Source: Cyanidioschyzon merolae | Lineage: Eukaryota | Assembly (NCBI GenBank): GCA_000091205.1 | Contig: AP006501.2 | DNA length: 64,000 nt | Direction: 5' to 3' (one strand) | Shown: piece after piece, positions 1 to 64,000 of the stretch | Numbering within the stretch: position 1 is the stretch's first letter | Layout: every line of letters begins with the position of its first letter | Position numbers and translations under genes: made by a program | The notes under the pieces: model-generated | Told to the model about the DNA's origin: nothing | Seen by the model: only the letters and a program-made list of their open reading frames with translations | Database searches by the model: none

Positions 1-316
1 GCAACCATGCGCGCAAGCACTCTCTGCATCACGACTTTAATGCCTCGGGCGACATCCGGGACTGTCTGATGCATCGAGAGCATCCAGTGAGTATTACGTC
101 GAGCGAACCTTGCGGCAATCGTTTGGTACCCAGTGGGCGCATTCTGCTGCAATGCTGCGGATATCCGTCAAACAGAATACGAATCCATGGGAGAGCGGCA
201 TGTTTTGCCTTGGTGGATCACGGCACTGGTGTGGTGCTGCTCAGCAATGCGGAAAGCATTGAGCGCGGTACGGATACTCTGGGGACGATTTGCGTCCGCA
301 ATATCTGAAAGACAAT
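1..316. repeat. Direct repeat copy 1 (runs off the window start; partner at 4066-4381, ~96% identical)
   Basis: Nucleotide comparison by eye: gcaaccatgcgcgcaagcactctctgcatcacgacttta... recurs at 4066; identity stops after ...caataatgtttc. Confidence 0.85.
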
Positions 317-458
317 AATGTTTCAATACTCTAGAGTGTTGGGTGTATACGATGAAAAGGTGCTCAAACCGGTGCAGGCTTTCTTCATTTCTAGCGGATT
401 CGATCACAAGACGTTGCCACTCGTTGACATCTTTCAACATTCCGAGAACGTAATCCCA

Positions 459-1562
459 CTATGCTGCATGCACGATAGTGCGACATGGTGGCAAGTAGCC
501 TCTAATACGCAGTCGTTTCTTGCGCTCGCGAGGTCGTGCTAAATCAAGCATTCCTGGAGGCAGGTCAAGCACGGCAAGCTTCGTAAGCGATGGTGGCTGC
601 GTCTCTGCATCCGCGGCTCCTTCATGAGCAGCGATATCCATTTCCTGTACAAACGCTTCTAGAAAGGGAACCTCGAGACTCCGGTTGCCCTCGAAAAGAA
701 GCAGCTCCAGTGCGTCATGTGCACCGCCATGCTCATTTCGCAGGATCACACCCGCAACTCGTCCCAGGCAATGCTTAAACACCCACTCTCTGGTCCATAA
801 GAAATCCGCTTGCGCCTGAAGCTTTTCAAGAGTCTCTCGTAAGATAGCTGGTCGTCCAATCCACTCAGTTATAATATACTCATCGGCGCCCAGTGACTGC
901 GGTCGTTGCTCGCTTTCATGGACATAGAGACATGCACCGCGAAGTTGGCTTGCCGCATCACGATCTTCGACGCCGCGAACCCGAATAATCCATACGTTTG
1001 CTTGCGATGCCGGGCGACCATCCTGAACCCATACAGGTCGAGGATAGACCCGGTGTGCAAGTTTTATATAACGCTGTGCAGGTTCTTTGGGAAGCCGTTC
1101 CCTCGCAAAGTCAGTATTCAAACGAACCTTGCACTCACCGCGAACCCCGTGAGGCCCAGCAATGGTTCCAATCTCTATAAAACCGAAACGGGAAGGATCA
1201 TAGGCTGCTGCTGCTGCTGTCGCTTCCGATCCGATATCTGCAGCAGCAGCTGCAGTCCCGTCATCGAAGTCCAACTCGTTCGGGGTTCGCGAATGACGCC
1301 CATCGAGCGCGTCTGGATCGCTGTAAATCACCAGTGACACTAGTCTTCGACGTTGCATGGAGCTCAGGCACCTCTTCTGGTTCTCCGATTCCAACACCAC
1401 GGAACCAAATGTCAGTTTTCGGCGCTGTACAAGCTGAGTCAAGTCGCTCCGGCTCTGACACCCGATACGTCCCCCGCTTGAACAGAAGCCGTTGACGTGA
1501 CTCCAGCACACCAGCGTCCGCGCAAGTTTCCTGCTTACCAGCAAGCTATTCACGTCCCGCAT
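459..1562 (-). CDS. RimM-like 16S rRNA processing protein (PRC-barrel), probably organelle-targeted
   Basis: ORF of 367 aa; central region GTIAGPHGVRGECKV...VEDRDAASQLRGACLYV...EYIITEWIG resembles the RimM N-domain plus PRC barrel; the N-terminus looks like a transit peptide. Confidence 0.55.
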   Translation of the reverse strand: MRDVNSLLVSRKLARTLVCWSHVNGFCSSGGRIGCQSRSDLTQLVQRRKLTFGSVVLESENQKRCLSSMQRRRLVSLVIYSDPDALDGRHSRTPNELDFDDGTAAAAADIGSEATAAAAAYDPSRFGFIEIGTIAGPHGVRGECKVRLNTDFARERLPKEPAQRYIKLAHRVYPRPVWVQDGRPASQANVWIIRVRGVEDRDAASQLRGACLYVHESEQRPQSLGADEYIITEWIGRPAILRETLEKLQAQADFLWTREWVFKHCLGRVAGVILRNEHGGAHDALELLLFEGNRSLEVPFLEAFVQEMDIAAHEGAADAETQPPSLTKLAVLDLPPGMLDLARPRERKKRLRIRGYLPPCRTIVHAA

Positions 1563-1872
1563 GCAGTGTAGGTGCTAAGTCTAATGAGACCCGCCTGGTA
1601 TACGTTTGGGGCTCGCTTGTTCAGTGTTGCACCCAAACCGTTCAGAGAAACTGGGGCTACAGCGACTGGCGCTTCGCAGCAGCAATCTCGGCAAAGCGCC
1701 GCGATGGCGATACCCATCCGGGATGACTGTATACCGGTGGGTAGTGTACACGATCCTGGAACCCAAAACTTTCCTGCAGAGACGTTGCGGGTGTGCTCGA
1801 CTTCTCGCTTGACTGGCTCAGTGCCGAGGCCAGGGTCCACGCACTGCAGAAACGTCGCGGTTTCGAAGTATC

Positions 1873-2868
1873 ATGGTACCGGCGGGCACCCAGCAGGACT
1901 TTGCCGAGCAGGAAAACGTTTTGGTATACCACGGGCCCCTACTCTACGAGGCAAAAGTGCTTGAGGCCCTGGAGAGCCGTACAGAACCTGGAGCTCGTTG
2001 CTACTTGGTTCACTTCATCGGGTGGAATCGCTGCTACGACACCGTCGTCTCTCGAGAGGCAGTGCTTCCACGGACGTCAGCCAATCTGGAACTTGCTGAA
2101 CAACTTTATGTGGACTTTGTGGAAAAGCGCGGACCTGCTGCCACTGCTGCTGTTGAAGCAGCATCGCATACAACGCAGCGAATAGAGCGTGTCGCTCAGG
2201 GTAATACCGAAGCACCCCTGAGCGCGTCTACGACAGGATGTGAGTCGGCTATCTCCGCTGCTCATGTGCGTAACGATGAAGTTGTTATCGATGGTGAAGA
2301 TGATGTTGACGAGCACGTCGCCATCTATAACTGCCGGGGGCTGCGATCGATCCTAGAACACGTGGACCCAGACGATCCCCTGAGATGGTTCGAGTTGCCA
2401 ACGGTGCTGAAACGTACCGTTCTTGACGATTTCGAATACGTTTCCGAAAGTGGACGACTCTATCCTTTGCCAGCCCAAGTGACTGTGGCAGCCATCCTGC
2501 ACGCTTGGGTACGACATCGAAAGAGGACCCAGGATACGGATGCTGGTCAGATCCGAGCTCTTGCAGAGAGTCTCCAGCGCTATTTCAATGAGGCGCTGAG
2601 CAGCATGTTACTCTATGAGGATGAGCGACCGCAGTACGCAATGGTGACGACGTCGCATCCGGGAAAGCGTGCGAGTGAGATCTACGGTGGAGAGCATCTT
2701 CTTCGACTTATGGTGAAGCTGCCGTGGTTCCTCGAACAGTTGCCGATCACCAGAGACGAGGTTCGTCAGTTTGCACGCCTTTTCCAGGACCTCTGTCGCT
2801 TTTTGTTGCGCAATCATTACAGATTCTTTTCCGTTGTCGATGGAAGCGCCCTGGAGGAAAGCAGGTGA
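1873..2868 (+). CDS. MRG/chromodomain protein (MRG15/Eaf3 family)
   Basis: N-terminus VLVYHGPLLYEAKVL...YLVHFIGWN matches the MRG15 chromo barrel; C-terminal MRG domain. Confidence 0.8.
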   Translation: MVPAGTQQDFAEQENVLVYHGPLLYEAKVLEALESRTEPGARCYLVHFIGWNRCYDTVVSREAVLPRTSANLELAEQLYVDFVEKRGPAATAAVEAASHTTQRIERVAQGNTEAPLSASTTGCESAISAAHVRNDEVVIDGEDDVDEHVAIYNCRGLRSILEHVDPDDPLRWFELPTVLKRTVLDDFEYVSESGRLYPLPAQVTVAAILHAWVRHRKRTQDTDAGQIRALAESLQRYFNEALSSMLLYEDERPQYAMVTTSHPGKRASEIYGGEHLLRLMVKLPWFLEQLPITRDEVRQFARLFQDLCRFLLRNHYRFFSVVDGSALEESR

Positions 2869-4065
2869 AGTTGATTTCGTTCCGATGATGCCCGACGAGG
2901 CAGCATCGGAATCGAAGAGATCAATATGGCTGCAGCACGTGCGCTCTTCCATGCTTGGTGGCCGCATCCAGGGCAAATGCACTTCATGGAATGCAGTAGC
3001 AGCGAATAATACATCATAAAATAGGGGATACAGTATCTTTCATGCTTGACGGGGCACGGTATGCTAAAGTCTCGATTGCAGAATGTTTTCTATTCGACAG
3101 ACGTGCACCGTCAGAGAGATACCCTGAGCAAGCTCACAGTCCGCACCACCTGATCCCTTGGCCTGACTATAGTAGCCATCAGAGATGGTCGGGCAACTTT
3201 GTGATTGTTTGACTCGGAATAATGAATTCTGAAACACCTGCATCAGCACGCCCTGTTTGTTTTTTCTACGGGTATTCAAGAGGAGTGTATCTTGCACACC
3301 GGAGAAAGGTCGCCGAACGACCTTATGTCGTCACTGCTTCCTCATGAGAAAGCCCGCTTTACTAGTGCACGGCAGACATTCTCCGGACAGCCTCGCTTCA
3401 CACACGAACAAGGCTCTCTGCAAAAAGAAGCCCTTTACAGCAATGCAGACCCGTCCCGGACTCCGAGCGCCCTCGCGCCCCCATCACTGGCATCGGGGTA
3501 CGACGGGCACCAGGCGGCACACCGGCATGTAGAGTGACGGTGCAAGGACCGTTCTCACCGGCCTGCGTAGCGTATCCAGCAGAGGCGCACGCCTTCTCGG
3601 CTTTATTCAGAGGTCGTCCGTGAGCGTCCAGACGTCTCATGCGGACGCTCTTCGGCATGTATGCATGAGACTGCGCTGGGCGGTCGCCAATGGTTTCGGT
3701 TGTACGCAGACAAGACGGGTGCGTTCCCCAAACGGCTCAGTGACGTGGGAAAGGAAACGACTGAGCAGTCGCGTCGTCCGGTGGGGAGCCCCATCGAGCG
3801 GCACCCGACGCGGCGCACGAGGCCTGTGATCCCGCTTCATCGACCGGAGCTTCCCGCGGGAGCAAGCATCGACGCTGCACTGTGCCCATCGATGCGTTCA
3901 GGGCGTTATGCAAGCGGCACCAGCACGGGCACACGCTGAGGCGGGCACAGAAGAAGAGCGCGAAACATGCGCGCTCGGATGCACCGGATGGTAAGCGATA
4001 AGCAGCGTGCACGTCAGACGCAGAGCCAATCGCAAGTAAGCGGCTCGATATCGCGTGATCCAGCA

Positions 4066-4381
4066 AGCAACCATGCGCGCAAGCACTCTCTGCATCACGA
4101 CTTTAATGCCTCGAGCGACATCCGCGAATGTCCGGTACTTCCAGAGCATCCAGTGAGTATTACGTCGAGCGAACCTTGCGGCAATCGTTTGGTACCCAGT
4201 GGGCGCATTCTGCTGCAATGCTGCGGACATCCGCCAAACAGAATACGAATCCATGGGAGAGCGGCATGTTTTGCCTTGGCGGATCACGGCACTGGTGTGG
4301 TGCTGCTCAGCAATGCGGAAAGCATTGAGCGCGGTACGGATACTCTGGGGACGATTTGCGTTGGCAATATCTGAAAGACAA
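4066..4381. repeat. Direct repeat copy 2 (partner of 1-316)
   Basis: ~96% identity to window positions 1-316; diverges after ...gacaataatgtttc. Confidence 0.85.
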
Positions 4382-5363
4382 TAATGTTTCCATGTTCGGT
4401 GTTTCTGCTTGTATACAGGTCACGTCTTTTTCTTTGTTCGCGATTCGCCCAGTATTCATGCGGTATGCCAATGAAAGCAACTGGATCATCGAGTCAGGTA
4501 CTCGCGGAAGCCGGTCCAAGAAAACAGAGACGAGCTGTTCTTCGACATGAACAAGGCTAGGATCTATCACGTCGCTCTGTATGCTCCTACCTGTGCTCTG
4601 CTTGATGACGACACGAATACTGCCAAACATGGTATTCGAATGTTGCTCAACCTGCTAATTGCACTGGAAGTACGCGAACGTTCCCAACAAACCACATGAT
4701 GCCCTGAGGTTTAGCTTGTATATGTTGAACATGATATTTAAGTCGCATTGCTCAGCGTGTTTCGCAAAGATTTGGTGCGCTTTTGTCCGAATCGGCTGAA
4801 GGATCACGTCCCCGAAAACGTCACGAGTGAAAACTCGGTACGGAGGCACGCCCATGCTCGCGCACGGTACGGAGAAGGCGGGGCTCCCGACGCGTGGCGC
4901 CCTCAGGAGCTGCACAGTAGGCTGGCGTCAGTGGAACCTCCTGTTTCGGGCGCAGTCGTCATCGACGTCACCCTCGGTGATATAGCGTATCACTGATGAC
5001 GGCACTAGCTATCTTTGGGGTCGATACGGGCACGAGTGCAGAGCTGGAATCATCAAGACGCCCTTCAACCAGCGCGAAACGATCCCAGCATTCTATCTGT
5101 TGGAGCGCTCCACGCCCAGGGCCAACTGCATCCGGCACGCGCGCCGCTACGCCTACATTGCTAGTGTCCACGAATGCATAGTGCCGCGCTTACCAAGCGA
5201 TGCCTTCATCCAAGCAGAGTATTTATTGGAGTCAATGGTGCCATGAGTCCCTGTCGCGTTTGTACTGTAGTGCTGACACCCCAGATTATCAGTACTCTCG
5301 TAGGTGCTGCTCGACCAGCATCCATGGATGAACAGTGACGCACGAACCAAGTACCGTCTTGAT

Positions 5364-6950
5364 TTAAGCAGAGTATGCATTGGACGTGGTGGTGCCCCCA
5401 GTTCCCGTCCAGTTGGTATGGAAGTACTGATTCTCCGGCTTATCAATTCTCTCGTAAGTGTGCGCACCGAAATAGTCCCGCTGTGCTTGCAACAAGCTCG
5501 CCGGCAGGGTTTCCGCTCGGTATCCATCGTAAAATGCGAGCGCAGTGCTTATTGCCGGACACGTGATGCCGCGACTCACAGCAAACACCACAGCGTCGCG
5601 CCAGCTCTGCTGCGCAGCAAGTAGGGCATCGCGAAAGAAGCGATACAATAGCAAATTTTCCAAATTCGGCTCATCTTGGTAAGCTTCACGAATTTTGCCC
5701 AAAAAGCGACTGCGAATGATGCAACCCCCTCGCCACATGAGGGCAATGCCTCCATAGTTGAGATTCCAGTCTTCGGCTGCGGCGGCCTCTTTCATCAGCA
5801 TATAACCTTGGGCGTAGGAAACGATTTTGCTCGCGTAGAGCGCGAGCCGCAGCTTCTCGATCATGTTCTGGCGATCCTGCTCATTCAGGGGCGGCTGCGC
5901 CGGCGGCCCCTGCAGCACCTTGCTTGCCCGCACGCGTTCTGCCTTACGAGAGGAGAGCATCCGCGAGAATACAGCTTCCGCAATTAGTGTCACAGGAACG
6001 CTGTGCTCCAGGGACGACTCGACTGTCCATCGACCGGTGCCTTTCTGCTCTGCCTTGTCGAGTATAAGCGATACCAGCGGCTTACCGGTTTCATCGTCCT
6101 TGTACTTGAGGATGTTGGCCGTTATCTCGATCAGATACGAACATAGCTCCGTTTCATTCCATGCGGCGAAAATGTCTCCGCACTCCTCGACACTGAGGCC
6201 GAGACCCCGCCGCATGACATCATATACTTCGCTGATCAACTGCATATCGCCGTATTCGATGCCGTTATGGACCATCTTAACAAAGTGACCAGCGCCGCCA
6301 GAGCCGACCCAGTCACAGCATGGCTCGCCATCCGCTCTGGCCGCTATCGCCTGGAGCACCGGGCGCAAGAGCGGCCAGGCCGCTTCCGTTCCGCCAGGCA
6401 TGAGTGACGGACCATAGCGAGCGCCCTCTTCGCCGCCCGATACACCACACCCCACAAATAGCAGCCCGTGTTCGGCGCAGTGCTTCATCCGCCGGGTGCT
6501 ATCCTGGTAGTATGAGTTGCCACCGTCAACGATGACGTCGCCGGGATCCAAGTGTGGCTGGAGCTTCTCGATAAAGTCGTCGACAGCGGGACCTGCTCTG
6601 ACAAGCAAGATCACCTTGCGGGGCTTCTTAATGAGTGCACAAAACTCTTGTATCGTTCGGGCACCAAAAATCGTTTCTCGGTCCTTCGCAACGGTTTCCA
6701 GAAACTCTTGAACCTTGGACACCGTGCGATTGAAAACGGCCACTTTGAACCCGTGATCTGCCATGTTCAGAACAAGGTTCTGACCCATCACAGCAAGACC
6801 GATAAGACCTACATCAGCAACGGCCTGATTAGGGTGATCACTGTCCAACGCTTTGTTCATGGCTTGATCGTCACCAGTTGCTACCAGTACGCACTGTTGT
6901 TCGCCAAACGATCGAGAGGCGACGTCGATGAGCGCGTCAGCATCTGGCAA
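5364..6950 (-). CDS. PGD: 6-phosphogluconate dehydrogenase (decarboxylating)
   Basis: ADVGLIGLAVMGQNLVLN, GGNSYY and a full-length match to the 6PGDH family; the true start is probably an internal Met near 6860. Confidence 0.9.
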   Translation of the reverse strand: MPDADALIDVASRSFGEQQCVLVATGDDQAMNKALDSDHPNQAVADVGLIGLAVMGQNLVLNMADHGFKVAVFNRTVSKVQEFLETVAKDRETIFGARTIQEFCALIKKPRKVILLVRAGPAVDDFIEKLQPHLDPGDVIVDGGNSYYQDSTRRMKHCAEHGLLFVGCGVSGGEEGARYGPSLMPGGTEAAWPLLRPVLQAIAARADGEPCCDWVGSGGAGHFVKMVHNGIEYGDMQLISEVYDVMRRGLGLSVEECGDIFAAWNETELCSYLIEITANILKYKDDETGKPLVSLILDKAEQKGTGRWTVESSLEHSVPVTLIAEAVFSRMLSSRKAERVRASKVLQGPPAQPPLNEQDRQNMIEKLRLALYASKIVSYAQGYMLMKEAAAAEDWNLNYGGIALMWRGGCIIRSRFLGKIREAYQDEPNLENLLLYRFFRDALLAAQQSWRDAVVFAVSRGITCPAISTALAFYDGYRAETLPASLLQAQRDYFGAHTYERIDKPENQYFHTNWTGTGGTTTSNAYSA

Positions 6951-8649
6951 TCGCGCCGACGCGCTCGAGTCGGTGACTTTTTTCGCTCACCAAACGTTTA
7001 TGTTGTACCTGGATCCCTTATCGCGGGACGAGAACTGGCTATCGGGAAAGCGCCCATCGTGATACGCCTCACCCTCAAGTTCCATTCCTTACAATTCCTT
7101 TCGGATGTACTGGTCGTTTCATGGGTTGTATCGAGCATCGAGTGCCCGTCGTGCTGCATCCACCTTGGCGCCTAGACAGCTGGTGCAGATGCACCTTAGA
7201 GACAGAACGGCTTTGCTGTACCACTGGGGGCTTCGGCTCGAGATGTGGTGCACCTGACACGGATTCGGAGTCCATCATCATGCTGGGGGCCTGGAAACTG
7301 CGCTGAAAGAGCTACCGTCTGCGGCAGCTCGAAGCGACATGCCGGGAGTCCACTGCGACCAGGGCGACGCCCAGACGCAGCCTAACTGCTGCTCCTAGTC
7401 CCAGAGTCGACTGCGTTGCGGACGAGGTGTTCAGGTCGCACCACTGCACTAGGCACAGGTAAGGGCGTGAAGCACTAGTCTTGCAGACTCGTTCGGATTG
7501 CGGGCCGTTTCGCCCTGAAGGCAAACTTTCGGAAGTATGGAAACCTTTTCGCCCTTTTAACGGCTACCGTGGAATGGGACAGGAATCGTTACATCGTTTC
7601 TCGTGAATCGTTCGTCTCTTTCCTTTTTTTCTCCGAATAGCGCGGTCGATAAGCACACCTGCGAGATCACGCAGTCACGAGAGACGACGCGCATGTCGCC
7701 GATGAAGGGAAACGCGTTTCTAACTATGCTCTGACCTATTGCCCTACCGTACATGTTGTATTCGAATTACAGGCGTAGCGGAGTACAGTTTTTTGAGTTC
7801 AATCGCGTTTGAAACGTCAAGTAAGCATATTCAAGTGATGCTGTGCGGTGTATAGGAGAAGCGTTCAATGTGCGTTCTTTCGCAGAAAAAATTCTAAAAA
7901 AAGGAAAGTTATGAGAAAGCAAGTCGACGATCGCGGAGGCGCAGTGTCGCCGGCTGCCAGAAAAAGAACGAAAAACGGTGCCGAGCCCAGGAGCACAGGC
8001 AAAGACGATGAAGCAGAAGCGGGAGGCCCTACGTCAAAGGCCGCGGGAAAGACAACAGTACGACGAGACGGTGGTGAAAGCGTACCTTCGTAAACATATC
8101 AAGGATGCCTACAAGGAAAAGTTGCGAGAGGCCATCAGAAACCGTGTCGAGTCGTACTCCACGAGTACGAAGAAGGCTTCGTCAGGACTGATGCATATGG
8201 TGAACGAGATGCACGACAACGCGACGGACACCAGAACAGTCGAGGTTCCGGGGGAATTTTTCAACAAGACCTTTGCTCGTCACCTGATGGTCGGCACAGG
8301 GGAGCCGTCGACAAACAATGAGCGAGTGCACGCCTTCCACGAAAACTTCGCGGGATTCGGCTTCGAAGGTGCATCGATACAAGGGTTACGGGGATATTCA
8401 CATCTACGGGCCGATCGAGTACCTCGCGAACCTGAGGAACCATTTGACCATGAACCTCGAACGTTTCATGATACGCGCCGTGTTTGCGCTCTACCGGGGC
8501 ATCTCTCGCGGGGAAGAGATGGGCCATCTTCGCTGCCATCACCAACGATCGTCAGCATGAACAGGCAATAGAATTTGTCGACAAGATGACATCACGCAGG
8601 AGCATGAATGAAGCATATGTGATCGGTGCAGCTATTCAAGAGCGTCGTG

Positions 8650-8777
8650 GTAACACGGAGGTAGGGGGTTGGATAGATACTTCACCTCGCACTGAAAAAA
8701 TATCACAAAAAGTAAGAAAAGTAAAATGCGCATAATCGGAGAACGCTGGCCCAAGTAAACGTTTTGTCCATGGAAAA
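8650..8777 (-). mobile_element. ~130-bp MITE-like repeat, here called R2, nested inside copy A
   Basis: Absent from the orthologous position in copy B. Flanked by 12-bp direct repeats aagagcgtcgtg (8638-8649) and aagagcatcgtg (8778-8789). Homologous to 20355-20469 and 39066-39250. Confidence 0.7.
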
Positions 8778-9271
8778 AAGAGCATCGTGAAGTCTTGGGG
8801 CTGGCCAACCCGACAGAAGACGTGTCAGATATGAAAAAAGTGAGAAAAGATGGTACCCCCGCATCCTGCGCTACTTCGTGTTTCTGGACCGAGAACTCGA
8901 ACGCAAGGCGGAGATGGTGCTGGGTGTGTGGAAAAATGAAGAGTCGCGGAGACGGAACGCTTTCCCAATGGGGAAGTGCTTCAACGTGGTTCCAATGAGC
9001 AACATCAAGTCACATTTTGTGACTATCGACCAAGGCGTCCACTACGGCAACATGAGTGAGATCAGTCCGGTGTTCGGTGTCAGCAGGGAGGAGTTCACCG
9101 GTGAAAATCGGGAGACGTACCGGAAGAGTCTCTTCGGTTTCAAACGTCTCAAAGTGAGCAAGCAGAAGGTATTCACGGGGATGATCGGAACCGATGGCGT
9201 AGCCACGTGTGTACGCTATCGGAGGTTTGAAGGCGGATTGTCCAGTTCGGCCTTCGATATCGCCCGTAACG

Positions 9272-9421
9272 AAGCATGAAGAAAACAGGGAGGAGGATCC
9301 TGCCACACAGAAAGTGCAGGATAACGACTTTGTCGTTGACGCGACGAAGCGTGAAGATGAGATGGAGGCGGGTCCTGCTACGCAGAAAGTGCAGGATAAC
9401 GACTTTGTCGTTAGTGCGGAT
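9272..9421 (+). repeat. Tandem 66-nt repeat (two units) encoding an acidic [19 protein letters not shown] motif immediately N-terminal of RuvC-I
   Basis: [20 protein letters not shown] / [18 protein letters not shown] in A; four units at the same place in copy B. Confidence 0.7.
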
Positions 9422-10425
9422 CCCGGGAACACAAATATCATAACCATCGCAGTACCCAAGCGTGCGGAAGATGGTATCAACGGCAACCTACGTCAGACGG
9501 CCCTGCGAGTTTTGAGGTTCTCGAGAGCGGGATGCTATCGAGAATCCGGTATGATCAATGTGAGGAAGAAAATTGAGACACGGAATGCAGGAATGAAGGA
9601 TCTCCTGGAAGCTTTGCGCGGAGTAACGAGCAGAGGAGCAGGCTTTGAAGCTTTTCCGATATTCATGGAAGGTCGCGTTGCTCATTGGGATGCGCTGCTG
9701 GAGGAGTATACAAAGCCCCGGTGGGCTCGTCTGCGTATGAATCTGTACGGTGGTAAGCAGCGGGCATTCGCCAAATTTTTCAGTCAGTTGAGTGCCTTGA
9801 AGGAGGACGAGAGCCAGAGGCTGGTAGTGGCATACGGAGCAGGGCGTCCACAAAAGGGTGCACACCAGCTCCGTCGACGAGAACGTACAAAGCGTGTGCA
9901 CGGCGCTTTGTAATGATACCGATTGATGAGCTCCGAACGTCCTATACACACCACGAACTGGGGTACACACTTGAGACGGTCGACATGGAAAAGTGCCAGC
10001 GGAGTCCTGAAGATATGAAAAAGTATGGAGCGCTAACGGAGGAGCAAATGGACAGGAGGGCGAAAGTTCGTGGACTACTCGCATTAGTAAGTACAATCAA
10101 TGGCAAGAAACGCATGGAAATTGTTAACCGCGACTTTAACGCGGCTACCAATATAAGGAGGTGCGCGGTGATGGAGAGAAGACCTCCGTACTTGACAAGA
10201 GGGAATTTCGTAGGGAAACCTCTCGAGGTGGAATTATACGAGAAAAAGTTGAAACCGGTAGTAGGTGGCCGGTCCAAAAAGAATGTGAGGCATCTGCACG
10301 TCGACTGGAGGCGCATTGTCGAAAGCGCGCCGCGCTCCCGTTAAGCGCCAGTGCGCAGAAGAATTTCCTTCGGTTTCGAGGTATATTGAGAAGGGTCGCG
10401 TTCGTTCTGTGTAGAAAGCTGGACT

Positions 10426-13371
10426 GTGGCGACTCTCTCGGTCAGTTTTAAAGTTATGCATCGAGTACGCTCCCGTGCGTCGTTCTCTAACCGCTCTAGT
10501 GAAGACCTCGTTCAGGTGCCGCCGGGTCTTGAGTTGGACGAAGAGGAGCTCGCGCTCCTGGAGCAACAGCGCCAGCTCGAGAACGCCTTAGCACGACACG
10601 AGCACGGCAATGTTCCCCGATCTCTTTCTCGACGCATCCTGGACTATATGGTCCAGAGCAGCGACGGCGCTGATCTGAGAACGAATCAGTCAATTCTGGG
10701 CACGGAGTCGAGGGCGTTTCCGGAATGGAGCACGTTTCAGCGCCCGGTAGCACGGAAGGGTCCACGATACGACGAGCTTCGACTGGGCGAGCTACTTGTA
10801 CGACGTGGTCACCCGTTGCCGTACGGCGTGAGCCTGAGCCCGGAGGGCACGAATTTCGCTATTTTCACAGATGAGGAGGAGCATGTGGCCCTGATCCTTT
10901 ATCCGGCCAAGTCGCGGCGTCAGCTAAGGCACGAGCGTTTGCAGTCTGCAGCTGCTGCATCTATCGAAAGCGCCACGCCTGTGACCTCGAATACTGAGAA
11001 GTCCGCACCCAAGACAGACTCTCACAGTGGCGAGCATGTCATGGACAAACAAACCGAAACTGCACCACCCAGCGACGCATCGCAAGAGACGGGTGCGAGA
11101 GAAAGTTCCGAGAGCACGCCCGCTAGGACAGAGTCTGCTGCTTCTGCGCTGTTGCGCAGGAATCGGGCGCCGTTTATCGTTCGCGAGAGCAGCACGGACG
11201 ACGAGGACCGCTTTGAAGACGTCCGTTCGAACGCTGGTAGCACCGGCGGAAGCACACCGCGAGCGATGAGCGAAGGCCTCGAAGATCCCAGTAACAACGA
11301 TGCGGTGATGACCACGAGCGCGCTCCAGAGCAGCACAAGGCAAGCAAAGTCGGTACTGGCTACCGCACAAATTTTACCGCATCAGAGCGGACTGCTCTTC
11401 CCGATGGATTGGTTTTTACCGGTCCCAAGTATTGACGACGCAAAACCTCTAATTATCGAACTTGATCCTGTCATCCATCGAACAGGCCATGTTTGGCACG
11501 TACAGATCGCCCCAAATGTGGAACATTATGCCTATGCATGGCGCATCGGCGATCGACCAACGCGCTGGGGCTCAAACATCGTCCTCGATCCATACGCTAA
11601 ATGCGTTTTCTCTCCACCGAGTGCGGATTTCAACCGCCCACCGGGACCTTATCGGCCGATTTGTGGTGTTCCCGCTATTGGAGAACTCGATTTCGACTGG
11701 GATGGCGTCCTTCCTCCACGGTATCCGTTTAAGGACTTGATCATCTATGAGCTGCATGTGAGAGGTCTCACAAAGCAGACTACTTCGCCCTATGCGGGTA
11801 CCTACCTGGGCGTCATTGAAAAGATACCGTACTTGAAGCAACTCGGTATCAATGCAGTTGAATTGATGCCTTGCGCCGAATTCAACGAGACCGAATGGGA
11901 CATGCGAAATCCGAGCACCGGCGAACGATTGTGTCAGTTCTGGGGCTACTCACCGATCTCTTTTTTTGCGCCCATGAATCGTTATGCGATGCAGGGCTTT
12001 ACCTCGGCTGTGCGGGAATTCAAAACCATGGTTCGCGAGCTGCATCGCCACGGCATCGAGGTCATCCTTGATGTGGTTTTCAACCACACCGGGGAGTTTG
12101 GAGACGACGGACCGCCGCCCCTCTTTTACCACTTCAAAGGCCTCGCGCTGAGTACTTATTATATTCTGGATAGGAAGAATCAGTTTGCAAACTATAGCGG
12201 GTGTGGCAATTCGCTCAGTGCGAATCACGTTGTCACTGCGGAGTTCATCCATGAGTGTGTTCGGTACTGGGCTCTGGAGATGGGTGTCGACGGCTTTCGC
12301 TTTGACTTGGCTGCAGTGATGTGTCGAGACCCGCAAGGTCAGCCCATGGCGAGTCCGCCGGTAATCGAGCGGCTCAGCAAAGATCCCTGCTTACGGCACT
12401 TGAAACTGATCGCAGAACCATGGGATCTGGGTCAGTACCTGGTCGGACATTTTCCACATTACGGGTGCTGGGCGGAGTGGAATGGTCGCTTTCGAGACAC
12501 GGTACGGCGTTTCATTAAGGGAGATCCGCATCTGATCGGTGACTTTGCAACCCGTCTATGCGGCTCAGAGGATCTCTACGCGAACGGACGACGTCCGTGG
12601 CACTCCATCAACTTTGTCACCGCTCATGATGGATTCACCCTCTACGACCTGGTTTCCTACGCCGAAAAACATAACTGGGATAATGGTGAGGAAAACCAGG
12701 ACGGTGAAAGCCACAACAATAGCTGGAACTGCGGCTTCGAAGGCGACGGGACCCCGAATCCGAACATTTTCTTCCTGCGGCAGAAGCAGATGCGCAACTT
12801 TCTGGTAGCGTTGCTGATATCGACGGGTACCCCAATGGTGCTTATGGGTGATGAGTATGGCCATACACGTCGCGGAAATAATAACGCCTGGTGCCAGGAC
12901 AACGAGCTGAACTACATGGATTGGGATAAGGTTGCTCGCGATGAACGGGGTCTGGTTCGGTTCACGCGCCTCATGATCCTGTTCCGGCGGGTGAACACCT
13001 TCCTCTGTCGTCAGAACTTCGTCACCAGACACGACGTGAGCTGGATCCATGCCGACTGGAGTAGTGCCTACAACTTCCTGGTGATGAGAATCATCGATCC
13101 CGGAAACGATGACTTGCTGGTGGGGTTTAATGCCGGTCCCGAGCGGCGCACGGTCACTGTACCACCGCTGTCGAGCGATCGCCAGTGGCTCCGCATCGTG
13201 GACACCAATCTGGCTCCGCCGTTGGATTTCTGTAACGGAGATAATCCAACCAAGATCTACGGCACCTACGTCATGCAACCCTGGAGTTCGATTATTCTCC
13301 AGAGCCACCGCCGCAGCGTGCTCATCCAGAGCTTGGAAGAACACCTTCGCGGACGCGAAGCAGCCTCCTAG
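10426..13371 (+). CDS. Isoamylase-type glycogen/starch debranching enzyme (GH13)
   Basis: 981-aa ORF with YELHVRGLT, VILDVVFNHTGE, GVDGFRFDLAAVM, WAEWNGRFRD, FVTAHDGFTLYDLVSY and MGDEYGHTRRGNNNAWCQDN. Confidence 0.9.
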   Translation: MATLSVSFKVMHRVRSRASFSNRSSEDLVQVPPGLELDEEELALLEQQRQLENALARHEHGNVPRSLSRRILDYMVQSSDGADLRTNQSILGTESRAFPEWSTFQRPVARKGPRYDELRLGELLVRRGHPLPYGVSLSPEGTNFAIFTDEEEHVALILYPAKSRRQLRHERLQSAAAASIESATPVTSNTEKSAPKTDSHSGEHVMDKQTETAPPSDASQETGARESSESTPARTESAASALLRRNRAPFIVRESSTDDEDRFEDVRSNAGSTGGSTPRAMSEGLEDPSNNDAVMTTSALQSSTRQAKSVLATAQILPHQSGLLFPMDWFLPVPSIDDAKPLIIELDPVIHRTGHVWHVQIAPNVEHYAYAWRIGDRPTRWGSNIVLDPYAKCVFSPPSADFNRPPGPYRPICGVPAIGELDFDWDGVLPPRYPFKDLIIYELHVRGLTKQTTSPYAGTYLGVIEKIPYLKQLGINAVELMPCAEFNETEWDMRNPSTGERLCQFWGYSPISFFAPMNRYAMQGFTSAVREFKTMVRELHRHGIEVILDVVFNHTGEFGDDGPPPLFYHFKGLALSTYYILDRKNQFANYSGCGNSLSANHVVTAEFIHECVRYWALEMGVDGFRFDLAAVMCRDPQGQPMASPPVIERLSKDPCLRHLKLIAEPWDLGQYLVGHFPHYGCWAEWNGRFRDTVRRFIKGDPHLIGDFATRLCGSEDLYANGRRPWHSINFVTAHDGFTLYDLVSYAEKHNWDNGEENQDGESHNNSWNCGFEGDGTPNPNIFFLRQKQMRNFLVALLISTGTPMVLMGDEYGHTRRGNNNAWCQDNELNYMDWDKVARDERGLVRFTRLMILFRRVNTFLCRQNFVTRHDVSWIHADWSSAYNFLVMRIIDPGNDDLLVGFNAGPERRTVTVPPLSSDRQWLRIVDTNLAPPLDFCNGDNPTKIYGTYVMQPWSSIILQSHRRSVLIQSLEEHLRGREAAS

Positions 13372-13794
13372 ACACTGTAAAATGTTGATGAAACCTCGCT
13401 GTGAAGTCGGATGGCTTGATTCAGGGAACAAATCCCTTGTACAGCGTCGCTGTCGATATCGAAGTGGTGCCTCATGATCCAGAAGCAGGAATGCAGCATC
13501 AGCGGACCGTTTCACGTGCCACCAACTACACTACGTGCACATGAGGCAGCTTTGTGGCGGGGGTTTTCCAGCGCCGTCCGCGATCGCTACCAACGGTATG
13601 CCTGCTGCGCACCGGTAAATACCAACGCAGTAGGCTCAGCTGTGTTCGCTATAGCAGTGGTACCTTTTTGGGCAGTATCATTGAGAAATTCCTGACCACG
13701 GTGAACGCGACGGCTGCGTGTCGCCGTGAAAGCGTCGTATATTTGGACAGTGCGAGTAGGAAACTCACGTGTGCAAAACGAGGTATATACGTAT

Positions 13795-13908
13795 GGGAAT
13801 GCATGCATGCATGCATGCATGCAAAAACACGTGTCTATGCGAATGAAAGCACGCATGGTATCGAAGCTTTTCACGTATGTGAGTGCATGCATGCATGCAT
13901 GCATGCAC
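13795..13908. repeat. Two blocks of (GCAT)n microsatellite in a convergent intergenic region
   Basis: gcatgcatgcatgcatgc at ~13795-13831 and ~13881-13908. Confidence 0.9.
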
Positions 13909-14090
13909 TCACAAACGCGTAGCCATAAACATAAAAACCAATAACACTGAGGTCTACATGATTTTACCGCAGCGGCTTCGAGGCTATCGGCAAGCGCAGC
14001 AAGTCGTAGCGGTATGCACATGGTACATAGCCACAAAGCGCGGTATCAGCACCGGCTGAGACGAGAGCTGCTTTCGCATGCCCTTCTCTC

Positions 14091-17081
14091 CTACGTCGAT
14101 GTTACCTGCTCCACTGGGGCACTATCGACACACAATTGGAGAAGGGCGCGATTCTCGTCACAAAGTCGCTCCAGGGTATCCCGATAGTGCAGAAGCGCTC
14201 GATGCAGTGCTAAAAGCGCAGCGTCCAGGCGATAGTTGCGCCCGACACGCAGCTGCCGCCGAGGCACGGGCTCGCCCTTCGTCCCAGTGGCCCGGGTGGC
14301 AGCCTCTCCGTGCCAGACGAGCAATGCACTGCACCAGCGCAGGAGATACTCCCAATGGCGAGAGCGCTTCAGTCGCAACGAACCAACAAGCGCCTCGGCC
14401 AAGAGTGAGATGAGGGTCGGTACGTGGACAGCGGAAAGCGCGCGGACAACGATGTCGACTTGGTCCGCTGGAACATGCCCCAGCATGTCGTAGACGTAGC
14501 CTGGTTCGTTGAGCCGAAGCGCGAGCGAGAGCGCCAGGGCCCAGCGACCCTCGCGAATCGCTTGGAGCATATTCGACGGCGTGACGTCCACGGCCAGATC
14601 CACGGGATCAAAGGCAGCTCCGAGCGAGCCTCGCCAGAGTGGAGCCGCCGTCGCAAAACTTCCCAAGGCGTGTGCAAAGAGAAACAGCCCGTCGGTGGTC
14701 GCAGCCGCCCAGGTTTCCGTTCCGGGTGCAACCTGGATGCTCTGGACACGAAGCATACGCGCAGAACGCTTTCGATCACGATGCTCGTGCAGGATTCGGA
14801 GTGCTAGGCGATGCGTTCGTGTCTCAGATGATGGGGTTTTGGCGGCGAGCGCACGCAGAAGCTTGTTTTCGGAGGCTGGTGCTGCCGAGGTCGCTGGTGC
14901 TGCCTTCGCCGCTGATCGTCGTTCGCATATAAAAGTCGGAAAGAGTTCGATCCGGCGGATGCATTGCAACGTCGCACGGCTGTACACGAGTACACCAGTA
15001 GCATCGCCGCCACTAGCAAGCAAGAACTGCCCATCCGTTGTGTAGCAAAGAGTGGACACGTAGGGCGCGTCTCGGGCTCCGGCTGCCTCACAGTCTCGGC
15101 GCGTTTCAAGAGTTGCTCGCACGGTAGCGAGGCGCGTATCCCACAGGGTGAGCGTCCCATCCGCTGTCGCACTAACCAGCTCACGCCCGTCGGGATGGAA
15201 GGCCATAGTCAGAACCTCCTTCGCGTGACGCAGCACCTGCGCATCAAGACGGCTCCCGGTCGCGAGCAGCGCCCAGAGTCGCACGGTGCCGTCCCAGGAC
15301 GCCGAGGCCAAACGCAAGCCCTCTGCTTCCGCTGTGACGCCGTTGAAAGCGACCGCAGAAATTGGAGCTTCATGCCCAGCAAGCGTCTCCAGGAGCTGCC
15401 CCGTGCGCACATGCCATACGCAGACAACGAACGGCTCTTTGCAACCGGCAGCGACCAGATCTCCGCTCTCATCTGCCGCAAGGCAGGTAAAAGGATAGCT
15501 TACACCGCTGGAGGCGCCAGCTGGTCCACGCAGCGTCCTAAATGCTCGATAGCGCTTCAAGTCGATCGCTCGCACAGTGCCGTCTGTGGAACAGGAAAAA
15601 AGGACGCCGCTCCGTTGGGAAAAAGCAAGCCCCGTTAAGCGTTGCGTGTGCAAATCATCCAGGGTCAATGCACAGAACCCGGTGAACGTTGACCAGAGTT
15701 TCACAAGACCGTCCGCGGCACCAGTAGCGATCACATCTCCTCTCGGTGCGTAGGCGAGGCAGGTTAGGTCCAGCCAGTGCCCCTGCTGTTTCAGCACGTA
15801 CTTTTCACTGGTCCATTCCCAGACAATGAGCGCCGACGTCAAAGCAGAAGCGAGCGCAATCCATTCTCCATCAGGATGAATGGTGATCGCCGATAATGGT
15901 GCTGCCGAAACCGAAAACTGCTGCACAAGCCGCGTCATCACCCCCGGCTCGGGCTGGGGCTCAAGCTCCACCAGCATAAGAACGCCATTCGAAAGACCCA
16001 GGGCAAGGAGCCGACGCTTCATGAGCGCATGCGCACATGTGACGCGCACATGCCGCGGCTGACGACTACCCTCGCTGCCAATGAAGAGGTTCGTCTTGTT
16101 CAAACAACGAACCAGCTCTCGGTGTGCATTCCGGCGGCGACCGGAGCGCGTCCGCGTTCCTGTACCGTTGCTGGCGGTTGCATCGTTTCCACGCTTCTTC
16201 GCCAGTGTTTCGCTGAGACCGTTTAACGCAGGCAATGGAGGTGCATCCTCAAGGATGCCGTCCGGCTCGTGAACGGACTCCATTGCTCGTTCCCGCTCAT
16301 CGATGGATGCTGTGGCCTCGCGAGCGATTCGCCAGGTGATCAGTGTGCCGTCCACGCTCAGAGAGTAGGCTTGGGTATCATCCTGCCCAAAAGCAGTCCA
16401 CAGGATCACGTCTCGATGGCCTCGCAAGGATATCGGTGCGTCAAAGCCACCGTTGGCGTGCACAAGCCGCAGACTGTGGTCTCGCGCACCCGACAACAGC
16501 AGTTGCCCCGAAGGCGACCACGCCAGTGCAGTCACCTGATCAGGGTGTGCAGCTATCGTTTTTACGCGAACGAACGGCGCAAACTCCGGAAGAAACGCTC
16601 GGTCCGTGGGAACCTGCCAGATCTGCAGGCTAGAACCGACGCCTACGGCTAAGCGCTCACCGTCCGGGGCAAAGAGAGCTTGCTGGACGGCCCCACCGCA
16701 GAAGCGAAAGCGGTGCAGGACAGCCCCTGACACAAGACTTATGAAGAGCGCTCGGCCATCTACGTCTACTGCAAGCAGATAATCACCAGATGCTGCTGAA
16801 CTGAGAGCAAGGACTTCGATGTCAGCGCGAGAGATCGCATCAAGTGTCCGACTCCCGGCAGAAACGAGACTGAACGCCACCACACGGTTGCCGACCGGTG
16901 ACAAGATTGTCTCCCCATCAGGTGTAAACACTAGATTCCCACCAGTGAATGACTTGCCTAAAACATTCACCAGTCGATACCCGAACGCAACCATGGAACG
17001 CTCGCGACAAGGCGTTTTCCCGGTGTCTCTGAACGTTCCGTCTAGGCAGCGTCGCCGAACAGCGCTTCGTGCGGATGCCAA
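14091..17081 (-). CDS. PWP2: Periodic tryptophan protein 2 (PWP2/UTP1), WD40 component of the SSU processome
   Basis: N-terminus LVNVLGKSFTGGNLVFTPDGETILSPVGNRV matches the PWP2 start; multiple WD repeats and a C-terminal Utp12-like region; 996 aa with no frame breaks. Confidence 0.85.
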   Translation of the reverse strand: MASARSAVRRRCLDGTFRDTGKTPCRERSMVAFGYRLVNVLGKSFTGGNLVFTPDGETILSPVGNRVVAFSLVSAGSRTLDAISRADIEVLALSSAASGDYLLAVDVDGRALFISLVSGAVLHRFRFCGGAVQQALFAPDGERLAVGVGSSLQIWQVPTDRAFLPEFAPFVRVKTIAAHPDQVTALAWSPSGQLLLSGARDHSLRLVHANGGFDAPISLRGHRDVILWTAFGQDDTQAYSLSVDGTLITWRIAREATASIDERERAMESVHEPDGILEDAPPLPALNGLSETLAKKRGNDATASNGTGTRTRSGRRRNAHRELVRCLNKTNLFIGSEGSRQPRHVRVTCAHALMKRRLLALGLSNGVLMLVELEPQPEPGVMTRLVQQFSVSAAPLSAITIHPDGEWIALASALTSALIVWEWTSEKYVLKQQGHWLDLTCLAYAPRGDVIATGAADGLVKLWSTFTGFCALTLDDLHTQRLTGLAFSQRSGVLFSCSTDGTVRAIDLKRYRAFRTLRGPAGASSGVSYPFTCLAADESGDLVAAGCKEPFVVCVWHVRTGQLLETLAGHEAPISAVAFNGVTAEAEGLRLASASWDGTVRLWALLATGSRLDAQVLRHAKEVLTMAFHPDGRELVSATADGTLTLWDTRLATVRATLETRRDCEAAGARDAPYVSTLCYTTDGQFLLASGGDATGVLVYSRATLQCIRRIELFPTFICERRSAAKAAPATSAAPASENKLLRALAAKTPSSETRTHRLALRILHEHRDRKRSARMLRVQSIQVAPGTETWAAATTDGLFLFAHALGSFATAAPLWRGSLGAAFDPVDLAVDVTPSNMLQAIREGRWALALSLALRLNEPGYVYDMLGHVPADQVDIVVRALSAVHVPTLISLLAEALVGSLRLKRSRHWEYLLRWCSALLVWHGEAATRATGTKGEPVPRRQLRVGRNYRLDAALLALHRALLHYRDTLERLCDENRALLQLCVDSAPVEQVTST

Positions 17082-17835
17082 GCAGCAAAAAACAGAGCTG
17101 TTCGGTCACTATCCAGTTGCTGAGAGGAAGGTTCTTTCCTTTCGGTATCACTTTGGATATTAGAGCTGTATATGAACGTTTACGTTGATCTAGAGAAGGA
17201 GTACAAGTACAGCACTTTATTGATAGGGTTGTCGGGAGGGTTTGAATCGTCTGAACTTCACAAGTTTACAACGACAAGTACAGCGAGCTTTGTGCAACCT
17301 GTTCACGACCGAGAACAGGACAGAGAAAGAGGGCGTGTGCATGTTGCAGACCTCGGGACACGCCACTGAGGCGTAGAACAATAGCACGTCACTTGGCGGA
17401 GACGTTAGTCCCAAACGAACAAGGCGGGAAAGCGTACAAATGCCAAAGTATGCCGACAGCTCTTGCCGTTCGGTGTGGAGCGCATCGTTGGGGAACGGAC
17501 GAACACGACGGTCAGCGTTTCATGGAGAACGCAACAAAAGAAGCCGCGACTGACGAGTAGTCGCTGCTGTGGCCGCGAGTGCAACTAGAGACGCAGGCTC
17601 TTCAGTAGACGCTCTCGTCTTGGCTCTCAGGTTTCGTTTATTACCGCTGGCTCATTCGGACTTGGCCTCTTACAGGTTGTCTCAGTGTACACACTAATTA
17701 GCCGCACACATGGAAGCCTACACGGATGTACCCAACTACGACTACAATCTAGCTCAGACGACTCGCGGTGCTGCAAGGATCCGCATGAAAACCTGGTACA
17801 CGAGTCATCGCATAAGGTGTTCTATGTACCAAGCT

Positions 17836-19404
17836 TTACTGCGCTGGTGCGGATGCCTCCTGAAAAGGCCAGCCGAATTGCTGGAACACCTGGGAGAAGC
17901 GAGCTCGAGCATCTCCAGATACCGCTATTGAGATATGCCCGTCCAAATTCAGACGCAAATCAACTAGATCAGTGAAGAGGATAGTCGACTGCAGCGGCTC
18001 CGAAATGAGCCCTTCATGTAATCTTGCCGTCTGCACGTTGCAGCGCCTCAACGACGCACACTGCAGCGTGAAACGCGCCGGCGGGGTCAGCTCCCGCGCC
18101 GGTGACGCTGTGCTCAGGTCTATTGCCCGATGCAACGCCTCTGCGGCGTGACGTGGGTTTCCCCAAGTGGAGCCCAGGGGGCACACCAGGAGTCGCAGCC
18201 GACTCGTCTGGTTATCATCATCAGGTGATGCTTGATTCGGTGCACTGCGGATCGCGTCTTCGGCAGGTAATCGTTCACAGGCGAGCGCCTCCACGAGTGC
18301 CCGTAGAAGCTGAACATCGGAACCGGAACCGTCATATGCTACCAAGATCACAGGCAACGTCGGACACTGCGATTCTGCAGATTCACCATGCAGGGAAGTA
18401 GCGAGGGCGAGACGCAATCCCTCGAGCCAGTCTGTCACGACCTGCACAAGTTGCGGTTTCCATGGATACGATTCTAATTCACGCAGAAATCTGCTGACAA
18501 GATTTGCACGAATCATGCCATCGAACCATCGGGAAGCATCCGTACCGAGAAGGAGCAAACGCACTGAAAGCAGTCGCTGCAGAGCAGCCTGTGCGGGATC
18601 TTGGCTCGCATGCCGGTGCTCCACATGCGCTATAGCAAGCTGCTGAACTTGATTCTTCGTCTTCTGCTTTCTACCGCATCGCTCATCCTCATCCCGATCT
18701 AAGTGCGTAAAGTCATCGAAAAGAGCGCTTTCCCGGCGCAGCAGCGGGTTGCGCTCGGTATCGCTCACTCGTCCGATCGAAGTGTAGCCCGCATCGTACA
18801 GACTACAGTACTCCAGGTGGAACGTCCGCAAAAAGCGCCAAACCGCCCGATATGACCAGTGCAGGATCGGATTCACGCGCAGAAACGAGGGCCATTCGGG
18901 GCTCGACGGGCTCAGATGCTCCTGGCTGGGTCCGTCCGGGTCTATCCAGCGCGTTCCCAGAAGAAAACAACGCACACGCGGACGTATCTCTGTTAAATAA
19001 GTCTTAAGACCATGAAAAATTCCCCCGGGTACTCGATCAAAAACCAGCTGGTCGGCGTAGCGGCGGGACCAGTCTGCCACAAACTCGAGCACTTCGGGAA
19101 ACTGCTCCTGAGGATCCGGTTCCTCAAAAAATACTGCTTGAATGTGTGGTGCCGGCTTGCGTTCTTTATATAGAGACTGAAAGGCTGCTCGTGTTAAATG
19201 GAAAACAACAGTGGCGTCCTTGCCTCCATTAAAACTCAAGGCAACCTCCTCCGGTTCAAAAATGCGCAGAACGCCACGCAGCAGTTGGAGCGAGCTGGTA
19301 ACCCCAGGAGCCAGATCGGGTGCGACCTGTTCGATGCACTCTAATTGTTTCCATAGAGGCTCTTCATTTTCTGTTTGACTATCATCTTTACCGACACCAA
19401 GCAT
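17836..19404 (-). CDS. FAD1: FAD synthase (FMN adenylyltransferase; PAPS-reductase-like domain) with a C-terminal extension
   Basis: ALSFNGGKDATVVFHL, LLGTRWIDP, NPILHWSYRAVWRFL and DAGYTSIG match the yeast FAD1 blocks. Confidence 0.75.
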   Translation of the reverse strand: MLGVGKDDSQTENEEPLWKQLECIEQVAPDLAPGVTSSLQLLRGVLRIFEPEEVALSFNGGKDATVVFHLTRAAFQSLYKERKPAPHIQAVFFEEPDPQEQFPEVLEFVADWSRRYADQLVFDRVPGGIFHGLKTYLTEIRPRVRCFLLGTRWIDPDGPSQEHLSPSSPEWPSFLRVNPILHWSYRAVWRFLRTFHLEYCSLYDAGYTSIGRVSDTERNPLLRRESALFDDFTHLDRDEDERCGRKQKTKNQVQQLAIAHVEHRHASQDPAQAALQRLLSVRLLLLGTDASRWFDGMIRANLVSRFLRELESYPWKPQLVQVVTDWLEGLRLALATSLHGESAESQCPTLPVILVAYDGSGSDVQLLRALVEALACERLPAEDAIRSAPNQASPDDDNQTSRLRLLVCPLGSTWGNPRHAAEALHRAIDLSTASPARELTPPARFTLQCASLRRCNVQTARLHEGLISEPLQSTILFTDLVDLRLNLDGHISIAVSGDARARFSQVFQQFGWPFQEASAPAQ

Positions 19405-19557
19405 ACGGCTGTTGCCCTGCGCGTCCTATTGTACGTTCCCAGGGCGACACGTCCCGCGAACCCCGCTGGCTCACAGAAGCAGAAACCGGAGGGGTGCGCT
19501 CCACGCTGCCGGATCCGCCTCCGCGTCGAGCACATCGCTGCGTTTTTGCTCAGTTTT

Positions 19558-19813
19558 ACAGAATGTTTCCATGGACTAGGGATACCAGATTGCGGGATGG
19601 ATATTGGCATTCGGGAGTGTGCCCATCATGATGCAACCTATGCTCAAGTTCCATGATGCATACTTTTTCTCGGGGGTGTACTGGTCGATTTGAATGTTGT
19701 ATCATGCGGCGAGTACCTGCCTTGCTGCAGCCGCTATACCGCCTATACCGCTGGTGTGGATGCAACCTAGAGACAGAACAGTTTTGCTGTATCGCAGAGG
19801 GCTTCGACTCGAG
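19558..19813. repeat. Inverted repeat, left arm (partner 24333-24578, ~95% identical)
   Basis: Reverse-complement identity seen directly; the spurious ORFs 19556-19765(-) and 24372-24782(+) translate identically. Confidence 0.85.
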
Positions 19814-19831
19814 AATGTAAACTTAACCTTC

Positions 19832-20545
19832 TCAAAGGCGCCTCTCGGCCTTTTTCGACCGGCCACCTGCTATCGGATTGAGTTTCTTTCTGTGCATATC
19901 GAGCCTGAGAGGCTGGCCCACAAAGCTGAATCGCATCAGCTCCTGGGGTCTCGTATCCAATACCGCACATGGTCTGATTTTGATGACGACGTTGAAGCCT
20001 CGATGCACAAACTCCATGCGTTTCTTTCCTCTGATGGAACGCAAAAGTGCTAGGATTCCGAGAACTCGCGACCTCTCTCCGATTCCAATCGCGCCATCGT
20101 CCCACAGGGCAAACTCCTTTTCTCGCCCATCTCCCTGTTCTTCTTCTTCTTCGTCACTTGCCCTTCTTCGCTCGATCGTCAGCGATGAGAGGTGTTTTCC
20201 CCTTTTTTCGTCTGCCAGCAATAACCACCAACCAGGATTCCCGACTTTTATGTCCATATCCTTCCCTTAGATTGTCACCTTCGTCAAAATGAACGCACTT
20301 TGCGTATATCTGCTATGAGCGGAGAATAGACCTTTGATGACACGCACTTGCAGGTTTTTTCATGGACAAAACGTTTACCTAGGCCAGCGTTCTCCGATTA
20401 TGCGCATTTTTCTTTTCTTACTTTTTTTGTGTTATTTTTCCAGTGCGCGGGAAAGTATCTGTCGAACCGCACGCACTTGCAGGTGGAACGCAATTGAGTT
20501 GAACGGTCATGAGCGCAGCACCTGGACGCCGCTTCCGCTGCGCTC
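19832..20545 (-). mobile_element. Copy D of the Fanzor-like family: internal-deletion derivative (5' ~250 bp joined to 3' ~300 bp) with a nested R2 insertion
   Basis: 5' region homologous to A 7790-7960 (..VGNPGWW.. versus VGDPGGP / DDRGGAV). 3' region KKRMEFVHRGFNVVIKIRPCAVL...GGRSKKAERRL. 3' terminus ggccggtcgaaaaaggccgagaggcgcct at ~19843. Confidence 0.7.
20355..20469 (+). mobile_element. R2 MITE-like repeat inserted into the 5' region of copy D
   Basis: Flanked by a perfect 14-bp direct repeat cacgcacttgcagg (20341-20354 and 20470-20483). Fanzor-like homology resumes on the far side. Confidence 0.7.
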
Positions 20546-20646
20546 CGCAGCCGCTGGCGATCGACGGCGGCTGCGGCGGCGGCCAAATGGCGAGCACAGC
20601 AGTCTCGTTGGCGTGAAGCGCGAGCATTTCTTCTCTCGAAGAGCTT

Positions 20647-21858
20647 TTGTTGGGAACGTTGTGCCCTTCCTGGACGGACATGAAAATGTTGTGTTTCCTA
20701 TATACAACACCGGGAGGCTTTTGCGCAAACACCGCGACTGATCTTTTCGTCTCAAACTGCACCGGACGGAGGCGTCACGCACCGCTTGCGCGTAGGTGCT
20801 GGAACGCGCATCACAGGCAGCCGCAAGCAACGCTGCTGGCGCGGCTGCGTCTTTCAGCAAATGAGGGCGACTTTCGACACGCCGACCAGGCACCGCTGGA
20901 ACAGTCTGTGACTCGCCCAGCGAGGCTGTCCAAGGCCGTTCTGGCCCTTGCGCTTGGTCTGTTCGGCGCTACACTCGGTGCGCTGAGTGCATACTCCGCG
21001 CCTAAGCGCTTGTCCATGGAGGGGTCGAACGCCGCGCTAGCCGTAAATCTTTCGTCGTTCCGGCGACGTCGTTCTGGTGTGGAAACCGTCCGGCTGGTTG
21101 CCGCGAAAAAGTCCGCCCCTGTGGAAAACCTCACACTGTACGACCCGGTCGGCGAGCAGATGGCCAGGAACCGTTTCATAGCCAGTATCGTTGTTGGGGT
21201 GACCGTCGCTGCCCTCTACCTCTACTCTACTGAACGTTGCAAAAGAGATAACGAGGAGGAAGAGAAACGCATTCGGGCTGAGGTGGCTCGTCTGGAGAAA
21301 TGGAAGTCGGAGTTCGTGGACGCACAACAAAGCAACGATGTGAATGACGAGGATCTCTTGGCCGCACTGCGTGAGCGTCTTCAGCAACAGCAGAAGGGAG
21401 GCAGCACCGATATTGCAGATCCTGATCAGCAGAAGCAAAATACGTCCGAGTCCGACGCTGACAACGACGACGACAACGACATCAAACTACGAAGAGGTGA
21501 CGATTCCCCCAGCGAGCATCCTGATTCCGACAAGCGCGGCGGGAAGCATGGACCATCCATGCCGCCTTCGACCGAGCAACCACGTGCTGGCTCCGGCGGA
21601 GCCGCAACACTCGATCGACCTGGAGCTGATCGGGGAAGACGGTCCAGTCGCGGACGCTCCATGGACAGTCGCAGTGGACGGCACAGCTCGAGCGACGATA
21701 AGAACCCCAACGCCAATGACGGTCGTGCGGGTAACGACTCCCAGCGGGACAGCACTGCGAATTGGGACCTCGAACGCGAGCGCCTTCGCAAACTCTTTAA
21801 CCTTGATAGTGGCAGTAGCGGCACCGGAAGCGACGATACTCGCAAAGGCGATCGCTAA
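20647..21858 (+). CDS. Hypothetical low-complexity (Asp/Ser/Arg-rich) protein with one predicted TM helix
   Basis: 403-aa ORF; IASIVVGVTVAALYLYS hydrophobic segment; no recognisable domain. Confidence 0.4.
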   Translation: MLGTLCPSWTDMKMLCFLYTTPGGFCANTATDLFVSNCTGRRRHAPLARRCWNAHHRQPQATLLARLRLSANEGDFRHADQAPLEQSVTRPARLSKAVLALALGLFGATLGALSAYSAPKRLSMEGSNAALAVNLSSFRRRRSGVETVRLVAAKKSAPVENLTLYDPVGEQMARNRFIASIVVGVTVAALYLYSTERCKRDNEEEEKRIRAEVARLEKWKSEFVDAQQSNDVNDEDLLAALRERLQQQQKGGSTDIADPDQQKQNTSESDADNDDDNDIKLRRGDDSPSEHPDSDKRGGKHGPSMPPSTEQPRAGSGGAATLDRPGADRGRRSSRGRSMDSRSGRHSSSDDKNPNANDGRAGNDSQRDSTANWDLERERLRKLFNLDSGSSGTGSDDTRKGDR

Positions 21859-22002
21859 ACAACAGCATTTGGGACGAATTCGCGCTGCTGATCTGGACCG
21901 TTCCTGGGAAGCATACCATGCTCTGGACACGTTCGTGTCTAACACGGCATGAGCGCCTATGAGGCAGCGCATCGGTGTCCGCAGGAGACGTTGCACACAG
22001 TC

Positions 22003-22022
22003 TGTGTGTGTGTGTGTGTGTG
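22003..22022. repeat. (TG)10 microsatellite
   Basis: tgtgtgtgtgtgtgtgtgtg. Confidence 0.9.
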
Positions 22023-22814
22023 CTTGCATATATTCGCCGGGTACCCGTTGACCAGTGCTCCGTTGGCTGCTTCGCTGGCGGGTCACGAAAGCGGGACAAG
22101 TGCTTGCTGCACGGATGCAGCGCCTGATCACCTCAAGAGTTTGACAAGAGATTCGTCGTAAATGTTGCTGCCACTGTATGGAAACAGACAGAGAGAGAGT
22201 TTACCCGCGTGTGCGAACGCGCCTCACGAATTCATGACGCATGATATCCGCTGGATTTTGTCTGGGGCCACAGCCCGTGCATCCTAAACAGGCTCTGATC
22301 GCAAGTGCACCGCAATACCGATTCCGCCAGTGAAACCGAAATGTCTTTTTGCTGGAAGCGGGCCAACGTATCAGCAATAGCAACAGCAGTACCAGTATGA
22401 GCTATTCCTTGACACATTTGACCCGCATGCCCGCGTTATAACAGGTAGCGAACACGGTAGTAAATGCTGCAGCGAGACGCAACTGGTGAACCGTCAGCGG
22501 GTATTGTCTTTCCATCACGGCTGACGAGCTTCCAGTGTCTCGCAATGAAAGCGGTGGTCGGACGCGACCGCGCGGCATCCGCATCGAAGCCTTTGTGGAG
22601 GGCGGCATGTCCGCCGTCACCGATAACCAGAATGATGCATCTACTGCGCCATTTATCGTTCATGTTTTGGAGACGGCAAACCGCCGATCCGCTCATTGGG
22701 TAAATGGACAGAGGAACGTTTTTCAGGGCGCTCGAATCTGCTCGGTCCGAGGCGTTGCTCGTGTAATGTCTCGTACGGCTCTGCGGGCATGTGAAGCGTC
22801 ACCCTGCGCATCCT

Positions 22815-23879
22815 TCAAGAGCGCTTAGAATGCGCATTCGTTACGACTTGAGCCGCCTCCGTAAAACCCTCTTGCGCCAACATGTCGAAGAGTTTGCGCA
22901 TACGGGCGCGGTTCGTGCCCATGTCAGACCGCCCAATGCGCGATGCACTACGAAAGTGGATCACGTGTGTTGCGTCATCCACGAGACATTCCACATCATC
23001 AACGAATCCCCAAAAACGAGTCTGAAACTCGGCATACAGATATTTGCCCGGTTTGTATGTTATGATCTTGCTGGTTTCCGGTCCAGGATATCGTTGAACC
23101 GCTTCGTACACCCGCTGCAGCGCCTGCAAGGCACCCATCGTCGATGGATAGCGCCACGGAGGCTCAAAACAACTCGTGTTCGGCATATCGCGACTAGAGA
23201 CGCAGTTCTGAGCGTTCGGCCGACAACGACTTACCGTGCCATGGCCAACCGTGGACGGGCGTGGCGCTCGCACAGCGAGTCCGTAACGCCGCGGTCCCCA
23301 TGAGTTTTCGCTTTGCTCGGCACCCCGGCTCTCAGGCGGCCAGAAAAGCAGGCCCAAAAGTGTCACGGCGCTAAGGCCAAGAATGTAGAGAAGGAACCGT
23401 CGCTCGCGCGACTTTCGTTGTACACTTCGTAGAACACGGTCTGAGGTGCGCGGCAGCGAGTCCACGCCCGGATGAGGCGCCATGAGCGGCTGGTTCTTGC
23501 TATTGGCGCTCGCCGAGAGCTCGGAGACAGCGTTTACCTTCGATTTTAGCGGCCGTACGTGCAACCGCCTTCCATGCTCCCCTGTACGAAAGCGCTGCCT
23601 CCGTAAACGCACACCGCTGCAACGTCTGCGCAGCGTTTGGCGCGAGCCGCTAGGCGAACCGTGCCGGCCCTTCCAGAAAAAACGTCCCGGAATCCCAAAG
23701 AGTATACCAGTCGTTCCAATGACGCTATTTAGAATTCGCTGAGTTGAAACGTTACCCGTGGACACGTCCAGTGTCTCCGTTCCGGAGCGAGTGATAGAAG
23801 CGCGCTTCGAGCAACGCAGTCGCCAGCGGAGGCACTGCATACAAAAGCTGCAATACAAAGGATTGTCTGCGATGCGCAA
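22815..23879 (-). CDS. DUF1499-domain protein
   Basis: C-terminal YKPGKYLYAEFQTRFWGFVDDVECLVDD...HFRSASRIGRSDMGTNRARMRKL is the DUF1499 signature. Confidence 0.6.
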   Translation of the reverse strand: MRIADNPLYCSFCMQCLRWRLRCSKRASITRSGTETLDVSTGNVSTQRILNSVIGTTGILFGIPGRFFWKGRHGSPSGSRQTLRRRCSGVRLRRQRFRTGEHGRRLHVRPLKSKVNAVSELSASANSKNQPLMAPHPGVDSLPRTSDRVLRSVQRKSRERRFLLYILGLSAVTLLGLLFWPPESRGAEQSENSWGPRRYGLAVRAPRPSTVGHGTVSRCRPNAQNCVSSRDMPNTSCFEPPWRYPSTMGALQALQRVYEAVQRYPGPETSKIITYKPGKYLYAEFQTRFWGFVDDVECLVDDATHVIHFRSASRIGRSDMGTNRARMRKLFDMLAQEGFTEAAQVVTNAHSKRS

Positions 23880-24332
23880 TCGCCATGCGCTGTGGAGTCG
23901 TCACAGAGAAGGACAGGCACTGCCCATTTACTAATTGCGACTGTTCCAAATGAAGACAAGTCGCCAGGAACTAGCAACTAGATAACATTTCGTTCCACCT
24001 TCATGGTAAGCGTTGCAAAAGGGGAACTTTTTCCGTATTTTCGAAAGATTACCTTCGAGGCGGAAAGTCCCTCGCGCCAGACGAGTCTGCAGGGTTGGTG
24101 CTTGAAGCTATTCCCAGCGGCGGGTACAGTGCCGAGACCTCATTAGCTCGTCCACAACGCAGTTATTTTGGGACTTGGGGCGCCAAGGCTGCATCCAGGT
24201 ATTGGCTTGGTCGCAGTGGTCCCCTAACATATCGGTCCGTGCTGTCGCAAGCAGTATTTCTGGCTGCGCAGCTTGCAGGCTCCCAAATTGATGTTGAGTC
24301 CTGATTCTGTGACTTGTGAACCATGACGCGAG

Positions 24333-24578
24333 TCGAAGCCCTCTGCGATACAGCAAAACTGTTCTGTCTCCATGTTGCATCCACACCAGCGGTATAGGCG
24401 GTATAGCGGCTGCAGCAAGGCAGGTACTCGGCGCATGATACAACATTCAAATCGACCAGTACACCCCCGAGAAAAAGTATGCATCATGGAACTTGAAAGT
24501 AGGTTGCATCATGATGGGCACACTCCCGAATGCCAATATCCATCCCGCAATCTGGTATCCCTACTCCATGGAAACATT
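24333..24578. repeat. Inverted repeat, right arm (partner 19558-19813)
   Basis: Reverse complement of 19558-19813. Confidence 0.85.
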
Positions 24579-25258
24579 CTGTCAACCAAAAGAATCGTCG
24601 TGCGGTCGATTGGCGCGCTGGGGCGCTACGAAGCACGCATCGCATGTCTTGCGGGATCGAAGCGTCCAGCCAGGAATCCCCTCAGTGCGCACTTGACATC
24701 GGCAGCGGAGGCAAAAACCACCGCTCCATTCAAATCCAAAGCTCCCTGGTTCCATCACTCACCACCAAATAACCCGCCATGAAGCATCCCGATACCTATT
24801 GCGTGCCTCGTGGTCCCGTTGCATCGTTTGCAGATGCAGGATCGAGACATCGACCGAGATTCCCCGGCGGATGCGCGATTGCTCTCAGAAACCACATGAT
24901 AGAGCACCGCTCCATCCGAAACACCTCAAGTTCCGCAAACCCTGGGCCAGTACGCAACAACGGACACTGGGATTCGTTCCGTTCAACAACATGGGTCCTT
25001 CCAGGTATCGCGCACGCCTCAGGCGCTCGCTGTGACACAGTGCATGGGCCTGCACCACGCGGTTGCGCGGCGGTTGCACGCGCACCGAGGCGCCCCGACG
25101 AGCGCCGACTCGGCGATTCTGGATGCGTGCGCTGGTGTCGCATTCTGCAGCGATGCATCCGTGCCCTGGGCCTCGAGACACGTGTCCGGCATACAACATG
25201 CATGCACGCATGCATGTTGCACAGCGCCAAGTTTGGCATAGCGCGGGAGCTGCTCTGA

Positions 25259-26599
25259 ATGGACAGGCACTCGACAACACAACTGCCATACCTCTGCAAC
25301 TGGTGCTTGGGCCAGGTCTCTAATCAGGACCAAGCGGTATTTACTGACTGCGCATGCTTGTTTTGCTCTGGAACGTGTGCTTCCCAGTTGCGTCGGGGTC
25401 CGCTGTGTAGCGTCTGTGCGCAACCCGGTTGCCGCCTCTATCGCGTTGGAAAAGATGGGAGCGGCCTGCCGCTAACCCACCGACGGTGTCTATTCGCCAG
25501 CGCTGCGAGCCTTATCGATGAGATGCAGCGTGCACTCGCTTTTCGTGAAGCACAGCTCCAACGATTGCGGGAGCGCATCCTGGATCGAGGCGTCACCGAA
25601 GGGATGCGCTCGACAGCGCAAGCAGAGAAGCGTGCGCAGCGCTCGAGTCGTGCTCCAGAGGCCAGTGTATTTGCACTGGGGATGCCCGGGCATATCCATC
25701 AAATCCACGCTGCCGTGTCGCAAAACGGATCGAAAGACATCGCCCACTGGGAAGCGCAAGCCTCTACTGCCACGCCTATTTCCAGAGCGCAGCAGCAGCA
25801 GCAGCAGCAGCAGCGTGCAGCCCTGTCATGTGTGAGACGTAATGCAGCTGCGGAAAAAGCGGAAACGCTGCGTTCTGCGGATGTACGTTCCGCCGTGGCA
25901 GCACTCGAGCGAAGCACACAAGCATCCGGCGTATCGTCGTCGGTGCGGACGGTACGTTCGCAGCAAACGGTCCGCTCGTATGGCGACCGTTTGGAGCGTA
26001 TTCGAGAACAGATGCTGTATGGACCCTATCGGCGGCAGCTTCAGTCAGAAAGAACACCTCTGGTGCCGCCCGTGCCTCGTTCAGGAATTTCGTACATCGG
26101 CCGTGCGCGCCTTGGCCTGCCACCGGCTGGCGATCGACGCCAATCCGCTCTTCATCGAGCAAATATCCCTGGACTGGCCACCAAGCGCATATGGAAACAA
26201 CGTTCGGCTTCGGCTTCGAACTGGATGCATGCTCCCGGTTCGGCTGCTGTCCAAGCGTCTTCGTCAGGCGCGGGTTCTATTGTGTCAACGCACTGTCAGG
26301 GGTCCAGAGTTGTATCCTCCGAGGTACAGCGTGTACCGTCGGAGATCTCGACGATTCGCCCGACCGCATTGTCCATGAATCCATTGCACTGGTTGAACTG
26401 GAAGAGCGCTGATCGTCGACCGGCGAATGTGCAGCATCAGGCATACGAAGAAGAACAGCAACAGCAATCGCAACAGCAGGATGCATGTGCACAGTCCGTG
26501 CAGACCCCACGATCCGCCTCGAGCACAATTCGTAGCACCAAGCCATCACCGACATGCGAGCACCCATCTGCAGCGTATACCGCTCATCGTAGTCCGTAA
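25259..26599 (+). CDS. Hypothetical Cys-rich / Gln-rich (coiled-coil) protein
   Basis: 446-aa ORF; N-terminal CNWC...CACLFCSGTC...CSVC cluster (zinc-finger-like); (CAG)n run at 25789-25814. Confidence 0.4.
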   Translation: MDRHSTTQLPYLCNWCLGQVSNQDQAVFTDCACLFCSGTCASQLRRGPLCSVCAQPGCRLYRVGKDGSGLPLTHRRCLFASAASLIDEMQRALAFREAQLQRLRERILDRGVTEGMRSTAQAEKRAQRSSRAPEASVFALGMPGHIHQIHAAVSQNGSKDIAHWEAQASTATPISRAQQQQQQQQRAALSCVRRNAAAEKAETLRSADVRSAVAALERSTQASGVSSSVRTVRSQQTVRSYGDRLERIREQMLYGPYRRQLQSERTPLVPPVPRSGISYIGRARLGLPPAGDRRQSALHRANIPGLATKRIWKQRSASASNWMHAPGSAAVQASSSGAGSIVSTHCQGSRVVSSEVQRVPSEISTIRPTALSMNPLHWLNWKSADRRPANVQHQAYEEEQQQQSQQQDACAQSVQTPRSASSTIRSTKPSPTCEHPSAAYTAHRSP

Positions 26600-27183
26600 A
26601 CTGTAAACCAAAATCGCGCATTACTCGCAAGGAAACAGTAGCGCTGAAAGAGAAACGTTTCAAGGGCCTGCCGCACATCATGACTGCGGTTTGCATCCAG
26701 CCAGATGCAGGAGCCGGCAATAGCCACAGGAATTGTGCGCGTGACGCCTACATCCCGGGTCTCGCGACATCGACTTGTTCATAAAATGAACGAGTTCGCC
26801 AGCTAACCAACCAGCCAGCCAGCCAGCCAGGTTATTGTACCAGGCTTAAGTGCTCTATAGGATCCCGCATTTCTCAGCATGACGATTGTTGGGTGTGGTA
26901 CCAGTCTAGTCACGGTAACAATTCGACCGGAAACAAACAGACACGGAAACCCAAGAACCCAGCATGCTAGCAGCAAGTTGCGTTTCCGGTGCGGACGACA
27001 AACGAAAAGCCCAAGCACACCCATGCATGCCCGTACAGGAACGTTGTGCAAGTGCGATTCGTGTCTGCACGCGTTGCATTGCCACCAGGAATTCCAGCTC
27101 TCACAAGAAACACGATGGCCAATCGAACGTTCTTTCTCAGCGAACCGCGTACATGCCAATACCGCCGATGCCTCTGATTAGCA

Positions 27184-29409
27184 TCAGTCGTCACGGTACC
27201 GCAGCGAGGCGATGCCGAAGGAGCGGTTTGAATCATCAGGTTGCTCTTCTGACAAGCGTGGCGGTACCAGACCACTGCCCAGGGCAGTCTCTCTGATCGT
27301 CACCGCTCGCGTTAAGAGCTTCTCCGGGTCCAAATTATCCGGTAGCTTGCCGAGGTAGGTAACGACCTCGGGCCCGTCCAATTCCGTTATTTCTTCCTGC
27401 AGCAGGTCGAGTACCGCCAGGCAGACATATGGATGCATTTCAAGACCCGATGATAAATAGAAATCCCATATGCGGAGCGTACTCTCTACCGGCATCTCCC
27501 CGCGTGAAAACAGACCTTGCAGCCAGCCGTGTAGCCATCGCTGGTGCTCGATCTCCTCAGACTCAAAAAAGTCCGCCAAGTCCGGCAGCAAGGTCCGAAA
27601 CAGCATCAAGAAATGCGCCGTAGCTCGAGTCAGACCATCACCATGTGTAGTGAACAGCAGCACATGTCCGAATCGATGCATCAATGCGCAAAACCCATAA
27701 TACACATCCATTTCTCGAGCAGATGTGAATACCTGCACGAATACATGCACCAGGGATACCATGGTGGGTGCGTACTCCACCGGCGTGCCGAGGCTCATCA
27801 GCACATCATTCACTTTTTCCAGTTCCGTAGTTGAGCCGTGTTTCGTATCAAGCGGCATGATTAGCGGCAGGGCCACCATATGTCGCACGCTGAGCTCCAC
27901 GACATAGAGATAGGTACAGAGCACGCTAACGTAACATCGAACAAGTGCAGCATGCGGTGTGCGCATGGCGGACGCCAGCCCTCTAGTCGTGCTGATTCCG
28001 GTTGTGATGCTATCACCGCTGGCGCGTTCCAAGCGACTTCCCGAACAAGTTACATCATTCTCAACAAGTACCTCGGTGCCAGCAGGTACCTCCATTCCGT
28101 CCCTCGCTTCCAGAACACTGCCCTCGCCGATCGTTTGGAGTGTTGCAGCTTCAGCAGATCGCATGGAATTGGTGGCAGATGAGGTCGACTCTGGACTGGA
28201 GCATAGGACCGCCTCATCATGATCCAGCTGTTGCGGTAGCGTGTACTCCATAACGCCACTCTGCGTCGGAGCGGAGGGCGGGCGCGAAGGTGCTTTCACT
28301 GATTCGTCACCGTCCGATAGGCCGTGATACGGCCCAGCCGCTCGCACCAGTCGCGGATTCACCAGGTTGGTCTCGCTACCCACATTTCGCAACGAGCGAT
28401 CTTGTTGCTCTCTGGGCTTGTCCACAACCTGCACATCTGGAGCTCGTTTCTGACTCGGAAACATGCGACCGTGTTGGGAGCTCATGGTTAGCCGGCTTCG
28501 ACGCCACCGACTGTGTTCGATTCGAAGGCGCTCTCGTTCGATACGTCGTTTCGCGTCGTTTCGGATTCGACGGGCGAGGCTTCCGTCCCAGTTGGTACTC
28601 TGCTCCAGTGTCAGGGCAACATGCATCTCGCCTGCGTCATTGAGGAGCGCGGGCTCCGGTCCTTGCATTCCCGTATATTCGAGGCTGCCTCTTCCAAATG
28701 CATTGCAATCAGTCTCCAGATCGGAGTGACCAACCGCCCGTCCCGCTCGTGGGGACGAAGCCTGAACACTCAGGTAGTCACGACCTGTATCCTCGGATAC
28801 AGTCTGGGAGCGTGGCAGAGCCGGCAGCGGTGCGCTGGCGGCAGCTCCACCGGCCGAGAGGAACCCGCCTCTTTCCGAGACCTCAGCGCCGTGCAACGTC
28901 TCCGTCAAACCTTGACCGATCTGCCCGAGCGCTGCGAGCGCCGAACGCCGTAACCGCTGGTATGCTGCTGCGAGCTCCTTTTCGTGGGTGAGCTCCTCGG
29001 ACTTGTCCGCCTTGGCGACTCCGAGGAGGTAACGCCAGACATCGCCGCGAAGCGCGGCAGGTAAGCCTCCGCGAGCGATTTCTGCCAACTTAACCAAGTC
29101 TACGTGCGACTCATCCTCTATAAGTTCTCTTATTTCAGAGATCACACTGTCCGCCAGAGGTAGAGGTCGCTCGTCGGGCGCCCTGCCGTAGGCGACTGGC
29201 TCAGGCGAAATCGTAACGTGAACGTCGTTCCGTTCTACTCGAAATCGTTCTTGTTTGCCGTGTTCCGGGAAGTTGTCTCTGGTTTTAAGTCCCCTGTCGA
29301 CATCGCTCTCGGTGAACATGGAAGACGGCGACGTCGTGACGTCCGCTCGCAAGACCCCGCAGGACGGCTTCCGCAGGTGAGCGTCTGCAAGACTGCGCGT
29401 TTGTACCAT
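27184..29409 (-). CDS. TBC-domain Rab GTPase-activating protein
   Basis: RGGLPAALRGDVWRYLLGV (Arg finger) ... YYGFCALMHRF ... LRIWDFYLSSG (TBC domain). Confidence 0.8.
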   Translation of the reverse strand: MVQTRSLADAHLRKPSCGVLRADVTTSPSSMFTESDVDRGLKTRDNFPEHGKQERFRVERNDVHVTISPEPVAYGRAPDERPLPLADSVISEIRELIEDESHVDLVKLAEIARGGLPAALRGDVWRYLLGVAKADKSEELTHEKELAAAYQRLRRSALAALGQIGQGLTETLHGAEVSERGGFLSAGGAAASAPLPALPRSQTVSEDTGRDYLSVQASSPRAGRAVGHSDLETDCNAFGRGSLEYTGMQGPEPALLNDAGEMHVALTLEQSTNWDGSLARRIRNDAKRRIERERLRIEHSRWRRSRLTMSSQHGRMFPSQKRAPDVQVVDKPREQQDRSLRNVGSETNLVNPRLVRAAGPYHGLSDGDESVKAPSRPPSAPTQSGVMEYTLPQQLDHDEAVLCSSPESTSSATNSMRSAEAATLQTIGEGSVLEARDGMEVPAGTEVLVENDVTCSGSRLERASGDSITTGISTTRGLASAMRTPHAALVRCYVSVLCTYLYVVELSVRHMVALPLIMPLDTKHGSTTELEKVNDVLMSLGTPVEYAPTMVSLVHVFVQVFTSAREMDVYYGFCALMHRFGHVLLFTTHGDGLTRATAHFLMLFRTLLPDLADFFESEEIEHQRWLHGWLQGLFSRGEMPVESTLRIWDFYLSSGLEMHPYVCLAVLDLLQEEITELDGPEVVTYLGKLPDNLDPEKLLTRAVTIRETALGSGLVPPRLSEEQPDDSNRSFGIASLRYRDD

Positions 29410-31149
29410 TCAGATAAAATGTCTATTTTGTCCAGAGAACGCAGTGAATGCCGGAACATCTGAACATGCACACCCTTTTTGATCGTATTTGCTGTTCTCG
29501 TAGGTATTCAACAGAAGGAATCTATTCTGTGAATTGGAGAAAAGTTGCGAATAGAGTTTATGCAACCGTCGCCAGCCGGCGTGAAAGAAGACTTTTCGAG
29601 TCAGTCATTCGACGGTTAGAAGCTGGTTAGGGCACGATCCTCATCGACCTTTTCCTAAGCGTCATGCACCCTGGGCAGAAGTTATCAAAGTATACGCATA
29701 GAAAAGAATCCTCTTGAATCCGCACGCTCTCTATGAAAAATCAGTAAAGATGCCAGAGGATGTAGAGCTTCTCTGGCTTTCATACAAACCGGAATAGATA
29801 CGGATAGCCGTTGAAAAATGCACGTTTCTGTGGAAGAACGTCGTGCGATATACCACACGCGATCGACGTGGCATCGACACGCGAACGCTTCGTATACCAA
29901 GGACAGGTGTTCGTTTCCATCGATGATATATTGTGTATTATAATTGGTAGATCCGTATATACGTACTCCAAGATAGGCAAGCGATCGTCCGTAAACAAAT
30001 GATCAGCGAGCATTCCAGCAACTTCTGCACCAGCGGCGATCCAGCGGGTACTCGCCTGGAAATCGCAAAAAGGGCAGGGTCGTTCCACACCTCATTCCTC
30101 GTAGAGGCACCCTGCGAGGTTTCTCTTTGTTGCATTCCTCCGTCCTGCTGTTGGACAACAAAGATTTCCACCACTCGTCAGCAGTCAAAGAGTACGCACC
30201 TGGCATTGTAGCTGAGCTGCACTTTATGCAAGCCTATTCTCCATAGTTCTTACCAGTTGAAGGCATCTTCTGTGGTTTCAAACGTCCTTTGTATGTTCAC
30301 AGATCAATAGACGAGCGTTTCGTATCCGCGGCACTGAAGCTCTCCAGTAAGCTAGTATCTGCATTTTGCAGCCCTGAACTTCTGTGTGGCTTGATCGCTC
30401 GTGCGCGCGACGGTACGGAAGCACCATCTCGATACCCTCCTCCGTTTCTGCGCTCAGTGTCGTACCCGACGATCAAGGGCGTTTTCCGGGCGATGACCCT
30501 GGCAAGCGCTCAGTCCAATATAGGTGCAAGCGTACGCTATTTCATTCGATAGAGGATTTGGGGAACGTGATGTTTTCCATGATGAGACAGGCGCCGAAAA
30601 CAAATTCCAGGCTAGAGATCAAGTCAAAAAGCTCGATCCCTCTACGCTTCCTCTACTGGGCGCAACCGCTGCGGTCACTAATGTCCGCGTCCCAGGCTCT
30701 TGTCCATGCAATCCGAAGAGATGAGAGCCCGTCACGGCCTATACTGTGCGAGGTACAATGGTGCTGTCGAAAGCCATGTGTCCTATGCCCCAAAATTAAG
30801 AAGGATTGGTCTATCGAACATAGGGACTAAGTTGACAAGAAAAATTCAGCAATCTTTTGGCATGAGCTTGTGAACCAGCTTTCAAAAGTCCGTATCGCGT
30901 TTTTCGTTCCTTCGTCACTCCAGTGGCAAGAATCGCTGCGCTCACGAGTTGCCTAGAAACAGCAAGATTGGAAACGTGAAGCATGCATCAATTGAGCACA
31001 CCATATGTATGGAATGGGCAAGCATAGAGGCTCTTACATGAGCGTTGGATCATGATATCGGTCATGTTCTGATCCTCTCTTGAGGGCGTCGGGAATCATC
31101 CTGATGCCGCTGACCTACGTCTTCGTGAAACGAGAACGGTTTCACGACC

Positions 31150-31680
31150 GTGGAGAGCAAATTCGGACTGAATCGTAGGGATGCCTCCCAGCCGTTTTTG
31201 ACCGGCTGCCATATTCTCGATCCAGTTTTTGTCCAGGTAAACTTCGAGCCAGGCAGACTGCCCCACAAAGTTACATCGCGTCAGCTACGCGGGTTTCGTC
31301 ATTAGTACCATAAATCGTCTCATGTGGATGATGTTCTTCAAGTCTAGGATCACAAACTCCATGCGTTCGTTGCATCTAGTTGAACTCACTAGTCCAAAGA
31401 TTCCTCGAACTCGAGCGCGCAGTGCCATTTGGTGCTCTGTCAGCTCTGCGCGCTTTTCTGTCGCAGAATCGCTCCGCCGGCTCTTCTCCATTTCGTTCCT
31501 CTGAAGTATACGCCCCAGTTCATCCATTAGATTTTCTCTTTCGTCAAGCGAACATACTTCCTCACGCTCTTAGGTCAGGAGTTTCCCAGAGGATCGAAAG
31601 TCTTGCAAAAGAAAGACGAAATGTGCCCTGGTGTGTCACCGTGTGCTGAAAGCTTCAGCGATTCGCCCAGTGTAGCGATC
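31150..31680 (-). mobile_element. Copy E: Fanzor-like 3'-region fragment fused to an unrelated ~130-bp segment that is also found in copy G
   Basis: DELG..MEK..ELTEHQMALRARVRG..NERMEFVILDL..RRFMVL..LTRCNFVGQ. Upstream block gtcaccgtgtgctgaa.g.ttcagcgattcgccc (31633-31672) recurs at 47159-47197. Confidence 0.6.
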
Positions 31681-32955
31681 ATTACGTTTTATGAGAGAAA
31701 ACACTCTTTCGATGGGCTTGAACCACGGGGCGCACGAAAGAATATGAAAAGCAGCTCTATTCCGATAGAATCGGCAAAAACTCGAACGCATGTTTAATGG
31801 CGAAATGCCACGTCGTCCAATAGACGGACGTCGGCAGACATCAGGGGAAAAGTCTTCAATGATCCAATAAAGTGGGTGCTGTTGTGTGAGCTTTCTCTGA
31901 GAGCGAAACTGAGGCCGCGAAATGAATCCCCTGCAGCAAAAAGAGATGATATCCTGGTTGTCTTCGGGTTCCATGGGAGATACAACAGGTACCCTGCTCC
32001 GCGAATACCCATACGCGTTCCCGCGTTTCGTCCAAAGCAAGCCCCATCGACTGAAAAAATAAATCGACGTTCATCTGCTTCATACCGAACGCGATATTCT
32101 ATGAACGCTGTCGTTGCGAATTCCGTGGAATACGGCCGTCCGTGAACCACGACTTGTTTGCGACTGCATCCTAGTGTTTCCAGGGCCACACGAACAAGCT
32201 GTTGAGAAGCAGAGACGTCCATGGCGGCTACCATCGTCACTTCTGCTTTCCGTAAAAGGTAAGCAACGGGCCATTTTCTACCATTGACCGCAAGCAGTGT
32301 TTCAGATTGTCGTTTTTCGACGCTGAGCGCATTTCCTTGTTTCTTTCATTCATCTGATATCTGCGATATGACTGACCTGAGAACGCAACGCAGTCCTTCT
32401 TGCACTGGTCAGTAAACAGTCTATCATACAGACAATTTGTCAACGATCTATTCGATACAATGCATCGTGATTTCGATCCCCTGCTCTACAATGCACCGGG
32501 TTTGAAACAAAACCGAGCTGAATGACTTGAGCGATTCATATCGGCAAGCGATCCACGTCGTGCGTCTGCGATCAACTCTAGCGCCTACTCGCTTTAGCGC
32601 AAGGCTCGGTGTCGAGAGGCTTTAGTCGCGTACCTAAAGCGTCCGTGGATCGGACTCCTGTGAGAGGTTTTCTTGGACAAACAGTTCACTTGCAGCAGAG
32701 CGTCGACGCTCTAGACGTTGTGGCTAGCGGAGCTAGGAGCGCTCGAGCGGGCCGTGATCGCTGCTCTGGCTAGCAGTAACTGTGACGCACTCGGCAGAGC
32801 CCTGGGCAAACTCTTCGATCTCATACCATAGAGGAACTAGGGATTCAGAGGGCTCGCAAGAAACACTGAATACCAGCGATCTTTCAACAAGCGCCGATTG
32901 GTGGCGGCTTGCGTACACACGCATAACCGAGCGCATAGCTTCCACAGCTTAACCC

Positions 32956-35169
32956 ATGGAACACGAAGCGAACTTGAACGATCTATCACTCGACGACAGG
33001 GGCAAACGAGAGCGTCCAGCACCTGAATCCGAAGCTCCACCCTACGTGAACCATCGGATCAGCTGCTGGGAACGTTTCCGCCAACACAAACAAGGCACAC
33101 TGCTGGGATCAAACGGCAGCAGCGACGAGATTTTGATCAAGCTACCCGATGGCACGAGTACTCGAGGCAAACGGTACGAGACCAGTCCCTGGGATGTGGC
33201 GCAGAGCCTGGGACGTGACCTTGCAGAGCGCTCGGTTGTGGCTCTGGTCGACGGGGAGCCCTGGGACATGAACCGACCGCTAGAGGCTGACTGCAGCGTC
33301 GACTTTCGCTCGTTCGATACTCCCGAGGGTCGAGCTGTGTTCTGGCATTCGACAGCGCACATGCTCGGAGAAGCGATGGAGTACAAATACCACGGTGAAC
33401 TATGCATAGGGCCTCCTGTTGAAGACGGTTTCTACTACGACATCTTTCTCGGTGAGCGAGCGATCACTCCGGAGGACCTCGCCGACCTGGAGCGAAGGAT
33501 TCAGCGCATCATGAAAGACAAGGGGCGTACCTTTGAACGCATGGAGCTCACCAAGAGTGAGGCGTTGGAAATGTTCGGCTACAATCGGTTCAAGTGCGAG
33601 CTCATCGAAAAACTGGGCGAAGGGGAAACAATCACTGCGTATCGCGATGGGCCTTTTATCGATCTATGCCGAGGGCCGCACGTCCCATCCTGCGGCCGTG
33701 TCAAGGCAGTGAAGCTCACCCGCCTCGGACAAGCGTACTGGCTGGGAAAGGCCCAAAACCCGTCGCTTCAACGAGTATACGGTATTTCTTTCCCCGACAA
33801 GCAGCAGCTGAAGGAATGGGAGCGACGGATAGAGGAGGCAGCCAAAAGAGACCACCGCAAAATCGGACGCGATCAGGAGCTGTTCTTTTTTCACCCGTAC
33901 AGCCCCGGAAGCTGTTTCTTTCTGCCACATGGGACACGCATCTACAATCGCTTGTTGGAATTTATGCGCCGCGAGTACTGGAATCGCGGCTATGAAGAGG
34001 TGCTTACCCCGACCGTCTTCGATTTTGCGCTGTGGGAGGCCAGCGGCCACGCGGCGAACTATCGCGAGAACATGTTCAGCTTCGAAGTCGAACAGAGAGC
34101 GTTCGGCCTCAAGCCCATGAATTGTCCTTCTCACTGTCTGATCTATGCGTCTCGTGTGCGATCGCATCGGGAGCTGCCGCTTCGCCTGGCCGACTTTGGT
34201 ATCCTGCATCGCAACGAACTGAGCGGAACCCTGACTGGTCTCACTCGTGTTCGCAAGTTCGAGCAGGACGATGCGCACATATTCTGTACGCCTGCACAGG
34301 TTGAATCAGAAGTTCTCGGTTTCCTGAAATTCCTCGAGCACGTCTACCAGATATTCGGCTTCAAATTTGAGCTCGAGCTCTCTACGCGACCAGAAAAATT
34401 CATGGGCGACCCAGCGCTCTGGGACCGAGCGGAGTCCATGCTTGCGCAGGCACTATGTCAGTTCACAGGCAAACAACGCGACGAACCTGGCGGCTGGCGC
34501 CTGAATCCCGGTGACGGTGCCTTCTATGGCCCCAAAATCGACATCAAACTCTTCGATGCGCTGCAGCGGCGACACCAGTGTGCTACCGTTCAACTGGATT
34601 TTCAGTTGCCAATTCGCTTTGATCTTCGTTACACGGCTGCGGGTGCCAGCACTGAGGACGGCAACGCGGCTGCAAGCGGACCGGTACTGGCACCAGTCGC
34701 GGAGCGCAGCCTCGACACCACCGATGCCACGCCCGAGGACGCCAAAGTCGTTCCCGCCTCGCACGACGTTCATCGGCCCGTGATGATTCACCGCGCGATT
34801 TTCGGCTCATTCGAGCGCTTCATCGCGATCATCACGGAGCACTATGGAGGAAAATGGCCGTTCTGGCTTTCACCGAGGCAGGTTGCTGTCCTGCCAGTGA
34901 GCGATCGATTTCTTCACTATGCGCAGCAGGTGCACCAGCGTATTCACGACGCAGGCTTCTTCGTGGACGTCGATAGCTCCGATCGCAAACTGGCGAAAAA
35001 GATTCGGGAAGCACAACTTGCCCAGTATAACTATATTCTTGTGGTCGGTGAAAAGGAGCAGGCCGACGGAACTGTGAATGTGAGAACACGGGACAATGAG
35101 GTTCACGGTGAGCGTACGATTGATCAAATCATTTCCGAGTTTCGCCAGTTGACAGAGCGATTCCAATAA
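32956..35169 (+). CDS. Threonyl-tRNA synthetase
   Basis: 737 aa; RDHRKIGRDQELFFFHPYSPGSCFFLPHGTRIYN, class II motifs, HRAIFGSFERF and a C-terminal anticodon-binding domain. Confidence 0.9.
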   Translation: MEHEANLNDLSLDDRGKRERPAPESEAPPYVNHRISCWERFRQHKQGTLLGSNGSSDEILIKLPDGTSTRGKRYETSPWDVAQSLGRDLAERSVVALVDGEPWDMNRPLEADCSVDFRSFDTPEGRAVFWHSTAHMLGEAMEYKYHGELCIGPPVEDGFYYDIFLGERAITPEDLADLERRIQRIMKDKGRTFERMELTKSEALEMFGYNRFKCELIEKLGEGETITAYRDGPFIDLCRGPHVPSCGRVKAVKLTRLGQAYWLGKAQNPSLQRVYGISFPDKQQLKEWERRIEEAAKRDHRKIGRDQELFFFHPYSPGSCFFLPHGTRIYNRLLEFMRREYWNRGYEEVLTPTVFDFALWEASGHAANYRENMFSFEVEQRAFGLKPMNCPSHCLIYASRVRSHRELPLRLADFGILHRNELSGTLTGLTRVRKFEQDDAHIFCTPAQVESEVLGFLKFLEHVYQIFGFKFELELSTRPEKFMGDPALWDRAESMLAQALCQFTGKQRDEPGGWRLNPGDGAFYGPKIDIKLFDALQRRHQCATVQLDFQLPIRFDLRYTAAGASTEDGNAAASGPVLAPVAERSLDTTDATPEDAKVVPASHDVHRPVMIHRAIFGSFERFIAIITEHYGGKWPFWLSPRQVAVLPVSDRFLHYAQQVHQRIHDAGFFVDVDSSDRKLAKKIREAQLAQYNYILVVGEKEQADGTVNVRTRDNEVHGERTIDQIISEFRQLTERFQ

Positions 35170-35279
35170 AGCATTTCGAGTGTATCGCAACAGTACCCAT
35201 CCGCTGGACAGCGACGAACCGGCGTGCATCGGATCTAGCGACTCGAGCCGGTCTCGTGCATTGACGCGTTTCGAGTACC

Positions 35280-35785
35280 TAGAGACGATAGCGTGTGTGT
35301 CTGTACACCGATTTGCAGACGCCCCCCCCCCCCCCCGGGTTTTGCTCTAAGGGCCCCATGCCATCGGCTTTAGTTTCTTCTCGTGCACCTCGAGCCGGAG
35401 AGGATGTCCAACAAAGCTTGATCGCCTCAGCTCCTCGGGTCTTGTGTTCAGCACCGCACTTCTCCGGATATGGATCGCAGCGTTGAAGTCTCGGTTCACG
35501 AACTCCATGCATGTATTGCCGCTGTGGTTGAATTCACCAATGCAAGGGTTGATAGGACTCGTTCCCTCTGTACCAGTACAGTCTCGTCATCTACCCGTCA
35601 GGCAAACATCTTTTCTGACATATCTCCCCTCTTCGTATGCTCATTCTTCCTGCTCTTCTTCGCTTCATAGTCGACGAGAAGAGGATATTTTTGAAGCATC
35701 CAGCGATGATGACGGCCCTGCGGGATCCCCGACTTGCAAGTCCATACCTTTTCCTTGGATTTTATTTGCACTTTAAATCAACGCA
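35280..35785 (-). mobile_element. Copy F: internal-deletion derivative of the Fanzor-like family; contains a C16 tract
   Basis: 5' region aaaatccaaggaaaaggta...gtcggggatcccgcagggcc homologous to H and A; 3' region is diverged RuvC-III-like (antisense frame IAALKSRFTNSMHVLP); poly-C at 35322-35338. Confidence 0.55.
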
Positions 35786-36167
35786 CTTGGAATGCACCTG
35801 CTGTAACTCATGAAACCGCTTTTGATACCAGGCACCTGGATATGGAACACCATCGAGTTGATAGCCTAGAATCGGGGAATGGATCTCAGGGCAGCCGCCG
35901 TCGCCGCCGCTGCCGCCGCTGCATCGATCCACTCTCAGCGCAGCGCAGCAGCAGGGCGATGCAGTGCTCATCTGCAACCTCCGAAAACGTCCTACAAGGT
36001 GTTGCGTGAAGTACACGAGCACCTGTTTATCCTGGGGAATTTTCGAGGCAATCGATAGGTGTTTCTTTTTGGGGGCGGCTGCTGCGGCGATCGCTTGCTT
36101 TTTCATAGCGAGCACGGAGAGGCAGGGCTTGTCATCGGAGGGTACCGCTTGCTCCGCCCCCGTCACA

Positions 36168-36719
36168 ATGAGTGCGGGAACAAGTCCCGTCTCACGCAAG
36201 TCTGAGGAAGCAGACGTGGTGAAACCGAGACTTCCCCCGAATCTTCAGTTTCCAGAACGAAATCCTTCAGAAAAATTTGCTGAGATGGTGTTGGAGTCTT
36301 GCGCATTCAAGGCCGTAGCTGCGGCAATCGCTGGTGGCGGTCTTGGCGTTGCCCTGGGACTCTTCATCGGCGGCTTTTCAGCCGAGTTAGATCGGGCTGT
36401 CGAAGCGCAGTCGCCGTGGCGAGAGCAGCTTCGAGCATACGGGAAAGCGCTTGCGGCCCAGATCCGAACGTATTCGAAGAACTTTGCCCTCTGGGGAGCA
36501 ACATACACTATCGCGGAGTGCTCCGTGGAGAAGTACAGGGCGCGTCACGATCTCTGGAATAGCCTCATTGCCGGCTGTGCGACTGGTGCTGTGCTAGCTT
36601 CCCAGCCGCGAGCGTCCATGAGTGCTCGAACGCGCGGCCAGCAGATGTCGGTCGGCTGCCTGGGCGTCGCAGCGTTTAGCTGTGCCATCGACTACTGGCT
36701 AGAGCATCGGCACGCGTGA
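36168..36719 (+). CDS. TIM22: Mitochondrial import inner membrane translocase subunit TIM22 (Tim17/22/23 family)
   Basis: EMVLESCAFKAVAAAIAGGGLGVALGLFIGGFSAE ... GCATGAVLAS matches yeast Tim22; start taken at the Met at 36168. Confidence 0.8.
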   Translation: MSAGTSPVSRKSEEADVVKPRLPPNLQFPERNPSEKFAEMVLESCAFKAVAAAIAGGGLGVALGLFIGGFSAELDRAVEAQSPWREQLRAYGKALAAQIRTYSKNFALWGATYTIAECSVEKYRARHDLWNSLIAGCATGAVLASQPRASMSARTRGQQMSVGCLGVAAFSCAIDYWLEHRHA

Positions 36720-39056
36720 ATGAATATGGTGAACTAGGTGTTTGCTGTCCGTAACGGTCACTCGTTGCTGGACCCCGCCAAGTAGGATGCGTTGGTGTTG
36801 TCGCTGGTGCGGCCAGCGCGCGACGCTCGAGAAAGCTGCACCAGGAAAAGCCCCTGAGCGATCGGAGCACATGGAGTATACCGCGGGTACCTGGTACGGA
36901 GCGAGAGCGCGGACCCCGCTGTGGCTGTGATTCGGGAATCAAAAAACGAATGCGGCCTTTGGTAGGCAGAGGTGACTTGTACCCAGTGAACGACTGTGAG
37001 GAATTTTGGAATCTGCTGAAGCATCGGAGGCACGCGGCGGACGCCCAGCCAGGACGCTGTGATGTCTTCCTCGTGCGCCATGGAGCGGGCGTGTGCGAAT
37101 GAAAGCGTCTAATCCGCTCCTATATTCGATACTTGGACGACTATTTCAGGTCTTTGTTGTTGTACGCAAACGTCACAGTGGTTTGAAATGTGCGCGCTTG
37201 CTCGTTTCGAGCAATGTCGCAGTGGCGAGCATGTCCGATCTGGAGCATTGCCCGATGCCCGGGAGCGTTCTGATCGCTCGATCTCTGCTACACGTTTTTG
37301 TTCTGAAGCACCGCTTGCGCTCGCAAATGACCATGAGGAAAAAGGGTCCTCTACGGCCGGTCTTGAACGACGCTGGTGCTTTCGATTCCCGCAGAGACGT
37401 CGTACTTTCGAATCTTTCCTTGTGACAGGTCGCGTGCGTGACGAACCGTGTAGGAATGGGATTTCGATCCAGATGATCAGCTGCGAGAGAACACAGTCTG
37501 AACCCGACGTCCGATTCATGACATTTCCCTGGGTGCTTTGCAGAGGGCTCGGCCCAGCGTCCAGTTCAAGTTCGATGCGACGGCATCGCGCATTCCTCGC
37601 AGTTCTTGGCGAGATGGGTCATGCCAATGACAGCAGCAGCAGTAGCTGCTGCTGCTGCTGCTGCTTCGGCACACACGGTAGATGCGATGGTGAAGAGGAA
37701 TCCTTGCCTGAGCGCCTCTGCAATGAGCAGCGTCTGAAGCGGCGTTGGCTTCGTTCCAGAATGAATGCGGGCGAAGCGGCGGCATCCGTGGTTCCCGTCG
37801 CAGCATTTGCACTGCTCTTCGGAGACGATATCCATTGAAGCTTCATCACGATCATGATGATCCAAGAGTTTTGTTTTGTATCTCTGACGCATACGCATTG
37901 TCGAGCGCTGGCTCTCGTGCGAGTTCGAATTTGCAGCACTAGATCGGCAGAGCATGTCTCGTCTTCCACAAGCGCCCTGCTATTGCCAAGGCTCCATGCG
38001 GCTTCTTTGCGTTCTCTGTCAAAGAGGCGCTCGCTAGATCACCGCCAGCAATGTAAACTTGGTGTTTGGTGTTGCGACTCTAATGAAAACTAGAGGCGGC
38101 CACAAATCGCTGCACAGAAAAGAGGGAAAGCGTGTCACACTGGTGCGACCCGTGTGCTGCCGGATAGCGCCCGAAGACACAGTATCCTGGGAGGCTGCAC
38201 GAGCCACCTCACGGTTGCCAAGTGTTGCGGAAACGTTCGCGATGTGTACTGGAGAGAATTCGACGACTCTGCCAAACACGACTTTTCGTGGATGCTTATG
38301 CGTCAAAATGCAACCGCCACTTCCCTTGAGCCGCCTCCGAACGACGCAACAGCATGTCAGAGCGCCCAACGATCCGCATGCCCTTCTTTACCTACAGCAA
38401 GTGCGCTGTTCCTAGGAGGTCTGTTCGCGGATAGAACCAACGTCTTGCAACCAGATTCATACGCTGCGGTCAACAGCGCCTAGCAAAGGATACTCATGAA
38501 CTTGTGTGAATGCCAGCACCAACTCGTTACCAATGTCTTTGCGCGAACCAAGAAGTCCTCCTAAAACCAAACCCAAATGCGACTGTAACCCACACCCAGT
38601 GTAGAATCCTTAAATCCCCTCTTTACCCGCAGCAGCCCGGCAGTGATCAGGGTCCTTCTCGCGAACAAGCGCAACTCTGCCCAAAAAGAGCCCTTCTTCG
38701 ACGCTAGACTTGCCTCGCAGACATAAAGCACGCACCGGCCACAGTTTCCCCAGCAGCTTTACTAGATCAAGGCGGAGCGCCACAGACACCAGTTCAATCG
38801 ACGTCCTAGACGTACATATTCCATGCGAACACCTCTTCCGTATTTTACAGTGCTCCAGCTTTCGACTATGCTACCGCGAACCTTACGGATTTGCACACGC
38901 TCCCCGTATCCACACAAAATCCTGCCAATAATATCACACATTCATCTACGCCCTGCTTCGATTCATCGATCCTGCACCATCACCAATAAACACGAAACAA
39001 ACGAGAGAAACCTGCATGCCGCTGATGAAAGCGCCCCACAGGCACGGAAGCGAATC

Positions 39057-39260
39057 CACGCGCAGGTTTTTTCATGGACAAGACGTTCACATAGGCCAGC
39101 GTTCTCCGATTATGCGCATTTTTCTTTTCTTACTTTTCTTGTGTGTTTTCTTTCAGTGCGCGGTGAGGTATCCATCAAACACCCGATCTCCAACGTACAT
39201 TACCGATACCTCTTCTCGGATATTCTGGTCGTTTCGTATCCGCATGCAGATCAACGCCAC
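39057..39260 (+). mobile_element. R2 repeat, longest copy (~185 bp)
   Basis: ttttttcatggacaagacgttcacataggccagcgttctccgattatgcgca...; flanked by ccacgcgcagg (39057) and ccacgcgcgg (39251). Confidence 0.55.
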
Positions 39261-39398
39261 GCGCGGCTGCGCTCTCGGATCGATCCGCTGTGGACGGCGC
39301 GAAACGGCGGCACCCGGCGCAGCGCCACCATAGCGGAAGGGGCGAACGCACCGTACCCCAAGTAGGATACCGGGGGCCTCCTTGTTGCGAACAGCGGC

Positions 39399-40877
39399 AT
39401 GACAGCGTGGTTACTGGCTCCCTCACCTGTCCATGCACGAAAGATGTTCAGTGCGAGCAGCCGGGTATGTGCGCTTGGAACGGGAAGGCAGCTGCCGGTG
39501 CAGGTGCCGTCGGCTCCGCAGCGAGCGGCACGGCGTACGCGCTCCCGGAAACGCCTCTCGTGCTCAACGGAGACGCACGTGCATCTCGTAGGTTTTGGTC
39601 TCGCTGGGGCAGCGTTAGCGTTTTATCTTTGTGAGCGCGCATCCCAGAGCCAACGGCTGACGATTAGTGTTGTCGACTCGGCCGGTGCGGGCTGTGCTGG
39701 TGGTGCAACGCACGCATCCGCTGGCATCCTGCACCCGTTTACGCCCCGCGGACGAAAGATTTGGCTTGGCGACGAGGGCCTCATTTGCATGCGAGAAATC
39801 CTAGGGGTTATATCTGAGAAAGACTCGTCGCCGGTTGCGCGGCGGAGTGGCCTGCTTCGTCTAGCGACCACCGACCGAGAAGCTGCGGACTATGCCGCAG
39901 CAGCAACGCAAATGTATCCGCAGCAGCTGTACTGGGATGCGGCTCGGAGTCAGCTTTACATTCCCGACGCGTGGGTTGTTGATGCGCCCGCGTACGTACG
40001 TGCCATTCGGCGGTACCTCGAGCGTAACCACTCCGACAAGCTCACGCTCTGGGAGACGCGTGAAGTGCGCTCGGTAGCCGACGAGTGCCGGCGGCTGCAG
40101 AGCCTTGCTGAGGCCAGCTGTGCAGCGGTTACTTTCCTGGTGATTGCAGCTGGCGCCAGCAGCAGGCTTCTGATTCCTTCATTGCCGCTGACATGGTGCG
40201 GTGGCCACAACCTTGTTTTCCGGAGCCAGGACTTGACGTGGCCGTCGCCCGAGTTCGCAGCGGCGAGCACGCTCACTGCCGGGTTTTCGTCAACAAGTGC
40301 ACCAGGCTCCGTGCCCCTGATCGGTCATGGGTCGTATCTGGTACCGACACCTGACGGCACTCGTGTCATTGGCGGTGCAACGAAGGAGTACGGTATGACG
40401 GCAACAGAGGTGCTCAAGGCGCAGTCTCGTTCACCGTCGGAACAGATGGCGCGAGCCACTTCGGCGCTGAGACAGCCTCTCAGTGCACTGCTTGGCAGGT
40501 ATGCAAACCTCGCAGAGCGCTACGCTGCCGGAGAGTCGCCGCTCTCGAATACAGGCATCCTGCGCGATCCGCTTGAGGCGCTCTACGGCGTTCGAGCGCT
40601 TCCGCCACGCAGTGCTCTCGGAGCGGTGCCTCTGCTTGGAGAGATCCAACATGAAGCGCTTTCCATGTTGGCAAGCACAAGCATACCAGAGAATACTCGC
40701 GTCCTGTATTTCACTGGTCTCGGCAGCCGCGGCTTAATCCATCACGGCATTATTGGCCGACTTGCAGCTGATGCTGTACTTCGCGGAGAGTCTGTCGTCT
40801 CGCTTGGCAGCGTGGCAAGTCCCACGGTACTTTCCTCGGTGCGTCGCGCGGCAGCGGCAGCTGTGGCCGCCTCCTGA
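39399..40877 (+). CDS. FAD-dependent oxidoreductase (DAO family)
   Basis: Rossmann motif HLVGFGLAGAALAFYL near the N-terminus; 492 aa. Confidence 0.6.
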   Translation: MTAWLLAPSPVHARKMFSASSRVCALGTGRQLPVQVPSAPQRAARRTRSRKRLSCSTETHVHLVGFGLAGAALAFYLCERASQSQRLTISVVDSAGAGCAGGATHASAGILHPFTPRGRKIWLGDEGLICMREILGVISEKDSSPVARRSGLLRLATTDREAADYAAAATQMYPQQLYWDAARSQLYIPDAWVVDAPAYVRAIRRYLERNHSDKLTLWETREVRSVADECRRLQSLAEASCAAVTFLVIAAGASSRLLIPSLPLTWCGGHNLVFRSQDLTWPSPEFAAASTLTAGFSSTSAPGSVPLIGHGSYLVPTPDGTRVIGGATKEYGMTATEVLKAQSRSPSEQMARATSALRQPLSALLGRYANLAERYAAGESPLSNTGILRDPLEALYGVRALPPRSALGAVPLLGEIQHEALSMLASTSIPENTRVLYFTGLGSRGLIHHGIIGRLAADAVLRGESVVSLGSVASPTVLSSVRRAAAAAVAAS

Positions 40878-41521
40878 CGGCGCCGTTCCGAGCTGCCAAA
40901 GTTCTCGACCACCACAAACCGTTTCCGTCGACTCAGCGGGCGGCAGAGTCGAATGGTGACCTTGTCTCCAAGAAGACAGCGATCCTCCTCGTCATGAGCC
41001 ATAAACCTACGCGTAACGAAACGGTACGTCTTGATTTTGGGCTCATATCGAAGTCGACGCGCGGCAACGACAACCGTCTTCTGCGGTGCGTTCGAAACCA
41101 CGACGCCGTGAATGCACTGCGCCCGACGTCGCCTCGTGAGGCTCAAGAGGCGCTTACAGAGCACCTCCTGGTTATCGGTGGGTCGCACCAAACCCCCGTA
41201 GGCCCGTAGCGCCTGCTTTAGTTCGTCGAGGCTCAGCGACTGAACTTGTTCGATTGGGGCGCCAAAGTAAGGCGCCGTATACACGGGACCCTGAACAACG
41301 CCTCTTGACTTGGTCGACTCTGAACAGTACCGAGGGAGCACAGCGTGATTCGTAACCAGCAGAAGGCCTGCTCGCCGCGTTCCACTGTCGCACAGCGGTC
41401 CAGTGCGTGGCCCCTGCAGACCTACGCCACTCGCGGAAGCGAGACTGAGAACGTTGCGCCTGACTATACGAGTCAGAGCAGTAAGCGCGCTGTACATTCC
41501 GTGTCCGTACGTGGAAACCAA
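40742..41521 (-). CDS. MRPS17: Mitochondrial ribosomal protein uS17 (S17) with an N-terminal extension
   Basis: GVVVSNAPQKTVVVAARRLRYEPKIKTYRFVTRRFMAHDEEDRCLLGDKVTIRLCRPLSRRKRFVV is the S17 signature. Confidence 0.7.
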   Translation of the reverse strand: MVSTYGHGMYSALTALTRIVRRNVLSLASASGVGLQGPRTGPLCDSGTRRAGLLLVTNHAVLPRYCSESTKSRGVVQGPVYTAPYFGAPIEQVQSLSLDELKQALRAYGGLVRPTDNQEVLCKRLLSLTRRRRAQCIHGVVVSNAPQKTVVVAARRLRYEPKIKTYRFVTRRFMAHDEEDRCLLGDKVTIRLCRPLSRRKRFVVVENFGSSERRRQEAATAAAAARRTEESTVGLATLPSETTDSPRSTASAASRPIMP

Positions 41522-41862
41522 ATGAAAACGAAAGGATCCCTACGTGTTTGTATGCACGCGTCGAGCCACCACAGTCTATCCACGTACCTATGGAAATGCG
41601 TACTTGCGGATACAGGCTTTTGCGTATCCGCCAGCGTCCTTGCCGGCCGCCGCGAGTGTGTCCGATCACCGATGCTGGAGCGCGCTCGCTGCCTCGACGC
41701 GCTCTGCTCAAGCGAAGCGCCTTGTTGCGAGTTGCTTGCACCTGGAGTTGACGAGTTTGGGGTACCAGCTCCCGTGGAGGGGCACGACGGACGTGTCCAC
41801 TGCGAGCCAGCCAGCCAGCCAGGTAGCCAGCCAGCCAGCGTCTCAGCGGAAGGTGCTTCGCG

Positions 41863-42204
41863 GTGGAAACCCAGTTATTCATGTCCTGCCAAACAGCGGC
41901 AGACTCGATAGCAACAGGAGTTGTGGGCGTAAGTCTATTGCTTCTGGTGTACTTTTTAAACCTGTTTGGGTACCTGCATGTGCAGCGCTGGCCTGATAGC
42001 GCAGTCTACGCGTCCCTCAACGCAATCGGGAGCGGGCTCTCCGCTGTGGCTAGCGGTCTGATCAGGTACTGGCCTTTTGTAGTATTGGAAGGCGTCTGGT
42101 GTTTGACGTCTCTTGCAGGACTTGGACGCATCTTGTACAGACACTGGAAAGGAAACCATAGCACAGCGAGCGCCGACGGAAGCAACACGAAAGACACAGG
42201 TTGA
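41863..42204 (+). CDS. Small hypothetical membrane protein (3 predicted TM)
   Basis: 113-aa ORF with hydrophobic segments; no recognised family. Confidence 0.3.
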   Translation: METQLFMSCQTAADSIATGVVGVSLLLLVYFLNLFGYLHVQRWPDSAVYASLNAIGSGLSAVASGLIRYWPFVVLEGVWCLTSLAGLGRILYRHWKGNHSTASADGSNTKDTG

Positions 42205-42492
42205 GTGAGCGCAGCTGGTACCCGAGACACCCGCGCTGCGACCGTGTTGGCAGTAACGCGAGTGCATACATATACACCAGCGGGCCTTTCGAGACGAACA
42301 CTCGGATAGGCCCCCGGTGCAATGATATATACGCACCGACCGTGCGCTGTTTGATTCAGGGGCGACCCTTTGCTTGGTCTCGTGGTGACTAAGTTTTGTT
42401 CCTTGTCGCCGGCACCATGGCTGTCAGCGTGTGCCGTGGAGGCCGAGCTATCGATTGAAGTTTTTCTGAACGAGCGCCTCGTAGGCGCCTGT

Positions 42493-43011
42493 CTACTGAA
42501 CGGAACACCAGCCCCGCGAAAAATACGGTTTAACAACCTCCGCGGTCGTCGCCGGTTGCGCCACCGTGCCAGTGCTGGAGCCACTGGTTCGTGCTGCTGC
42601 TGCTGCTGCTGCTGCTGCTTCCTTGCTGTGGGGCAGCTTTGACCCCTTGTCCTTCTTCTTCGGTTTGGAGGCCCCGGCTCCGGTGCTCTTTGGTGCTTTC
42701 TGTGACTTGGGCTTTTTCTTCTCTATTTTGTCCGGACGACGCTGCGCCGTAGCTTTGCTTTTCCGCGACAACTTGGACTCCCGTTCTAGTTTCAACGGTA
42801 TGGGCTCCCGTTTCGCTGCGCGGGCGGCTGCGGCAGCCGCGGCGGCGGCACGAGCCGGTGTTCGTCGCGGTGTGGGTAGTGGCGCCTCAGCCGTCGTGGG
42901 GCCGGCGGGTGCCGCCCTCGAAGGCAGCGCCGCCGTTGCCGCTTTTTTGTGCGGAATTTTTTGAGATTTTTTCTCTTCAGACTTGGTGCTTGATTTCATT
43001 TTCACGGTCAT
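42493..43011 (-). CDS. Lys/Ala-rich basic protein (histone-H1-like composition)
   Basis: Start taken at MTVKMKSS (43011); the longer N-terminal extension in the ORF track reads through tandem repeats and is an artefact. Confidence 0.35.
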   Translation of the reverse strand: MTVKMKSSTKSEEKKSQKIPHKKAATAALPSRAAPAGPTTAEAPLPTPRRTPARAAAAAAAAARAAKREPIPLKLERESKLSRKSKATAQRRPDKIEKKKPKSQKAPKSTGAGASKPKKKDKGSKLPHSKEAAAAAAAAARTSGSSTGTVAQPATTAEVVKPYFSRGWCSVQ

Positions 43012-43075
43012 AGAGGGTTGAGAGGGCCTTTCGTTATAGAAGAACGCGAAAACGTGGACCAAGCGCGCGACGTAA

Positions 43076-43197
43076 CGCATTCGTGCGTGCGCGCGCGAAT
43101 TCGTGCTTGTGCGCGCGCATTCGTGCGTGTGTGCGCGCTCTCGTGCGTGTGTGTGCGCGACGTAACGCATTCGTGCGTGTGTGCGCGCCTAGCGGCG
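43076..43197. repeat. ~6 tandem copies of a ~20-bp unit (attcgtgcgtgtgtgcgcgc) abutting the 3' terminus of copy B
   Basis: Seen directly: cattcgtgcgtgcgcgcgcg aattcgtgcttgtgcgcgcg cattcgtgcgtgtgtgcgcg ctctcgtgcgtgtgtgtgcgcg acgtaacgcattcgtgcgtgtgtgcgcg. Confidence 0.8.
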
Positions 43198-43204
43198 ACA
43201 TCTT

Positions 43205-45797
43205 TTTCATTGACAAAACGTCTCCAACTGACGTGCAGGCGCCTCCCAGTCTTTTCGGACCGGCCACCCACTACTGCTTCCAAATTCTTCTCATATAGTT
43301 CCACTTTGAGAGGTTGTCCAACAAAGTTCTCCCGTGTCAGCTCTGGAGGTCTATTCTCCAGCACAGGACATCTCCGTATATTGATAGCGGCGTTAAAGTC
43401 TCGATTCACAAACTCCATACGCTTCTTGCCGTCATTGGTTGTACTCACTAATGCAAGGAGTCCACGAACGTTCGCCCTCCTTTTCATTTGCTCCTCCGTC
43501 AGCGGTCCGTACTTTGCTATTTCCTCAGCGCTCCGCTGACACGTTTCCATCCCCACTCGCTGAAGTGTACATCCCAGTTCATGGTGTGTATACGATGTTC
43601 GAAACTCATCTATCGGTATCGTAACGAAACGCCGTGCACACTCCTTGTACGTTCTTGTCGTCGGAGCTGGCGTAGTTTTTTTTGGGTCTTCCAACACCCT
43701 GCCCTATACGCTACTGAGAGCCTCTGACTTTCATCCTCTATGAGGGCACTCAACTGATTGAAAAAGTTGGCAAACGCCCGCTGGTTACCACAATACAGAT
43801 TCATTCGCAAACGAGCCCATCTGGGCTTTGTATACTCCTCCGGCAGCGCATCCCAATGGGCAAAACGAACTTCCATGAATTTCCGGAAAGCTTCAAAGTC
43901 CGCTCCTCGGCTGGTCACCTCGCTCAAAGCTTCCAGGTGATCCTTCATTCCTGAATTCTACGTACAAATTTTCTTCCTCGCATTCATTATACCGGATTCT
44001 CGATTGTATCTCGCTCTCGAGAACCTCAAAAGGCGCATGTCTTTCTGACGTAAGTTGCCGTCAGTACCATCTTCCGCACGCTGCGGTGCTGCGATGGTGA
44101 TGATATTTGTGTTTCCGGGGTCAGCGCCAACGACAAAGTCGTTCTCATGCACTTTCTGCACCGCAGGACCCGCCTCCTTCTTTTCTTCATGCTTCGCCGC
44201 GTCAACCATAAAGTCGTTATTCTCCATCTCCTGCGCCGAAGGATCCGCCTTCTTCTCATCTTCATCCTTCGCCACGTCAACGACAAGGTCGTTATCCTCC
44301 ACCTCCTGCGTAGCAGGATGCTCCTCTTTGTTTTCTTCATCCTTCGTCACGTCAACGACAAACTCGGTATCCTCCACCTCCTGCATCACAGGATCCTCCT
44401 CTTTGTTTTCTTCATCCTTCGTGACGGGCGCGGCCGAGGGCGGGACTGGCCCATCTGTCTTCAACCGCCGGTGGTGTACACACATGGCTACCCCATCGAT
44501 TTCGATCAACCTAGTGAATACCTTTTGTTTTGCTCGAATTGAGAAGTTTGAAATCGAAGATATTCCCCCAGTACGTCTCACGGTTTTCACCGGGGAACTC
44601 TGTCTTCCTTACACCGAACTCCGGACTGATCTGCCTCATGATGCCGTGAAGGACTGCGGAGTCGATAGTCACAAAATGTGACTTGATGTTGCACAACGGA
44701 ACCACGTTGAAGCGCTTCCCCATTAGGGCAGCCCTCCGTCTCTACCACTCTTCATTTGTCTCTTCACTCAGCTTCATCTCTGCCTTGTGTTCGAGCTCTC
44801 GGTCGAGAAACACAAAATATCGCAGGAGGAGGCGATAGTATCTTTCCTTGTCTTTTTTTCAACTCTGATATCTTGTCTGTTGGATTCGCCAGCCCCAGTA
44901 CCGCACGATGCTCTTGTTTAGCCACACGGATTACAGAAGCTTCATTCGTGCTCTCGTTTGGCGCCTTCTTATCGACGAATTCGACCTCATCTTCATGCTT
45001 GCGATCGTCCGTGATGCCGTTGGTAATCGCCCGTACGCCTTTGCGATAGATGGCCCGGTACGGCGCACACACGGCGCGTATCATGAAACGTTCGAGGCTC
45101 ATCGTCAATTGGTTCTCCAGGTTCGTGAGGTACTTCATCGCCCCGTATGTGTAAATATTTCCGTCACCGCTGTATCGATTATCCTCGAAGCTGTAAAAGG
45201 GATGTTTTTCATGGAGGGCATCCACTAGCACATTTTCCTTCCGCGCTTCTGCTGTACCAAGCATCAGCTGTCGAATAAAGGTCTTGTCCAAGAAATCGTC
45301 CGGAATCTCGACCGTTTCAATATGCGCCACGTCTTCGTACATCTGCCTCGCCAAATGCATCACTCCTGACGACGCCTTGACAATGCTCTTGGAGTACTAG
45401 TCGACAAGTTTTTCGATAGCGTCTCGCAACTTTTCCGTGTACGGATTCTTGATATGTTTAAGAAGACCAGCTTTCACCACCATCTCGTCGTACAGTCGTC
45501 TTTCTTGCCGCCTTCGACGTAGGGCCTCCCGTTTTCGGTTCCTCTTCTCTTCTTTTTCTTCTGGACTCGGCACTGTTTTTTGTTTTTTTTCTAGCAGCCG
45601 GCGACCCTGGGCCTCCAGGATCGTGGACTTGCTTTTTCAAGACTTTCCTTTTCTAGTTTTTTTGGAAAAGAACGCTCCTTGAACCCTTCTGTTATACGCT
45701 ACGAAAAACACTTGACTAGACTTGTTTGAGGGTTGAAACACAAATGAACTGAAAACTTTATTTTTGTTCGAATCCTACGCGAATACAACTTTTACAG
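43205..45797 (-). mobile_element. Copy B of the Fanzor-like RuvC nuclease element, ~2.6 kb, frameshifted
   Basis: ORFs 45458-45640, 44764-45363, 44511-44723, 43958-44590, 43610-43948 and 43008-43697 on the minus strand. Ruv[20 protein letters not shown] (Asp ~44121). RuvC-III EFVNRDFNAAINIRRC (Asp ~43399). 5' terminus gttgtattcg shared with A. Confidence 0.8.
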
Positions 45798-46585
45798 CTG
45801 AACATCACGCTAGAGATCAGGATCGCGTTTTCCTTCAACGGCGGCATGCGCATCCTGTCTCATGCTTGCCTGATCTCCCAGGAACGCTCATTTAGCGCAC
45901 TGCGTGCACCGCGCGAGACGCCTCACCGATCGATGAAGGACACGTGTCCGACACCCCGCCTTGGCACATGCGTGTTCGCATCGCGCTGGAGCGAAAATCA
46001 AGTGTCCTAGATCGTGAACTCACGTAGAACGATCTCTTGCTGTAGGCTCTGTCGCTGGTGCCGACGCTACTGCCCATCGCAGTACCGTCCTGACATACAA
46101 GGGGATGCAGGGGCCTGGTACGATACCCGTCGACGCGTCTATCAAACGCGTAGCGTTCTCTGCGGCTTACGCTTGTGCGGATGAGATATGCATCACTCTA
46201 CTCATTAGAAATTTCGTTACATTTATTGATCGTAAACAAACAAGGTACGGTAGTGTTCCCCAACACGGATACAAGTTTATTTCATTTGCTTGTTATACAT
46301 GCCGCACGGACGCTGGAATAAGGAACTAACCTGAATTTTGCTTCCACCCGGCGTCACGGGCTGGAACTGATGGCGCTTCAAGTCATTTCCATGCTGCTGT
46401 CGTTGTTCAACTTATGGTGCCTGCATCGTCCTCCGGATCCGGTGATCTTGGCCGAGGCATACCACACATATAGCGTCCAGATCTGCCACGACGTTTGAAC
46501 ATTGCATCTCGCCTGGCATGATCGACACGCTTGAGAAAAGCGCATACTGTATTCTGGTCTACTCTATCAGATTATATACAATTGC

Positions 46586-47200
46586 CTAACCCGTACATCG
46601 ACGACCGCAGACCAACAACAAACGCCTTCCAAAAGAAAAACGTTTTCGCCAGCCGTGTACAGTAGTGGCGCTCTGCGCGCCCCAGACGAAACGTCTCAAT
46701 CTACCAGTCCGCAGACGCCTCTCAGGCTTTGTTGAACGGCCGACTGGTATCGATCTCAGCTTCTCCTTGTACAATTCGAGACTGGGAGGCTGTCCCACAC
46801 CAAAGTTGACATGCCACAGCGCCACGGATCTCGTCTTCAGAACCGCACATCCCCTGATATTGCTAGCAGTGTTAAAGTCTCGGTTAACAAACACCATGCG
46901 TTTATTGCCTCTTCTTGAACTTGTCCATGCAAGGAGTCGTCGAAGTCATGCCCTCACTGCCATTTAGTGCTCTATCAGCTCTCCGTGCTTTTCTGTCGCC
47001 GAAGCGCCCCGCTGGCTCTTCTCTATCTCATTCTTCTGAAGTGTACACCCGGGCTCATCCCTTGATTTTTCAAAATGAAGAAACTTGTTTATATCTTTAA
47101 GTTGGAACCCTCCCGGAGGGATAAGCACTTGCGGGGAAAACATGACATGAGCCCCGTAATGTCACCGTGTGCTGAACGTTTCAGCGATTCGCCCCGCAGA
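46586..47200 (-). mobile_element. Copy G: Fanzor-like 3' fragment plus the extension shared with E
   Basis: MVFVNRDFNTASNIRGCAVL...LELYKEKLRSIPVGRSTKPERRL; upstream gtcaccgtgtgctgaacgtttcagcgattcgccc. Confidence 0.6.
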
Positions 47201-48009
47201 CAAAGGACTGCTTTGCGGTACCTCTACAGACGTTGAATGCACGAGTGCGTGCATGCTTTGCATCGCCCCACGTCGCCCTAGAACCAGACCCCAGTTCAAG
47301 GCTCCCGACAGCGGCAGCGAACGGAACACTAGCCTGCTCAATCCTTGAACAGTTCGCATGCTTTGTTCTGCAAATGTTCAGGTTGAATCGCACGCGAGAA
47401 AAGCAGACCTCATTGGGTCCCAGGGTAGCCTGTGGTTGTCACCGATTTTGCAGATGATCGGACTGATCACGCACGAAGCGCAGCGGCACGGTGCGCATCA
47501 TGATCCATGGTGCGATACACCTCGCCATCATGTCGTCGGTCCGCATCGAACGACTCTGAACGAGTCTAGATGCTTGCTAGCGTTTCTTGCGTACAGCTGC
47601 CGACAGGACGAGTCATCGTGTTTCCCGCGCGTGCATGGCTAGACCTGCGTAGCGGTGCCTCTATCAAAGATGGTATCAGAACGGCGTAAGAGCGCACGAT
47701 TGTTCTCAGGCGCTAGACCGGAGTCCAAGTACGATGCGTTGCTGCGGCCTTCAGACATGTGCAGTCCTGAACCGTCATCGTAACGTCTACGAAAGCATCT
47801 CAAACGACCGAATCATGTTTGGTAGTCCATGCTTTGGCATCGCCTTCGACAATATGCTTCGTTTCTAGGTTCTAGGTACGCGCTGCATTACGCACAGCTG
47901 CATCCGCTTCTGCTGCGAAAACATGCAGTGCCGTGAACGCGTCGCGGTGCACCGCAACCTGCGTCCCGTGCCTCATCCAACAGATCCTGTGTTTCCTCGT
48001 GCTCATCAC

Positions 48010-48897
48010 TCAGACACAGAGTTGCGCTCGAGCGCGCCTGATCCATGCGTTTGGATCGAAGCCAGCCGCTTTTCGAGCAGTCTCGTTTCGTACGAGCGGA
48101 TCTGGATATCGTTCTTCGGGACTCTGAGCGATGTCAAGCGCTCGTGCACTGGGCATGTCGACCACGATTCTTTTCCCGTCGGTTGGAGAACGCTGGTCAA
48201 GCGCAGACCCGCCTCTGCTCCCTTGTGCCGGATGCACGTTGACGCGGACCTTGTCGTCAGCGCCCAGCTGTGGAGGACGCTGTGCCCCGGGCGCCTTAGA
48301 AAGCGCCGACTGCTGCGCTCGCGTTCCGCCCCTGCCGGTGTCGTTTCGGAGCGCTGCCTGCAGCCGACGTGTTCGTTCGTGCTCTTCGGCTAGGCGCCTT
48401 TGTCGCTCTTCCTCCTCGTCTTCCCGAGCTAGTGCTGCTAGACGAGTCTGCCGTGCTCGCTCATCGGCTGCTAGCTGGGCTGCTTCGGCCTGCTCTCGCT
48501 CCTGCCATTTCAGTTGGTTCCGGCGGATCAGTGCTGCGTTCTCCTTGCGGTAAGCGGCGATTCTTTCATTCGTCCGCTCGACATCGATACCGTGCACAAG
48601 ATTGAAGATGAGCTCTTCGACCATTTCCAGATAGTCCTCGTATTCTTGATCGCTAGTAAAGTCGTCCCGCAACTTGTTGAAATCGCGCAGAATGCGCCGG
48701 CGGATCGACTTTTCGCGTTCCAGTTCCTCTTCCAGACGAGACACCCAGTCTGAGGTCTGCTCCGAGCCGCCGACCGAACGCTCCATTTCGCCGCTGTTCA
48801 CGCAACCCGAACGGACTTTTCTCGTTCCACTGCTTGTTTCAGACGGGAATCCCAGCCCGAAGCCTGAACTGAGCCTGCGGCGCGGCACTTCATACAA
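48010..48897 (-). CDS. MAT1: CDK-activating kinase assembly factor MAT1 (MAT1 domain); the N-terminal RING is not found in-frame
   Basis: EKSIRRRILRDFNKLRDDFTSDQEYEDYLEMVEELIFNLVHGIDVERTNERIAAYRKEN matches the MNAT1 central domain. Confidence 0.7.
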   Translation of the reverse strand: MYEVPRRRLSSGFGLGFPSETSSGTRKVRSGCVNSGEMERSVGGSEQTSDWVSRLEEELEREKSIRRRILRDFNKLRDDFTSDQEYEDYLEMVEELIFNLVHGIDVERTNERIAAYRKENAALIRRNQLKWQEREQAEAAQLAADERARQTRLAALAREDEEEERQRRLAEEHERTRRLQAALRNDTGRGGTRAQQSALSKAPGAQRPPQLGADDKVRVNVHPAQGSRGGSALDQRSPTDGKRIVVDMPSARALDIAQSPEERYPDPLVRNETARKAAGFDPNAWIRRARAQLCV

Positions 48898-49364
48898 CCG
48901 TCGTTCAGGTAACTGTGTTCGATGGATACCAGCGGTGGGTACGTGCGTACATCGAGGCGTTCGCGTTCCTCACGACGGTGTCCTTGGTGCCTGCATTGTT
49001 CGCCACGCTCGTGTCGGCATAGAATGCAACGGATCCGGGAACTCGGGCGCACAGTCTCAAGGATTCAGTGCATTCCATGATGATCAACACCAGCATTTGC
49101 CGGTTTGTTCTGTGACTGTTTCCGTTTCCCCCGCGCTTTTCTCAGGCTTGGAAAATACGCAGGACCTGCCTGTCCCGCCAGCTCCATTTTCCGTATACGA
49201 AGGATGTTCATTGCTGCATGAAACCCGCGACTTCTCGGCATCTGGATGTTGTCGACGCATTTCATGCACAGGCGTAAGTTGCGGTCTTCATACCGTTTGT
49301 CATTTCCATTTTCTTTGTATGCAGCCTCGGTACGCGCTTCGCAGCTGCGACTCTTGGCTGTGTA

Positions 49365-49913
49365 ATGGTGTTCCCGTGTGCGCACCATGACTTGCGGTCC
49401 AGGCGCCGTTCCATGAAACGTGAGCGCCTGCTTCATCGCTCGTTACATAAAGTAGACGGGCACAGGAGGCTTTATTCCATGCCTTGCTATGGTTTCGCTT
49501 CCGGTGCCATGCCCTATGATCACGGGCTTTCTTCAGGTGAAGTCTTCGACGAGTTCTCTGTCCGCTGCGTGCGCGAGCACACGCTGTTCCCTTCAAGAGA
49601 AGATTCGGAGCACGCGATATTGTCCATGATGGAACAAGTATTGAAAGAAAAGCCCAGTCTCGAGATGCGCTCGAGATATTTCCATCCCTCCACGTTCGCT
49701 TCGTGCAAAGCGGTAGCGCACGCTCTATTGGAGGCGATCGCTCCAATGAGTGCAGAGCGGGTCCAGGTACATTGCCCATCCAGGCAGAAAAGAGGGGAGC
49801 CTCTCGGGAGCATAACGCCCGAGCGGTACCGTGATGCTGATGAATTCAATTTTTTATATATTTATATAGAGAGGATGGCATGTGTTTCGAACGAAATCGA
49901 ATATTTGACGTGA
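49365..49913 (+). CDS. Hypothetical protein
   Basis: 182-aa ORF (GTG/ATG start uncertain); no recognisable domain. Confidence 0.25.
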   Translation: MVFPCAHHDLRSRRRSMKRERLLHRSLHKVDGHRRLYSMPCYGFASGAMPYDHGLSSGEVFDEFSVRCVREHTLFPSREDSEHAILSMMEQVLKEKPSLEMRSRYFHPSTFASCKAVAHALLEAIAPMSAERVQVHCPSRQKRGEPLGSITPERYRDADEFNFLYIYIERMACVSNEIEYLT

Positions 49914-50434
49914 GACGTTCAGTAAACTCGCGGTACGAGCTTGTGGAAACGCCTCCAAAGAACAACGTTGACTCTATTTTCCTTCTTCCATCCAGCGATG
50001 CGGATTGCAGCGCACGCGAGTTGCCATGAAAAGCAGAGAACAAAAACCAGAAGTGCGCGTAACTCGATCTTGTTACGATTAAGGAAAAGAGAACGGAGGA
50101 AGCGTGCGCGTATGCATCGGATAATGATATCCTTCATTTTACAAACTATTGCGTCGAGAAACATCTTGATTCCGGTGACGTAACGAATACCAGCAGCATC
50201 AAGTCATATGAATCACCCCGAAAACAAAACCGAGAGTTCGGAAGCGACAGATGAGTCACCAAACCCATATTGCCATTCTTCGAATATCGAAGTTGCACAT
50301 CAAAAGAGAAACGTTCGGAAAAATCGCAAGCCAGGAACGGAGCGCGCAACCCCGAGTTCCATAGTAAAGTGGTAGGTGTGGAGGTCGCTGGCAACCGTTG
50401 TCCGCTGCTTGCCACGCTAAGCACTCGCTGATCC

Positions 50435-51211
50435 ATGCGGAGTGAGTGGCCCTTCGACTATGCGTCGGAGGCTGACGCCATGCTCCACCGGATAACGCCG
50501 GAGAACTTTGAGAAACTGGTGCGGTTTGCTGCCCGTTTGTTGCGTGTGGGCGAGATCATCGCCTTGCCGACCGACACGGTTTACGGGTTGGCTGCAGCGG
50601 CTCGCAACTCGCACGGCATTGAGCTGTTGTACCAGACGAAGCAGCGAGACTTGCGAAAGCCGCTAGCAATTGCAGTTCCTTCGGTAGAGGACGTTTCGGT
50701 ATACCTGCACACGGAACACTTGCCTCCGGGACTGCTCGAGGCGATCTTGCCGGGGCCACTGACGCTGCTTCTGCGCCAGCGAGAGGACTACGTGGGCATA
50801 GACCTTCAAGACGTGCGTATCGACCAATACAGGGGCTGGGAACGAGCCAAGCGGCTGGCGCCGAACCTAAACCTCAGGCGGGACGGTCTACTGGGGGTGC
50901 GCGTCCCGGACGCTTCCTTCGCCTGCGCGGTTTCCCGCGAACTCGGTGACCCGCTGGCGTTGACGTCTGCGAATGTCAGCGGTCGTGGAGACTGCGGCAG
51001 TGTTGATGAGTTTCGTGCGCTCTGGAGTGCATGCGCTGCAGTATTCGACGGAGGCGCTATGCCGAAACCCGTTATGCCGAGCACCGTCGTGGACCTGAGC
51101 GTACCCGGCACATTTCGCATCACACGTGCAGGCTGGATGGCGACAGACCTCGTTCGTATTCTGGAAAATAAATTCGGGCTCACGAACAAGAGCGCGAATA
51201 CGAGCAACTAG
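50435..51211 (+). CDS. YRDC: YrdC/Sua5-family threonylcarbamoyl-AMP synthase
   Basis: ALPTDTVYGLAAAARNSHGIELLYQTKQRDLRKPLAIAV, PGPLTLLL and TSANVSG. Confidence 0.85.
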   Translation: MRSEWPFDYASEADAMLHRITPENFEKLVRFAARLLRVGEIIALPTDTVYGLAAAARNSHGIELLYQTKQRDLRKPLAIAVPSVEDVSVYLHTEHLPPGLLEAILPGPLTLLLRQREDYVGIDLQDVRIDQYRGWERAKRLAPNLNLRRDGLLGVRVPDASFACAVSRELGDPLALTSANVSGRGDCGSVDEFRALWSACAAVFDGGAMPKPVMPSTVVDLSVPGTFRITRAGWMATDLVRILENKFGLTNKSANTSN

Positions 51212-51730
51212 GAGACAAGCTGCACAACTATCGATATCTGTGCTAGAGACAAGACCTCGGGCCTGGCCCAGCGCTGGTATCTGGCACCGAGGGTGGTGCC
51301 AGTGGCGCCCGCCCTATCCATGTGCTTCATGCATCGTGCATGGATCTAACACAGCAAGACATTGTGAGAGCGTAAGGCTTTGTCTTCTGGTCGATTCATC
51401 GTGGACGACGAGCGCCAATCGTCGAAATACCTACTTGGCCGTAGCGCCTCAACGACACACATGGCTGCGGAGCAAAGCACGCACCCCCAGTGCACTGTTC
51501 TCTGCAGGTGCTCTTGTCCACGGCATCGACGCCAAGAACAGCGCTCGCCAAGGCGCCTTGTGTACCTTTAGGGCCGACATCCCGACCAGATATAGAAACT
51601 TCCTATCTGGACGGGTGGGCACGTTCGAATCTCCTGTGCTGCAGTGGTCGCCTCCAGCCTCGGCGCTCCAGCGTACGAGCGGTCGCTGCCCAGCAACGCA
51701 CCGAGGCTCATCGTTGACCACATCGTGCTC

Positions 51731-52987
51731 CTAGCGATGTTCGCCGAGCGCGTGCCTCAGGAGGGGCGCACTCCAACCTAACAGCGCTGCATTCTGTAGA
51801 TGCGTATCGGCAATCATTTGAAAGAGTTCCCGGGTGCCGTGGCGTGACCTTTGGAGCCACAGCTCCAGATCCCCACGCATTTCATCGCCCGAGCGATCAT
51901 ACGCGGGCAACGCTCGCATAAGACAGGCATCCTCGAGCTGTGATTGCGTAAGAGTCTGCAGCCCGTCCCGCTGGAGCGCATCATCAAGGCACGCGAGTTC
52001 CGTAAAATGTCGTGCAAGCCGCTTCCGCAGCGAACGTGAGAACGATATCGGGAACGCGGGTTGTGCGAACAGCCTGCAGAGGGCGATCAACTCTGGTCGG
52101 CTGCACGAGCGCAGAGCACCGTCCAGCGTCTCCGCAGCGATGCTTTCAACACACGGAAAGGTTCCTAGGGCGTTCGCACTCACTTCTGGGTCGGTACGGG
52201 TAGCGAGCGCACGCCACAGCACCAGATGGGCCTCAATGTAGCGGATCCCTTGCATCCGCAATTGCATCTGGCGGTCCTCTTCGGTGGTGAATGTTGTCGG
52301 TTTAAAGCCCGGTATCGCTTCGGCTAGGACGGGGATCAATGCCGTCGAGATGAGGCTCACGGAGAGCAGCAGGAACGCTCGCAAGCGATCGTGACGGGTC
52401 TGAATGAGGAGCAAATGCTCCGGATAGGAGAGCGCCTCGTGGCCTCCTTTCGATAAACGCTTCTCCAGTTGTCCCGCCTGCTTCATATTCCGATACAGTT
52501 GTAGAGATCCGCGAGTGTAGGTGCGTGCACCTTCTCGAAATGTCTCCCATGCTCGTTGGAGGCGACGCCACCACGGTGCTGCGCTATCGCGTCCCGCGGG
52601 AGTTTGCTGACTCGGCTCTGTAGCCACTGCCTGACTCTTTTTGGCATCTCCCTCTCTGCCGCTTGCTTCACTGAGAAGTACCCGACCAGAAAACTGCCTT
52701 TCGGTCCGAACAGGACAGAACAGGCGAGGGTTCCGCAAGGACCAGCGTCCGCTGTATACCAGAGCGAGCGGCCTCCGCTGAACAAGTTCGGCACCGCGTC
52801 GAGAGCCACAACCCTCGAAACTGCCCACAACGAGCCCCAGCGCCCACTGATGGACGAACTGCCGTCGCAGCCTTGCCGTCATAGACGAAAAGCGCAAACC
52901 CTGGACAACGAGTCGGGGAACGTCAGGGAGACAATCGCTGGGAGCTCGTTTACCGCTGTGGCGGCGAGTCGCTGAGCGCTTCTGCAA
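51731..52987 (-). CDS. LETM1-domain protein (mitochondrial inner-membrane, ribosome-binding domain)
   Basis: LSYPEHLLLIQTRHDRLRAFLLLSVSLISTALIPVLAEAIPGFKPTTF matches the LETM1 RBD consensus. Confidence 0.6.
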   Translation of the reverse strand: MQKRSATRRHSGKRAPSDCLPDVPRLVVQGLRFSSMTARLRRQFVHQWALGLVVGSFEGCGSRRGAELVQRRPLALVYSGRWSLRNPRLFCPVRTERQFSGRVLLSEASGREGDAKKSQAVATEPSQQTPAGRDSAAPWWRRLQRAWETFREGARTYTRGSLQLYRNMKQAGQLEKRLSKGGHEALSYPEHLLLIQTRHDRLRAFLLLSVSLISTALIPVLAEAIPGFKPTTFTTEEDRQMQLRMQGIRYIEAHLVLWRALATRTDPEVSANALGTFPCVESIAAETLDGALRSCSRPELIALCRLFAQPAFPISFSRSLRKRLARHFTELACLDDALQRDGLQTLTQSQLEDACLMRALPAYDRSGDEMRGDLELWLQRSRHGTRELFQMIADTHLQNAALLGWSAPLLRHALGEHR

Positions 52988-53119
52988 CGCGGCAGCACTG
53001 CTTCGCGTTCAGGCGTCACTGCCAGAAATCGCGGACGCGCTTTCAGGTCGACACCTGTTTGTTTGCCAGAGACTGTCAGGAAGTGAAACCATTTCGGGAC
53101 GCAAACCTGCTATCCGTCG

Positions 53120-55048
53120 ATGCCGAGACGCAGTCGAACCGCAGCGTTCACTGTCGCTGGCTCCGTGGGGCGTCGCGTGAACGCCCTGCCAACGCGAAAA
53201 CGTCGTCGACGAACTGCACCAGCGACTGCACCCGAAGCGAGTTCCCGAGCGTTGTTGGTACCCGTGCGACACCTGTCACTATGTGGCTGCGTAAAGCACC
53301 CGGACTTCAACCTCGCTAACCTGGAGCAGCGCCTTCGATATCGGTTTTCCCGGTATCCGGAGCTTGCGAAACTAGCTTTCTCGCACCCGGCGAGTTCTAA
53401 CGGTGACGGACACCAACGCCTGCTGAATAACGAGCGCTTAGAGTTTCTGGGCGACGCAATCTTGAGCGCTGTTGTCGCCGATAGTCTTTACCGACAGTTG
53501 CCAGAGGCCCGAGAAGGCGAGCTCTCCGTCATCCGAGCCGCCGTGGTCTCCCGCGACGCCTGTGCCAAGTACTTTGCCAGACTGGGCCTCGAGGAGTTTC
53601 TCGAATTCGGCCCGGTTCCACCTCCAGTGTACGAACGCCTTTCACGAACCCAGAATATTCGAGCAAATGCTTTCGAGGCGATCCTAGGGGCGATTTATAT
53701 CGACGGCGGTTACGAGGCTGCACTGGAGTTCTTTTTGATGCACTTTGCAGAGGATCTCATTCATAAACAGATCCACCCTGTGCCAAACTATAAAAGCGTG
53801 TTGCAGGAATGGGCGAGTCAGCAAAAGGAAGTTGTCACGGAACTACCTTCGTACGAGATTTTGAAGAAGAGCGGTGCAGCGCACAGTCCGCATTTCGATG
53901 TTCGCGTTTGCATGCGCGTACGCGGCGCTCCGGAGCCCATTGAGTGCCACGGGAGCGGACGCAGCAGGAAACAAGCGGAACAAGTCGCTGCTAAAGCGCT
54001 GCTTCAATTGATGGGTGTCCCGATAGACAGAAACGAACCCAGGGACAGTCAACATGAAGCTCCGTCAGCGCTCGTCGAAGCAACAGCGCCTCTGCTCGGG
54101 TCTGCGGCTGGCACCATGCATCCATCGCGCTTGTCGCACAGCAATGGTCAGCAGACGTCCAGCGCTCGAGAACAACGCGTGCTCTGGGACGGTCGTCAGC
54201 GTCGCCAGTCGATCGACGACGTTCGTCGGTCCACGGATTTAGAGATGGTCATTCCAGCGGCGTACGGAGGAGCGGCAGCCTCCTTGGCCACGGTATGTCA
54301 ATGGATTGCTGATGCGTATACGGTGCCGGTGGCAATGGCGTGTTTGTCTCACTTTGCGCTCACGGGAAGCATTGCCGCCAACCAGACCTGGATGCAACAC
54401 CCACTCATTCCGCAGCTCTTCTGGGCTGTCGTGCTGGATCGGAGTCTGCTGACGCTGGCAGACGATGCACCGGTGGAGACGGTACAAGAGATGCTGCCTT
54501 CGGGGCAACGCATGATACGAGTCTACAGTTCGTCGGACGCTGGGGATGGTGCACTTCAGCTGGACCCGCTTGCACCGGGAGCAGAATCGGCGAACTTTTT
54601 CGTTGCTCGTCGCCTGGTGGTGCCGCGCTCGGAGAAGACCTTGTCCATGGGAATGTTTGTTCGATTTCAGGGGTGTCTCGTTCCGCAGCGGAACGATTTC
54701 GAAACGGATTTTATTAGCGATGACATCACGCAGGCTTGGCTAACGGCGCTCGTAGCGACTGTGGCGCTCATGTTCGTCAACGAGTCGTCGTCGGCATCGG
54801 AGACGGCGGAGCGCACGGAGCCGACGGTACCGCATTCGCACTGGACGGGCACGTTCGTACGAGAAGCAGTGCAGGAATGGAGCGATGCGCCTGGGCAGCG
54901 CGCTTTGGCGCGATTACGGCTGGCGTGCTCGCGCATCCTTCAAGAGCTGAGCGGATACGGGTTGTTGCGCTGGAATCGTCGGAACACGGTTCTCTCGTTG
55001 CATGCATCATTGTTGTTGCAATTTGCGAGGACCTGGTTATTGATTTGA
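53120..55048 (+). CDS. RNase III family protein (RNase III domain plus dsRBD) with long N- and C-terminal extensions
   Basis: ERLEFLGDAILSAVVADSLY (RNase III signature) ... NYKSVLQEWASQQKEVVTELPSYEILKKSGAAHSPHFDVRV...GSGRSRKQAEQVAAKALLQ (dsRBD). Confidence 0.8.
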   Translation: MPRRSRTAAFTVAGSVGRRVNALPTRKRRRRTAPATAPEASSRALLVPVRHLSLCGCVKHPDFNLANLEQRLRYRFSRYPELAKLAFSHPASSNGDGHQRLLNNERLEFLGDAILSAVVADSLYRQLPEAREGELSVIRAAVVSRDACAKYFARLGLEEFLEFGPVPPPVYERLSRTQNIRANAFEAILGAIYIDGGYEAALEFFLMHFAEDLIHKQIHPVPNYKSVLQEWASQQKEVVTELPSYEILKKSGAAHSPHFDVRVCMRVRGAPEPIECHGSGRSRKQAEQVAAKALLQLMGVPIDRNEPRDSQHEAPSALVEATAPLLGSAAGTMHPSRLSHSNGQQTSSAREQRVLWDGRQRRQSIDDVRRSTDLEMVIPAAYGGAAASLATVCQWIADAYTVPVAMACLSHFALTGSIAANQTWMQHPLIPQLFWAVVLDRSLLTLADDAPVETVQEMLPSGQRMIRVYSSSDAGDGALQLDPLAPGAESANFFVARRLVVPRSEKTLSMGMFVRFQGCLVPQRNDFETDFISDDITQAWLTALVATVALMFVNESSSASETAERTEPTVPHSHWTGTFVREAVQEWSDAPGQRALARLRLACSRILQELSGYGLLRWNRRNTVLSLHASLLLQFARTWLLI

Positions 55049-56323
55049 ATGAAGCGATGCGTTGCACGGCGCGTAGGGTTCGGTGGGGTTTCGGCTTCTC
55101 CCTGTGGATGCAGGCACATTCTTGCTGTTCTCGATTTCCGTTGCGATGCGGTAGAGATGTGGACGCATTACGTGTGGCTTGTGGGCCTGCGCTACACACC
55201 GGGTAGAGAAGCGCACCGGGCTACATCGGGCGAGCGCGGCTTGATCAACGAAGATGCAGGTGTTTTGCTGGCAAGTGCACGGTATGTTCAGCTGGTGTCC
55301 CGTACGCTTTGCGTCTGCAGGTGGGCGCGTTGCCAAGGCAGCAGCCAGCATTGGTGATCAGTAGCTTTGCCGGCCTCTGGGCACCGTCTCGCCGTGTCGC
55401 TGGGTGCATCTGGTGTATAGGTCCAGCAGCTTGTTCAATGGATTTGTCTAGCACGCCCAGCATTCGTAACGACTGCTGCGGCGCTATACGCTCTGACGAG
55501 AAACTGCAGGGCACTGCAGAAGCCGAAACAGATCGTTAGCATACGGGGCACCCCTGCGACCTCGCGTAAGGGTGTATCCTGCTCGCGCGTACGGACCAAG
55601 AGGTTTTCCGGGGACGCGCATCTGATGTTGAATTGGCTGCGAATCGTCCCGAATGCAAGTGCGACTCCGAATGTAAAGTTCGATATACCAGGCGTGCGTG
55701 GTATCGGCCGCTCGAAGTAGCTGCTAACGCCCGCTCGCTAAACCCCATTCGTGCAGCATGCAGCGAATCCTTTGCGCTTTTCTTGTCCAGGTGTAGTTTC
55801 TCCATCATCAGAATCAACCGCACAACCTGTAGAATCTCGCATCACAGTCCAACATGATCATCAGTCAAAATTCGAGGGACCTGCCACGATTCATGCGGCG
55901 TCCAGATGAGCGGGAACGTGTGATTCGCACGTGCTGGTGCCGTCTAGCCTGCAGGTTATATTCCGCGCCGCTCGATGCAGTGAAAGAAATGTGCATTGGG
56001 TTCTCGTCCAAAAGGGAAAGGTCGGCTTCGAACACGCCACAACAACAATACGAACAACAGAGCCGCATGAGATCCCTCTGCAGCGCAAGTTCTCGCGTCC
56101 TTTCGTGATCAGCGCCAGCGTACCGACACCTGCCCACATGGAATCAGACATGCGCGGTGACGCTGAGGCCATGAAAACTACCACGGAACGCGTCCGGCAA
56201 AAGTGGTGTGCGCTTGAACCCTATGCAGAGGCGCTACGACCGCTCCTCTGCAGAGCGAGAGTAGAAAAGGATTGATGTAAAAAGTTCGCATTGGCTGCGG
56301 CTTTGGCACTCTCTCGACCAAAA

Positions 56324-57790
56324 TCACACGAACCCACGCAGCGACAAGAAACACAGGGCGGTGAGCGCGGCGGATACCGGAACGGTAACAAACCAACTAA
56401 GGAGAATGTTCAGCAGGACACGGCGATTCACGGAGCCACGACCCGTCGCCAGTCCCATCGCCACAATGGATCCAATGAGCGTGTGTGTTGTCGACACGGG
56501 CATGCCGATCTGCGTGGCCATGAGCACCGTCAACGCTGTGGATAGCTCGACACAAAAGCCTCTCGTCGGTACAAGGTGCGTGATCTTCTTGCCTACAGTG
56601 TCCATCACGGGACGTCCCCAGACGCCGAGTCCGAACGAGATTCCGAGTCCTCCAAGAACCAGCGCCCACGGCGGTACCAGTACTTCACCGGAGACCGCAG
56701 CGCTGCCGCCACTGCGATACACCGCTAAGATGCTCGCAAAGGGACCGATGGCATTCGAGACATCATTGGACCCGTGGCTGAAACTCACAAAACACGCCGT
56801 AAGCAGCTGAAGAATCGAGAACACCTGTTCAATAATGTCATGCTGACGCTTCCGAGCATACGTTGTCAGACTCAAAGACGTTGACGACATCACGATATCC
56901 ATGGTCGTTGGCACGTATTCACAGGTTGGCAAGAGCTGGATATCCTCACTCCAGTGCGCTCCTGACGAATACTCATCTTCATTTGTGCTCTCCTCGTTCG
57001 CTTGAAGCGCACCGAATGCGGCTAGCGCGACTGCGGCGGCCTCACTGGCGTCAATTTTACGCCCATTGCCGCGAATATTCTCCCGTGGGATGCTTCTCCG
57101 CACAAACTGTTTGCTGTGGATGAAGCTCGTCAGAGCGCCGGAAACTCCAGCCCCCAGCGCAGCCACACCGAAGGAGCTCGCAACAGCCTGAAACAATGTC
57201 CATCCTGTCGAATGCTCACTCTCCAGTTGCAAGAATAGAGTCAGGATGAAGAGCATCGAGCCGCACAACGTCGGCAGCCAGCGACGCATCGCTCGAGTCG
57301 GACGCGGCGCATCGATGATCGTTTGCCGGATGAACCGGAATAGCAGCCATGCCACAACGCCGCCCATCAACGGCGAAATGATCCAGCTCAGAACGATACG
57401 TAGAACTGCTTCCCACTGGATTTTCCAGCCAGAAATCATGCCGAGGCCAATAAGTGAGCCCACAACCGAGTGTGTCGATGACACTGGCAAGCCGTAGCGA
57501 GTAGCTAGACCCAGCCACATGGTGCATCCCACTAACACACAGAGCATTCCCAACATGTAGAGAGATGGCGAAGTTGCAACAGCACCAGATATGGACACTA
57601 CTCCTGTAGATATGGTCTTGGTGACTGTCGAACCAAATAGGACAGCACCAGCGAACTCGCAAACAGCGCCTATGGCAAGCGCCTTGCCAATAGATACCGC
57701 CCCGGTTCCTACTGATGTGCCAAGGGCATTGGCCACGTCATTTGCTCCAAGCGCTGCAGAGAGTAAGAACGCTATGCAAAGCGATAAGCA
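56324..57790 (-). CDS. PiT-family (PHO4 superfamily) inorganic phosphate transporter, conserved core
   Basis: GANDVANALGTSVGTGAVS ... GSNDVSNAIGPFA repeated PHO4 motifs and 10+ TM segments. The ORF-track extension up to 58591 reads through repeat sequence; the true start is probably ~57.8-58.16 kb. Confidence 0.8.
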   Translation of the reverse strand, partial: CLSLCIAFLLSAALGANDVANALGTSVGTGAVSIGKALAIGAVCEFAGAVLFGSTVTKTISTGVVSISGAVATSPSLYMLGMLCVLVGCTMWLGLATRYGLPVSSTHSVVGSLIGLGMISGWKIQWEAVLRIVLSWIISPLMGGVVAWLLFRFIRQTIIDAPRPTRAMRRWLPTLCGSMLFILTLFLQLESEHSTGWTLFQAVASSFGVAALGAGVSGALTSFIHSKQFVRRSIPRENIRGNGRKIDASEAAAVALAAFGALQANEESTNEDEYSSGAHWSEDIQLLPTCEYVPTTMDIVMSSTSLSLTTYARKRQHDIIEQVFSILQLLTACFVSFSHGSNDVSNAIGPFASILAVYRSGGSAAVSGEVLVPPWALVLGGLGISFGLGVWGRPVMDTVGKKITHLVPTRGFCVELSTALTVLMATQIGMPVSTTHTLIGSIVAMGLATGRGSVNRRVLLNILLSWFVTVPVSAALTALCFLSLRGFV

Positions 57791-58349
57791 AACAAGCACA
57801 AAAGGCGACAAAATGTGACCGGATAGAGTACCGGCAGCTGCACTGGCAGCATCCGCCACAAGCGAGGCGTTTAAACGGAAACCACGCTGCGTCGTCTGCC
57901 GCGGTGCGGTCCAGCGAGCACGTTCCCGCAACGACTCTCGCACTCGCAGCCATGTCGGTGACAATTGAGCTGCTCTGATACCATAATTTCTACAAGAAAA
58001 GCACGAAATGGAAGAACGATGAGCGCGAGTCGACCCCGAAAGCTCGCTCCTAACTGCAAGGCGACCAGGATGCACAGGCAAACAAAGCGCCCTCTGAGCT
58101 GGTCCACTGACCACGTATGCCAGGTGAGGCGGTCGCCCGCCGCATTTACCCGGTCTCATGGACACCTGTAAGCGCCTATAGTTACCGCAAACGTCACGAA
58201 TCGCGCCTAGGCCCCTTTGGTGACACACAGCCAAACGCTTGTCCTTTTGCACGGAGCACGCACGAGACACGCATGTATGCACGCAAGCACTGCACGCACG
58301 CACGCACGCACGCACTGCGCGCAGGACGCTCGTACCACTGCCTGACGCT

Positions 58350-58440
58350 TTGGGTGGCGCTCGATTCGCGCGCGATGAGGCACCCATCGTTCCATCTACT
58401 TCCAAGTTCCATAACCCATACTTCTTCTCGGATATTCTTG
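58350..58440 (+). repeat. Partial R2 repeat (3' part)
   Basis: gcgcgatgaggcacccatcg...ccatacttcttctcggatattcttg homologous to 39160-39230. Confidence 0.45.
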
Positions 58441-58574
58441 TTGCTTCACGTCTTGTTTTGTGCAGCGAGTGCTTGCAGTGAGCTCCCACGATAGCACCTA
58501 TATCATCGGTGCGGTCGTTGCACAGAAGCAGGACGGGTTTGTCGTACCACAGATGGCGTCGGCACGAGCGGGTA

Positions 58575-59175
58575 GACTGATACCCACGCACAGGCGCCTC
58601 GCAGTGTTTTTTGACCGGCCCTCTGCTATCGGTAGTAATGCTTGTCCGTGCACGTTTCGAGTCTGAGAGTCTGTCCCATTAAGTAAGATGGCCTAATTTC
58701 GTCAGCACTCGTCTTCATCCCCACACATCGTCTGATATTCATGGCGGTGGTGACGTCTCGGTTCACGAACGCTATTCGTGCATTGACACTGATTGAACGC
58801 ACCAATGCAATGATTGCTAGAACTCGCGTACCCAGCGCCACTGACGCCTTGTTGTCGCCCCATTCTACAAATACCTTTTCTCGTGTCTTGCCCTTCTTCT
58901 ACTTTTCATCGTCATTTGCGCTTCTTCGGTCTATTGTCGGTGGGAAGAGGCTTTTTTCGTTTTCTTCCTGCAACCGGCGATGGTGGCCCTCCTGGATCCC
59001 CGACTACCATGTGCGTACGTTTTCCTTGGATTTTTTTTGTTTCATCAAATGAAGACACTTCGAATGCATCCGCTATACACCGCGAAAAAGCATTTGATGA
59101 CATACACATTGACCTGGAACTCCATTTATGTGAAGGACTGTAATGATGGCGCTGTCGTGGCGAACGCTTTGCTTG
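58575..59175 (-). mobile_element. Copy H: internal-deletion derivative of the Fanzor-like family (5' ~280 bp + 3' ~320 bp)
   Basis: 5' region ggtgtatagcggatgc...gtcggggatccaggagggcc...cgccggttgcaggaagaaaacgaaaaa (VGDPGGPPSPVAGRKRKK) aligned to A 7830-7960. 3' region IAFVNRDVTTAMNIRRC...ggccggtcaaaaaacactgcgaggcgcctg. Confidence 0.7.
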
Positions 59176-59801
59176 ACTATGCGATGCGCAGCGTCAGCAT
59201 GCTCACCGGTACGTCATCGACCGCCGTAGCAGTGGCTGCTGTATCAGAGCGTCCTGGAAACAACAAGGCGCTTCTGCTGGCCTCGTTCTCGAGCCGCATT
59301 TTGTGTCCCGGACGTATGGTGCCTGCAAGCAACAGTCGTTTACGTTGAGACTATCTGCCCATAGATGCCGACTGTCTAGACTCAAAGCTCGGCTAGGGCG
59401 CAAGTCCCATGAAACTCGCTGCTCTCTTGCGCCTTGTCCTCTTTGCGAGGCGCTGGATTGCCAGTCGCCGTCGTTCCACACTCAATTACAAGCGTCTCGA
59501 ATGATGCGGGCAAGCGCTACGACTCAAATGGACTACAGTTCCGTAACTGGGTGACTCGCATGCCGGTATTCGACACGCGTTAGATACAGGTGCTCAGGGA
59601 TGCCCCGAGCATGACCCCTTCAATACATCACGTGACGAATGCATTGAAGAAGAATTCTTTCGATTATTCCCCAGTAGACATGAGCATGTCGTCTCCAGCC
59701 GAACCTTTCGCTCACTCACCATTTGCTCCGATGCAATTCACGTCATGCTCGGATGTGTATATGCATTCCAGCACATGTCCAATTCGTGGCGTTATTAGAT
59801 T

Positions 59802-60833
59802 TTATTCCAGTTTAAACAGAATCTTTCCCTTACGATCCGGGGCAAACTGTGCCCGAAAAGCGTCCTCATACTTTTCGAGTGTATATTCTTGCTCCACTTG
59901 CGGCCGCATTTCACCTTTGCGAATCATATCAAGTACTTCCTCGAAAATCGTCTGCTTCTGCTTCTTCAGCCAAGTTGCGAGCCAGAAACCGCGGACAACG
60001 ATGCCCTTAAAGATCAGATCACTGTTCATGACACACGTCGGTTTGCCGCTCTGCAAGCCGTACCCGACGAAAAGGCCGCCCGGGGAGAGCGCTGCCAGCG
60101 CAGCCGAGCCCATCTCGCCGCCAACAGCGTCAACGACGGCAGCGAGCCCGCGTCCATTCGTTATCGCGTTGAGACGCTCGGCGAGGTTCGGCTCCTCGCC
60201 AAAAACGATCACCTCGTCTGCCCCGAGCTGTTTCAGTTCCGCAACAGATGCTTTCGATCGCACAAAGTTCACCGTGCACAAGCCCCGCTTTTTCGCCAGC
60301 TGGATGAACATACGACCGAGAGTCGAGTTCGCCGCTGTCTGTCCGATCCACGGGTTGCCGTGAACCGGCGCCTCCGCTTCGATCTGCTCCAACATGCCAA
60401 CCACGGTCAGCGGGTTCACTATCAATTGAGCGGCCTCTTTATCACCGATATCCTGTGGTACTTTGATACAGAGGTTTTCGTCCACCACGAGGTACTGTTG
60501 CCAGCAGCCCGAGCGATCCAAAAGTGTTGGAATCACACGCGTCCCGACAGGAAGCGAGGTCGCTGGACCTTGCGCCACAACTTCTCCGACACCCTCGAGG
60601 CCGCCAACAAACCCAGGACGACGTTCGCGCACTGCGGCTACCCCAGGGTACACGCCTTGGACGACAAACACGTCGGCAGGGTTGAGGCACGCATACCGCA
60701 TCTTCACGAGCACCTGACCCGGACCAGGCTTCGGGACAGAAGCAGTGGTGTTCAACCTAAGTGCTCCCTTCAGCGGATCGCCAAAACTTACAATTTCCAG
60801 AGCTTTCTGCGTTGACGGTATATGTGTTGCCAT
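59802..60833 (-). CDS. MECR: Mitochondrial trans-2-enoyl-CoA reductase-like (MDR / quinone oxidoreductase family)
   Basis: Start taken at MATHIPSTQKALEIVSFGDP (60833); GYGLQSGKPTCVM...KGKILFKLE; MDR NAD(P)-binding fold. Confidence 0.7.
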   Translation of the reverse strand: MATHIPSTQKALEIVSFGDPLKGALRLNTTASVPKPGPGQVLVKMRYACLNPADVFVVQGVYPGVAAVRERRPGFVGGLEGVGEVVAQGPATSLPVGTRVIPTLLDRSGCWQQYLVVDENLCIKVPQDIGDKEAAQLIVNPLTVVGMLEQIEAEAPVHGNPWIGQTAANSTLGRMFIQLAKKRGLCTVNFVRSKASVAELKQLGADEVIVFGEEPNLAERLNAITNGRGLAAVVDAVGGEMGSAALAALSPGGLFVGYGLQSGKPTCVMNSDLIFKGIVVRGFWLATWLKKQKQTIFEEVLDMIRKGEMRPQVEQEYTLEKYEDAFRAQFAPDRKGKILFKLE

Positions 60834-60959
60834 AGAGTTTGCAAATCGGTTGCGTCTTCCAGCAACGACACCGCCAGGCCTGTGTCTGGAATCAATTTTG
60901 GGGCAGGGAGTGCGCACATCAGGCTGGCCGCGTCCACCCGCCACACCTGGACCCGTGCC

Positions 60960-61550
60960 GCGGTATGCGAAAGAATCTGGACTGTGGGAGGCAGCGTGCA
61001 TTCGTCAACTTTTTCAATCAGTTGAGCGCCTTGAAGGAGGATCAAAGTCAGAGGCTCGTAGTAGCGTACGGAGCAGGGCGCTGGAAGACCCATAAAGGGA
61101 CGAGGCCAGCTCCAACGACAAGAATGTATGAGGCGTGCACACGGCGTTTCGTTACGATACCGATAGATGAGTTCCGAATATCCTATACACACCATGAACT
61201 GGGATGCACACTTCAGAGGGTCGAGATGGAAACGTGCCAACGGAGCCCTGAGGATATAAAAAAGCACGGACCGCTGACGGAAGAGCAAATGGAAAGGAGG
61301 GCGAAAGTTCGTGGACAACTTGCACTAGTGAGTACAACCTATGATAGTAAGAAACGTATGGAGTTCGTGAATCGTGACTTTAATCCTGCTATCAATATAA
61401 GGAAATGTGCGGTGCTGGAGACGAGACCTCCAGAGTAGACAAGACAGAATTTTACTGGACAACCTCTCAAGATTGAACCATATGAGAAAAAGTTTGAAGC
61501 AGTAGTGAGTGGCCGGTCGAAAAAGGCCGGGAAGCGTCTGTACGTCAGTT
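60960..61550 (+). mobile_element. Copy C: 5'-truncated Fanzor-like 3' fragment lying in the divergent MECR/NDUFS8 promoter region
   Basis: Single-frame QRAFVNFFNQLSALKEDQSQRLVVAYGAG...RRFVTIPIDEFRISYTHHELGCTLQRVEMETCQRS...KKRMEFVNRDFNPAINIRKCAVLETRPPE; 3' terminus ...ctgtacgtcagttggag at ~61548. Confidence 0.75.
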
Positions 61551-61638
61551 GGAGCCTTCTCGTCCAGGGCGGGTTTTTCGCCACTACTGTATACCGCTGG
61601 CGACGTTCGACTTTAGAACGGCGTTTACTTTTGGTGAA

Positions 61639-62379
61639 ATGAACCGCTTTACACGCTCTCTTCTTCAGAGTGTCTACGCTATACCGCAAACCGGCTTGTC
61701 GAGGTGCTGTTTTGGGAGCTGGTCGTCGCGAGCTGTGCTGGACGCTGGCCAACGCGTCAGTGCGAGTCTGCTGGGCACCAGGCAGGAGCTCCGTCTAACG
61801 CAACAGCGGGAGCAGCGCGTTCTCCGGCACTCGTTCTCGACGCAATTGAACCCTGGTGGAACAGAGCGCGCGCAGCGGTCGCTCGAGTCCCTTCTGGATC
61901 GCCCAGCGCAAGTGCTGTTCCTGACGGAGCTCTGGAGAGGCCTTGGGAACCTGCTCGACATATTCTTCGACCCAAAAGCGATGTACACCATCAACTATCC
62001 CCAGGAAAAAACTCCTGTCTCACCGAGGTTTCGGGGTGAGCACGCCTTGCGACGTTACCCAACTGGCGAGGAGCGCTGCATCGCCTGCAGTCTGTGCTCC
62101 GCGGCGTGTCCGGCACTGGCGATCACCATCGAGGCAGAGCCCCGACCAGACGGCTCCCGGCGAACAACGCGCTACGATATTGACGGCTCCAAGTGCATTT
62201 ACTGTGGGTTATGTCAGGAAGCGTGCCCCGTCGACGCAATTGTGGAGTCCCCTACGCTCGAGAGCGCCGTAGAAACCCACGAGGAGCTGCTCTGGAACAA
62301 GGAGAAGCTTCTCTCAAACGGCGATCGATGGGAGCCCGAGCTCGCCCGAGCTATCGAGGCAGATGCCCCGTATCGCTGA
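61639..62379 (+). CDS. NDUFS8: NADH dehydrogenase (ubiquinone) iron-sulfur protein 8 (TYKY / NuoI, 2x[4Fe-4S])
   Basis: [21 protein letters not shown]...[18 protein letters not shown]; start at [10 protein letters not shown] (61639). Confidence 0.85.
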
Positions 62380-63009
62380 ACGCGGTGGAGCGGCCACCTG
62401 GCGACTCCTGAACACGCACCCGAGTGTTTGCTGCTCGCCATGCATTGCGATGGCTGCATCCGATTCGACGGGAGTCTGCATCCGCAGTGCACTGCAACGA
62501 CCGCTTGTAGCGACCAGTACCGATATCATTCGCAGACAGGAACAGGGACACGTCGCGGCATCTACAGCTTAGTCGCGGTCACTGTGTCGCTTCGGGACGA
62601 TGCGGGCGTATCGCGATCCTGCTTGCCAAGTTGTAAAGATGCACGCGAATTATGTCGCGTGAAGCGCGGCAGCAGCCTCGGATTCCTCCTTCAACAAGAG
62701 CGAGCGTTATCAACTGCTGTGCGCGGGGTTCATCGGAAGCCGCACGTGTCCCGTGACAGTTCCAAGTCGTTTGGTACCCGAAACCAACGACCTCGGAGCG
62801 CGTCTGTTGACGGGCGATTTCGCTCCGCCACGCAGCAGCACTGATGGTATCTTGTCCGTTGTGCGCGGTGGACGGACACCCAGGCACAGCGCTCAAGCAG
62901 TGCTGGTAAGCACGATACCTTGCAGGCGTCTGTATGGTACTCCTGCGCACTGGGGCTCGTGCTCAGCTGCAGGCGTTCCGCACCAGTCGTTGGCCCGCAA
63001 GAATGCCAC

Positions 63010-63936
63010 TCAGTACGTTTCATCCTCGGATGTGTCGATCGACCTGCTCTCGCCAACGACCAAGGATCGCGTTCTGGGAGGCGACTTGCGTCTCCAGGCT
63101 CGCTGCGGATGCATTGCGAGGAGCTGGTAAACGTCATGCGTCAAGCGCTGCCGCGCGATACCCAGCGTCGTTCCGCCCATCATCACAGCTAGCACAGCAA
63201 GAAGCATCAGGCACGCGACGCTCTTATAGGAAATCGAATCCATGAAACCATTCACGGCCTCGGCGAGTGTCTCCATGATCAAGCTCGCCCTATTCATGAC
63301 GAGCTGCGTCGGTGTCTGACCTGCGCACCGTTCCCAGCTTTGGCACTGTTCCCGCATGTGCGGAACAACCTGTGCATCATCGAAACAACGATTCATTTGA
63401 AAACTTCGTTGGCACTGCTCGATGTGCCGAGCTGCCTGTGTGTACTGATGCGCCACTTTTCGCGAAACGTCCGTGTAAAAGCTGCGTCCGAAAAACACGA
63501 ACACGAAGAGCAACACAGTGAGCAGGACTATGTTTAGCGCCAGCTGCACGTATCCAACGACAACATACGGCCAGTAGACTTGCTCGACGAGGGCCAGCAC
63601 GGAAGGCTCGCGAGTCGGCCTTGCTTGCGACGTGCAGGGGTCGCGTCGACGGCCTGCAAGACTTCGCTCACCCGGATACGAGGCAGGAGGAGTCAGCGTG
63701 CTTCGTGCACCGGAGCTGTTGAGGCGTTCCACTGGTACTTGATCTGGTTCACGGCTCGAAAAGGGACGTAACGCAACGTCTTTTAAAACTGGGTTAGCGT
63801 TGGGGAAAACGCCCTGCTCAACCAGCCCAACCGTTCTTCGCGGAGTGCTGATTACTCCAGCCGCAAGGCCGTACTCATCGACCAGAGTTTCGTCTCGGTA
63901 GGTTGCATCTTCATCAACATCCATCCGCTCCGTCAT
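63010..63936 (-). CDS. Brr6/Brl1-like nuclear envelope protein (two TM flanking a four-Cys luminal domain)
   Basis: HIEQCQRSFQMNRCFDDAQVVPHMREQCQSWERC fits the Brr6-like C-C domain pattern; flanking hydrophobic segments. Confidence 0.5.
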   Translation of the reverse strand: MTERMDVDEDATYRDETLVDEYGLAAGVISTPRRTVGLVEQGVFPNANPVLKDVALRPFSSREPDQVPVERLNSSGARSTLTPPASYPGERSLAGRRRDPCTSQARPTREPSVLALVEQVYWPYVVVGYVQLALNIVLLTVLLFVFVFFGRSFYTDVSRKVAHQYTQAARHIEQCQRSFQMNRCFDDAQVVPHMREQCQSWERCAGQTPTQLVMNRASLIMETLAEAVNGFMDSISYKSVACLMLLAVLAVMMGGTTLGIARQRLTHDVYQLLAMHPQRAWRRKSPPRTRSLVVGESRSIDTSEDETY

Positions 63937-64000
63937 TGTTCCCGCTGCGTTTCGACCTGTCCAAGCCCAAGTCGCGTAACAACCCGGTAGACGTCGCAGG

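Follow-up and report, generated by a model that had tools for sequence, protein, structure and literature searches.

A relic of the Fanzor1-carrying transposable element CMe-1A between two genes of Cyanidioschyzon merolae 10D

What is a run of broken reading frames that lies among intact genes and still spells out the motifs of a RuvC nuclease? In the window analyzed here, a stretch of 64,000 nucleotides, overlapping open reading frames occupy all three frames of the plus strand at 7848-8093, 7978-8571, 8318-8560/8484-8735, 8878-9279, 9209-9913, and 9913-10344. The first-pass annotation had proposed that these pieces stitch into a Fanzor/TnpB-like protein and that they sit in a eukaryotic nuclear context. 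The first point is seen in the sequence itself; the second is borne out by identical proteins, as each of the eight window ORFs compared is the same, residue for residue, as a C. merolae 10D protein in the range BAM82811 to BAM82834.

We conclude with high confidence that positions 6984-10395 (plus strand) hold a single decayed copy of CMe-1A, a multi-copy transposable element of about 3.2 kb in C. merolae 10D. The family is already known: it was catalogued in 2013, in the same genome, as an element of 3169 bp with ~150 copies, each ~80% identical to the consensus, without terminal inverted repeats and with its classification left 'unknown' (Bao & Jurka 2013, Mob DNA 4:12, PMC3627910). A search of the literature on Fanzor of red algae turned up nothing relevant besides this paper, and the consensus that we used comes from its supplement. 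In a global alignment, consensus 1-3169 is colinear with window 6984-10395 at 83.3% nucleotide identity over 3149 aligned columns; local matches cover 6989-8649, 8778-9343, and 9345-10329 at 81-85% identity. The resemblance is not due to chance, given this colinearity and the 214 homologues, with E-values down to 4e-136, that are found with a stitch of the C-terminal pieces. The boundaries initially assigned to the element (7755-10320) had to be revised; the true span begins ~770 bp farther upstream, and the equivalent of the open reading frame is 7911-10323.

The copy can be divided according to the consensus. Its 5' region (6984-7628, plus strand) aligns globally with consensus 1-638, the TE-N2_CMe part; the first 635 bp of CMe-1A were described as equal to TE-N2_CMe (Bao & Jurka 2013, PMC3627910). 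An untranslated leader follows (7629-7910, plus strand, consensus 639-905), which from consensus 671 onward is common to a second copy in the window, copy B. The 5' 900 bp contain no ORF longer than ~70 amino acids. CMe-1A has one gene only. Its product is CMe-1, a Fanzor1 protein of eukaryotes that is homologous to TnpB and contains a RuvC nuclease domain. Here that gene is a pseudogene that starts with an ATG at 7911 and runs to 10323 on the plus strand. No terminal inverted repeat is evident at the CMe-1A ends that we inspected. The window copy and the published element have in common the genome, the 5' TE-N2_CMe part, and the single ORF, whose frame-corrected product has 75% identity to the CMe-1 consensus of 734 aa.

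The differences from the consensus lie in the damage. Alignment places seven frameshifting indels at ~7965, 8372, 8509, 8637 (+140 bp), 8840, 9222, and 9844, which bears out the description of the element as degenerate. The consensus stop codon TAG has become GAA at 10321-10323, and the 3' end has decayed. The copy has also gained 75 bp in frame: Tandem Repeats Finder detects a 75-bp repeat, encoding 25 acidic residues, between the WED-like part and RuvC-I (9269-9412, plus strand), with 1.9 copies here versus one in the consensus and differing copy numbers among relatives. The basic N-terminus had been read as NLS-like; the string RKRTKNG spans the first frameshift and does not stand, while the in-frame ARKKRKTVPSP is still basic.

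The 140-bp gain near 8637 has an origin of its own. Comparison with the consensus resolves it into a foreign, retroposon-like element of 130 nt (8650-8779), ending in ...GTAAACGTTTTGTCCATGGAAAAAA, plus a 10-bp duplication of its target, together spanning 8640-8789 on the plus strand. The duplicated site reads GAGCGTCGTG at 8640-8649 and GAGCATCGTG at 8780-8789, and in the consensus GAGCACCGTG occurs here only once. A sister insertion at window 20355-20469 (minus strand) is flanked by a perfect 14-bp duplication.

Could this nevertheless be a working Fanzor gene, in which introns, programmed frameshifts, or assembly errors mimic a broken frame? The frame-corrected translation contains no nonsense codon, all three catalytic codons are present, and some family members are reported to be intact (Bao & Jurka 2013, PMC3627910). 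Against this, seven independent frame changes would have to be explained, including one caused by a foreign element with its target duplication, and the stop codon and 3' hairpin are lost. The ~9844 frameshift also occurs in L001, a copy with 99% identity (protein P0035) that comes from an independent metagenome assembly and in which gene calling again yields fragments; sequencing errors therefore do not account for the lesions. Introns are very rare in C. merolae genes, and the genes adjoining the copy are uninterrupted single ORFs. Finally, there seems to be no annotated 10D protein at the locus, as by accession count the long ORFs for 6-phosphogluconate dehydrogenase (6PGDH), isoamylase, and a WD40 protein take up BAM82813-BAM82815. 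We consider a functional gene very improbable. The copy at 6984-10395 is inactivated: its frame is shifted seven times (once by the 130-nt insertion), the stop codon is gone, and the 3' end has decayed. It is a relic without function today.

The relic is intergenic, lying between the divergently oriented genes for 6PGDH (5367-6857, minus strand) and an isoamylase-like protein (10426-13368, plus strand), its immediate neighbors; the WD40 protein gene comes next. Neither of the two ORFs antisense to the pseudogene (9013-9486 and 9491-10096) matches any Pfam family, and we interpret both as shadows of the purine-rich coding strand. The ORF list shows no adjacent transposase near the copy, as had been noted at first reading.

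The assignment to Fanzor1 depends on the protein family. The stitched pieces alone gave no match in Pfam or the PDB, and a shallow profile of 15 sequences found nothing in the PDB. The match required a broader profile, built from 40 diverse family members including distant relatives, which aligns with three solved Fanzor1 proteins: PpFz1 of Parasitella parasitica (9cf0, E=1.8e-20), SpuFz1 of Spizellomyces punctatus (8gkh, E=1.8e-11), and GtFz1 of Guillardia theta (9cer, E=3.2e-6). These results uphold the initial call of a TnpB/Fanzor-like nuclease. The alignments extend over the REC/WED-like region and cross DPG (RuvC-I), DEFRT (RuvC-II), and NRD..AA.N (RuvC-III), so that the CMe-1 family and the solved proteins have the motifs DPG, DEFRT(S/T), and NRD..A..N in common. 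All of the RuvC motifs quoted in the first-pass annotation were found, KKRMEIVNRDFNAATNIRRC included. The D-E-D triad (D180, E352, and D421) occupies invariant columns of the 40-sequence alignment. Read from the frame-corrected translation, the catalytic codons on the plus strand of the window are those for the RuvC-I aspartate (D431 of CMe-1, in ADPGN) at 9419-9421, the RuvC-II glutamate (E603, in IDELRTS) at 9928-9930, and the RuvC-III aspartate (D672, in NRDFNAA) at 10132-10134. The wider CMe-1 family comprises 1456 representatives at E<=0.001.

These data also bear on whether the locus is a bacterial tnpB gene, of the IS200/IS605 or IS607 kind, that arrived by recent horizontal transfer or contamination. 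CMe-1 does share the RuvC D-E-D nuclease core of bacterial TnpB proteins of IS200/IS605 elements such as ISDra2, and like those elements CMe-1A has no terminal inverted repeats and a conserved, structured 3' end that overlaps the last part of the ORF or directly adjoins it. The TnpB-type motifs are joined by weak matches to PF07282 (Cas12f1-like TNB) in distant relatives; these are sub-threshold matches, at the expected C-terminal position, in three of the ten relatives scanned. In contrast, the solved structures that match best are those of eukaryotic Fanzor1 proteins, and the 40-sequence profile search of the PDB returned no TnpB or Cas12 chain at E<=10. Neither the window pieces nor the relatives match Pfam OrfB_IS605/TnpB at the gathering threshold. 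With 734 aa, including a long N-terminal extension, CMe-1 has about double the length of its bacterial counterparts, and there is no Y1 TnpA nearby. The locus is flanked by C. merolae nuclear genes and belongs to a multi-copy family, ~80% identical to its consensus, that is present here and in uncultured relatives (in metagenome assemblies only). We regard a bacterial gene as practically out of the question.

CMe-1 and the solved Fanzor1 proteins are alike in being eukaryotic and transposon-borne, with a non-coding region at the 3' end. Their similarity is remote, at the level of profiles only (E=1e-20 to 1e-6), and CMe-1 differs in its acidic 25-aa tandem repeat before RuvC-I and in the absence of the zinc-ribbon CxxC pairs. 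Where PpFz1 has CPKC...C..C, CMe-1 reads TSYTHHELGCTLQRVEMEKCQ (THHELGC...EKC)...LLALVSTT; its C-terminus may be a His/Cys variant of the zinc ribbon. A zinc-finger-like domain was described as a shared feature, not as a strict criterion (Bao & Jurka 2013, PMC3627910). A weak precomputed match to PF26935 (DUF8286) on some relatives was not reproduced by our Pfam search. An AlphaFold2 model from a shallow alignment of 35 sequences (pLDDT 42.9, pTM 0.24) is too poor for use in judging the fold.

We then turn to the 3' end, where other copies have a conserved non-coding tail of ~100 nt that folds into a long terminal hairpin. In the window copy only a decayed remnant is left (10324-10395, plus strand), which aligns weakly with consensus 3111-3169 and has a fold z-score of -0.76, compared with values from -3.3 to -7.8 for ten of the others. 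Most related copies extend 10-25 nt past the published 3' end, and this extension completes the long hairpin. RNAalifold gave no useful result for the mixed alignment of 3' tails, as the hairpin occurs there in two sequence versions that are out of register with each other; each copy was therefore folded on its own. Across 37 distinct copies the terminal hairpin has on average 17.5 bp and 3.8 G-U pairs. The mean energy of the sense strand is -20.7 kcal/mol compared to -13.6 kcal/mol for the antisense strand, and the sense fold is the more stable one in 36 of the 37 copies (Wilcoxon p=1.7e-7). Rfam has no match within 6900-10500.

Characterized Fanzor1 and TnpB systems cut DNA under the guidance of an omega-RNA (Saito 2023, PMC10432273). 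By analogy with these systems, the 3' end of the element would be transcribed into a non-coding omega-RNA, which intact CMe-1 members would bind and use to cut guide-matching DNA beside a short motif. The conserved ~100-nt tail with its hairpin is a candidate for the omega-RNA scaffold. Alternatively, the hairpin could act as a signal for transposition or as a terminator.

The window holds further members of the family. Copy B (43212-45875, minus strand) is a second, near-full copy of the CMe-1 type that aligns with consensus 671-3107 at 84-90%; it too is frameshifted, and its 5' region, which continues to ~46540, is different. Adjoining that 5' region is fragment D (46623-47058, minus strand), a diverged 3' piece matching consensus 2737-3169 at 72% that has kept its terminal hairpin. 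Another 3' piece, fragment C (60963-61640, plus strand), matches consensus 2506-3169 at 87% and has a hairpin of the first sequence type. A solo TE-N2_CMe-like element lies at 23969-24584 (minus strand; consensus 4-615 at 78%). Type-B copies carry hairpin modules at both ends in direct orientation. A Helitron-like element, considered in view of the 3' hairpin, and an IS200/605-like element, considered in view of the direct hairpins at both ends, may each account for the termini only imperfectly, and no Rep or Y1 gene was seen.

At the opposite end of the element, a variable pyrimidine tract, ACTTTTTT, lies directly 5' of the consensus start (6974-6983, plus strand); on the minus strand it is an A-rich tail. 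All left ends have such a tract: in 18 of 18 distinct left ends, 8-12 nt rich in T and C immediately precede the published consensus start. The match between the window and L001 begins at 6980. The left end of CMe-1A resembles the A-tail of an antisense retroposon.

Are CMe-1A copies, then, not a DNA transposon at all, with the copies retroposed by target-primed reverse transcription from the TE-N2 A-tail, antisense to Fanzor, and Fanzor as a passenger? Reverse-complemented, the CMe-1A/TE-N2 left end (TTTTTTCGATGACAAAACGTTTAC) is much like the A-tailed 3' terminus ...GTAAACGTTTTGTCCATGGAAAAAA of the small elements. These are truncated at different 5' positions and flanked by target duplications, one of 10 bp and one of 14 bp. 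At the left end, homology between copies ends exactly at the variable tract. The partner for such a process would be a LINE-type reverse transcriptase with a 3' end matching ...GTAAACGTTTTGTCATCGAAAAAA. Several observations argue the other way. Old full-length copies are without clear flanking target duplications: around ten full-length and two solo TE-N2 copies, a search for target-site duplications gave weak, non-significant similarities only. In type-B copies the TE-N2 part is missing, and a module similar to the right end stands at the start in its place. Lastly, an antisense RNA intermediate does not explain why the right end has a sharp boundary and a hairpin that is conserved on the sense strand of Fanzor. 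On balance we think retroposition of the copies unlikely.

We put forward, tentatively and as a rather doubtful proposal, that the two ends of CMe-1A have different natures, the left being the A-tail of a target-duplicating TE-N2_CMe retroposon antisense to Fanzor and the right a sense-stable hairpin, maintained by compensatory changes, that serves as the omega-RNA scaffold. On this proposal, the classification of CMe-1A left 'unknown' in 2013 could be settled, and it might prove unusual. If both ends are as proposed, the Fanzor1 gene of a thermoacidophilic alga would have spread by hitch-hiking on retroposition, without a DNA transposase. Any intact copies, as distinct from the dead one in the window, would then be a putative, naturally heat-tolerant pair of Fanzor1 and omega-RNA.

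The locus itself carries little weight, being one among ~150 relics of a family described in 2013 in the same genome, and the Fanzor/TnpB call, made on motifs from sequence alone, proved accurate. What goes beyond the 2013 description are details of the family: a fuller 3' end with a sense-stable hairpin, a left end resembling a retroposon tail, and secondary insertions that are dated and flanked by target-site duplications. They may be of use in testing C. merolae Fanzor1 for RNA-guided nuclease activity, or in tracing how the element moved.

Eight ORFs in the window are residue-identical to annotated C. merolae 10D proteins (from BAM82811 to BAM82834), and one Fanzor1 family has been described in the C. 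merolae genome (Bao & Jurka, 2013, PMC3627910). This element, CMe-1A, has a consensus of 3169 bp, ~150 copies that are each ~80% identical to the consensus, and no TIRs; its 5' 635 bp equal a second element, TE-N2_CMe, and its product is the 734-aa protein CMe-1 (PMC3627910). The consensus sequence, taken from the supplement of Bao & Jurka (2013), is colinear with window positions 6989-8649, 8778-9343, and 9345-10329 at 81-85% identity, and a global alignment extends from 6984 to 10395 (83.3% identity). The locus is therefore one copy of the published element, already described, in the genome of its first description. The first-pass annotation was correct in seeing a Fanzor/TnpB-like element between 7755 and 10320; the consensus alignment shows that its true start lies ~770 bp upstream of the reported one. 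The relic occupies the interval separating two divergently oriented genes, encoding 6-phosphogluconate dehydrogenase (6PGDH; 5367-6857, -) and an isoamylase-like protein (10426-13368, +). By accession count, BAM82813-BAM82815 are taken by three long ORFs (6PGDH, isoamylase, and WD40), so the 10D annotation seems to have no protein at the Fanzor1 relic.

The stitched ORF pieces alone gave no match in Pfam or among PDB sequences. Among public metagenome proteins, 214 are homologous to the C-terminal stitch, most at 60-75% identity and a single one at 98%; together with further copies of the element elsewhere within the window and 80 related loci from JGI metagenomes of hot-spring type, these sequences suggested a repeat family. 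Searching 1.84 billion representative proteins with a profile yielded 1456 relatives (E<=0.001), many with lengths of 600-700 aa, and when 40 of these relatives were aligned with CMe-1-type proteins, the three RuvC carboxylates were among the invariant columns. The profile built from this alignment matches the solved Fanzor1 structures from Parasitella parasitica (PpFz1, 9cf0, E=1.8e-20), Spizellomyces punctatus (SpuFz1, 8gkh, E=1.8e-11), and Guillardia theta (GtFz1, 9cer, E=3.2e-6), in alignments spanning DPG(R), DEFRT, and NRD..AA.N; it hits zero TnpB or Cas12 chains at E<=10 among solved proteins. These matches support the initial TnpB/Fanzor interpretation, and sequence evidence and the literature agree in favoring a Fanzor1 assignment. 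PF07282 (Cas12f1-like TNB) gave sub-threshold matches at the correct position in three of ten distant relatives. Unlike other Fanzor1 proteins, CMe-1 is without the zinc-ribbon cysteine pairs. The structure that AlphaFold predicted from a shallow alignment had a pLDDT of 43 and could not be used. The longest open frames in the 82 related loci have 778 codons (L010:3183-5516) and 772 codons (L042:831-3146); both are damaged, one by an out-of-frame start and a premature stop and the other by an out-of-frame N-terminus, and no fully intact copy was seen among these loci.

Characterised Fanzor/TnpB nucleases bind an omega-RNA that is transcribed from the end of the transposon, with the guide beyond the right end (Saito et al, 2023, PMC10432273); by analogy, intact members of this family would pair a nuclease with an omega-RNA. 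Roughly 100 nt past the stop codon are conserved in most family copies, including L002-L082 and window 61562-61640 and 46594-46693 (-). This tail contains a short stem (GGCG...CGCC), the motif ACTACTGTACAC, and a long hairpin at its end, whose last bases are ...GGTG and which reaches 10-25 nt past the published consensus end. Two sequence versions of the hairpin exist, each of which pairs, with the cores CGTTCGA-CTT-TCGAACG and ACGTTTTTC-TTTT-GAAAGACGT. The mean hairpin length across 37 distinct copies is 17.5 bp, including on average 3.8 G-U pairs, and the sense-strand hairpin is the more stable in 36 of them (-20.7 vs -13.6 kcal/mol, p=1.7e-7); fold z-scores in ten family copies range from -3.3 to -7.8. 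The sense bias fits an RNA, or top-strand DNA, element, and the tail is the obvious candidate for the omega-RNA. Rfam returned no match at the Fanzor1 locus.

The copy under review is a pseudogene. Consensus ORF 906-3110 corresponds to window 7911-10323, where we find seven frameshifting indels (~7965, 8372, 8509, 8637, 8840, 9222, and 9844), one extra 75-bp repeat unit that keeps the frame, two 3-bp losses, and GAA in place of the consensus TAG stop codon. The frame-corrected translation is 75% identical to CMe-1 with zero nonsense codons, and D431, E603, and D672 are kept (codons at 9419, 9928, and 10132). A 99%-identical copy from a separate, independent assembly (L001, protein P0035) carries the ~9844 frameshift too, and its gene is also predicted as several pieces, so the lesions are genuine mutations. 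With its ORF broken and its 3' tail decayed (fold z=-0.76), the copy is inert.

What remains of the ORF is six overlapping pieces in three reading frames on the + strand (~7850-10344), which contain all of the RuvC/TnpB motifs first quoted for the locus. Because the coding strand is purine-rich, there are also long antisense 'shadow' ORFs; those at 9013-9486 and 9491-10096 have no family match. Directly ahead of RuvC-I, 1.9 tandem units of a 75-bp repeat (9269-9412) encode an acidic 25-aa unit of variable tandem copy number, present once in the consensus and at least five times in some relatives (P0001-P0019, L010, L017).

The 140 extra bases at 8637 comprise a 130-nt element (8650-8779; 8640-8789 with flanks) and a 10-bp target-site duplication (9/10 identical), where the consensus has a single GAGCACCGTG. 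A 115-nt sister element (20355-20469; 20341-20483 with flanks) has a perfect 14-bp duplication. The two share a 3' end, ...GTAAACGTTTTGTCCATG(G)AAAAAA, and differ in their 5' end points; with the duplications, these features are the mark of retroposition. Read as its reverse complement, the shared 3' end is closely similar to the CMe-1A/TE-N2_CMe left end, and a variable pyrimidine tract precedes all 18 distinct left ends. From these sequence features, TE-N2_CMe looks like a retroposon antisense to the Fanzor.

No convincing target-site duplications were found around old full CMe-1A copies. Second-type copies, such as copy B in the window (43212-45875, -), are without TE-N2 and open with a module similar to the right end (both hairpins and the final ~40 nt of the ORF; window 45876-46700 (-), also L009, L014, L025, L031, L058, and L062), so the two ends of this type have similar, directly oriented hairpin modules. 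In the window, the place of this module is taken by fragment D (46623-47058), a longer and diverged 3' fragment. Fragment D and the relic at 31180-31523 have an identical consensus start and resemble each other upstream of it, suggesting that a derivative family has kept only the 3' end. Small TE-N2-type and Fanzor C-terminal relics lie at 19558-20075, 31180-31523, 35338-35546, and 58393-59097; the latter type covers only aa ~612-734 at 36-60% identity. In copy B, a low-complexity (CGCACA/CACG)n tract (42493-43210) takes the place of the right end just past the stop codon; this tract also yields long alanine-/arginine-rich ORFs on both strands.

In another strain (JGI sample 3300050366), the left end of the 99%-identical copy is joined to CMS184C and Arp6 orthologues (L001:1-4661 vs window 6980). 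In 10D these genes (BAM82802/3) are located some eight genes upstream of where the window begins. The junction is a strain-level deletion or rearrangement with its breakpoint at the element's left terminus.

Follow-up and report, generated by a model that had tools for sequence, protein, structure and literature searches.

Short repeats nested in Fanzor1 copies of Cyanidioschyzon merolae are very probably truncated tails of a LINE retrotransposon

Introduction

What kind of element leaves a short insert inside another mobile element and duplicates 12 to 14 bp of its target? The question is raised by a 64,000-nucleotide stretch of contig AP006501.2 of Cyanidioschyzon merolae (hereafter the window), in which copies of a short repeat, here called R2, lie within or near longer Fanzor-like repeats. 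Two ORFs of the window encode proteins (ThrRS and DadA) identical to those of C. merolae 10D, and the stretch is assigned to chromosome 19 of that strain. A preliminary description, made from the letters of the window, regarded R2 as a MITE-like family, considered the duplications at its flanks unusually long and raised a possible preference for insertion into the Fanzor-like copies.

The Fanzor-like copies in the window belong to the Fanzor1 family CMe-1A (Bao & Jurka, PMC3627910), which is the WSV486-like, 3.2-kb repeat of about 250 copies to which Nozaki et al. attributed about 5% of the genome (PMC1955436). CMe-1A has no transposase and no terminal inverted repeats (TIRs). Its first 635 bp are 95% identical to another repeat, TE-N2_CMe; both are unclassified and were listed without target-site duplications (TSDs) (Bao & Jurka 2013, PMC3627910). 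Nozaki et al. (2007, PMC1955436) also reported 26 non-LTR retrotransposons in the genome of C. merolae.

Results

R2 copies in the window and their target sites

Three R2 copies are present in the window at the places first described, and they share a 24-nt core, CCAGCGTTCTCCGATTATGCGCAT, which has exactly three occurrences there (8726-8749 on the minus strand, 20384-20407 and 39096-39119), all of them exact matches, where shuffled sequences lead one to expect none. Copy A occupies 8650-8777 (128 nt), copy D 20355-20469 (115 nt) and copy C 39067-39256 (about 190 nt). Each is read here as a 5'-truncated 3' end of the LINE described below; in the sense of that LINE, copy A lies on the plus strand, with its A-rich tail at 8774-8779, and copies D and C lie on the minus strand, the tail of copy D being at 20355-20360. 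The copies are 85-89% identical in pairwise comparison and have a common end, TTTTTTCATGGACAAAACG..., in which a T-run of variable length is followed by CATTGACAAAACGTTT. Their opposite ends differ: length increases from D through A to C, and copy A equals copy D plus 17 nt.

The surroundings of the three copies are not alike. Copy A is inserted in a Fanzor1 (CMe-1A) element, itself designated copy A, in which the gain of 140 nt shifts the reading frame; this host was already degenerate, and the insert adds a further frameshift. The host of copy D is a Fanzor1 derivative with an internal deletion, and copy C is intergenic, 143 nt (39257-39398) 5' of a gene for a DAO-type oxidoreductase. All three copies are inert relics.

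On either side of copy A lies a 12-bp repeat, aagagcgtcgtg upstream (8638-8649, plus strand) and aagagcatcgtg downstream (8778-8789, plus strand), the two being identical at 11 of 12 positions. In the Fanzor1 paralogue copy B, the corresponding site (44904-44915, minus strand) holds a single AAGAGCATCGTG and no insert, as had been noted from the outset, and the 12-mer of copy A likewise occurs once, at positions 1630-1641, in the published CMe-1A consensus. The 14-bp repeat around copy D, cacgcacttgcagg, is perfect (14/14) as described; one unit adjoins the T-run on the tail side (20341-20354, plus strand) and the second lies at 20470-20483 (plus strand). Two paralogous sites on the plus strand each carry a single, diverged version without an insert, CAGGCACCTGGATA at 35829-35842 and CATACACATTGACC at 59101-59114. 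Because these paralogous sites are empty, copies A and D are real insertions with TSDs of 12 and 14 bp, and the flanking repeats are duplicated target rather than terminal direct repeats belonging to the element, an alternative that the preliminary description itself had named. The flanking repeat reported for copy C is less secure: ccacgcgcagg (39056-39066) and ccacgcgcgg (39257-39266) agree at 10 of 11 positions with an indel, a match no better than that of control repeats, and they are possibly a degraded TSD.

The insert is present in six orthologous metagenome contigs at the copy A locus and in all ten that were seen for the copy C locus, and copy D, together with both of its TSDs, was also found in metagenome contig L003. 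Among these contigs no presence/absence polymorphism was detected; every orthologous allele of copies A, C and D is filled, which gives no sign of recent activity.

R2 insertions in metagenome contigs

Public metagenome contigs were scanned with a 20-nt piece of the R2 core, which returned at least 120 stretches and revealed at least about 45 distinct insertion sites in C. merolae populations. Nearly all of the matches listed came from hot-spring samples in which contigs with about 99% identity to the window are likewise present. The T-run end is present in every R2 copy among the matches listed. The run is about 3-9 nt long, varies in length and composition from site to site, even between orthologous alleles, and is often interrupted (TTTCTTTCTTTTTT, TTTTCCCTTTTTTT). 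At the other end, homology between non-orthologous copies ceases 41 to more than 800 nt beyond the core, and the stopping points cluster near 255-262 and near 617-622 nt; the truncation points at the metagenome sites listed range from about 70 to more than 800 nt and reach into an open reading frame (ORF).

A TSD directly abuts both junctions at 24 non-redundant sites among the matches listed. The median length is 13 bp and the range 9-27 bp, with 21 of the 24 duplications measuring 11-15 bp, so that the 12-14 bp seen in the window hold for independent insertions as well. Of 80 control windows displaced by 150 or 300 nt, 79 gave a best repeat score of no more than 8. The insertions also show a strong target bias, CGAT^G: the duplicated target has CGAT at its end and G follows after the junction (from position -4 to +1, C at 17, G at 19, A at 15, T at 21 and G at 20 of the 24 sites), and the opposite boundary is without preference.

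R2 is contiguous with a reverse transcriptase gene

Long members of the family extend from R2 into coding sequence. The long copy L028 contains an ORF of 370 aa that matches the Pfam reverse transcriptase (RT) family RVT_1 (E = 1.5e-18) and includes the motifs FIDFQKAFDTVPH, GLRQGD and LLADDVVLL; a CCHC-type C-terminal region comes next, and then about 590 nt of untranslated region (UTR) with R2 at its end. This ORF lies on the strand opposite to that on which the T-run is read, which places the RT upstream of an A-rich tail. Two further long copies at unrelated sites (L094 and L031/L039) are collinear to about 1.2-1.3 kb and contain the same ORF2 CCHC C-terminal region, also on the opposite strand; their available sequence ends short of the RT domain. 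A LINE contig fetched independently, L126, encodes an RT at 2940-4271 (RVT_1, E = 3.2e-22) and a C-terminal ORF at 4347-4970, and its 3'UTR runs into R2 at 5199-5358, the last 160 nt. The end of this 3'UTR is 87% identical to copy A and 83% identical to copy C.

The solved structures in the PDB that are closest to the RT are those of R2 (the protein of that name, not the repeat family treated here) and L1 ORF2p. The RT is 85-91% identical to proteins of C. merolae 10D annotated as 'retroelement, alive', and the genes for these proteins are presumed to constitute the autonomous family behind the R2 tails. The published count under that annotation (PMC1955436) covers RT-bearing copies only and leaves short tail fragments like R2 undescribed; no description of the short repeats as LINE tails was found in the literature on non-LTR retrotransposons of C. 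merolae. For an endonuclease domain, no Pfam match was obtained in the ORFs of L126, the one long copy available, or of close relatives. By eye, positions 1648-2064 of L126 may contain a remnant of an APE N-terminus with its first two motifs (SWNICG...KETQ), after which an internal deletion follows.

Because long family members run into an RT gene upstream of the A-rich tail, we conclude, with a probability of roughly 0.93, that R2 forms the 3' terminus of a LINE 3'UTR and that the short copies are dead-on-arrival, 5'-truncated products of target-primed reverse transcription (TPRT). This process classically leaves a fixed A-rich end, truncation of variable extent at the opposite end and TSDs of variable length. 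What was originally read as the R2 start (TTTTTTCATGGAC...) corresponds, in reverse complement, to the A-rich 3' tail of the LINE. A TSD of 12-14 bp would be long in a DNA transposon but is normal among LINEs, and its apparently unusual length is explained by the LINE origin of R2. The R2 copies resemble 5'-truncated TPRT copies of the L1 type in their A-rich 3' end, variable 5' truncation, lack of TIRs and contiguity with an RT ORF whose C-terminus is of the CCHC kind, and their TSDs are likewise variable (about 7-20 bp in the L1 type). They differ in the target, CGAT^G as against TTTT/AA in L1, and in having a short tail of about 3-9 A with frequent interruptions.

From the anatomy of R2 and established LINE biology we infer an RNA intermediate and an order of nicking, and the following scheme may be proposed. 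An endonuclease of the LINE would nick one strand, preferably at 5'-CGAT^G-3', and the exposed 3'-T would serve as primer on the A-rich end of the LINE transcript. Reverse transcription would then proceed through the 3'UTR and usually stop or fall off early, which would give the variable far end. Cleavage of the second strand about 13 bp away, followed by fill-in, would produce a TSD of 9-15 bp with a mode of 13 bp.

Related LINE tails in the window and in Fanzor1

The repeat at 58350-58440, previously listed as a partial R2 copy, belongs to a sister subfamily, R3. Its fragment spans 58384-58568 (minus strand), corresponds to positions 71-255 of the CMe-1A consensus (taken from Additional file 2 of PMC3627910), which are an antisense LINE 3' end, and is 73% identical to R2 over 78 nt. 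Three further R3-type fragments match CMe-1A positions 1-620 at about 78%. The first, at 6984-7604 (minus strand), forms the first 620 bp or so of Fanzor1 copy A (CMe-1A positions 1-620). The second, a tail of 260 nt at 19558-19817 (minus strand), ends at CTCGAG, a hot spot at which 5' ends recur, and shares 97% identity with an inverted copy at 24329-24585. The third, 620 nt at 23964-24584 (plus strand, in LINE sense), matches TE-N2_CMe, that is, CMe-1A positions 4-620, and a CGAT target adjoins its tail. The inverted pair at 19555-19811 and 24329-24585 was also considered as the 257-bp TIRs of a 5-kb transposon; the interior consists of host genes (for example, one for a DUF1499 protein) and contains no transposase, and each arm is a LINE-tail fragment in its own right.

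TE-N2_CMe and the first 620-635 bp or so of CMe-1A carry the terminal motif GACAAAACGTTTAC... as R2 does and are collinear with R2 over about 260-600 nt, but they are only about 65-70% identical to it, and R2 contains an extra T-rich block. R2 is a sister subfamily of TE-N2_CMe and the 5' part of CMe-1A (R3). When reversed, CMe-1A positions 70-534 align with L126 at 4809-5266 (65% identity, E = 5e-46). At the protein level, the match between the C-terminus of the LINE ORF2 and TE-N2_CMe is weak (22 aa, E = 0.006), and the LINE assignment of TE-N2_CMe therefore rests on the DNA-level match. On this evidence, TE-N2_CMe is a 5'-truncated LINE 3' end that lies antisense in CMe-1A. The published CMe-1A consensus appears to be a composite of a LINE tail and a Fanzor unit. 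Copy B begins at CMe-1A position 646, without the LINE tail, and the Fanzor copy in L126 aligns from about position 648, with weak similarity that may extend further upstream.

Discussion

Our results indicate that R2 is the tail of a LINE, and the other accounts of R2 differ in how much of the evidence they can accommodate. The strongest of them holds that R2 is a SINE-like retroposon, in which a short RNA from the LINE 3'UTR, with a 5' end of its own, is copied by the LINE enzyme. Its basis is a shared start: 8 of the 41 sites among the matches listed begin at one 5' end (..GGCGTCGGCTCGAGG|), about 290 nt from the tail and with different TSDs, and the fragment at 19558-19817 has precisely this start too (CCTCGAGCCGACGCC, read in LINE sense). 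Random truncation alone would not predict such a common end, which therefore counts against random truncation as a full account. However, the window copies (115, 128 and about 190 nt) and most of the other sites end at scattered positions, the longer copies are continuous with the RT ORF and a pol III-type head is lacking; neither ARAGORN nor Rfam gave a match to a tRNA, 5S or 7SL head in the window or in L126. For R2 as a whole this account is improbable, and a SINE-like short RNA is possible for the subset with the common 5' end only.

One-ended DNA transposition by a rolling circle is considerably less probable still. It was suggested by CRe-1, CRe-2 and CRe-3 of Chlamydomonas, which carry Fanzor1, are truncated at one end and have TSDs of 7-19 bp, and for which Helitron2-type transposition has been proposed (PMC3627910). 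This pattern of one intact end, one truncated end and variable TSDs is very similar to that of R2, and the Fanzor1 consensus of C. merolae itself has R2-type sequence at its 5' end. The ends of the CRe elements, however, are shared with Helitrons and insertion occurs after TTTT, whereas the conserved end of R2 is an A-rich tail of variable length, is shared with an element whose long members encode a non-LTR RT and not Rep/helicase, and is found at CGAT^G.

A MITE-like, non-autonomous DNA transposon moved by cut-and-paste with TSDs of 12-14 bp, the class originally proposed for R2, now has very little probability. Such an element would be short, non-coding and repeated, as the copies of 115-190 nt are, and their TSDs are real and have empty counterparts. 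The class has nevertheless to be abandoned: copies A, D and C have no TIRs, conservation is confined to one end, the opposite one breaking off at dozens of different positions, TSD length varies between 9 and 27 bp, the conserved end is an A-rich tail 3' of an RT ORF, and no transposase is associated with the family. That R2 is an introner-like element, spliced out as an intron, is next to impossible: on the plus strand copy D is exactly bounded by GT...AG (20354/20482) and so is copy A (8650/8780), the excision of which leaves an in-frame +9 nt, but exact GT..AG excision is available at only 3 of the 25 sites among those listed, against a chance expectation of about 11%, and other frameshifts had already disrupted the Fanzor copies that serve as hosts.

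As the tail of a LINE, R2 displays a textbook signature in a genome already known for non-LTR retrotransposons, and alone the result matters little. It removes a false lead, since there is no novel DNA transposon with unusually long TSDs, and it provides the LINE with a target preference (CGAT^G) and a distribution of TSD lengths. It also assigns a class to repeats left unclassified in the literature, namely TE-N2_CMe and the 5' part of CMe-1A. This assignment matters for the true ends of the C. merolae Fanzor1 and hence for its guide RNA and target-adjacent motif.

The relation of R2 to Fanzor1 has two sides, nesting and possible structural coupling. The preference for Fanzor-like copies raised in the preliminary description survives as a slight excess: the Fanzor part of CMe-1A lies no more than 200 bp away at 6-7 of the 41 sites among the matches listed, these being copies A and D in the window and the copies in L031/39, L118, L047 and L015. 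About 5% would be expected if insertions were even, and roughly double if selection removes genic insertions. Because selection against genic insertions in a gene-dense genome can produce it, the excess needs no targeting, and the enrichment is at most weak.

It is the structural coupling of LINE tails with the Fanzor1 family that we regard as the thread of interest. Amplification of Fanzor1 might be driven in part by the LINE RT through chimeric or transduced RNAs, and not by a DNA transposase, with CMe-1A structurally coupled to the LINE; we consider this unlikely, though less so than any of the alternatives for R2 discussed above. Against it, the 620-bp tail is absent at that position from copy B and, it seems, from the copy in L126, many Fanzor fragments retain the opposite end, and copy A as a whole is bounded by no TSD, a search around it and around the older R3 fragments having given nothing above the control level. 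In its favour, the CMe-1A consensus opens with about 620 bp of antisense LINE 3' end. In addition, a mini-Fanzor made up of CMe-1A positions 786-999 and 2819-3088 is fused to a sense 260-nt LINE tail twice in the window, at 19558-20356 and at 58384-59142.

LINE tail in the published Fanzor1 consensus

The first ~620 bp of CMe-1A, the published Fanzor1 consensus, correspond to TE-N2_CMe, which is carried as 'unclassified' in the literature (PMC3627910). These ~620 bp match the 3' region of the LINE on contig L126 (4809-5266) in antisense, with 65% identity and E = 5e-46, and the alignment indicates that they, and hence TE-N2_CMe, are an antisense LINE 3' end. Because its start matches in this way, the published consensus appears to be chimeric, with a LINE tail joined to a Fanzor unit; in copy B of the window, the Fanzor unit begins at about position 646 of CMe-1A. 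Fragments of this CMe-1A-start/LINE-tail type lie at window positions 6984-7604, 23964-24584, 19558-19817 and 58384-58568.

A recurrent internal-deletion form, which we call mini-Fanzor, fuses CMe-1A ~786-999 to ~2819-3088. At 35331-35872 it occurs without a LINE tail, and in two composites (19558-20356 and 58384-59142) it is followed, ~25 nt on, by a 260-nt LINE tail in sense orientation. As the composites share 66% identity across 712 nt, it was the composite as a whole that was duplicated.

The large Fanzor1 copies, A (7900-10330) and B (43212-45901), are both degenerate, with stop codons and several reading-frame switches, and the RuvC-III-like motif NRDFNAA(T/I)NIRRC is still legible in them. 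Copies A (9269-9412) and B (44125-44424) have unequal numbers of a 75-bp coding tandem repeat. The 3' end of copy B is directly adjoined by a 20-nt tandem repeat, CGCATTCGTGCGTGCGCGCG (43076-43185).

A shared 5' end and derived structures of the LINE tails

In a metagenome scan with the R2 core, 8 of 41 independent insertions among the matches listed began at one common nucleotide, ~290 nt from the tail, the boundary falling at the end of ...GGCGTCGGCTCGAGG in the orientation that reads the tail as a T-run. This 5' end occurs at metagenome loci L124, L109, L085/L088, L034, L041, L106 and others, and at 19811-19817 in the window; the target-site duplications differ among all eight insertions. 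The hot spot could be a pause site of reverse transcription, or it could reflect a discrete short RNA.

LINE-tail fragments at 19555-19811 and 24329-24585 form an inverted pair with 97% identity. The ~4.5-kb segment between them is flipped in one ENA metagenome contig (L003, 203-1700), opposite to its orientation in the window and in contigs L001, L002 and L004. Either recombination between the paired fragments has created a polymorphic inversion, or the flip was introduced in assembly.

Tandem arrays derived from R2 were also observed (L120, 5300-5900; L071, 2850-3350; L025; L021/L040/L055). One type has a ~113-116-nt unit comprising a truncated tail and the TSD-like ATCCATCGATCC, another a ~150-nt unit that includes CTAAGAAGGTCTCGGATGGATG; these are minisatellites that arose by expansion of LINE-tail fragments.

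Other repeats in the window

A 350-bp direct repeat (1-350 and 4067-4416; 93-96% identity, 4 kb apart) belongs to none of the R2, LINE and Fanzor families and is not related to them. At 13788-13917, downstream of the isoamylase gene, is a palindromic (GCAT)n block.

Follow-up and report, generated by a model that had tools for sequence, protein, structure and literature searches.

Characterised Fanzor1 loci encode their omega-RNA between or across the stop codon and the right end of the element, with the guide in the flank (PMC10432273). Whether such an RNA is encoded by a repeat family in 64,000 nucleotides of Cyanidioschyzon merolae DNA (contig AP006501.2; this whole stretch is hereafter the window) was the question raised by positions 10230-10330, which a sequence-only reading had taken for a 3' terminus kept by all eight copies and for a possible omega-RNA scaffold.

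Repeat copies in the window and the protein they encode

The window does hold eight copies of one repeat family, as that reading had proposed, and the part shared among them is the last ~200-230 bp of the ORF. When copy A was used as the blastn query against the window, copies B, C, D, E and G were found; F and H were added from the direct-repeat family D1. The mean column identity of the eight-copy alignment was 64%, and copies A and B were 74-80% identical. The copies and their 5' modules were located as follows:

6975 to 7640, plus strand: TE-N2_CMe-like 5' module of copy A (module g2), from repeat comparison and Bao & Jurka 2013
7641 to 10329, plus strand: Fanzor1 core of copy A, a pseudogene with several frameshifts and stops
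19815 to 20342, minus strand: copy D, a short diverged fragment without the 3' module
31180 to 31668, minus strand: copy E, a 5'-truncated diverged ORF fragment in which the canonical 3' module was undetected
35352 to 35853, minus strand: copy F, a short diverged fragment of the D/H type without the 3' module
43212 to 45874, minus strand: Fanzor1 core of copy B, a pseudogene with frameshifts and stops
45875 to 46590, minus strand: alternative ~720-bp 5' module of copy B (module g1), common to 8 other distinct loci
46610 to 47058, minus strand: copy G, 5'-truncated, 3' end complete, terminal-hairpin variant II
58570 to 59125, minus strand: copy H, a short diverged fragment without the 3' module
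60963 to 61636, plus strand: copy C, 5'-truncated, 3' end complete

Six of the eight copies were 5'-truncated. No intact nuclease ORF was found in the window: copies A and B are each disrupted by multiple frameshifts and stops (and A by a 130-bp MITE-like insertion, 8650-8779), whereas only fragments are left of the remaining six. Any activity would depend on an intact genomic copy outside the window for its protein. The ORF end of copy D directly abuts an inverted TE-N2 piece (19555-19814), that of copy H is fused to another (58403-58568), and a solo TE-N2-like copy lies at 24030-24560. Two JGI metagenome contigs (L010 and L011) were 99% identical to 46635-45800, and a JGI metagenome contig was the only place where the PAPS-reductase ORF was found.

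The encoded protein is a Fanzor1, as identified by profile, fold and D/E/D RuvC motifs. A profile of 14 homologues matched SpuFz1 (8GKH) over profile positions 277-649 (E 1.6e-5). Foldseek was run with an AF2 model (pLDDT 70.8) of homologue P0001, which is 83% identical over the best local alignment, covering 45% of the query stitched from copy B. The top 7 matches were all Fanzor1 proteins (SpuFz1, PpFz1 and GtFz1; E 6e-14 to 7e-12, target TM-score 0.48-0.67), and beyond Fanzor1 the best Cas12 match had an E of 5e-3 and Fanzor2 an E of 0.05. The split RuvC D...E...D reads DPGNTN, DEFRTS and NRDFNAAINIRRC in the family consensus, aligns with IDPNKRD, DEYKTS and NRD of SpuFz1 and is legible in copies A and B (as ADPGNTN, DELRTS and NRDFNAA in A). 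The consensus ORF is intact, with 784 codons and the motifs DPGNTN, DEFRTS and NRDFNAA. In its RuvC half (codons 476-729) the ratio of third-position to first/second-position diversity was 1.7-5.5, indicating that the protein was under selection.

The C4 zinc finger that Bao & Jurka 2013 describe for the segment from RuvC-II to RuvC-III was absent. This position reads TSYTHHELGCTLQRVEMEKCQ, without CxxC pairs, and is unconserved in distant homologues; the fold and catalytic motifs are otherwise retained. No matches were obtained with Pfam, using single ORF fragments and the homologues, or in a PDB search with a single sequence. Among 81 metagenome loci, an ORF of at least 500 aa with DPG and NRD in a full-length element was found once (L001, with its duplicate L031), and L043 has a 599-aa ORF without the N-terminal third.

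The flagged interval and the right end of the family

Positions 10230-10330 are C-terminal coding sequence of copy A and not the element end. The features at the 3' ends of copies A, G and C are:

10230 to 10330, plus strand: last ~31 codons of the copy A ORF remnant (..EVELYEKKLKPVVGGRSKKNVRHLHVDWRRIV) and a degenerate stop-codon hairpin
10305 to 10375, plus strand: degenerate 3' module of copy A (covariance model 8.7 bits, E 0.5; folding z -0.01)
46590 to 46609, minus strand: candidate guide flank of copy G, TGCGGTCGTCGATGT..
46610 to 46700, minus strand: 3' module of copy G, from covariance model and folding
61549 to 61636, plus strand: 3' module of copy C, candidate omega-RNA scaffold, from covariance model and boundary comparison
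61637 to 61656, plus strand: candidate guide flank of copy C, AAATGAACCGCTTTACACGC, by SpuFz1 analogy

The ORF ends in ..GGRSKK..RRLHVSWRRFV in copies A, B and C, and the GGCCGGTC.AAAAA block is retained even in D, E, G and H (65-70% identical). The 24-mer that had been quoted as the terminus, with a chance expectation of 0 matches, has a perfect match in B, 3 mismatches in C and 5 in A, and copies D and H, to which it had also been assigned, both diverge after GAGGCGCC. It represents the last ~20 codons of the ORF, and the similarity runs 60-90 nt past TGGAG in 70 or more copies. As the terminus had been set 60-90 nt too early, all three guides proposed from it (10321 onward, 43204-43227 and 61551 onward) were wrong, as they fall inside the element, in the end of the ORF or in its 3' UTR module.

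Retention of this interval could reflect protein coding only, as a by-product of 5' truncation and deletion in old copies together with a conserved basic C-terminal tail (GGRSKK..RRLHVSWRR). In line with this, third-codon-position diversity over the final 250 nt (0.18-0.27) was not below that of the rest of the ORF (0.155-0.31), RNAalifold predicted no shared structure for alignment columns 105-200, which cover the final ~95 columns of the ORF, and copies D and H end at the TE-N2 junction. Two ORF-internal hairpins, GGCCGG../..CCGGG and AGACG-GGGAGG-CGUCU, were rejected with weak or absent compensatory support; the latter was 80% paired, and 3 of its 5 pairs depart solely via unpaired cells. 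However, GGCCGGUC.AAAAA is kept even in pseudogene fragments of 65-70% identity. The 35-aa C-terminal tail is missing in distant homologues and is removed by a stop codon in the sole near-intact copy among the loci examined, suggesting that it may be read-through into RNA-coding sequence. Coding alone would also leave the conserved downstream module unexplained, and we regard it as a quite improbable account. The analogy with Fanzor1 was sound, and a structured module does lie at the true 3' end, but the constraint in the flagged interval itself is ordinary coding constraint.

The real right end of the family lies ~90 nt beyond the terminus proposed earlier. After WRRFV* the order is a stop-codon hairpin, a GC hairpin, the near-invariant linker CCACUACUGUACAC, a terminal hairpin of 9-11 bp in two covarying versions and a G/U-rich tail of 12-13 nt. 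Among 71 distinct 3' ends, similarity was maintained up to ..GGCGUU(U) and then collapsed, with a base bias in the tail to about +12 (T 0.87 at +1; from +1 to +12, G+T 0.49-0.89 and mostly 0.6-0.9). The ~12-13-nt tails of individual subfamilies (...UUUCCAGGGG, UGUUGGUGYGUG) give way to unrelated flanks, and the sequence of the tail, perhaps also its length, differs between subfamilies.

Although all eight copies had been credited with the 3' terminus, a covariance model of the real module recovered it only in copies C (61549-61630, 82.2 bits, E 1.8e-23) and G (46700-46616, 53.1 bits, E 1.4e-14); B reached only 7.9 bits, and D, E, F and H gave nothing. The candidate scaffold lies 60-90 bases past the flagged stretch and survives in these two of the eight window copies. 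In copy C it consists of a decayed stop-codon hairpin, the GC hairpin GGCGGGUUUUUCGCC, the linker CCACUACUGUAUAC, a terminal hairpin running to GGCGU at 61624 and the tail UUACUUUUGGUG. Copy G has the stop hairpin AGACG-UUU-CGUCU, the GC hairpin GGCGCGCAGAGCGCC, the linker CCACUACUGUACAC, the terminal hairpin ACGUUUUUC-UUUU-GGAAGGCGU and the tail UUGUUGUUGGUC; it folds with an MFE of -35.6 and a z of -3.02 (antisense z +0.27), and its flank leads directly into module g1 of copy B. Copy A has recognisable remains of just two parts, the stop-codon hairpin and the GC hairpin (AGCGCGC-CGCGCU), and no terminal hairpin, while in copy B the 3' UTR module is gone and CACACGCACG-type low-complexity sequence takes its place below 43212. 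The 3' UTR of the distant homologue P0057 (L083), a single sequence, had a z of -0.77 and no comparable architecture, and the contig of another, P0053, stops 32 nt past the gene.

Pairing in the 3' module and its proposed role

When 61 distinct copies were aligned to the model, 81.2% of the proposed pairs formed compared to 35-52% with slid partners, double changes were seen in 14 of 22 pairs, and the covariation score was 0.158 versus 0.137 +/- 0.006 in shuffles (reached by 0 of 500); part of these pair statistics stems from fitting related copies to the model. When 19 variant-I copies were aligned with MAFFT alone, 84.8% of cells paired versus at most 48.6% with slid partners, and 5 pairs showed double changes, a count reached in 6 of 500 shuffles. 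The folding and covariation check suggested by the sequence-only reading thus revealed compensatory changes in the downstream module, but no RNAalifold structure over the end of the ORF.

The two inner stems of the terminal hairpin are ACGUCGUUCGA-CUU-UCGAACGGCGU and AACGUUUUUC-UUUU-GAAAGGCGUU, and U-G, C-G and U-A interchange at the same positions between the versions. Over the proposed pairs, G·U outnumbered A·C by 169:29, which places the structure on the sense strand. The mean MFE was lower on that strand (-27.1 kcal/mol) than on the antisense strand (-21.6), and the mean folding z was modest for both (-1.13 and -1.02; copy C, z -0.18). Diversity in the linker CGCCACUACUGUACAC was ~0.1 versus ~0.2-0.25 at presumably neutral sites. 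From the last 295 nt, aligned with MAFFT alone, RNAalifold obtained -6.65 kcal/mol and, in the UTR, no more than the GC hairpin, because MAFFT mis-registers the two hairpin variants. No Rfam family matched the whole window at the gathering threshold. Pairing of the tail with the segment before the terminal hairpin, striking in copy G and the CCAGGGG subfamily, was rejected as a general feature, since own and swapped tails did not differ (mean -6.56 versus -6.12 kcal/mol, median percentile 0.5).

By analogy with characterised Fanzor1 loci, an omega-RNA reading of the 3' module is plausible. We favor, as moderately probable, the view that these are decayed CMe-1A-like Fanzor1 copies in which the ~90-nt 3' module is the omega-RNA scaffold and the flank the guide. 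The module would be part of a sense transcript, either the 3' UTR of the Fanzor transcript or its read-through, and after processing would be bound by Fanzor1 as scaffold; ~15-20 nt of flanking DNA beyond the tail would be used as the guide. The same hairpins may double as a cis end signal that is used by the machinery moving the element. A tail that varies between subfamilies is unusual for a fixed scaffold-guide junction and counts against the omega-RNA reading, as do the missing Rfam match, the modest folding z, the null result with swapped tails and the rarity of long ORFs with both DPG and NRD in full-length elements.

The position of the module directly past the stop codon, its sense-strand structure, its variable G/T-rich tail and the 5'-truncated copies would also suit an ordinary mRNA 3' UTR element, or a 3' stem-loop with a short repeat tail that is recognised by a reverse transcriptase and gives rise to 5'-truncated retro-copies. 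However, no reverse transcriptase gene was seen and no target-site duplications were evident around copies C and G. The module stops exactly at the sharp boundary of the element, as would suit the terminus of a mobile element better than a signal in an mRNA, and a conserved 14-nt single-stranded linker is atypical of terminators. Both forms of this explanation appear very improbable.

Element ends, mobility and comparison with known systems

The sense-strand bias fits RNA and top-strand single-stranded DNA alike and does not discriminate between them; hairpins of single-stranded DNA tolerate G·T wobbles too. Instead of an omega-RNA, the module may be only a DNA-level cis end signal without an RNA role, that is, a subterminal hairpin and a short terminal motif on the top strand, read by a trans-acting transposase or replication enzyme (HUH, rolling-circle or one-ended, compare Helitron2-borne Fanzor1 or IS200/IS605). 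The end hairpins, the lack of inverted repeats and the 5'-truncated copies fit such a signal equally well. Hairpins are found at both element ends, the 3' one 12-13 nt from the end, and terminal inverted repeats (TIRs) are absent; Bao & Jurka likewise reported no TIRs or target-site duplications (TSDs) for CMe-1A. The excess of 5'-truncated copies resembles the 3' over-abundance of Fanzor1 Helitron2 elements in C. reinhardtii, a head-to-tail junction joins G to B, and in L022 the terminal 48 nt are tandemly duplicated.

On the other hand, neither a transposase ORF of at least 280 aa nor a RepHel gene was found in the window. Membership in Helitron or Helitron2 was rejected, as the family has no 5'-TC and ends in a G/T-rich tail and not in CTRR-3', and the putative Helitron2-type asymmetric repeat, CCACTACTGTACAC, is without an inverted copy in the window. 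Moreover, active Fanzor1 needs an omega-RNA, which is encoded exactly there in every characterised case. We judge a DNA signal alone to be unlikely. In IS200/IS605 elements the right-end hairpin is also part of the omega-RNA, so the end-signal and RNA roles are not exclusive.

Left flanks end in ..GCA, ..CCA or ..ATA in a few independent contexts, and these insertions are too few to define a transposon-adjacent motif (TAM). No co-variation was detected between the 5' hairpin and the GC hairpin. At head-to-tail junctions the next element begins 15-21 nt, or one guide-length, past the previous right end. The lack of TIRs and of an own transposase, the end hairpins, the 5'-truncated progeny and the head-to-tail junctions together suggest a possible one-ended, replicative or omega-RNA-directed spread. 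That the family spreads by insertion or homing of this type, with the 3' module as both scaffold and transposition end, is nevertheless a long shot.

As it stands, the finding is what one would expect of this already known element family, and its main practical value is the corrected anatomy, namely the true ends of the ORF and of the element and the set of copies that retain the module. If the ~90-nt module were confirmed as an omega-RNA, it would provide a red-alga Fanzor1 with a defined scaffold in a moderately thermo-acidophilic, genetically tractable host. With no inverted repeats and no linked transposase, the family could help to explain how such Fanzor1 persist and move, and if one-ended or omega-RNA-directed spread were true, the mobility of "orphan" Fanzor1 would become testable in a tractable, transformable red alga.

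The family fits the published CMe-1A of C. merolae, an assignment made by description and not by Repbase consensus. CMe-1A is ~3 kb long with copies ~80% identical, has no TIRs and no clear TSDs, and its 5' ~635 bp is identical to a separate repeat, TE-N2_CMe (Bao & Jurka 2013, PMC3627910). The window family agrees in length (~3 kb), in identity (~80%), in having no TIRs or clear TSDs and in a 5' part of ~635-690 bp common with TE-N2_CMe, as well as in its many decayed copies in a compact, intron-poor host genome with a GC content of ~55%. The 3' module, the hairpins, the second 5' module (g1) and the 3' bias of fragments are missing from the 2013 description. That paper predates the discovery of omega-RNA.

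The Helitron2-borne Fanzor1 elements CRe-1, CRe-2 and CRe-3 of Chlamydomonas reinhardtii are non-autonomous and show end hairpins, 3' over-abundance and 5' truncation (Bao & Jurka 2013, PMC3627910). Hairpins at both ends and a strong 3' over-abundance with 5' truncation are shared by the window family, likewise non-autonomous, in which asymmetric terminal inverted repeats, a T-rich target and similarity to Helitron ends were looked for and not found. Hairpin ends without TIRs also recall IS200/IS605, but no TnpA gene was found in the window or next to the copies examined.

Spu-1, which encodes SpuFz1 in Spizellomyces punctatus (Saito et al. 2023, PMC10432273; PDB 8GKH), has the same Fanzor1 fold and, going by the few independent left flanks, resembles the window family in the CA-type dinucleotides before the left end; both also have loci with the module, a candidate RNA in the window family, but without a usable gene. 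Only Spu-1 has 30-nt terminal inverted repeats and ghost loci that keep both ends, whereas the window family has hairpin ends without TIRs, gene-less copies that are 5'-truncated fragments, and HH..C..C in place of the canonical CxxC..CxxC zinc finger.

The omega-RNA of GtFz1 begins inside the 3' end of the ORF, with an overlap of 17 aa (PMC10432273), which is the arrangement that the sequence-only reading had in mind. Similarly, the stop-codon hairpin of the window family overlaps the last 4-5 codons. For ISDra2 TnpB the overlap of omega-RNA and ORF is larger than that of GtFz1. In the window-family ORF, no extra nucleotide-level constraint was detected further upstream, so any overlap between RNA and ORF is probably short.

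Identity and spread of the family

The window was compact, intron-poor eukaryotic DNA (GC ~55%). Its housekeeping genes included 6PGD, isoamylase, ThrRS, PHO4 and RNase III, and none of its ORFs of 280 aa or more coded for a transposase. Eight related pieces were recovered in the window by a repeat finder and a blastn search with copy A as query.

Related pieces in the window
Copy A: 7641-10329, plus strand
Copy B: 45874-43212, minus strand
Copy C: 60963-61636, plus strand
Copy D: 20342-19815, minus strand
Copy E: 31668-31180, minus strand
Copy F: 35853-35352, minus strand
Copy G: 47058-46610, minus strand
Copy H: 59125-58570, minus strand

In alignment A1 all eight had the final ~200-230 bp of a single ORF in common, and the 24-mer quoted in the sequence-only reading was exact in B and had three mismatches in C, with 0 chance matches expected; the repeat is therefore real. 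The interval 10230-10330 of copy A was the stretch described there, coding for ..EVELYEKKLKPVVGGRSKKNVRHLHVDWRRIV. Copy A differed from the 24-mer at five positions, and D and H diverged past GAGGCGCC. Other repeats seen included a ~130-bp MITE-like repeat (83-89% identity; 8650-8779, 20355-20468 and 39060-39238, and L001:3394-3565, L numbers denoting metagenome loci), one copy of which sits within the ORF of copy A, and a 300-nt direct repeat at the window start (1-300 and 4067-4366, 96% identity, spaced 4 kb).

Copies A and B contained the RuvC motifs ADPGNTN, DE(F/L)RTS and NRDFNAA, each ORF being interrupted by several frameshifts and stops. With a query pieced together from copy B, 69 homologues were found, all metagenomic, and a profile of 14 homologues matched Spizellomyces punctatus Fanzor1 (PDB 8GKH; E 1.6e-5, profile positions 277-649) with the three catalytic motifs aligned. 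When the AlphaFold model of P0001, a nearly full-length homologue (pLDDT 70.8, pTM 0.60), was compared with the PDB by Foldseek, the best seven matches were the Fanzor1 structures SpuFz1, PpFz1 and GtFz1 (E 6e-14 to 7e-12, target TM-score 0.48-0.67); the eighth was Cas12 (E 5e-3), and Fanzor2 scored E 0.05. More than 507 related loci were detected in one metagenome scan, of which 80 were retained for analysis. In the consensus built from 24 full-length, non-redundant copies, the 784-codon ORF was intact, and the ratio of third- to first/second-position diversity was 1.7-5.5 over the RuvC half (codons 476-729), showing purifying selection on the protein while the family spread.

Directly before RuvC-I, a 75-bp tandem repeat (9269-9412 in A, 44124-44426 in B) encodes an acidic 25-aa unit, ..KDEE.KEA.PATQEV.DNDFVVD, present twice in A, four times in B and three times in the consensus, and predicted to be disordered (pLDDT <30). 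P0053, a distant homologue that is intact (40% identity, brine metagenome, L084:435-1343), is encoded beside a Tc1/mariner-type DDE_3 transposase gene, consistent with Mariner elements capturing Fanzor1.

The right end and its hairpins

TGG AGA CGT TT(C/T) GTC TAG codes for WRRFV and a stop; the terminus proposed from sequence alone is therefore the end of the ORF, not of the element. Similarity among 71 distinct 3' ends ran on and dropped off past ..GGCGUU(U), and the consensus, starting in the last codons and running past the stop, was AGACGUUUCGUCUAG-GGCGCGGUUGCCGCC-ACUACUGUACAC-(5-10 nt)-ACGUCGUUCGACUUUCGAACGGCGU-UUGUUGGUG. Past the last paired base, T reached 0.87 at +1 and G+T was 0.49-0.89 (mostly 0.6-0.9) to ~+12, with background beyond; subfamily tails of ~12-13 nt (...UUUCCAGGGG, in five different genomic contexts, and UGUUGGUGYGUG) were followed by unrelated flanks. 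Because the tail bias and the shared tails stop there, the element ends ~12-13 nt past the terminal hairpin, which puts its end at 61636 in copy C and at 46610 in copy G. Independent left flanks ended ..GCA or ..CCA at the boundary. One metagenomic copy (L022:672-796) had the module's final 48 nt, linker and terminal hairpin, twice in tandem.

Single-sequence folds of nearly all copies gave the same terminal hairpin. This hairpin occurs in two versions whose inner stems differ (11 bp and loop CUU in one, 9-10 bp and loop UUUU in the other). In 19 copies of the first of these variants (variant I), aligned by MAFFT only, 84.8% of cells paired in the three-hairpin structure compared to at most 48.6% with partners slid, and both-side changes in five pairs were matched by 6 of 500 shuffles. 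From this alignment a covariance model was made, which gave 81 matches in the retained loci and the window; in the resulting model-fitted alignment of related copies, hence biased towards structure, the 61 distinct sequences paired in 81.2% of cells (35-52% slid), showed double changes in 14 of 22 pairs and had a covariation score of 0.158 compared to 0.137 +/- 0.006 in shuffles (0 of 500 reached 0.158) and 0.036-0.071 slid. U-G, C-G and U-A interchanged at the same positions of the terminal hairpin (e.g. L033, L050, L002), and the stop-codon hairpin changed from AGACG/CGUCU to AGACU/AGUCU. The structure belongs to the ORF-bearing strand, since G·U exceeded A·C among non-Watson-Crick cells (169 vs 29) and mean MFE was lower in sense (-27.1 kcal/mol) than antisense (-21.6). 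Thermodynamic z-scores were modest (mean -1.13), and Rfam gave no match. The single-stranded linker CGCCACUACUGUACAC was the best-conserved stretch (diversity ~0.1 vs ~0.2-0.25 at presumably neutral sites).

We infer that this ~90-nt module is probably the omega-RNA scaffold of this Fanzor1, which would be transcribed together with or after the ORF and bound, the flank next to it being used as guide. The main alternative, that the module is purely an end signal acting at the DNA level, appears unlikely. In its favour are the hairpins at both element ends, the absence of TIRs, the 5' truncation of copies, and the junctions in tandem or head-to-tail arrangement. Helitron-type ends and asymmetric inverted repeats were not found. 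The two roles are not exclusive.

The sequence-only reading held that the retained last ~250-300 bp may encode the scaffold; no sign was found that the ORF end belongs to the structured module. Third-position diversity over the last 250 nt (0.18-0.27) was the same as in the rest of the ORF (0.155-0.31), and RNAalifold found no structure in alignment columns 105-200 (covering the ORF's final ~95 columns). The one plausible ORF-internal hairpin, AGACG-GGGAGG-CGUCU, was 80% paired but was rejected, three of its five pairs departing solely through unpaired cells. This stretch appears specially retained because six of eight copies are 5'-truncated; its sequence is under no stronger constraint. The 35-aa tail (QPLKVELYEKKLEAVVGGRSKK..WRRFV) was missing in distant homologues, and in the single near-intact copy among the loci analysed a stop codon cut it off; the block GGCCGGUC.AAAAA was kept in very diverged fragments; these observations leave room for a short overlap of RNA and ORF.

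Module survival and proposed guide positions

The sequence-only observation was confirmed in part. The omega-RNA analogy was right in spirit, but its coordinates were wrong, as was the claim that all eight copies retain the 3' terminus; the covariance model found the module in two.

3' modules in the window
Copy C: 61549-61630, 82 bits
Copy G: 46700-46616, 53 bits

The fold of the copy G module had z -3.02 vs +0.27 antisense. Copy A kept a degenerate stop hairpin and the GC hairpin only (8.7 bits, E 0.5), copy B the stop hairpin alone followed by low-complexity DNA; in D and H the ORF end abuts an inverted TE-N2 fragment, and the model found no module in E and F. Replacing the copy B 3' UTR is a CACACGCACGAATGCG-type tract (43008-43210) that continues into an Ala/Lys-rich ORF (42493-43170); L009-L012 and L015 are arranged in the same way. 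Past fragment E (31180-31260, minus strand), an 8-bp hairpin, CGUGAAAC-CGUUCUC-GUUUCACG, was noted by eye at the terminal-hairpin site and may be a third variant, which the covariance model did not match.

Since the true terminus lies further on and the module is kept in C and G alone, the guides suggested at 10321ff, 43204-43227 and 61551ff fall within either the module or the end of the ORF. By analogy, the guide-equivalent flank would be ~61637-61656 for C and ~46609-46590 (minus strand) for G, the latter being the start of the copy B 5' module. At this head-to-tail junction (46590-46610) the copy B module starts 15-21 nt past the right end of fragment G, a spacing of about one guide length. 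The same arrangement was present at 80% identity in L004:148-1060 and in degenerate form in L014:130-275; such junctions may represent one amplified ancestral composite or a recurrent insertion site.

Comparison with known Fanzor elements

Compared by description, the family fits Fanzor1 CMe-1A of Cyanidioschyzon merolae, reported with ~150 copies of ~3 kb that are ~80% identical to the consensus and lack TIRs, with TSDs left unresolved and the 5'-most 635 bp being identical to the separate repeat TE-N2_CMe (Bao & Jurka 2013, PMC3627910). Likewise, a TE-N2_CMe-like module (6975-7640) directly precedes copy A; copy B has another type of 5' module (~720 bp). The ~650-bp TE-N2_CMe-like repeat also occurred as a solo copy (24030-24560, minus strand) and as partial, inverted pieces fused to fragments D and H (19555-19814, 58403-58568). 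The inverted pair 19555-19811 and 24329-24585 was 97% identical, which suggests recent duplication.

In the literature searched, one paper besides Bao & Jurka 2013 names both 'Fanzor' and 'Cyanidioschyzon', and its subject is the green alga Auxenochlorella; neither paper has an omega-RNA of this family as its topic. Knowledge of the element family dates from 2013, and that of the 3'-end position of Fanzor omega-RNAs from 2023. For this known family, the present analysis corrects the anatomy and makes a concrete scaffold prediction that can be tested. Known Fanzor1 scaffolds are variable, with one to three stem-loops beyond SL1.

Follow-up and report, generated by a model that had tools for sequence, protein, structure and literature searches.

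The question raised by this locus, a 64,000-nucleotide stretch of Cyanidioschyzon merolae DNA that we refer to as the window, is whether three short sequences (D, F and H), which join the beginning of a TnpB/Fanzor-like element to its end, are random fragments, separately shortened elements, or members of a family that spread in its shortened form. The C. merolae genome is among the most compact and repeat-poor of eukaryotes, with CMe-1 as its main repeat family, and to our knowledge the mode of movement of any Fanzor1 element is still unsettled. Our analysis indicates that D, F and H probably represent an old and now extinct non-autonomous subfamily of CMe-1, about 0.58 kb in length, which originated in one deletion, then spread, and subsequently decayed.

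The long ORFs of the window are intronless eukaryotic housekeeping genes, and the 737-aa threonyl-tRNA synthetase (ThrRS) and the YrdC/Sua5 protein that it encodes are exact matches to C. merolae 10D. The window is nuclear DNA of this red alga, and the TnpB-like gene found here is therefore a Fanzor. Comparison of the window against itself recovered two long copies of the element, A and G, which are 73-80% identical to each other, along with several 3' fragments. The RuvC-I, RuvC-II, and RuvC-III motifs (GADPGNT(N), IDEFRTS, and NRDFNAA; including VNRDFNAAINIRR) are present in the broken ORFs of A and G. A protein stitched from A and G pieces retrieved, in a protein search, 24 relatives with GADPGNT, IDEFRTS, and NRDFNAA, all of them from metagenome contigs nearly identical to C. 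merolae. These motifs, shared by A, G, and their relatives, bear out the initial annotation, which had placed the family with TnpB/Fanzor-like proteins; searches against Pfam returned no significant family for either the ORF pieces or the intact relatives. More than 527 stretches matching CMe-1-type elements were present in the C. merolae-like metagenome contigs.

The Fanzor1-carrying element CMe-1A of C. merolae was described by Bao and Jurka (2013, Mob DNA 4:12; PMC3627910) as comprising ~150 copies of ~3 kb with ~80% identity to their consensus, the 5' 635 bp of which correspond to another repeat, TE-N2_CMe. Its target site duplications (TSDs) were not determinable, no terminal inverted repeats (TIRs) were found, and no transposase partner of CMe-1 is known (PMC3627910). 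The window repeat is this published Fanzor1 family: the host is C. merolae, the mean identity between long copies is 0.81, the long copies carry the RuvC motifs, and the short copies match the 5' and 3' parts of a profile of the long ones. A module directly upstream of A, termed X, we infer to be TE-N2_CMe, that is, the 5' 635 bp of the CMe-1A consensus. Because D, F, and H have no X on their 5' side, they form a separate subfamily and not CMe-1A proper. The other members of the family in the window, together with module X, are as follows.

6985-7639, plus strand: module X, ~650 bp, directly upstream of A.
7640-10328, plus strand: long copy A, degraded and frameshifted, without the ~61-nt 3' module described below.
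31174-31668, minus strand: copy E, of the J type, without the terminal module.
43205-45899, minus strand: long copy G, degraded, without the 3' module; a different module, Y, lies upstream to ~46300.
46621-47194, minus strand: copy J, comprising the 3'-most ~380 bp and the 3' module (46621-46686), with ~140 bp on its 5' side common only with E.
60963-61625, plus strand: copy I, 5'-truncated, covering the long profile from ~2243 to its end, with a complete 3' module (61563-61625).

The family is modular on its 5' side. Among ~20 distinct long 5' ends, the upstream sequence is X in ~9, Y in ~7-8 (including G), and a reverse-complemented X-like tail in 2-3, the rest being unique. Module Y, at least 330 bp in length, occupies 45900 to ~46300 in the window and recurs at six metagenome loci (L045, L028, L035, L076, L046, and L085), and it joins the element body at the same junction point as X. 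Copies E and J are ~70% identical over 495 bp, and the ~140 bp that they share matches neither long nor short copies; they constitute another 3'-anchored chimeric subfamily. Several minor features were also observed. Tandem ~75-bp repeats lie within the Fanzor ORF at 44124-44426 (G) and 9265-9412 (A), and the variation in their number between elements accounts for the profile gaps near 1620-1860. One metagenome locus (L082, 2314-4269) holds two 3' halves arranged head to head as a palindrome, both truncated near profile position 1860. Simple repeats with CACACGCACGAATGCG-like units flank the 3' end of G at ~43000-43200 and overlap a called ORF (42493-43170). A 327-bp direct repeat (1-327 versus 4067-4393; 95.7% identical) is unrelated to the Fanzor family.

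The short copies were located with a search profile of A and G, the long copies of the window (7640-10328, plus strand, and 43205-45899, minus strand). Each was matched twice, on the minus strand, in agreement with the initial description of D, F, and H as composites of a 5' and a 3' piece. In D, profile positions 173-386 match 20356-20131 and 2572-2818 match 20078-19836; in F, 201-328 match 35816-35686 and 2597-2826 match 35547-35309; and in H, 163-336 match 59125-58953 and 2585-2826 match 58824-58584. The extents first assigned to the three copies were roughly right; our own extents are the following.

19815-20510, minus strand: short copy D, defined by profile matches and by its colinearity with F, H, and the three metagenome copies; interrupted by a later insertion.
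35274-35867, minus strand: short copy F, defined by profile matches and alignment; broken frame and a G-run near the 3' end.
58570-59139, minus strand: short copy H, defined by profile matches and alignment; broken frame; its ortholog is present at metagenome locus L075.

The 5' piece comprises ~120 bp upstream of the ATG, within which lies a conserved TATA-like stretch, and ~55 codons. The 3' piece consists of the final ~95 codons, among them those of the RuvC-III motif, and the unit includes a further ~25-30 nt surrounding the stop codon site, ending ~25-30 nt past GAGGCGCC. What had been noted earlier about the retained and missing parts stands. The start codon and the N-terminal block (M..VGDPGGP.., K/R-rich) are recognizable in all three copies (D, MDIKVGNPG..; F, MDLQVGDPAGP; H, VVGDPGGPPSPVAGRKRKK). 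The NRDFNAA region and the 3' motif GGCCGGTC.AAAAA...GAGGCGCC are likewise kept in each, and the nuclease core has been lost, with both RuvC-I (GADPGNTN) and RuvC-II (IDEFRTS) missing.

D, F, and H can be aligned with one another colinearly from end to end, through the junction. Among 79 metagenome loci fetched with a C-terminal peptide, we found three further short copies with the same architecture and junction (L016 7775-7210, L035 5939-5361, and L076 5963-6532), located beside long copies. Six distinct short copies, half of them from this window, were thus sampled across ~0.56 Mb that is redundant in part. Comparison of the 601-bp short consensus with a consensus built from 19 long copies (2682 bp) places it at positions 142 to ~425 and ~2325 to 2621. 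Purine-rich stretches of similar sequence (ACG.GA..TG..G.A) border the deletion on either side, and no GT..AG was found at its boundaries. On the segments that they share with the long copies, all six short copies group together as a clade (bootstrap support 100/100). Mean identity is 0.65 among short copies (60-70% pairwise) and 0.58 between short and long copies, compared with the 0.81 among long copies. The breakpoints had initially been described as differing between D, F, and H; the alignment instead places a single junction in these three and in the three metagenome copies. The shared junction, together with the monophyly of the short copies, argues for one deletion event followed by copying.

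The short copies had also been thought to keep both element termini, which proved incorrect at each end. Compared with ~40 long copies, the short form lacks long-consensus positions 1-141 and the terminal ~61 nt, and each of these missing ends carries a hairpin in the long copies. On the 5' side, the long copies start sharply, with the hairpin CGCGCTC-GAT-GAGCGCA at consensus 1-17. At the 3' end, 38 of the 39 distinct long termini (loci L011-L089) continue from the stop codon into a ~61-63-nt module, TCTAGGGCG..CCACTACTGTACAC..CGTTCGACTTTCGAACGGCGTT, which holds a 7-10-bp hairpin, CGTTCGA-CTT-TCGAACG; a second sequence variant with shifted register, AACGTTTTTC..GAAAGGCGTT, lends this hairpin qualitative support. 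Within the window, the 3' module is present only in I and J and is lacking from A, G, D, F, H, and E, and the long copies A and G stop within ~8 nt of the 3' end of the short family.

The sequences flanking the six short copies are unrelated to one another, except for an X-like tail at D and H. The target-site signatures proposed as a check did not appear: at the short copies we found no TSD, TIR, or target motif, and their flanks have no common word of at least 8 nt. Given that the short copies are only 60-70% identical, TSDs could have decayed. Around the long copies composed of X and the element body, TSDs were likewise not found above the level of mismatched controls. The designation MITE-like thus does not hold in its strict sense, the outer hairpin-bearing ends being missing and TIRs and TSDs absent. 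What the short copies do have in common with MITEs is a deleted coding core and the same architecture at six dispersed loci. One architecture at six loci with unrelated flanks argues for past mobilization of the short unit and against random fragments.

The retained 3' region also bears on a possible role in guide RNA production. Fanzor guide RNAs derive from a 3' non-coding region that abuts the right end of the element, and Chlamydomonas reinhardtii contains highly conserved stand-alone fRNA copies that cover this region (Jiang et al. 2023, Sci Adv; PMC10530073). The C. merolae short copies resemble the latter in keeping a Fanzor 3' region without the nuclease; in contrast, they are decayed, retain a 5' piece, and lack the last ~61 nt. 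Their 3' part amounts to ~290 bp, and its terminal stems fold no more stably than shuffled sequences. A candidate hairpin with compensatory changes, identified by eye at the short 3' end, was rejected on this ground, as its 5-bp stems were no better than dinucleotide shuffles in single-strand folding (z -0.2 to -1.3). RNAalifold on 37 long 3' ends produced only a 4-bp stem without covariation, and a search against Rfam gave no match in the window. With the last ~61 nt missing and no conserved structure found in these analyses, a guide-RNA role (omega RNA or fRNA) for the short copies is unsupported.

The constancy of the short boundaries suggests a different origin, which we consider unlikely. 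Under this alternative, positions 142 and ~2621 (at the stop codon) would be the true ends of an ancestral IS605-like Fanzor unit, whereas the first 141 bp, modules X and Y, and the 61-nt tail would be carrier sequences. The short family would then be the eukaryotic counterpart of the bacterial mini-elements composed of LE and RE (PATEs). Consistent with this, the boundaries are the same in all six short copies, the 3' ends of A and G fall close to the same point, and at least three alternative upstream modules are joined at one point in the long copies; moreover, Fanzor1 genes have often been captured by other transposons (Bao and Jurka, PMC3627910). However, A and G still have positions 1-141, the tail is present in all but one of the distinct long 3' ends, and an empty carrier, in which 1-141 would be joined directly to the 61-nt tail, was not seen. 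The failure of the short 3' stems to fold better than shuffles also weighs against a genuine ancestral terminus at that point.

X-like sequences occur in the window in several contexts beyond module X itself, both inside elements and at their ends.

19535-19814, plus strand: X-like sequence at the 3' end of D; in the orientation of D, the reverse complement of the first ~280 bp of X.
20356-20469, minus strand: 114-bp insertion in D, an A-tailed 3' fragment of an X-like (TE-N2_CMe-like) element; the site is uninterrupted in F and H.
23961-24616, minus strand: solo X copy (X2), from the self-comparison.
39066-39238, plus strand: X-like 5'-region fragment; the inserts in A and D belong to its family.
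58375-58568, plus strand: X-like sequence at the 3' end of H, joined, like the one at D, at X profile position 501/502.

The insertion in D lies between two identical copies of a 15-bp target duplication, ACCTGCAAGTGCGTG (20341-20355 and 20470-20484). Likewise, A carries a 128-bp X-like insertion (8650-8777) within a 12-bp target duplication (8638-8649 and 8778-8789), at a site that is uninterrupted in G. Both inserts are the reverse complement of the first ~110-130 bp of X-like sequence and end in GAAAAA, a signature like that left when a 5'-truncated copy is inserted by target-primed reverse transcription. On this signature, X as oriented in CMe-1A would be the reverse complement of an A-tailed retroposon-like element. 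The X tails start at an identical position at D and H, even though these are not closest relatives, and the other four short copies have no X tail; beyond the tail of H lies a (GCGT)n simple repeat (~58280-58330). Two inverted 257-bp X segments, one beside D (19555-19811) and one in X2 (24329-24585), lie ~4.5 kb apart and are 97% identical, compared with ~70% for other X copies, suggesting a recent gene conversion or duplication. The possibility that X holds an inverted copy of the element's 3' end, forming long TIRs, was discarded, the local alignment score being 34 against a shuffle mean of 33.

These inserts raise the prospect that the short copies themselves spread via RNA, as retrocopies or template-switch chimeras generated by the machinery that inserted the X-like fragments. 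We regard this as quite unlikely. In its favor are the A-rich-ended inserts with 12-15-bp target duplications in D and A, facing empty sites in F, H, and G; the continuation of both D and H into a 5'-truncated X-like tail of the same orientation and X start coordinate; and the many 3'-anchored copies in the family that are 5'-truncated or 5'-chimeric (I, J, and E). The short copies, however, do not themselves have the retrocopy or SINE hallmarks of an A-rich tail and variable TSDs that the inserts in D and A display: none of the six has an A-tail or a target duplication, and four of them have no X tail. Furthermore, the short unit includes ~60 bp upstream of the TATA-like stretch, which would be absent from a transcript of that promoter, and the two copies with X tails are not sisters. 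That the constant short boundaries mark the ends of an original Fanzor unit later captured by X, Y, and the 61-nt tail, or that parts of the CMe-1/TE-N2_CMe complex spread by reverse transcription, as the A-tailed X fragments with target duplications and the identical X junctions behind D and H might suggest, is on the whole improbable; if either were true, this would be a eukaryotic Fanzor family with a mode of spread unlike every assigned class.

The origin of D, F, and H in three independent internal deletions at their present sites, as the initial annotation had it, is very improbable and is refuted by the shared junction. Such deletions do occur in the family, as in the copy at L020 (2498-4267), which lacks profile positions 408-1246 and has a 5' breakpoint close to that of the short family; however, the junction is the same in six of six short copies, and these form a fully supported clade only 58% identical to the long copies.

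The coding status of the short copies was assessed from their reading frames, among which one ORF stands out.

19832-20257, minus strand: 141-aa ORF in D, fusing the N-terminal remnant to the RuvC-III/C-terminal remnant, with the catalytic D replaced (VHRGF).

Only D has an ORF, the frames of the other five short copies being broken, and in the short consensus the N- and C-terminal halves lie in different frames. For these reasons, the ORF of D looks like an accident created by a secondary frameshift. Related strains have it intact, at 99% identity, yet these strains are 99.3% identical overall, so that this conservation says nothing about selection; a protein search with the ORF returned its own ortholog only. 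Judged from sequence, the short unit encodes no nuclease, and its consensus encodes no fusion protein. That the unit is a retained mini-gene for a functional small protein such as that of D is hardly credible, the intact and conserved ORF notwithstanding, in view of the five broken copies, the out-of-frame halves of the consensus, the lost catalytic Asp, and the uninformative similarity of the strains.

We thus favor the reading of D, F, and H as an extinct non-autonomous subfamily of CMe-1. In the mechanism that we propose, a single internal deletion of ~1.9 kb took place in an ancestral element between the two similar purine-rich stretches, removing WED/REC and the RuvC-I and RuvC-II parts. 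The deleted unit was then copied to the several unrelated genomic places at which it is found, in a process that may have depended on functions supplied in trans, and its copies have decayed to their present state. Trans-mobilization by the same machinery is not straightforward, because both outer ends of the long elements are missing from the short ones. The cis-acting requirements must then be internal to these ends, unless the short copies diverged before the long lineage gained them.

The short subfamily is an ordinary, expected kind of derivative of a known transposon family, although we found no description of it in the literature consulted. The window elements are like CMe-1A (PMC3627910) in organism, protein family, ~80% identity among long copies, and absence of TIRs and TSDs, and copy A with module X fits the reported ~3-kb length, including its ~635-bp TE-N2_CMe 5' part. 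The CMe-1A paper (PMC3627910) makes no mention of a ~0.58-kb internally deleted subfamily, of long copies with Y or a reverse-complemented X tail on their 5' side, or of the ~61-nt hairpin-bearing 3' end. Like MITEs, internal-deletion derivatives of DNA transposons, and the bacterial PATEs derived from IS200/IS605, the short copies are short, dispersed copies of one architecture from which the coding core has been deleted. They differ from MITEs and PATEs in being without the outer ends of the parent, TIRs, TSDs, and a detectable target motif, and in having no known partner transposase. The significance of the subfamily lies in three points: a deletion-derived unit spread after losing the nuclease, it lacks the outer hairpin ends, and the long copies are modular on their 5' side. 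These points set concrete, testable boundaries for the cis requirements of the family.

Finally, we examined the age of the insertions through related genomes. For F, the ThrRS-Tim17 synteny is kept in Cyanidiococcus yangmingshanensis and in a second relative, and no empty site was found there: the ThrRS-Tim17 spacer measures 809 and 927 bp in the two relatives versus ~990 bp in the window, the spacers are unalignable, and the sole profile match had an E-value of 0.45. All of the closer strains examined, at 99.3% identity to the window, contain D, F, and H, and copy G occurs in a contig of 94.5% identity. The initial annotation had taken the family to be transpositionally active in this genome. 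Past mobilization is consistent with the six loci and their unrelated flanks, whereas recent activity is contradicted by the 60-70% identity of the short copies and by the presence of D, F, and H in the 99.3%-identical strains. On these levels of sequence divergence, the activity of the short copies is ancient and not recent.

Follow-up and report, generated by a model that had tools for sequence, protein, structure and literature searches.

A 64,000-nucleotide stretch of Cyanidioschyzon merolae 10D DNA (contig AP006501.2), here called the window, contains two full-length copies, A and B, of an element whose nuclease-like reading frame is interrupted in both. Copy B raises the question of whether a working gene can lie behind such interruptions, and of whether they arose separately from those of copy A. 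Fanzor1 is a eukaryotic homologue of bacterial TnpB and an RNA-guided RuvC DNA endonuclease. We conclude that copy B is very probably a pseudogenised insertion of the Fanzor1 family CMe-1A, carrying an intron-less Fanzor1 gene that was inactivated separately from that of copy A.

Anatomy and lesions of copy B

The frame of reference is a set of 36 full-length copies. Their majority consensus is a single uninterrupted open reading frame (ORF) of 793 codons, so that there are no introns to invoke in A or B. Copy B is 90% identical to this consensus and copy A 83%; by blastn, B matches the family consensus at 87.8% over 2,757 nt (window positions 45962–43212). The parts of copy B, from its 5′ end, are as follows.

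43203–46600, minus strand: copy B element, comprising 5′ module, common leader, Fanzor1 pseudogene and aberrant 3′ end (5′ limit approximate)
45891–46600, minus strand: B-type 5′ module, present in at least six other loci and unrelated to that of A
45641–45890, minus strand: conserved 5′ leader, common to all subfamilies including that of A; contains gttgtattcg
43212–45640, minus strand: Fanzor1 pseudo-ORF, consensus codons 1–793 (tblastn of the consensus protein and lesion map)
45638–45640, minus strand: lost start codon, TTG against ATG in the consensus
45576–45592, minus strand: +1 frameshift in an A8CA6 run, codon 19; the sole lesion site in common with A
45397–45399, minus strand: in-frame TAG, codon 81 (TCG in the consensus and in A)
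44853–44861, minus strand: +1 frameshift in an A-run, codon 260
44742–44744, minus strand: in-frame TAG, codon 299 (GAG in the consensus)
44529–44534, minus strand: +1 frameshift, codon 369; the break before QKVF seen in the initial annotation
44125–44424, minus strand: four in-frame acidic tandem repeats of 75 nt (25 aa), directly upstream of RuvC motif I
44105–44128, minus strand: RuvC motif I, GADPGNTN, catalytic Asp codon kept
43958–43960, minus strand: in-frame TAG, codon 544 (TGG in the consensus)
43677–43684, minus strand: −1 frameshift in an A-run, codon 638
43593–43613, minus strand: RuvC motif II, IDEFRTS, catalytic Glu codon kept
43380–43406, minus strand: RuvC motif III, NRDFNAAIN, catalytic Asp codon kept
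43203–43211, minus strand: aberrant 3′ end, AATGAAAAA instead of the family stop codon and hairpin tail of about 65 nt

Copy B has thus lost its ATG, is interrupted by three TAG codons and by four frameshifts of 1 nt each, and has neither the family stop codon nor the family 3′ tail. Of the four frameshifts, three fall in potentially slippery A-runs, and the catalytic-motif codons are intact, as might be expected of a working gene in which splicing, programmed frameshifting or read-through of stop codons overcomes the breaks. We find this reading hardly credible. The continuous family consensus gives no reason to expect introns; the 1-nt indels have no GT..AG boundaries, and they are accompanied by three in-frame stops and a missing start codon. 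Moreover, all 36 full-length copies, including all 34 full-length metagenome relatives, are broken, each with its own distinct set of breaks. Indels of −1, +1, +2 or +5 have hit the A8CA6 run at codon 19 in more than half of the copies (about 20 of 36), which leaves the start codon of the consensus uncertain.

The same A-runs could point to sequencing or assembly errors in homopolymers, with copy B in reality intact. Two independent metagenome assemblies hold the orthologous locus (L072 and L060), 99% identical across 4.6 kb including the flanks, and the frameshifts of B recur in them, with the full set of four in L072 and three in L060. Recurrence in independent assemblies shows that the lesions are real, and homopolymer errors would in any case not produce three TAG substitutions or turn ATG into TTG; the chance that copy B is intact is negligible. 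Two of the three stops of B are found in these orthologues, and each lineage has gained private stops. The codon-544 TAG is missing from the orthologous metagenome copies and is thus of recent origin. Between B and its orthologue Ka/Ks is 1.5 at 0.9% divergence, which, like the varying stops, speaks against a working gene; copy B now drifts neutrally.

Fanzor and TnpB elements normally encode a guide RNA in their 3′ tail. With its ORF lesions and the loss of this tail, the usual site of the guide RNA, copy B can no longer serve as a protein gene, and probably not as an RNA gene either. A dead gene might still be kept for a non-coding role in the host, for example as a regulatory element or small-RNA source beside the downstream gene: copy B lies directly upstream of a minus-strand host ORF starting near 43,010, and the locus is kept in related strains. 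However, orthologue identity is 99.1% in the element and 99.2% in the flanks, indicating no extra constraint; an Rfam scan of 42.8–47.3 kb returned nothing at gathering score (a weak mir-3149 match in a minisatellite, E = 0.13, is at chance level); and the conserved RNA-like tail of the family is gone from B. Such a role is very unlikely, if the least improbable of the alternatives considered here. There are no tRNAs in the window; the ThrRS, RNase III-like and DadA-like proteins that it encodes are identical to proteins of C. merolae 10D.

Assignment to CMe-1A and Fanzor1

One Fanzor1 family, CMe-1A, has been listed for the C. merolae genome (Bao and Jurka 2013, Mobile DNA 4:12, PMC3627910), with about 150 copies at about 80% identity to a consensus of about 3 kb, no terminal inverted repeats (TIRs) and target site duplications (TSDs) that were not determinable; its 5′ 635 bp are identical to a separate repeat, TE-N2_CMe, and its class has stood as ‘unknown’ since then. 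Copies A and B are members of this family, matched through the paper’s description and not by alignment. They share with CMe-1A the genome, the Fanzor1-type gene, the length of about 3 kb, copies about 80–90% identical to the consensus and the lack of TIRs, and nothing essential differs. In keeping with the description, the elements delimited here measure about 3.3–3.4 kb, the ends of copy A form no inverted repeat with each other, nor do those of copy B, and 71 related loci occur in metagenomes that hold near-identical strains. Absent from the 2013 paper are the four or more 5′ modules, with that of B differing from that of A, and the conserved 46-nt hairpin of the 3′ tail.

With the stitched B protein as query, a direct Pfam scan and a single-sequence search of the PDB both came back empty, so that assignment to Fanzor1 requires profile or fold comparison. 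A profile of 14 family members matched the PDB sequences of PpFz1 (9cf0, Parasitella Fanzor1; E = 1.2e-12) and SpuFz1 (8gkh, Spizellomyces Fanzor1; E = 1.6e-10), and in the profile alignment the D, E and D motifs of the family (DPGxxN, DEFRTS and NRDxNAA) align with those of the Fanzor1 structures. The catalytic residues of SpuFz1 are D383, E541 and D606 (PMC11423790). An AlphaFold2 model of a near-intact relative, P0001, has a mean pLDDT of 62, which allows moderate confidence only. Using this model, the best seven Foldseek matches were all Fanzor1 structures (E of 1e-8 to 1.5e-6), led by SpuFz, PpFz and GtFz (E of about 1e-8, TM 0.45–0.61), with Cas12 proteins following at E > 0.09. As far as a predicted model goes, the family has the Fanzor/TnpB fold (WED-REC-RuvC-TNB), and the initial annotation was right to call the product a nuclease.

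The resemblance to SpuFz1, GtFz1 (9cer) and PpFz1 lies in the overall fold, the order of the RuvC motifs and the positions of D, E and D, whereas sequence identity is only 10–14%. Unlike these enzymes, the CMe-1A family has an acidic array of 25-aa repeats, variable in number, before RuvC-I, and its TNB cysteines are largely replaced: the interval between RuvC-II and RuvC-III reads THHELGCTL...EKCQRS...LLALVSTT, without most of the zinc-finger (CxxC...CxxC) cysteines. Matches to PF07282 (Cas12f1-like_TNB) stayed below the cut-off and came from the distant relatives P0027 (E = 2.9e-5) and P0028, with P0001 at E = 0.23. Those three enzymes have been characterised biochemically; copy B is a pseudogene. 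Homology to them suggests that the ancestral CMe-1A protein was RNA-guided, and we infer for the family RNA guidance, transcription and a role for the 3′ hairpin.

Bacterial TnpB elements of the IS200/IS605 and IS607 groups resemble CMe-1A in their homologous RuvC core, their shortness and a conserved, hairpin-capable 3′ end. CMe-1A differs in its eukaryotic host, in having no TnpA partner and in a protein about twice as long; a pair of left-end and right-end hairpins was not found, and the TNB domain is weak and seen only in distant relatives.

Separate decay of copies A and B

Comparison with copy A bears on when and how often the gene was lost. The relevant features of A and of other copies in the window are these.

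6984–10320, plus strand: copy A, ORF 7911–10320, ATG kept, no stop codons, seven frameshifting indels
6984–7650, plus strand: A-type 5′ module, differing from that of B, with a start at about 6,984–7,046
8638–8777, plus strand: 140-nt retroposon-like insertion in A, with a 12-nt direct duplication on either side (AAGAGCGTCGTG / AAGAGCATCGTG)
60963–61634, plus strand: copy C, 5′-truncated, codon 594 to the end, family 3′ hairpin tail kept (61589–61634)
46612–47194, minus strand: divergent 5′-truncated Fanzor 3′ fragment, hairpin tail at 46612–46657

Copy B, on the minus strand, is in inverse orientation to A and colinear with it across the whole coding region, as originally described. The identity put forward at the time, roughly 85%, is too high: across the 2,519 alignment columns present in both copies, identity between A and B is 77% (75–80% by blastn). 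The two sequences taken as shared termini are internal. The motif gttgtattcg (7755–7764 in A, 45780–45789 in B) is no 5′ terminus, since homology between the copies begins about 110 nt further upstream (A ~7641–7650, B ~45885–45898). At the other end, ctgcacgtcagttggag (43222–43238 in B) is coding sequence for LHVSWR, with about five codons of the ORF still to follow, and A reads ctgcacgtcGACtggag at that site, so the sequence is not exactly shared either.

The breaks themselves behave as had been proposed. The counterpart in A of the 199-aa ORF of B at 44764–45363 requires at least three frames, owing to a +1 at 8373, a +1 at 8516 and the insertion at 8638–8777; conversely, B is broken by the +1 insertion near 44531, where A is continuous. 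The breaks of both copies are small indels, usually of 1 nt and often within a homopolymer, the exceptions being the three TAGs of B and the 140-nt insertion of A. Shared ancestral frameshifts were considered at codons 260/261 and 633/638 and rejected: at the first, A has a −1 (8833) in the same A-run as the +1 of B, and at the second, A has a −7 (9847, codon 633) against a −1 in B. These events differ in size and sign and are thus independent. With a continuous consensus and lesion sets that do not overlap except at codon 19, the frame breaks reflect independent decay and not introns. The acidic repeats also differ, with two of the 25-aa units in A (9269–9412) and four in B, and vary in number among copies.

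An inverted segmental duplication of an already-dead copy, with A and B as its arms, might account for their inverted placement 33 kb apart, for the +1 that both carry at codon 19 and for the lack of the 3′ hairpin tail in both. Against it stand the low A/B identity, the unrelated 5′ modules and flanks, and the absence of any common lesion outside the homopolymer hot spot. B is, moreover, nearer to L042, L039 and L004 (82–84%) and A to L044 and L033 (78–80%), and the A/B Ka/Ks of 0.42 places most of their divergence under coding selection. We judge this scenario highly improbable; A and B belong to different subfamilies with unrelated 5′ modules and are not duplicates of each other.

Against the consensus, B has a Ka/Ks of 0.37 and A one of 0.42. 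Random placement of the 370 substitutions in A would give 9.6 stops, and none is seen; in B, 6.7 would be expected and three are seen. Ka/Ks of about 0.4 and the deficit of stop codons indicate that the copies were still coding as they diverged and were lost as genes only afterwards. The ancestral gene was very probably a single intron-less frame of about 793 codons; A and B split under purifying selection on the protein, were inactivated separately and now drift neutrally.

The window holds no intact Fanzor gene, in agreement with the initial annotation. Besides the two full-length copies, it contains the 3′ partial copy C along with six more diverged fragments; with A and B set aside, only 3′ fragments and a very degraded relic at 3482–4182 are left. 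An intact divergent Fanzor at 3.4–4.2 kb was considered and rejected, as all ORFs there are shorter than 140 aa. Bao and Jurka 2013 (PMC3627910) describe some copies in the C. merolae genome as intact, in line with the further suggestion that an intact copy may exist elsewhere; on the other side, none of the 34 full-length environmental relatives is intact, and all 36 copies compared here are broken.

Element ends and mode of spread

Past the common leader, each copy enters its own 5′ module of about 700 nt, shared with other family members, and at least four alternative modules join one common core. The region 46,721–45,702 of copy B is common to L007, L038, L075, L008, L029 and L042 at 75–82%. 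The module of A, of the 650–700-nt type, also stands alone at 24030–24560 and 19555–19814; this solitary module fits TE-N2_CMe, the match being to the paper’s description only.

At the other end, the family terminates in a tail of about 65 nt with a conserved 46-nt hairpin, which is absent from A and B. A covariance model scores 22–59 bits in 58 family tails; with filters off it gave at most 5.5 bits for a diverged tail beside A or B, and local alignment downstream of either scored no higher than shuffles. In copy B, ACGTTTTGTC and AATGAAAAA at this end match instead the 3′ terminus of a short retroposon-like repeat that is unrelated. The fold z-score of the hairpin averages −1.9 and is below −1.5 in 20 of 34 copies. 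Covariation seen by eye was rejected: on both the MAFFT and the model-fitted alignment the covariation score equalled the shuffled mean, as did the fraction of paired cells (66.9% and 66.5%, respectively), and our claim is accordingly limited to a conserved sequence able to form a hairpin. For the terminal 310 nt of 45 copies, RNAalifold gave no convincing consensus structure (−2.45 kcal/mol).

Several features hint at 3′-anchored copying. Inside contigs, eight copies are 5′-truncated and none is 3′-truncated, and the fragments in the window are all 3′ fragments. At several independent loci an element starts head-to-tail where another copy, or a short retroposon-like repeat, has its 3′ end; the fragment at 46612–47194 lies in this way immediately upstream of the 5′ module of B. 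The four or more modules on one core and the Ka/Ks of about 0.4 point in the same direction. On this basis, CMe-1A may have spread not by cut-and-paste but by 3′-anchored copying, rolling-circle-like or RNA-mediated, with the 46-nt hairpin as recognition element, Fanzor needed for propagation and subfamilies arising by swaps of 5′ modules; possibly the hairpin would also be the last stem of the Fanzor guide RNA. We hold this model to be speculative and, on balance, unlikely: no TSDs were found (around 5′-truncated copies the best repeats, of 4–7 nt, equal mismatched controls), the hairpin shows no covariation, and neither a polymerase nor a transposase was identified as a partner.

HAL1 elements are retrotransposons derived from L1; the protein they encode is ORF1p, not a nuclease. 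HAL1-type ‘half’ elements were the analogy drawn for CMe-1A by Bao and Jurka (PMC3627910), and as an analogy only the likeness holds here: coding capacity was kept over long divergence (Ka/Ks of about 0.4), with no recognisable transposase.

Copy B alone matters little. The family has been known in the C. merolae genome since 2013, and B is one more decayed member, a further dead copy in a catalogued family. The 5′ truncations, swapped 5′ modules, 3′ hairpin and head-to-tail insertions nevertheless bear on how an unclassified element moved. Because dozens of copies have diverged by 10–20% under purifying selection, the ancestral Fanzor1 and its 3′ tail can be reconstructed, and a reconstructed Fanzor1 from a thermo-acidophilic alga would be a candidate heat-tolerant RNA-guided nuclease.

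Identity of the gene and its family

Inverted-repeat pairs, blastn and global alignment all place the minus-strand region 43,205-45,797 (copy B) in colinear order with plus-strand 7,7xx-10,320 (copy A), and B is a real relative of A in inverse orientation. Translations of A and B stitched from three frames give proteins of ~735-795 amino acids in which the motif NRDFNAAIN is present. Searched against Pfam, and as a single sequence against the PDB, the stitched B protein gave no matches. A database search returned 28 relatives, the best of which (P0001; 752 amino acids, uninterrupted) is 74% identical. A profile built from 14 relatives matched Parasitella PpFz1 (9cf0, E=1.2e-12) and Spizellomyces SpuFz1 (8gkh, E=1.6e-10), with all three RuvC motifs aligned. 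Using Foldseek with an AlphaFold2 model of P0001 (mean pLDDT 62), the top seven hits were all Fanzor1 structures (E 1e-8 to 1.5e-6), with Cas12 far behind. As both profile and Foldseek match Fanzor1 structures, the gene is a Fanzor1, the eukaryotic homologue of TnpB, and the label 'nuclease' in the initial annotation is apt: Fanzor1 proteins are demonstrated omega-RNA-guided RuvC endonucleases (PMC11423790). The catalytic-motif codons are retained in B. The TNB zinc-finger cysteines are mostly absent from the C. merolae family. Directly before RuvC motif I, the frame contains 75-nt in-frame tandem repeats, each encoding an acidic stretch of 25 residues (four units in B, 44125-44424 (-); two in A, 9269-9412 (+)); they are more numerous in some relatives (for example, P0007) and predicted by AlphaFold to be disordered (pLDDT 22-27).

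A single Fanzor1 family, CMe-1A, is listed for C. merolae, with ~150 copies each ~80% identical to a ~3-kb consensus; no terminal inverted repeats were found, target-site duplications were not determinable and its class was left unknown (Bao and Jurka 2013, PMC3627910). All findings on A, B and their relatives are consistent with this description, and B is a member of this already described family.

Host genes in the window include those for ThrRS (BAM82821.1), an RNase III-like protein (BAM82830.1) and a DadA-like protein (BAM82823.1), identical to C. merolae 10D proteins encoded on a 1,282,939-bp chromosome, and an isoamylase; long ORFs lack introns and G+C is ~55%. The three identical proteins place the window in C. 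merolae 10D, and the isoamylase gene, the uninterrupted long ORFs and the base composition agree with this. Further Fanzor remnants are:

60,963-61,634: copy C, partial
19835-20074 (-): diverged 3' fragment
31183-31668 (-): diverged 3' fragment
35338-35546 (-): diverged 3' fragment
46612-47194 (-): diverged 3' fragment with hairpin tail
58582-58826 (-): diverged 3' fragment
3482-4182: very weak Fanzor-like relic, colinear over codons 528-638 and 701-758 (26-28% identity)

The five minus-strand fragments cover the C-terminal RuvC region at 36-58% identity to the CMe-1A consensus protein. They suggest a Fanzor lineage that is older than, or separate from, the only family reported in the genome. 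The relic sits inside the interval spanned by a 300-nt direct repeat (1-300 and 4067-4366; 96% identical, 4,066 nt apart), which is cut by the window edge.

The consensus frame and its lesions

We fetched 71 related loci from metagenomes with near-identical strains and aligned 34 full-length copies alongside A and B. By majority, these sequences yield one unbroken ORF of 793 codons as consensus, from ATG (MKKQVDDPGG...) to ...RRLHVSWRRFV-stop, so that introns are not needed as an explanation. Against it, the lesions are:

45640-45638 (-): B, ATG to TTG
~45585 (-): B, +1 in the A8CA6 run at codon 19 (run ~45576-45592)
45399-45397 (-): B, TAG at codon 81
near 44859 (-): B, +1 in an A-run
44744-44742 (-): B, TAG at codon 299
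near 44531 (-): B, +1
43960-43958 (-): B, TAG at codon 544
near 43679 (-): B, -1 in an A-run
43211-43209 (-): B, stop codon replaced by AAT
7966 (+): A, +1 in the codon 19 run (~7958-7972)
8373 (+): A, +1
8516 (+): A, +1
8638-8777 (+): A, 140-nt insertion
8833 (+): A, -1
9226 (+): A, +1
9847 (+): A, -7

The gene in B has been inactivated many times over. In A the ATG is preserved and no stop codon interrupts the frame. The map bears out that A needs several frames where B has one, that B is broken where A is continuous (the +1 near 44531) and that the breaks reflect independent decay, not introns, the A-run at codon 19 being the sole site common to both. Candidate shared lesions at codons 260/261 and 633/638 were rejected; the A and B events differ in size and sign. 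Since the codon 19 run is altered in ~20 of 36 copies (-1, +1, +2 or +5), it is either an extremely mutable hot spot or 5' UTR preceding a real start codon downstream; no other in-frame ATG occurs in consensus codons 2-52. All 34 metagenome full-length copies are broken, each differently; L004, the best of them, has a -1 at the hot spot together with a premature TAA. An intact nuclease gene is indeed absent from the window: A and B carry lesions, and copy C, the five 3' fragments and the relic hold no long ORF.

Orthologues of the B locus lie on two metagenome contigs (L072 and L060), with 99% identity over 4.6 kb including flanks. The lesions of B are real, because these orthologues carry the same frameshifts (four of four in L072, three of four in L060) and, like B, a stop at codon 81 and another at codon 299. 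Neither has the codon 544 stop of B, and each carries one at codon 149 that is missing from B. Between B and L072, Ka/Ks is ~1.5 at 0.9% divergence, with equally diverged flanks; the decay of B is continuing.

Separate histories of A and B

A and B are 77% identical, not ~85% as first estimated; relative to the consensus, identity is 90% in B and 83% in A. Ka/Ks against the consensus is 0.36-0.45 in every copy (0.42 for A versus B), and random placement of the 370 substitutions of A gave 9.6 expected stops (minimum 2, 300 simulations) compared with none observed. Low Ka/Ks and missing stops indicate that most divergence arose under selection on the protein, in agreement with the remark of Bao and Jurka (PMC3627910) on the long-lasting coding capacity of CMe-1A.

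A and B are not duplicates of each other. They have a common leader of ~250 nt, within which lies the string gttgtattcg, previously taken as the 5' terminus. Upstream are unrelated ~700-nt modules: that of B reaches ~46,600 and recurs in L007, L038, L075, L008, L029 and L042; that of A reaches ~6,984-7,046 and recurs in L017, L020, L041, L043, L048, L051 and L073. Other copies have at least two further types. Besides 7011-7543 (+), the module of A stands alone at 24030-24585 (-) and 19555-19814 (+), copies that are probably TE-N2_CMe; 19555-19811 and 24329-24585 form an inverted pair, 97% identical and 4.5 kb apart, that is far younger than the rest of the family.

Element ends and the ancestral element

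The proposed 3' terminus, ctgcacgtcagttggag, encodes LHVSWR near the C terminus. In most copies the true end lies ~65 nt beyond the stop codon and includes a 46-nt hairpin-capable sequence. A covariance model of this tail found 58 instances in the fetched loci and two in the window (copy C, 61589-61634, and a fragment, 46612-46657), and none adjoining A or B, also when its filters were switched off. Covariation in the hairpin was no higher than in shuffled controls, so any RNA structure is putative.

B lacks the family's tail and terminates in ...ACGTTTTGTC-AATGAAAAA. Its final 19 nt (43203-43221 (-), ACGTTTTGTCAATGAAAAA) match not the CMe-1A tail but the 3' terminus of a short dispersed repeat (...ACGTTTTGTCCATGAAAAAA), an ending found only in B and its orthologues among ~55 copies examined. 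Recombination, a tiny 5'-truncated insertion with tail deletion, or a separate subfamily are possible origins. Between this end and the next minus-strand ORF start (near 43,010) lies a 20-nt GC/CA-rich minisatellite (43065-43190, about five or six CGCACACACGCACGAATGCG-like units), with an Rfam miRNA match at chance level. Copies of the dispersed repeat are:

8638-8777 (+): window, inside A; 12-nt target-site duplication, AAGAGCRTCGTG
20345-20467 (-): window; perfect 14-nt target-site duplication, CCTGCAAGTGCGTG
39057-39238 (-): window
8394-8565 of L004, and a dozen other loci

The repeat is truncated at its 5' side and its target-site duplications vary in length, both characteristic features of LINE-mediated retroposition. 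It lies directly 5' of the common core of a CMe-1A copy at five independent loci (L016, L018/19, L022, L025 and L033).

The 5'-truncated fragment at 46612-47194 (-) lies head-to-tail directly upstream of B (~46,600), and in an independent locus (L007/L038) a B-type module again begins right after another copy's tail, which suggests insertion beside the 3' end of a family member or the formation of tandems. Within contigs, truncation is 5' in eight loci (~four distinct copies: L045, L046/47/63, L059/61/69 and L070) and 3' in none, and the window fragments, including copy C, are all 3' fragments. No target-site duplications were found around 5'-truncated copies and fragments.

The ancestral element would have encoded a Fanzor1 nuclease guided by RNA from its own 3' end, and this activity may have aided its persistence or spread, as proposed generally for TnpB/Fanzor elements.
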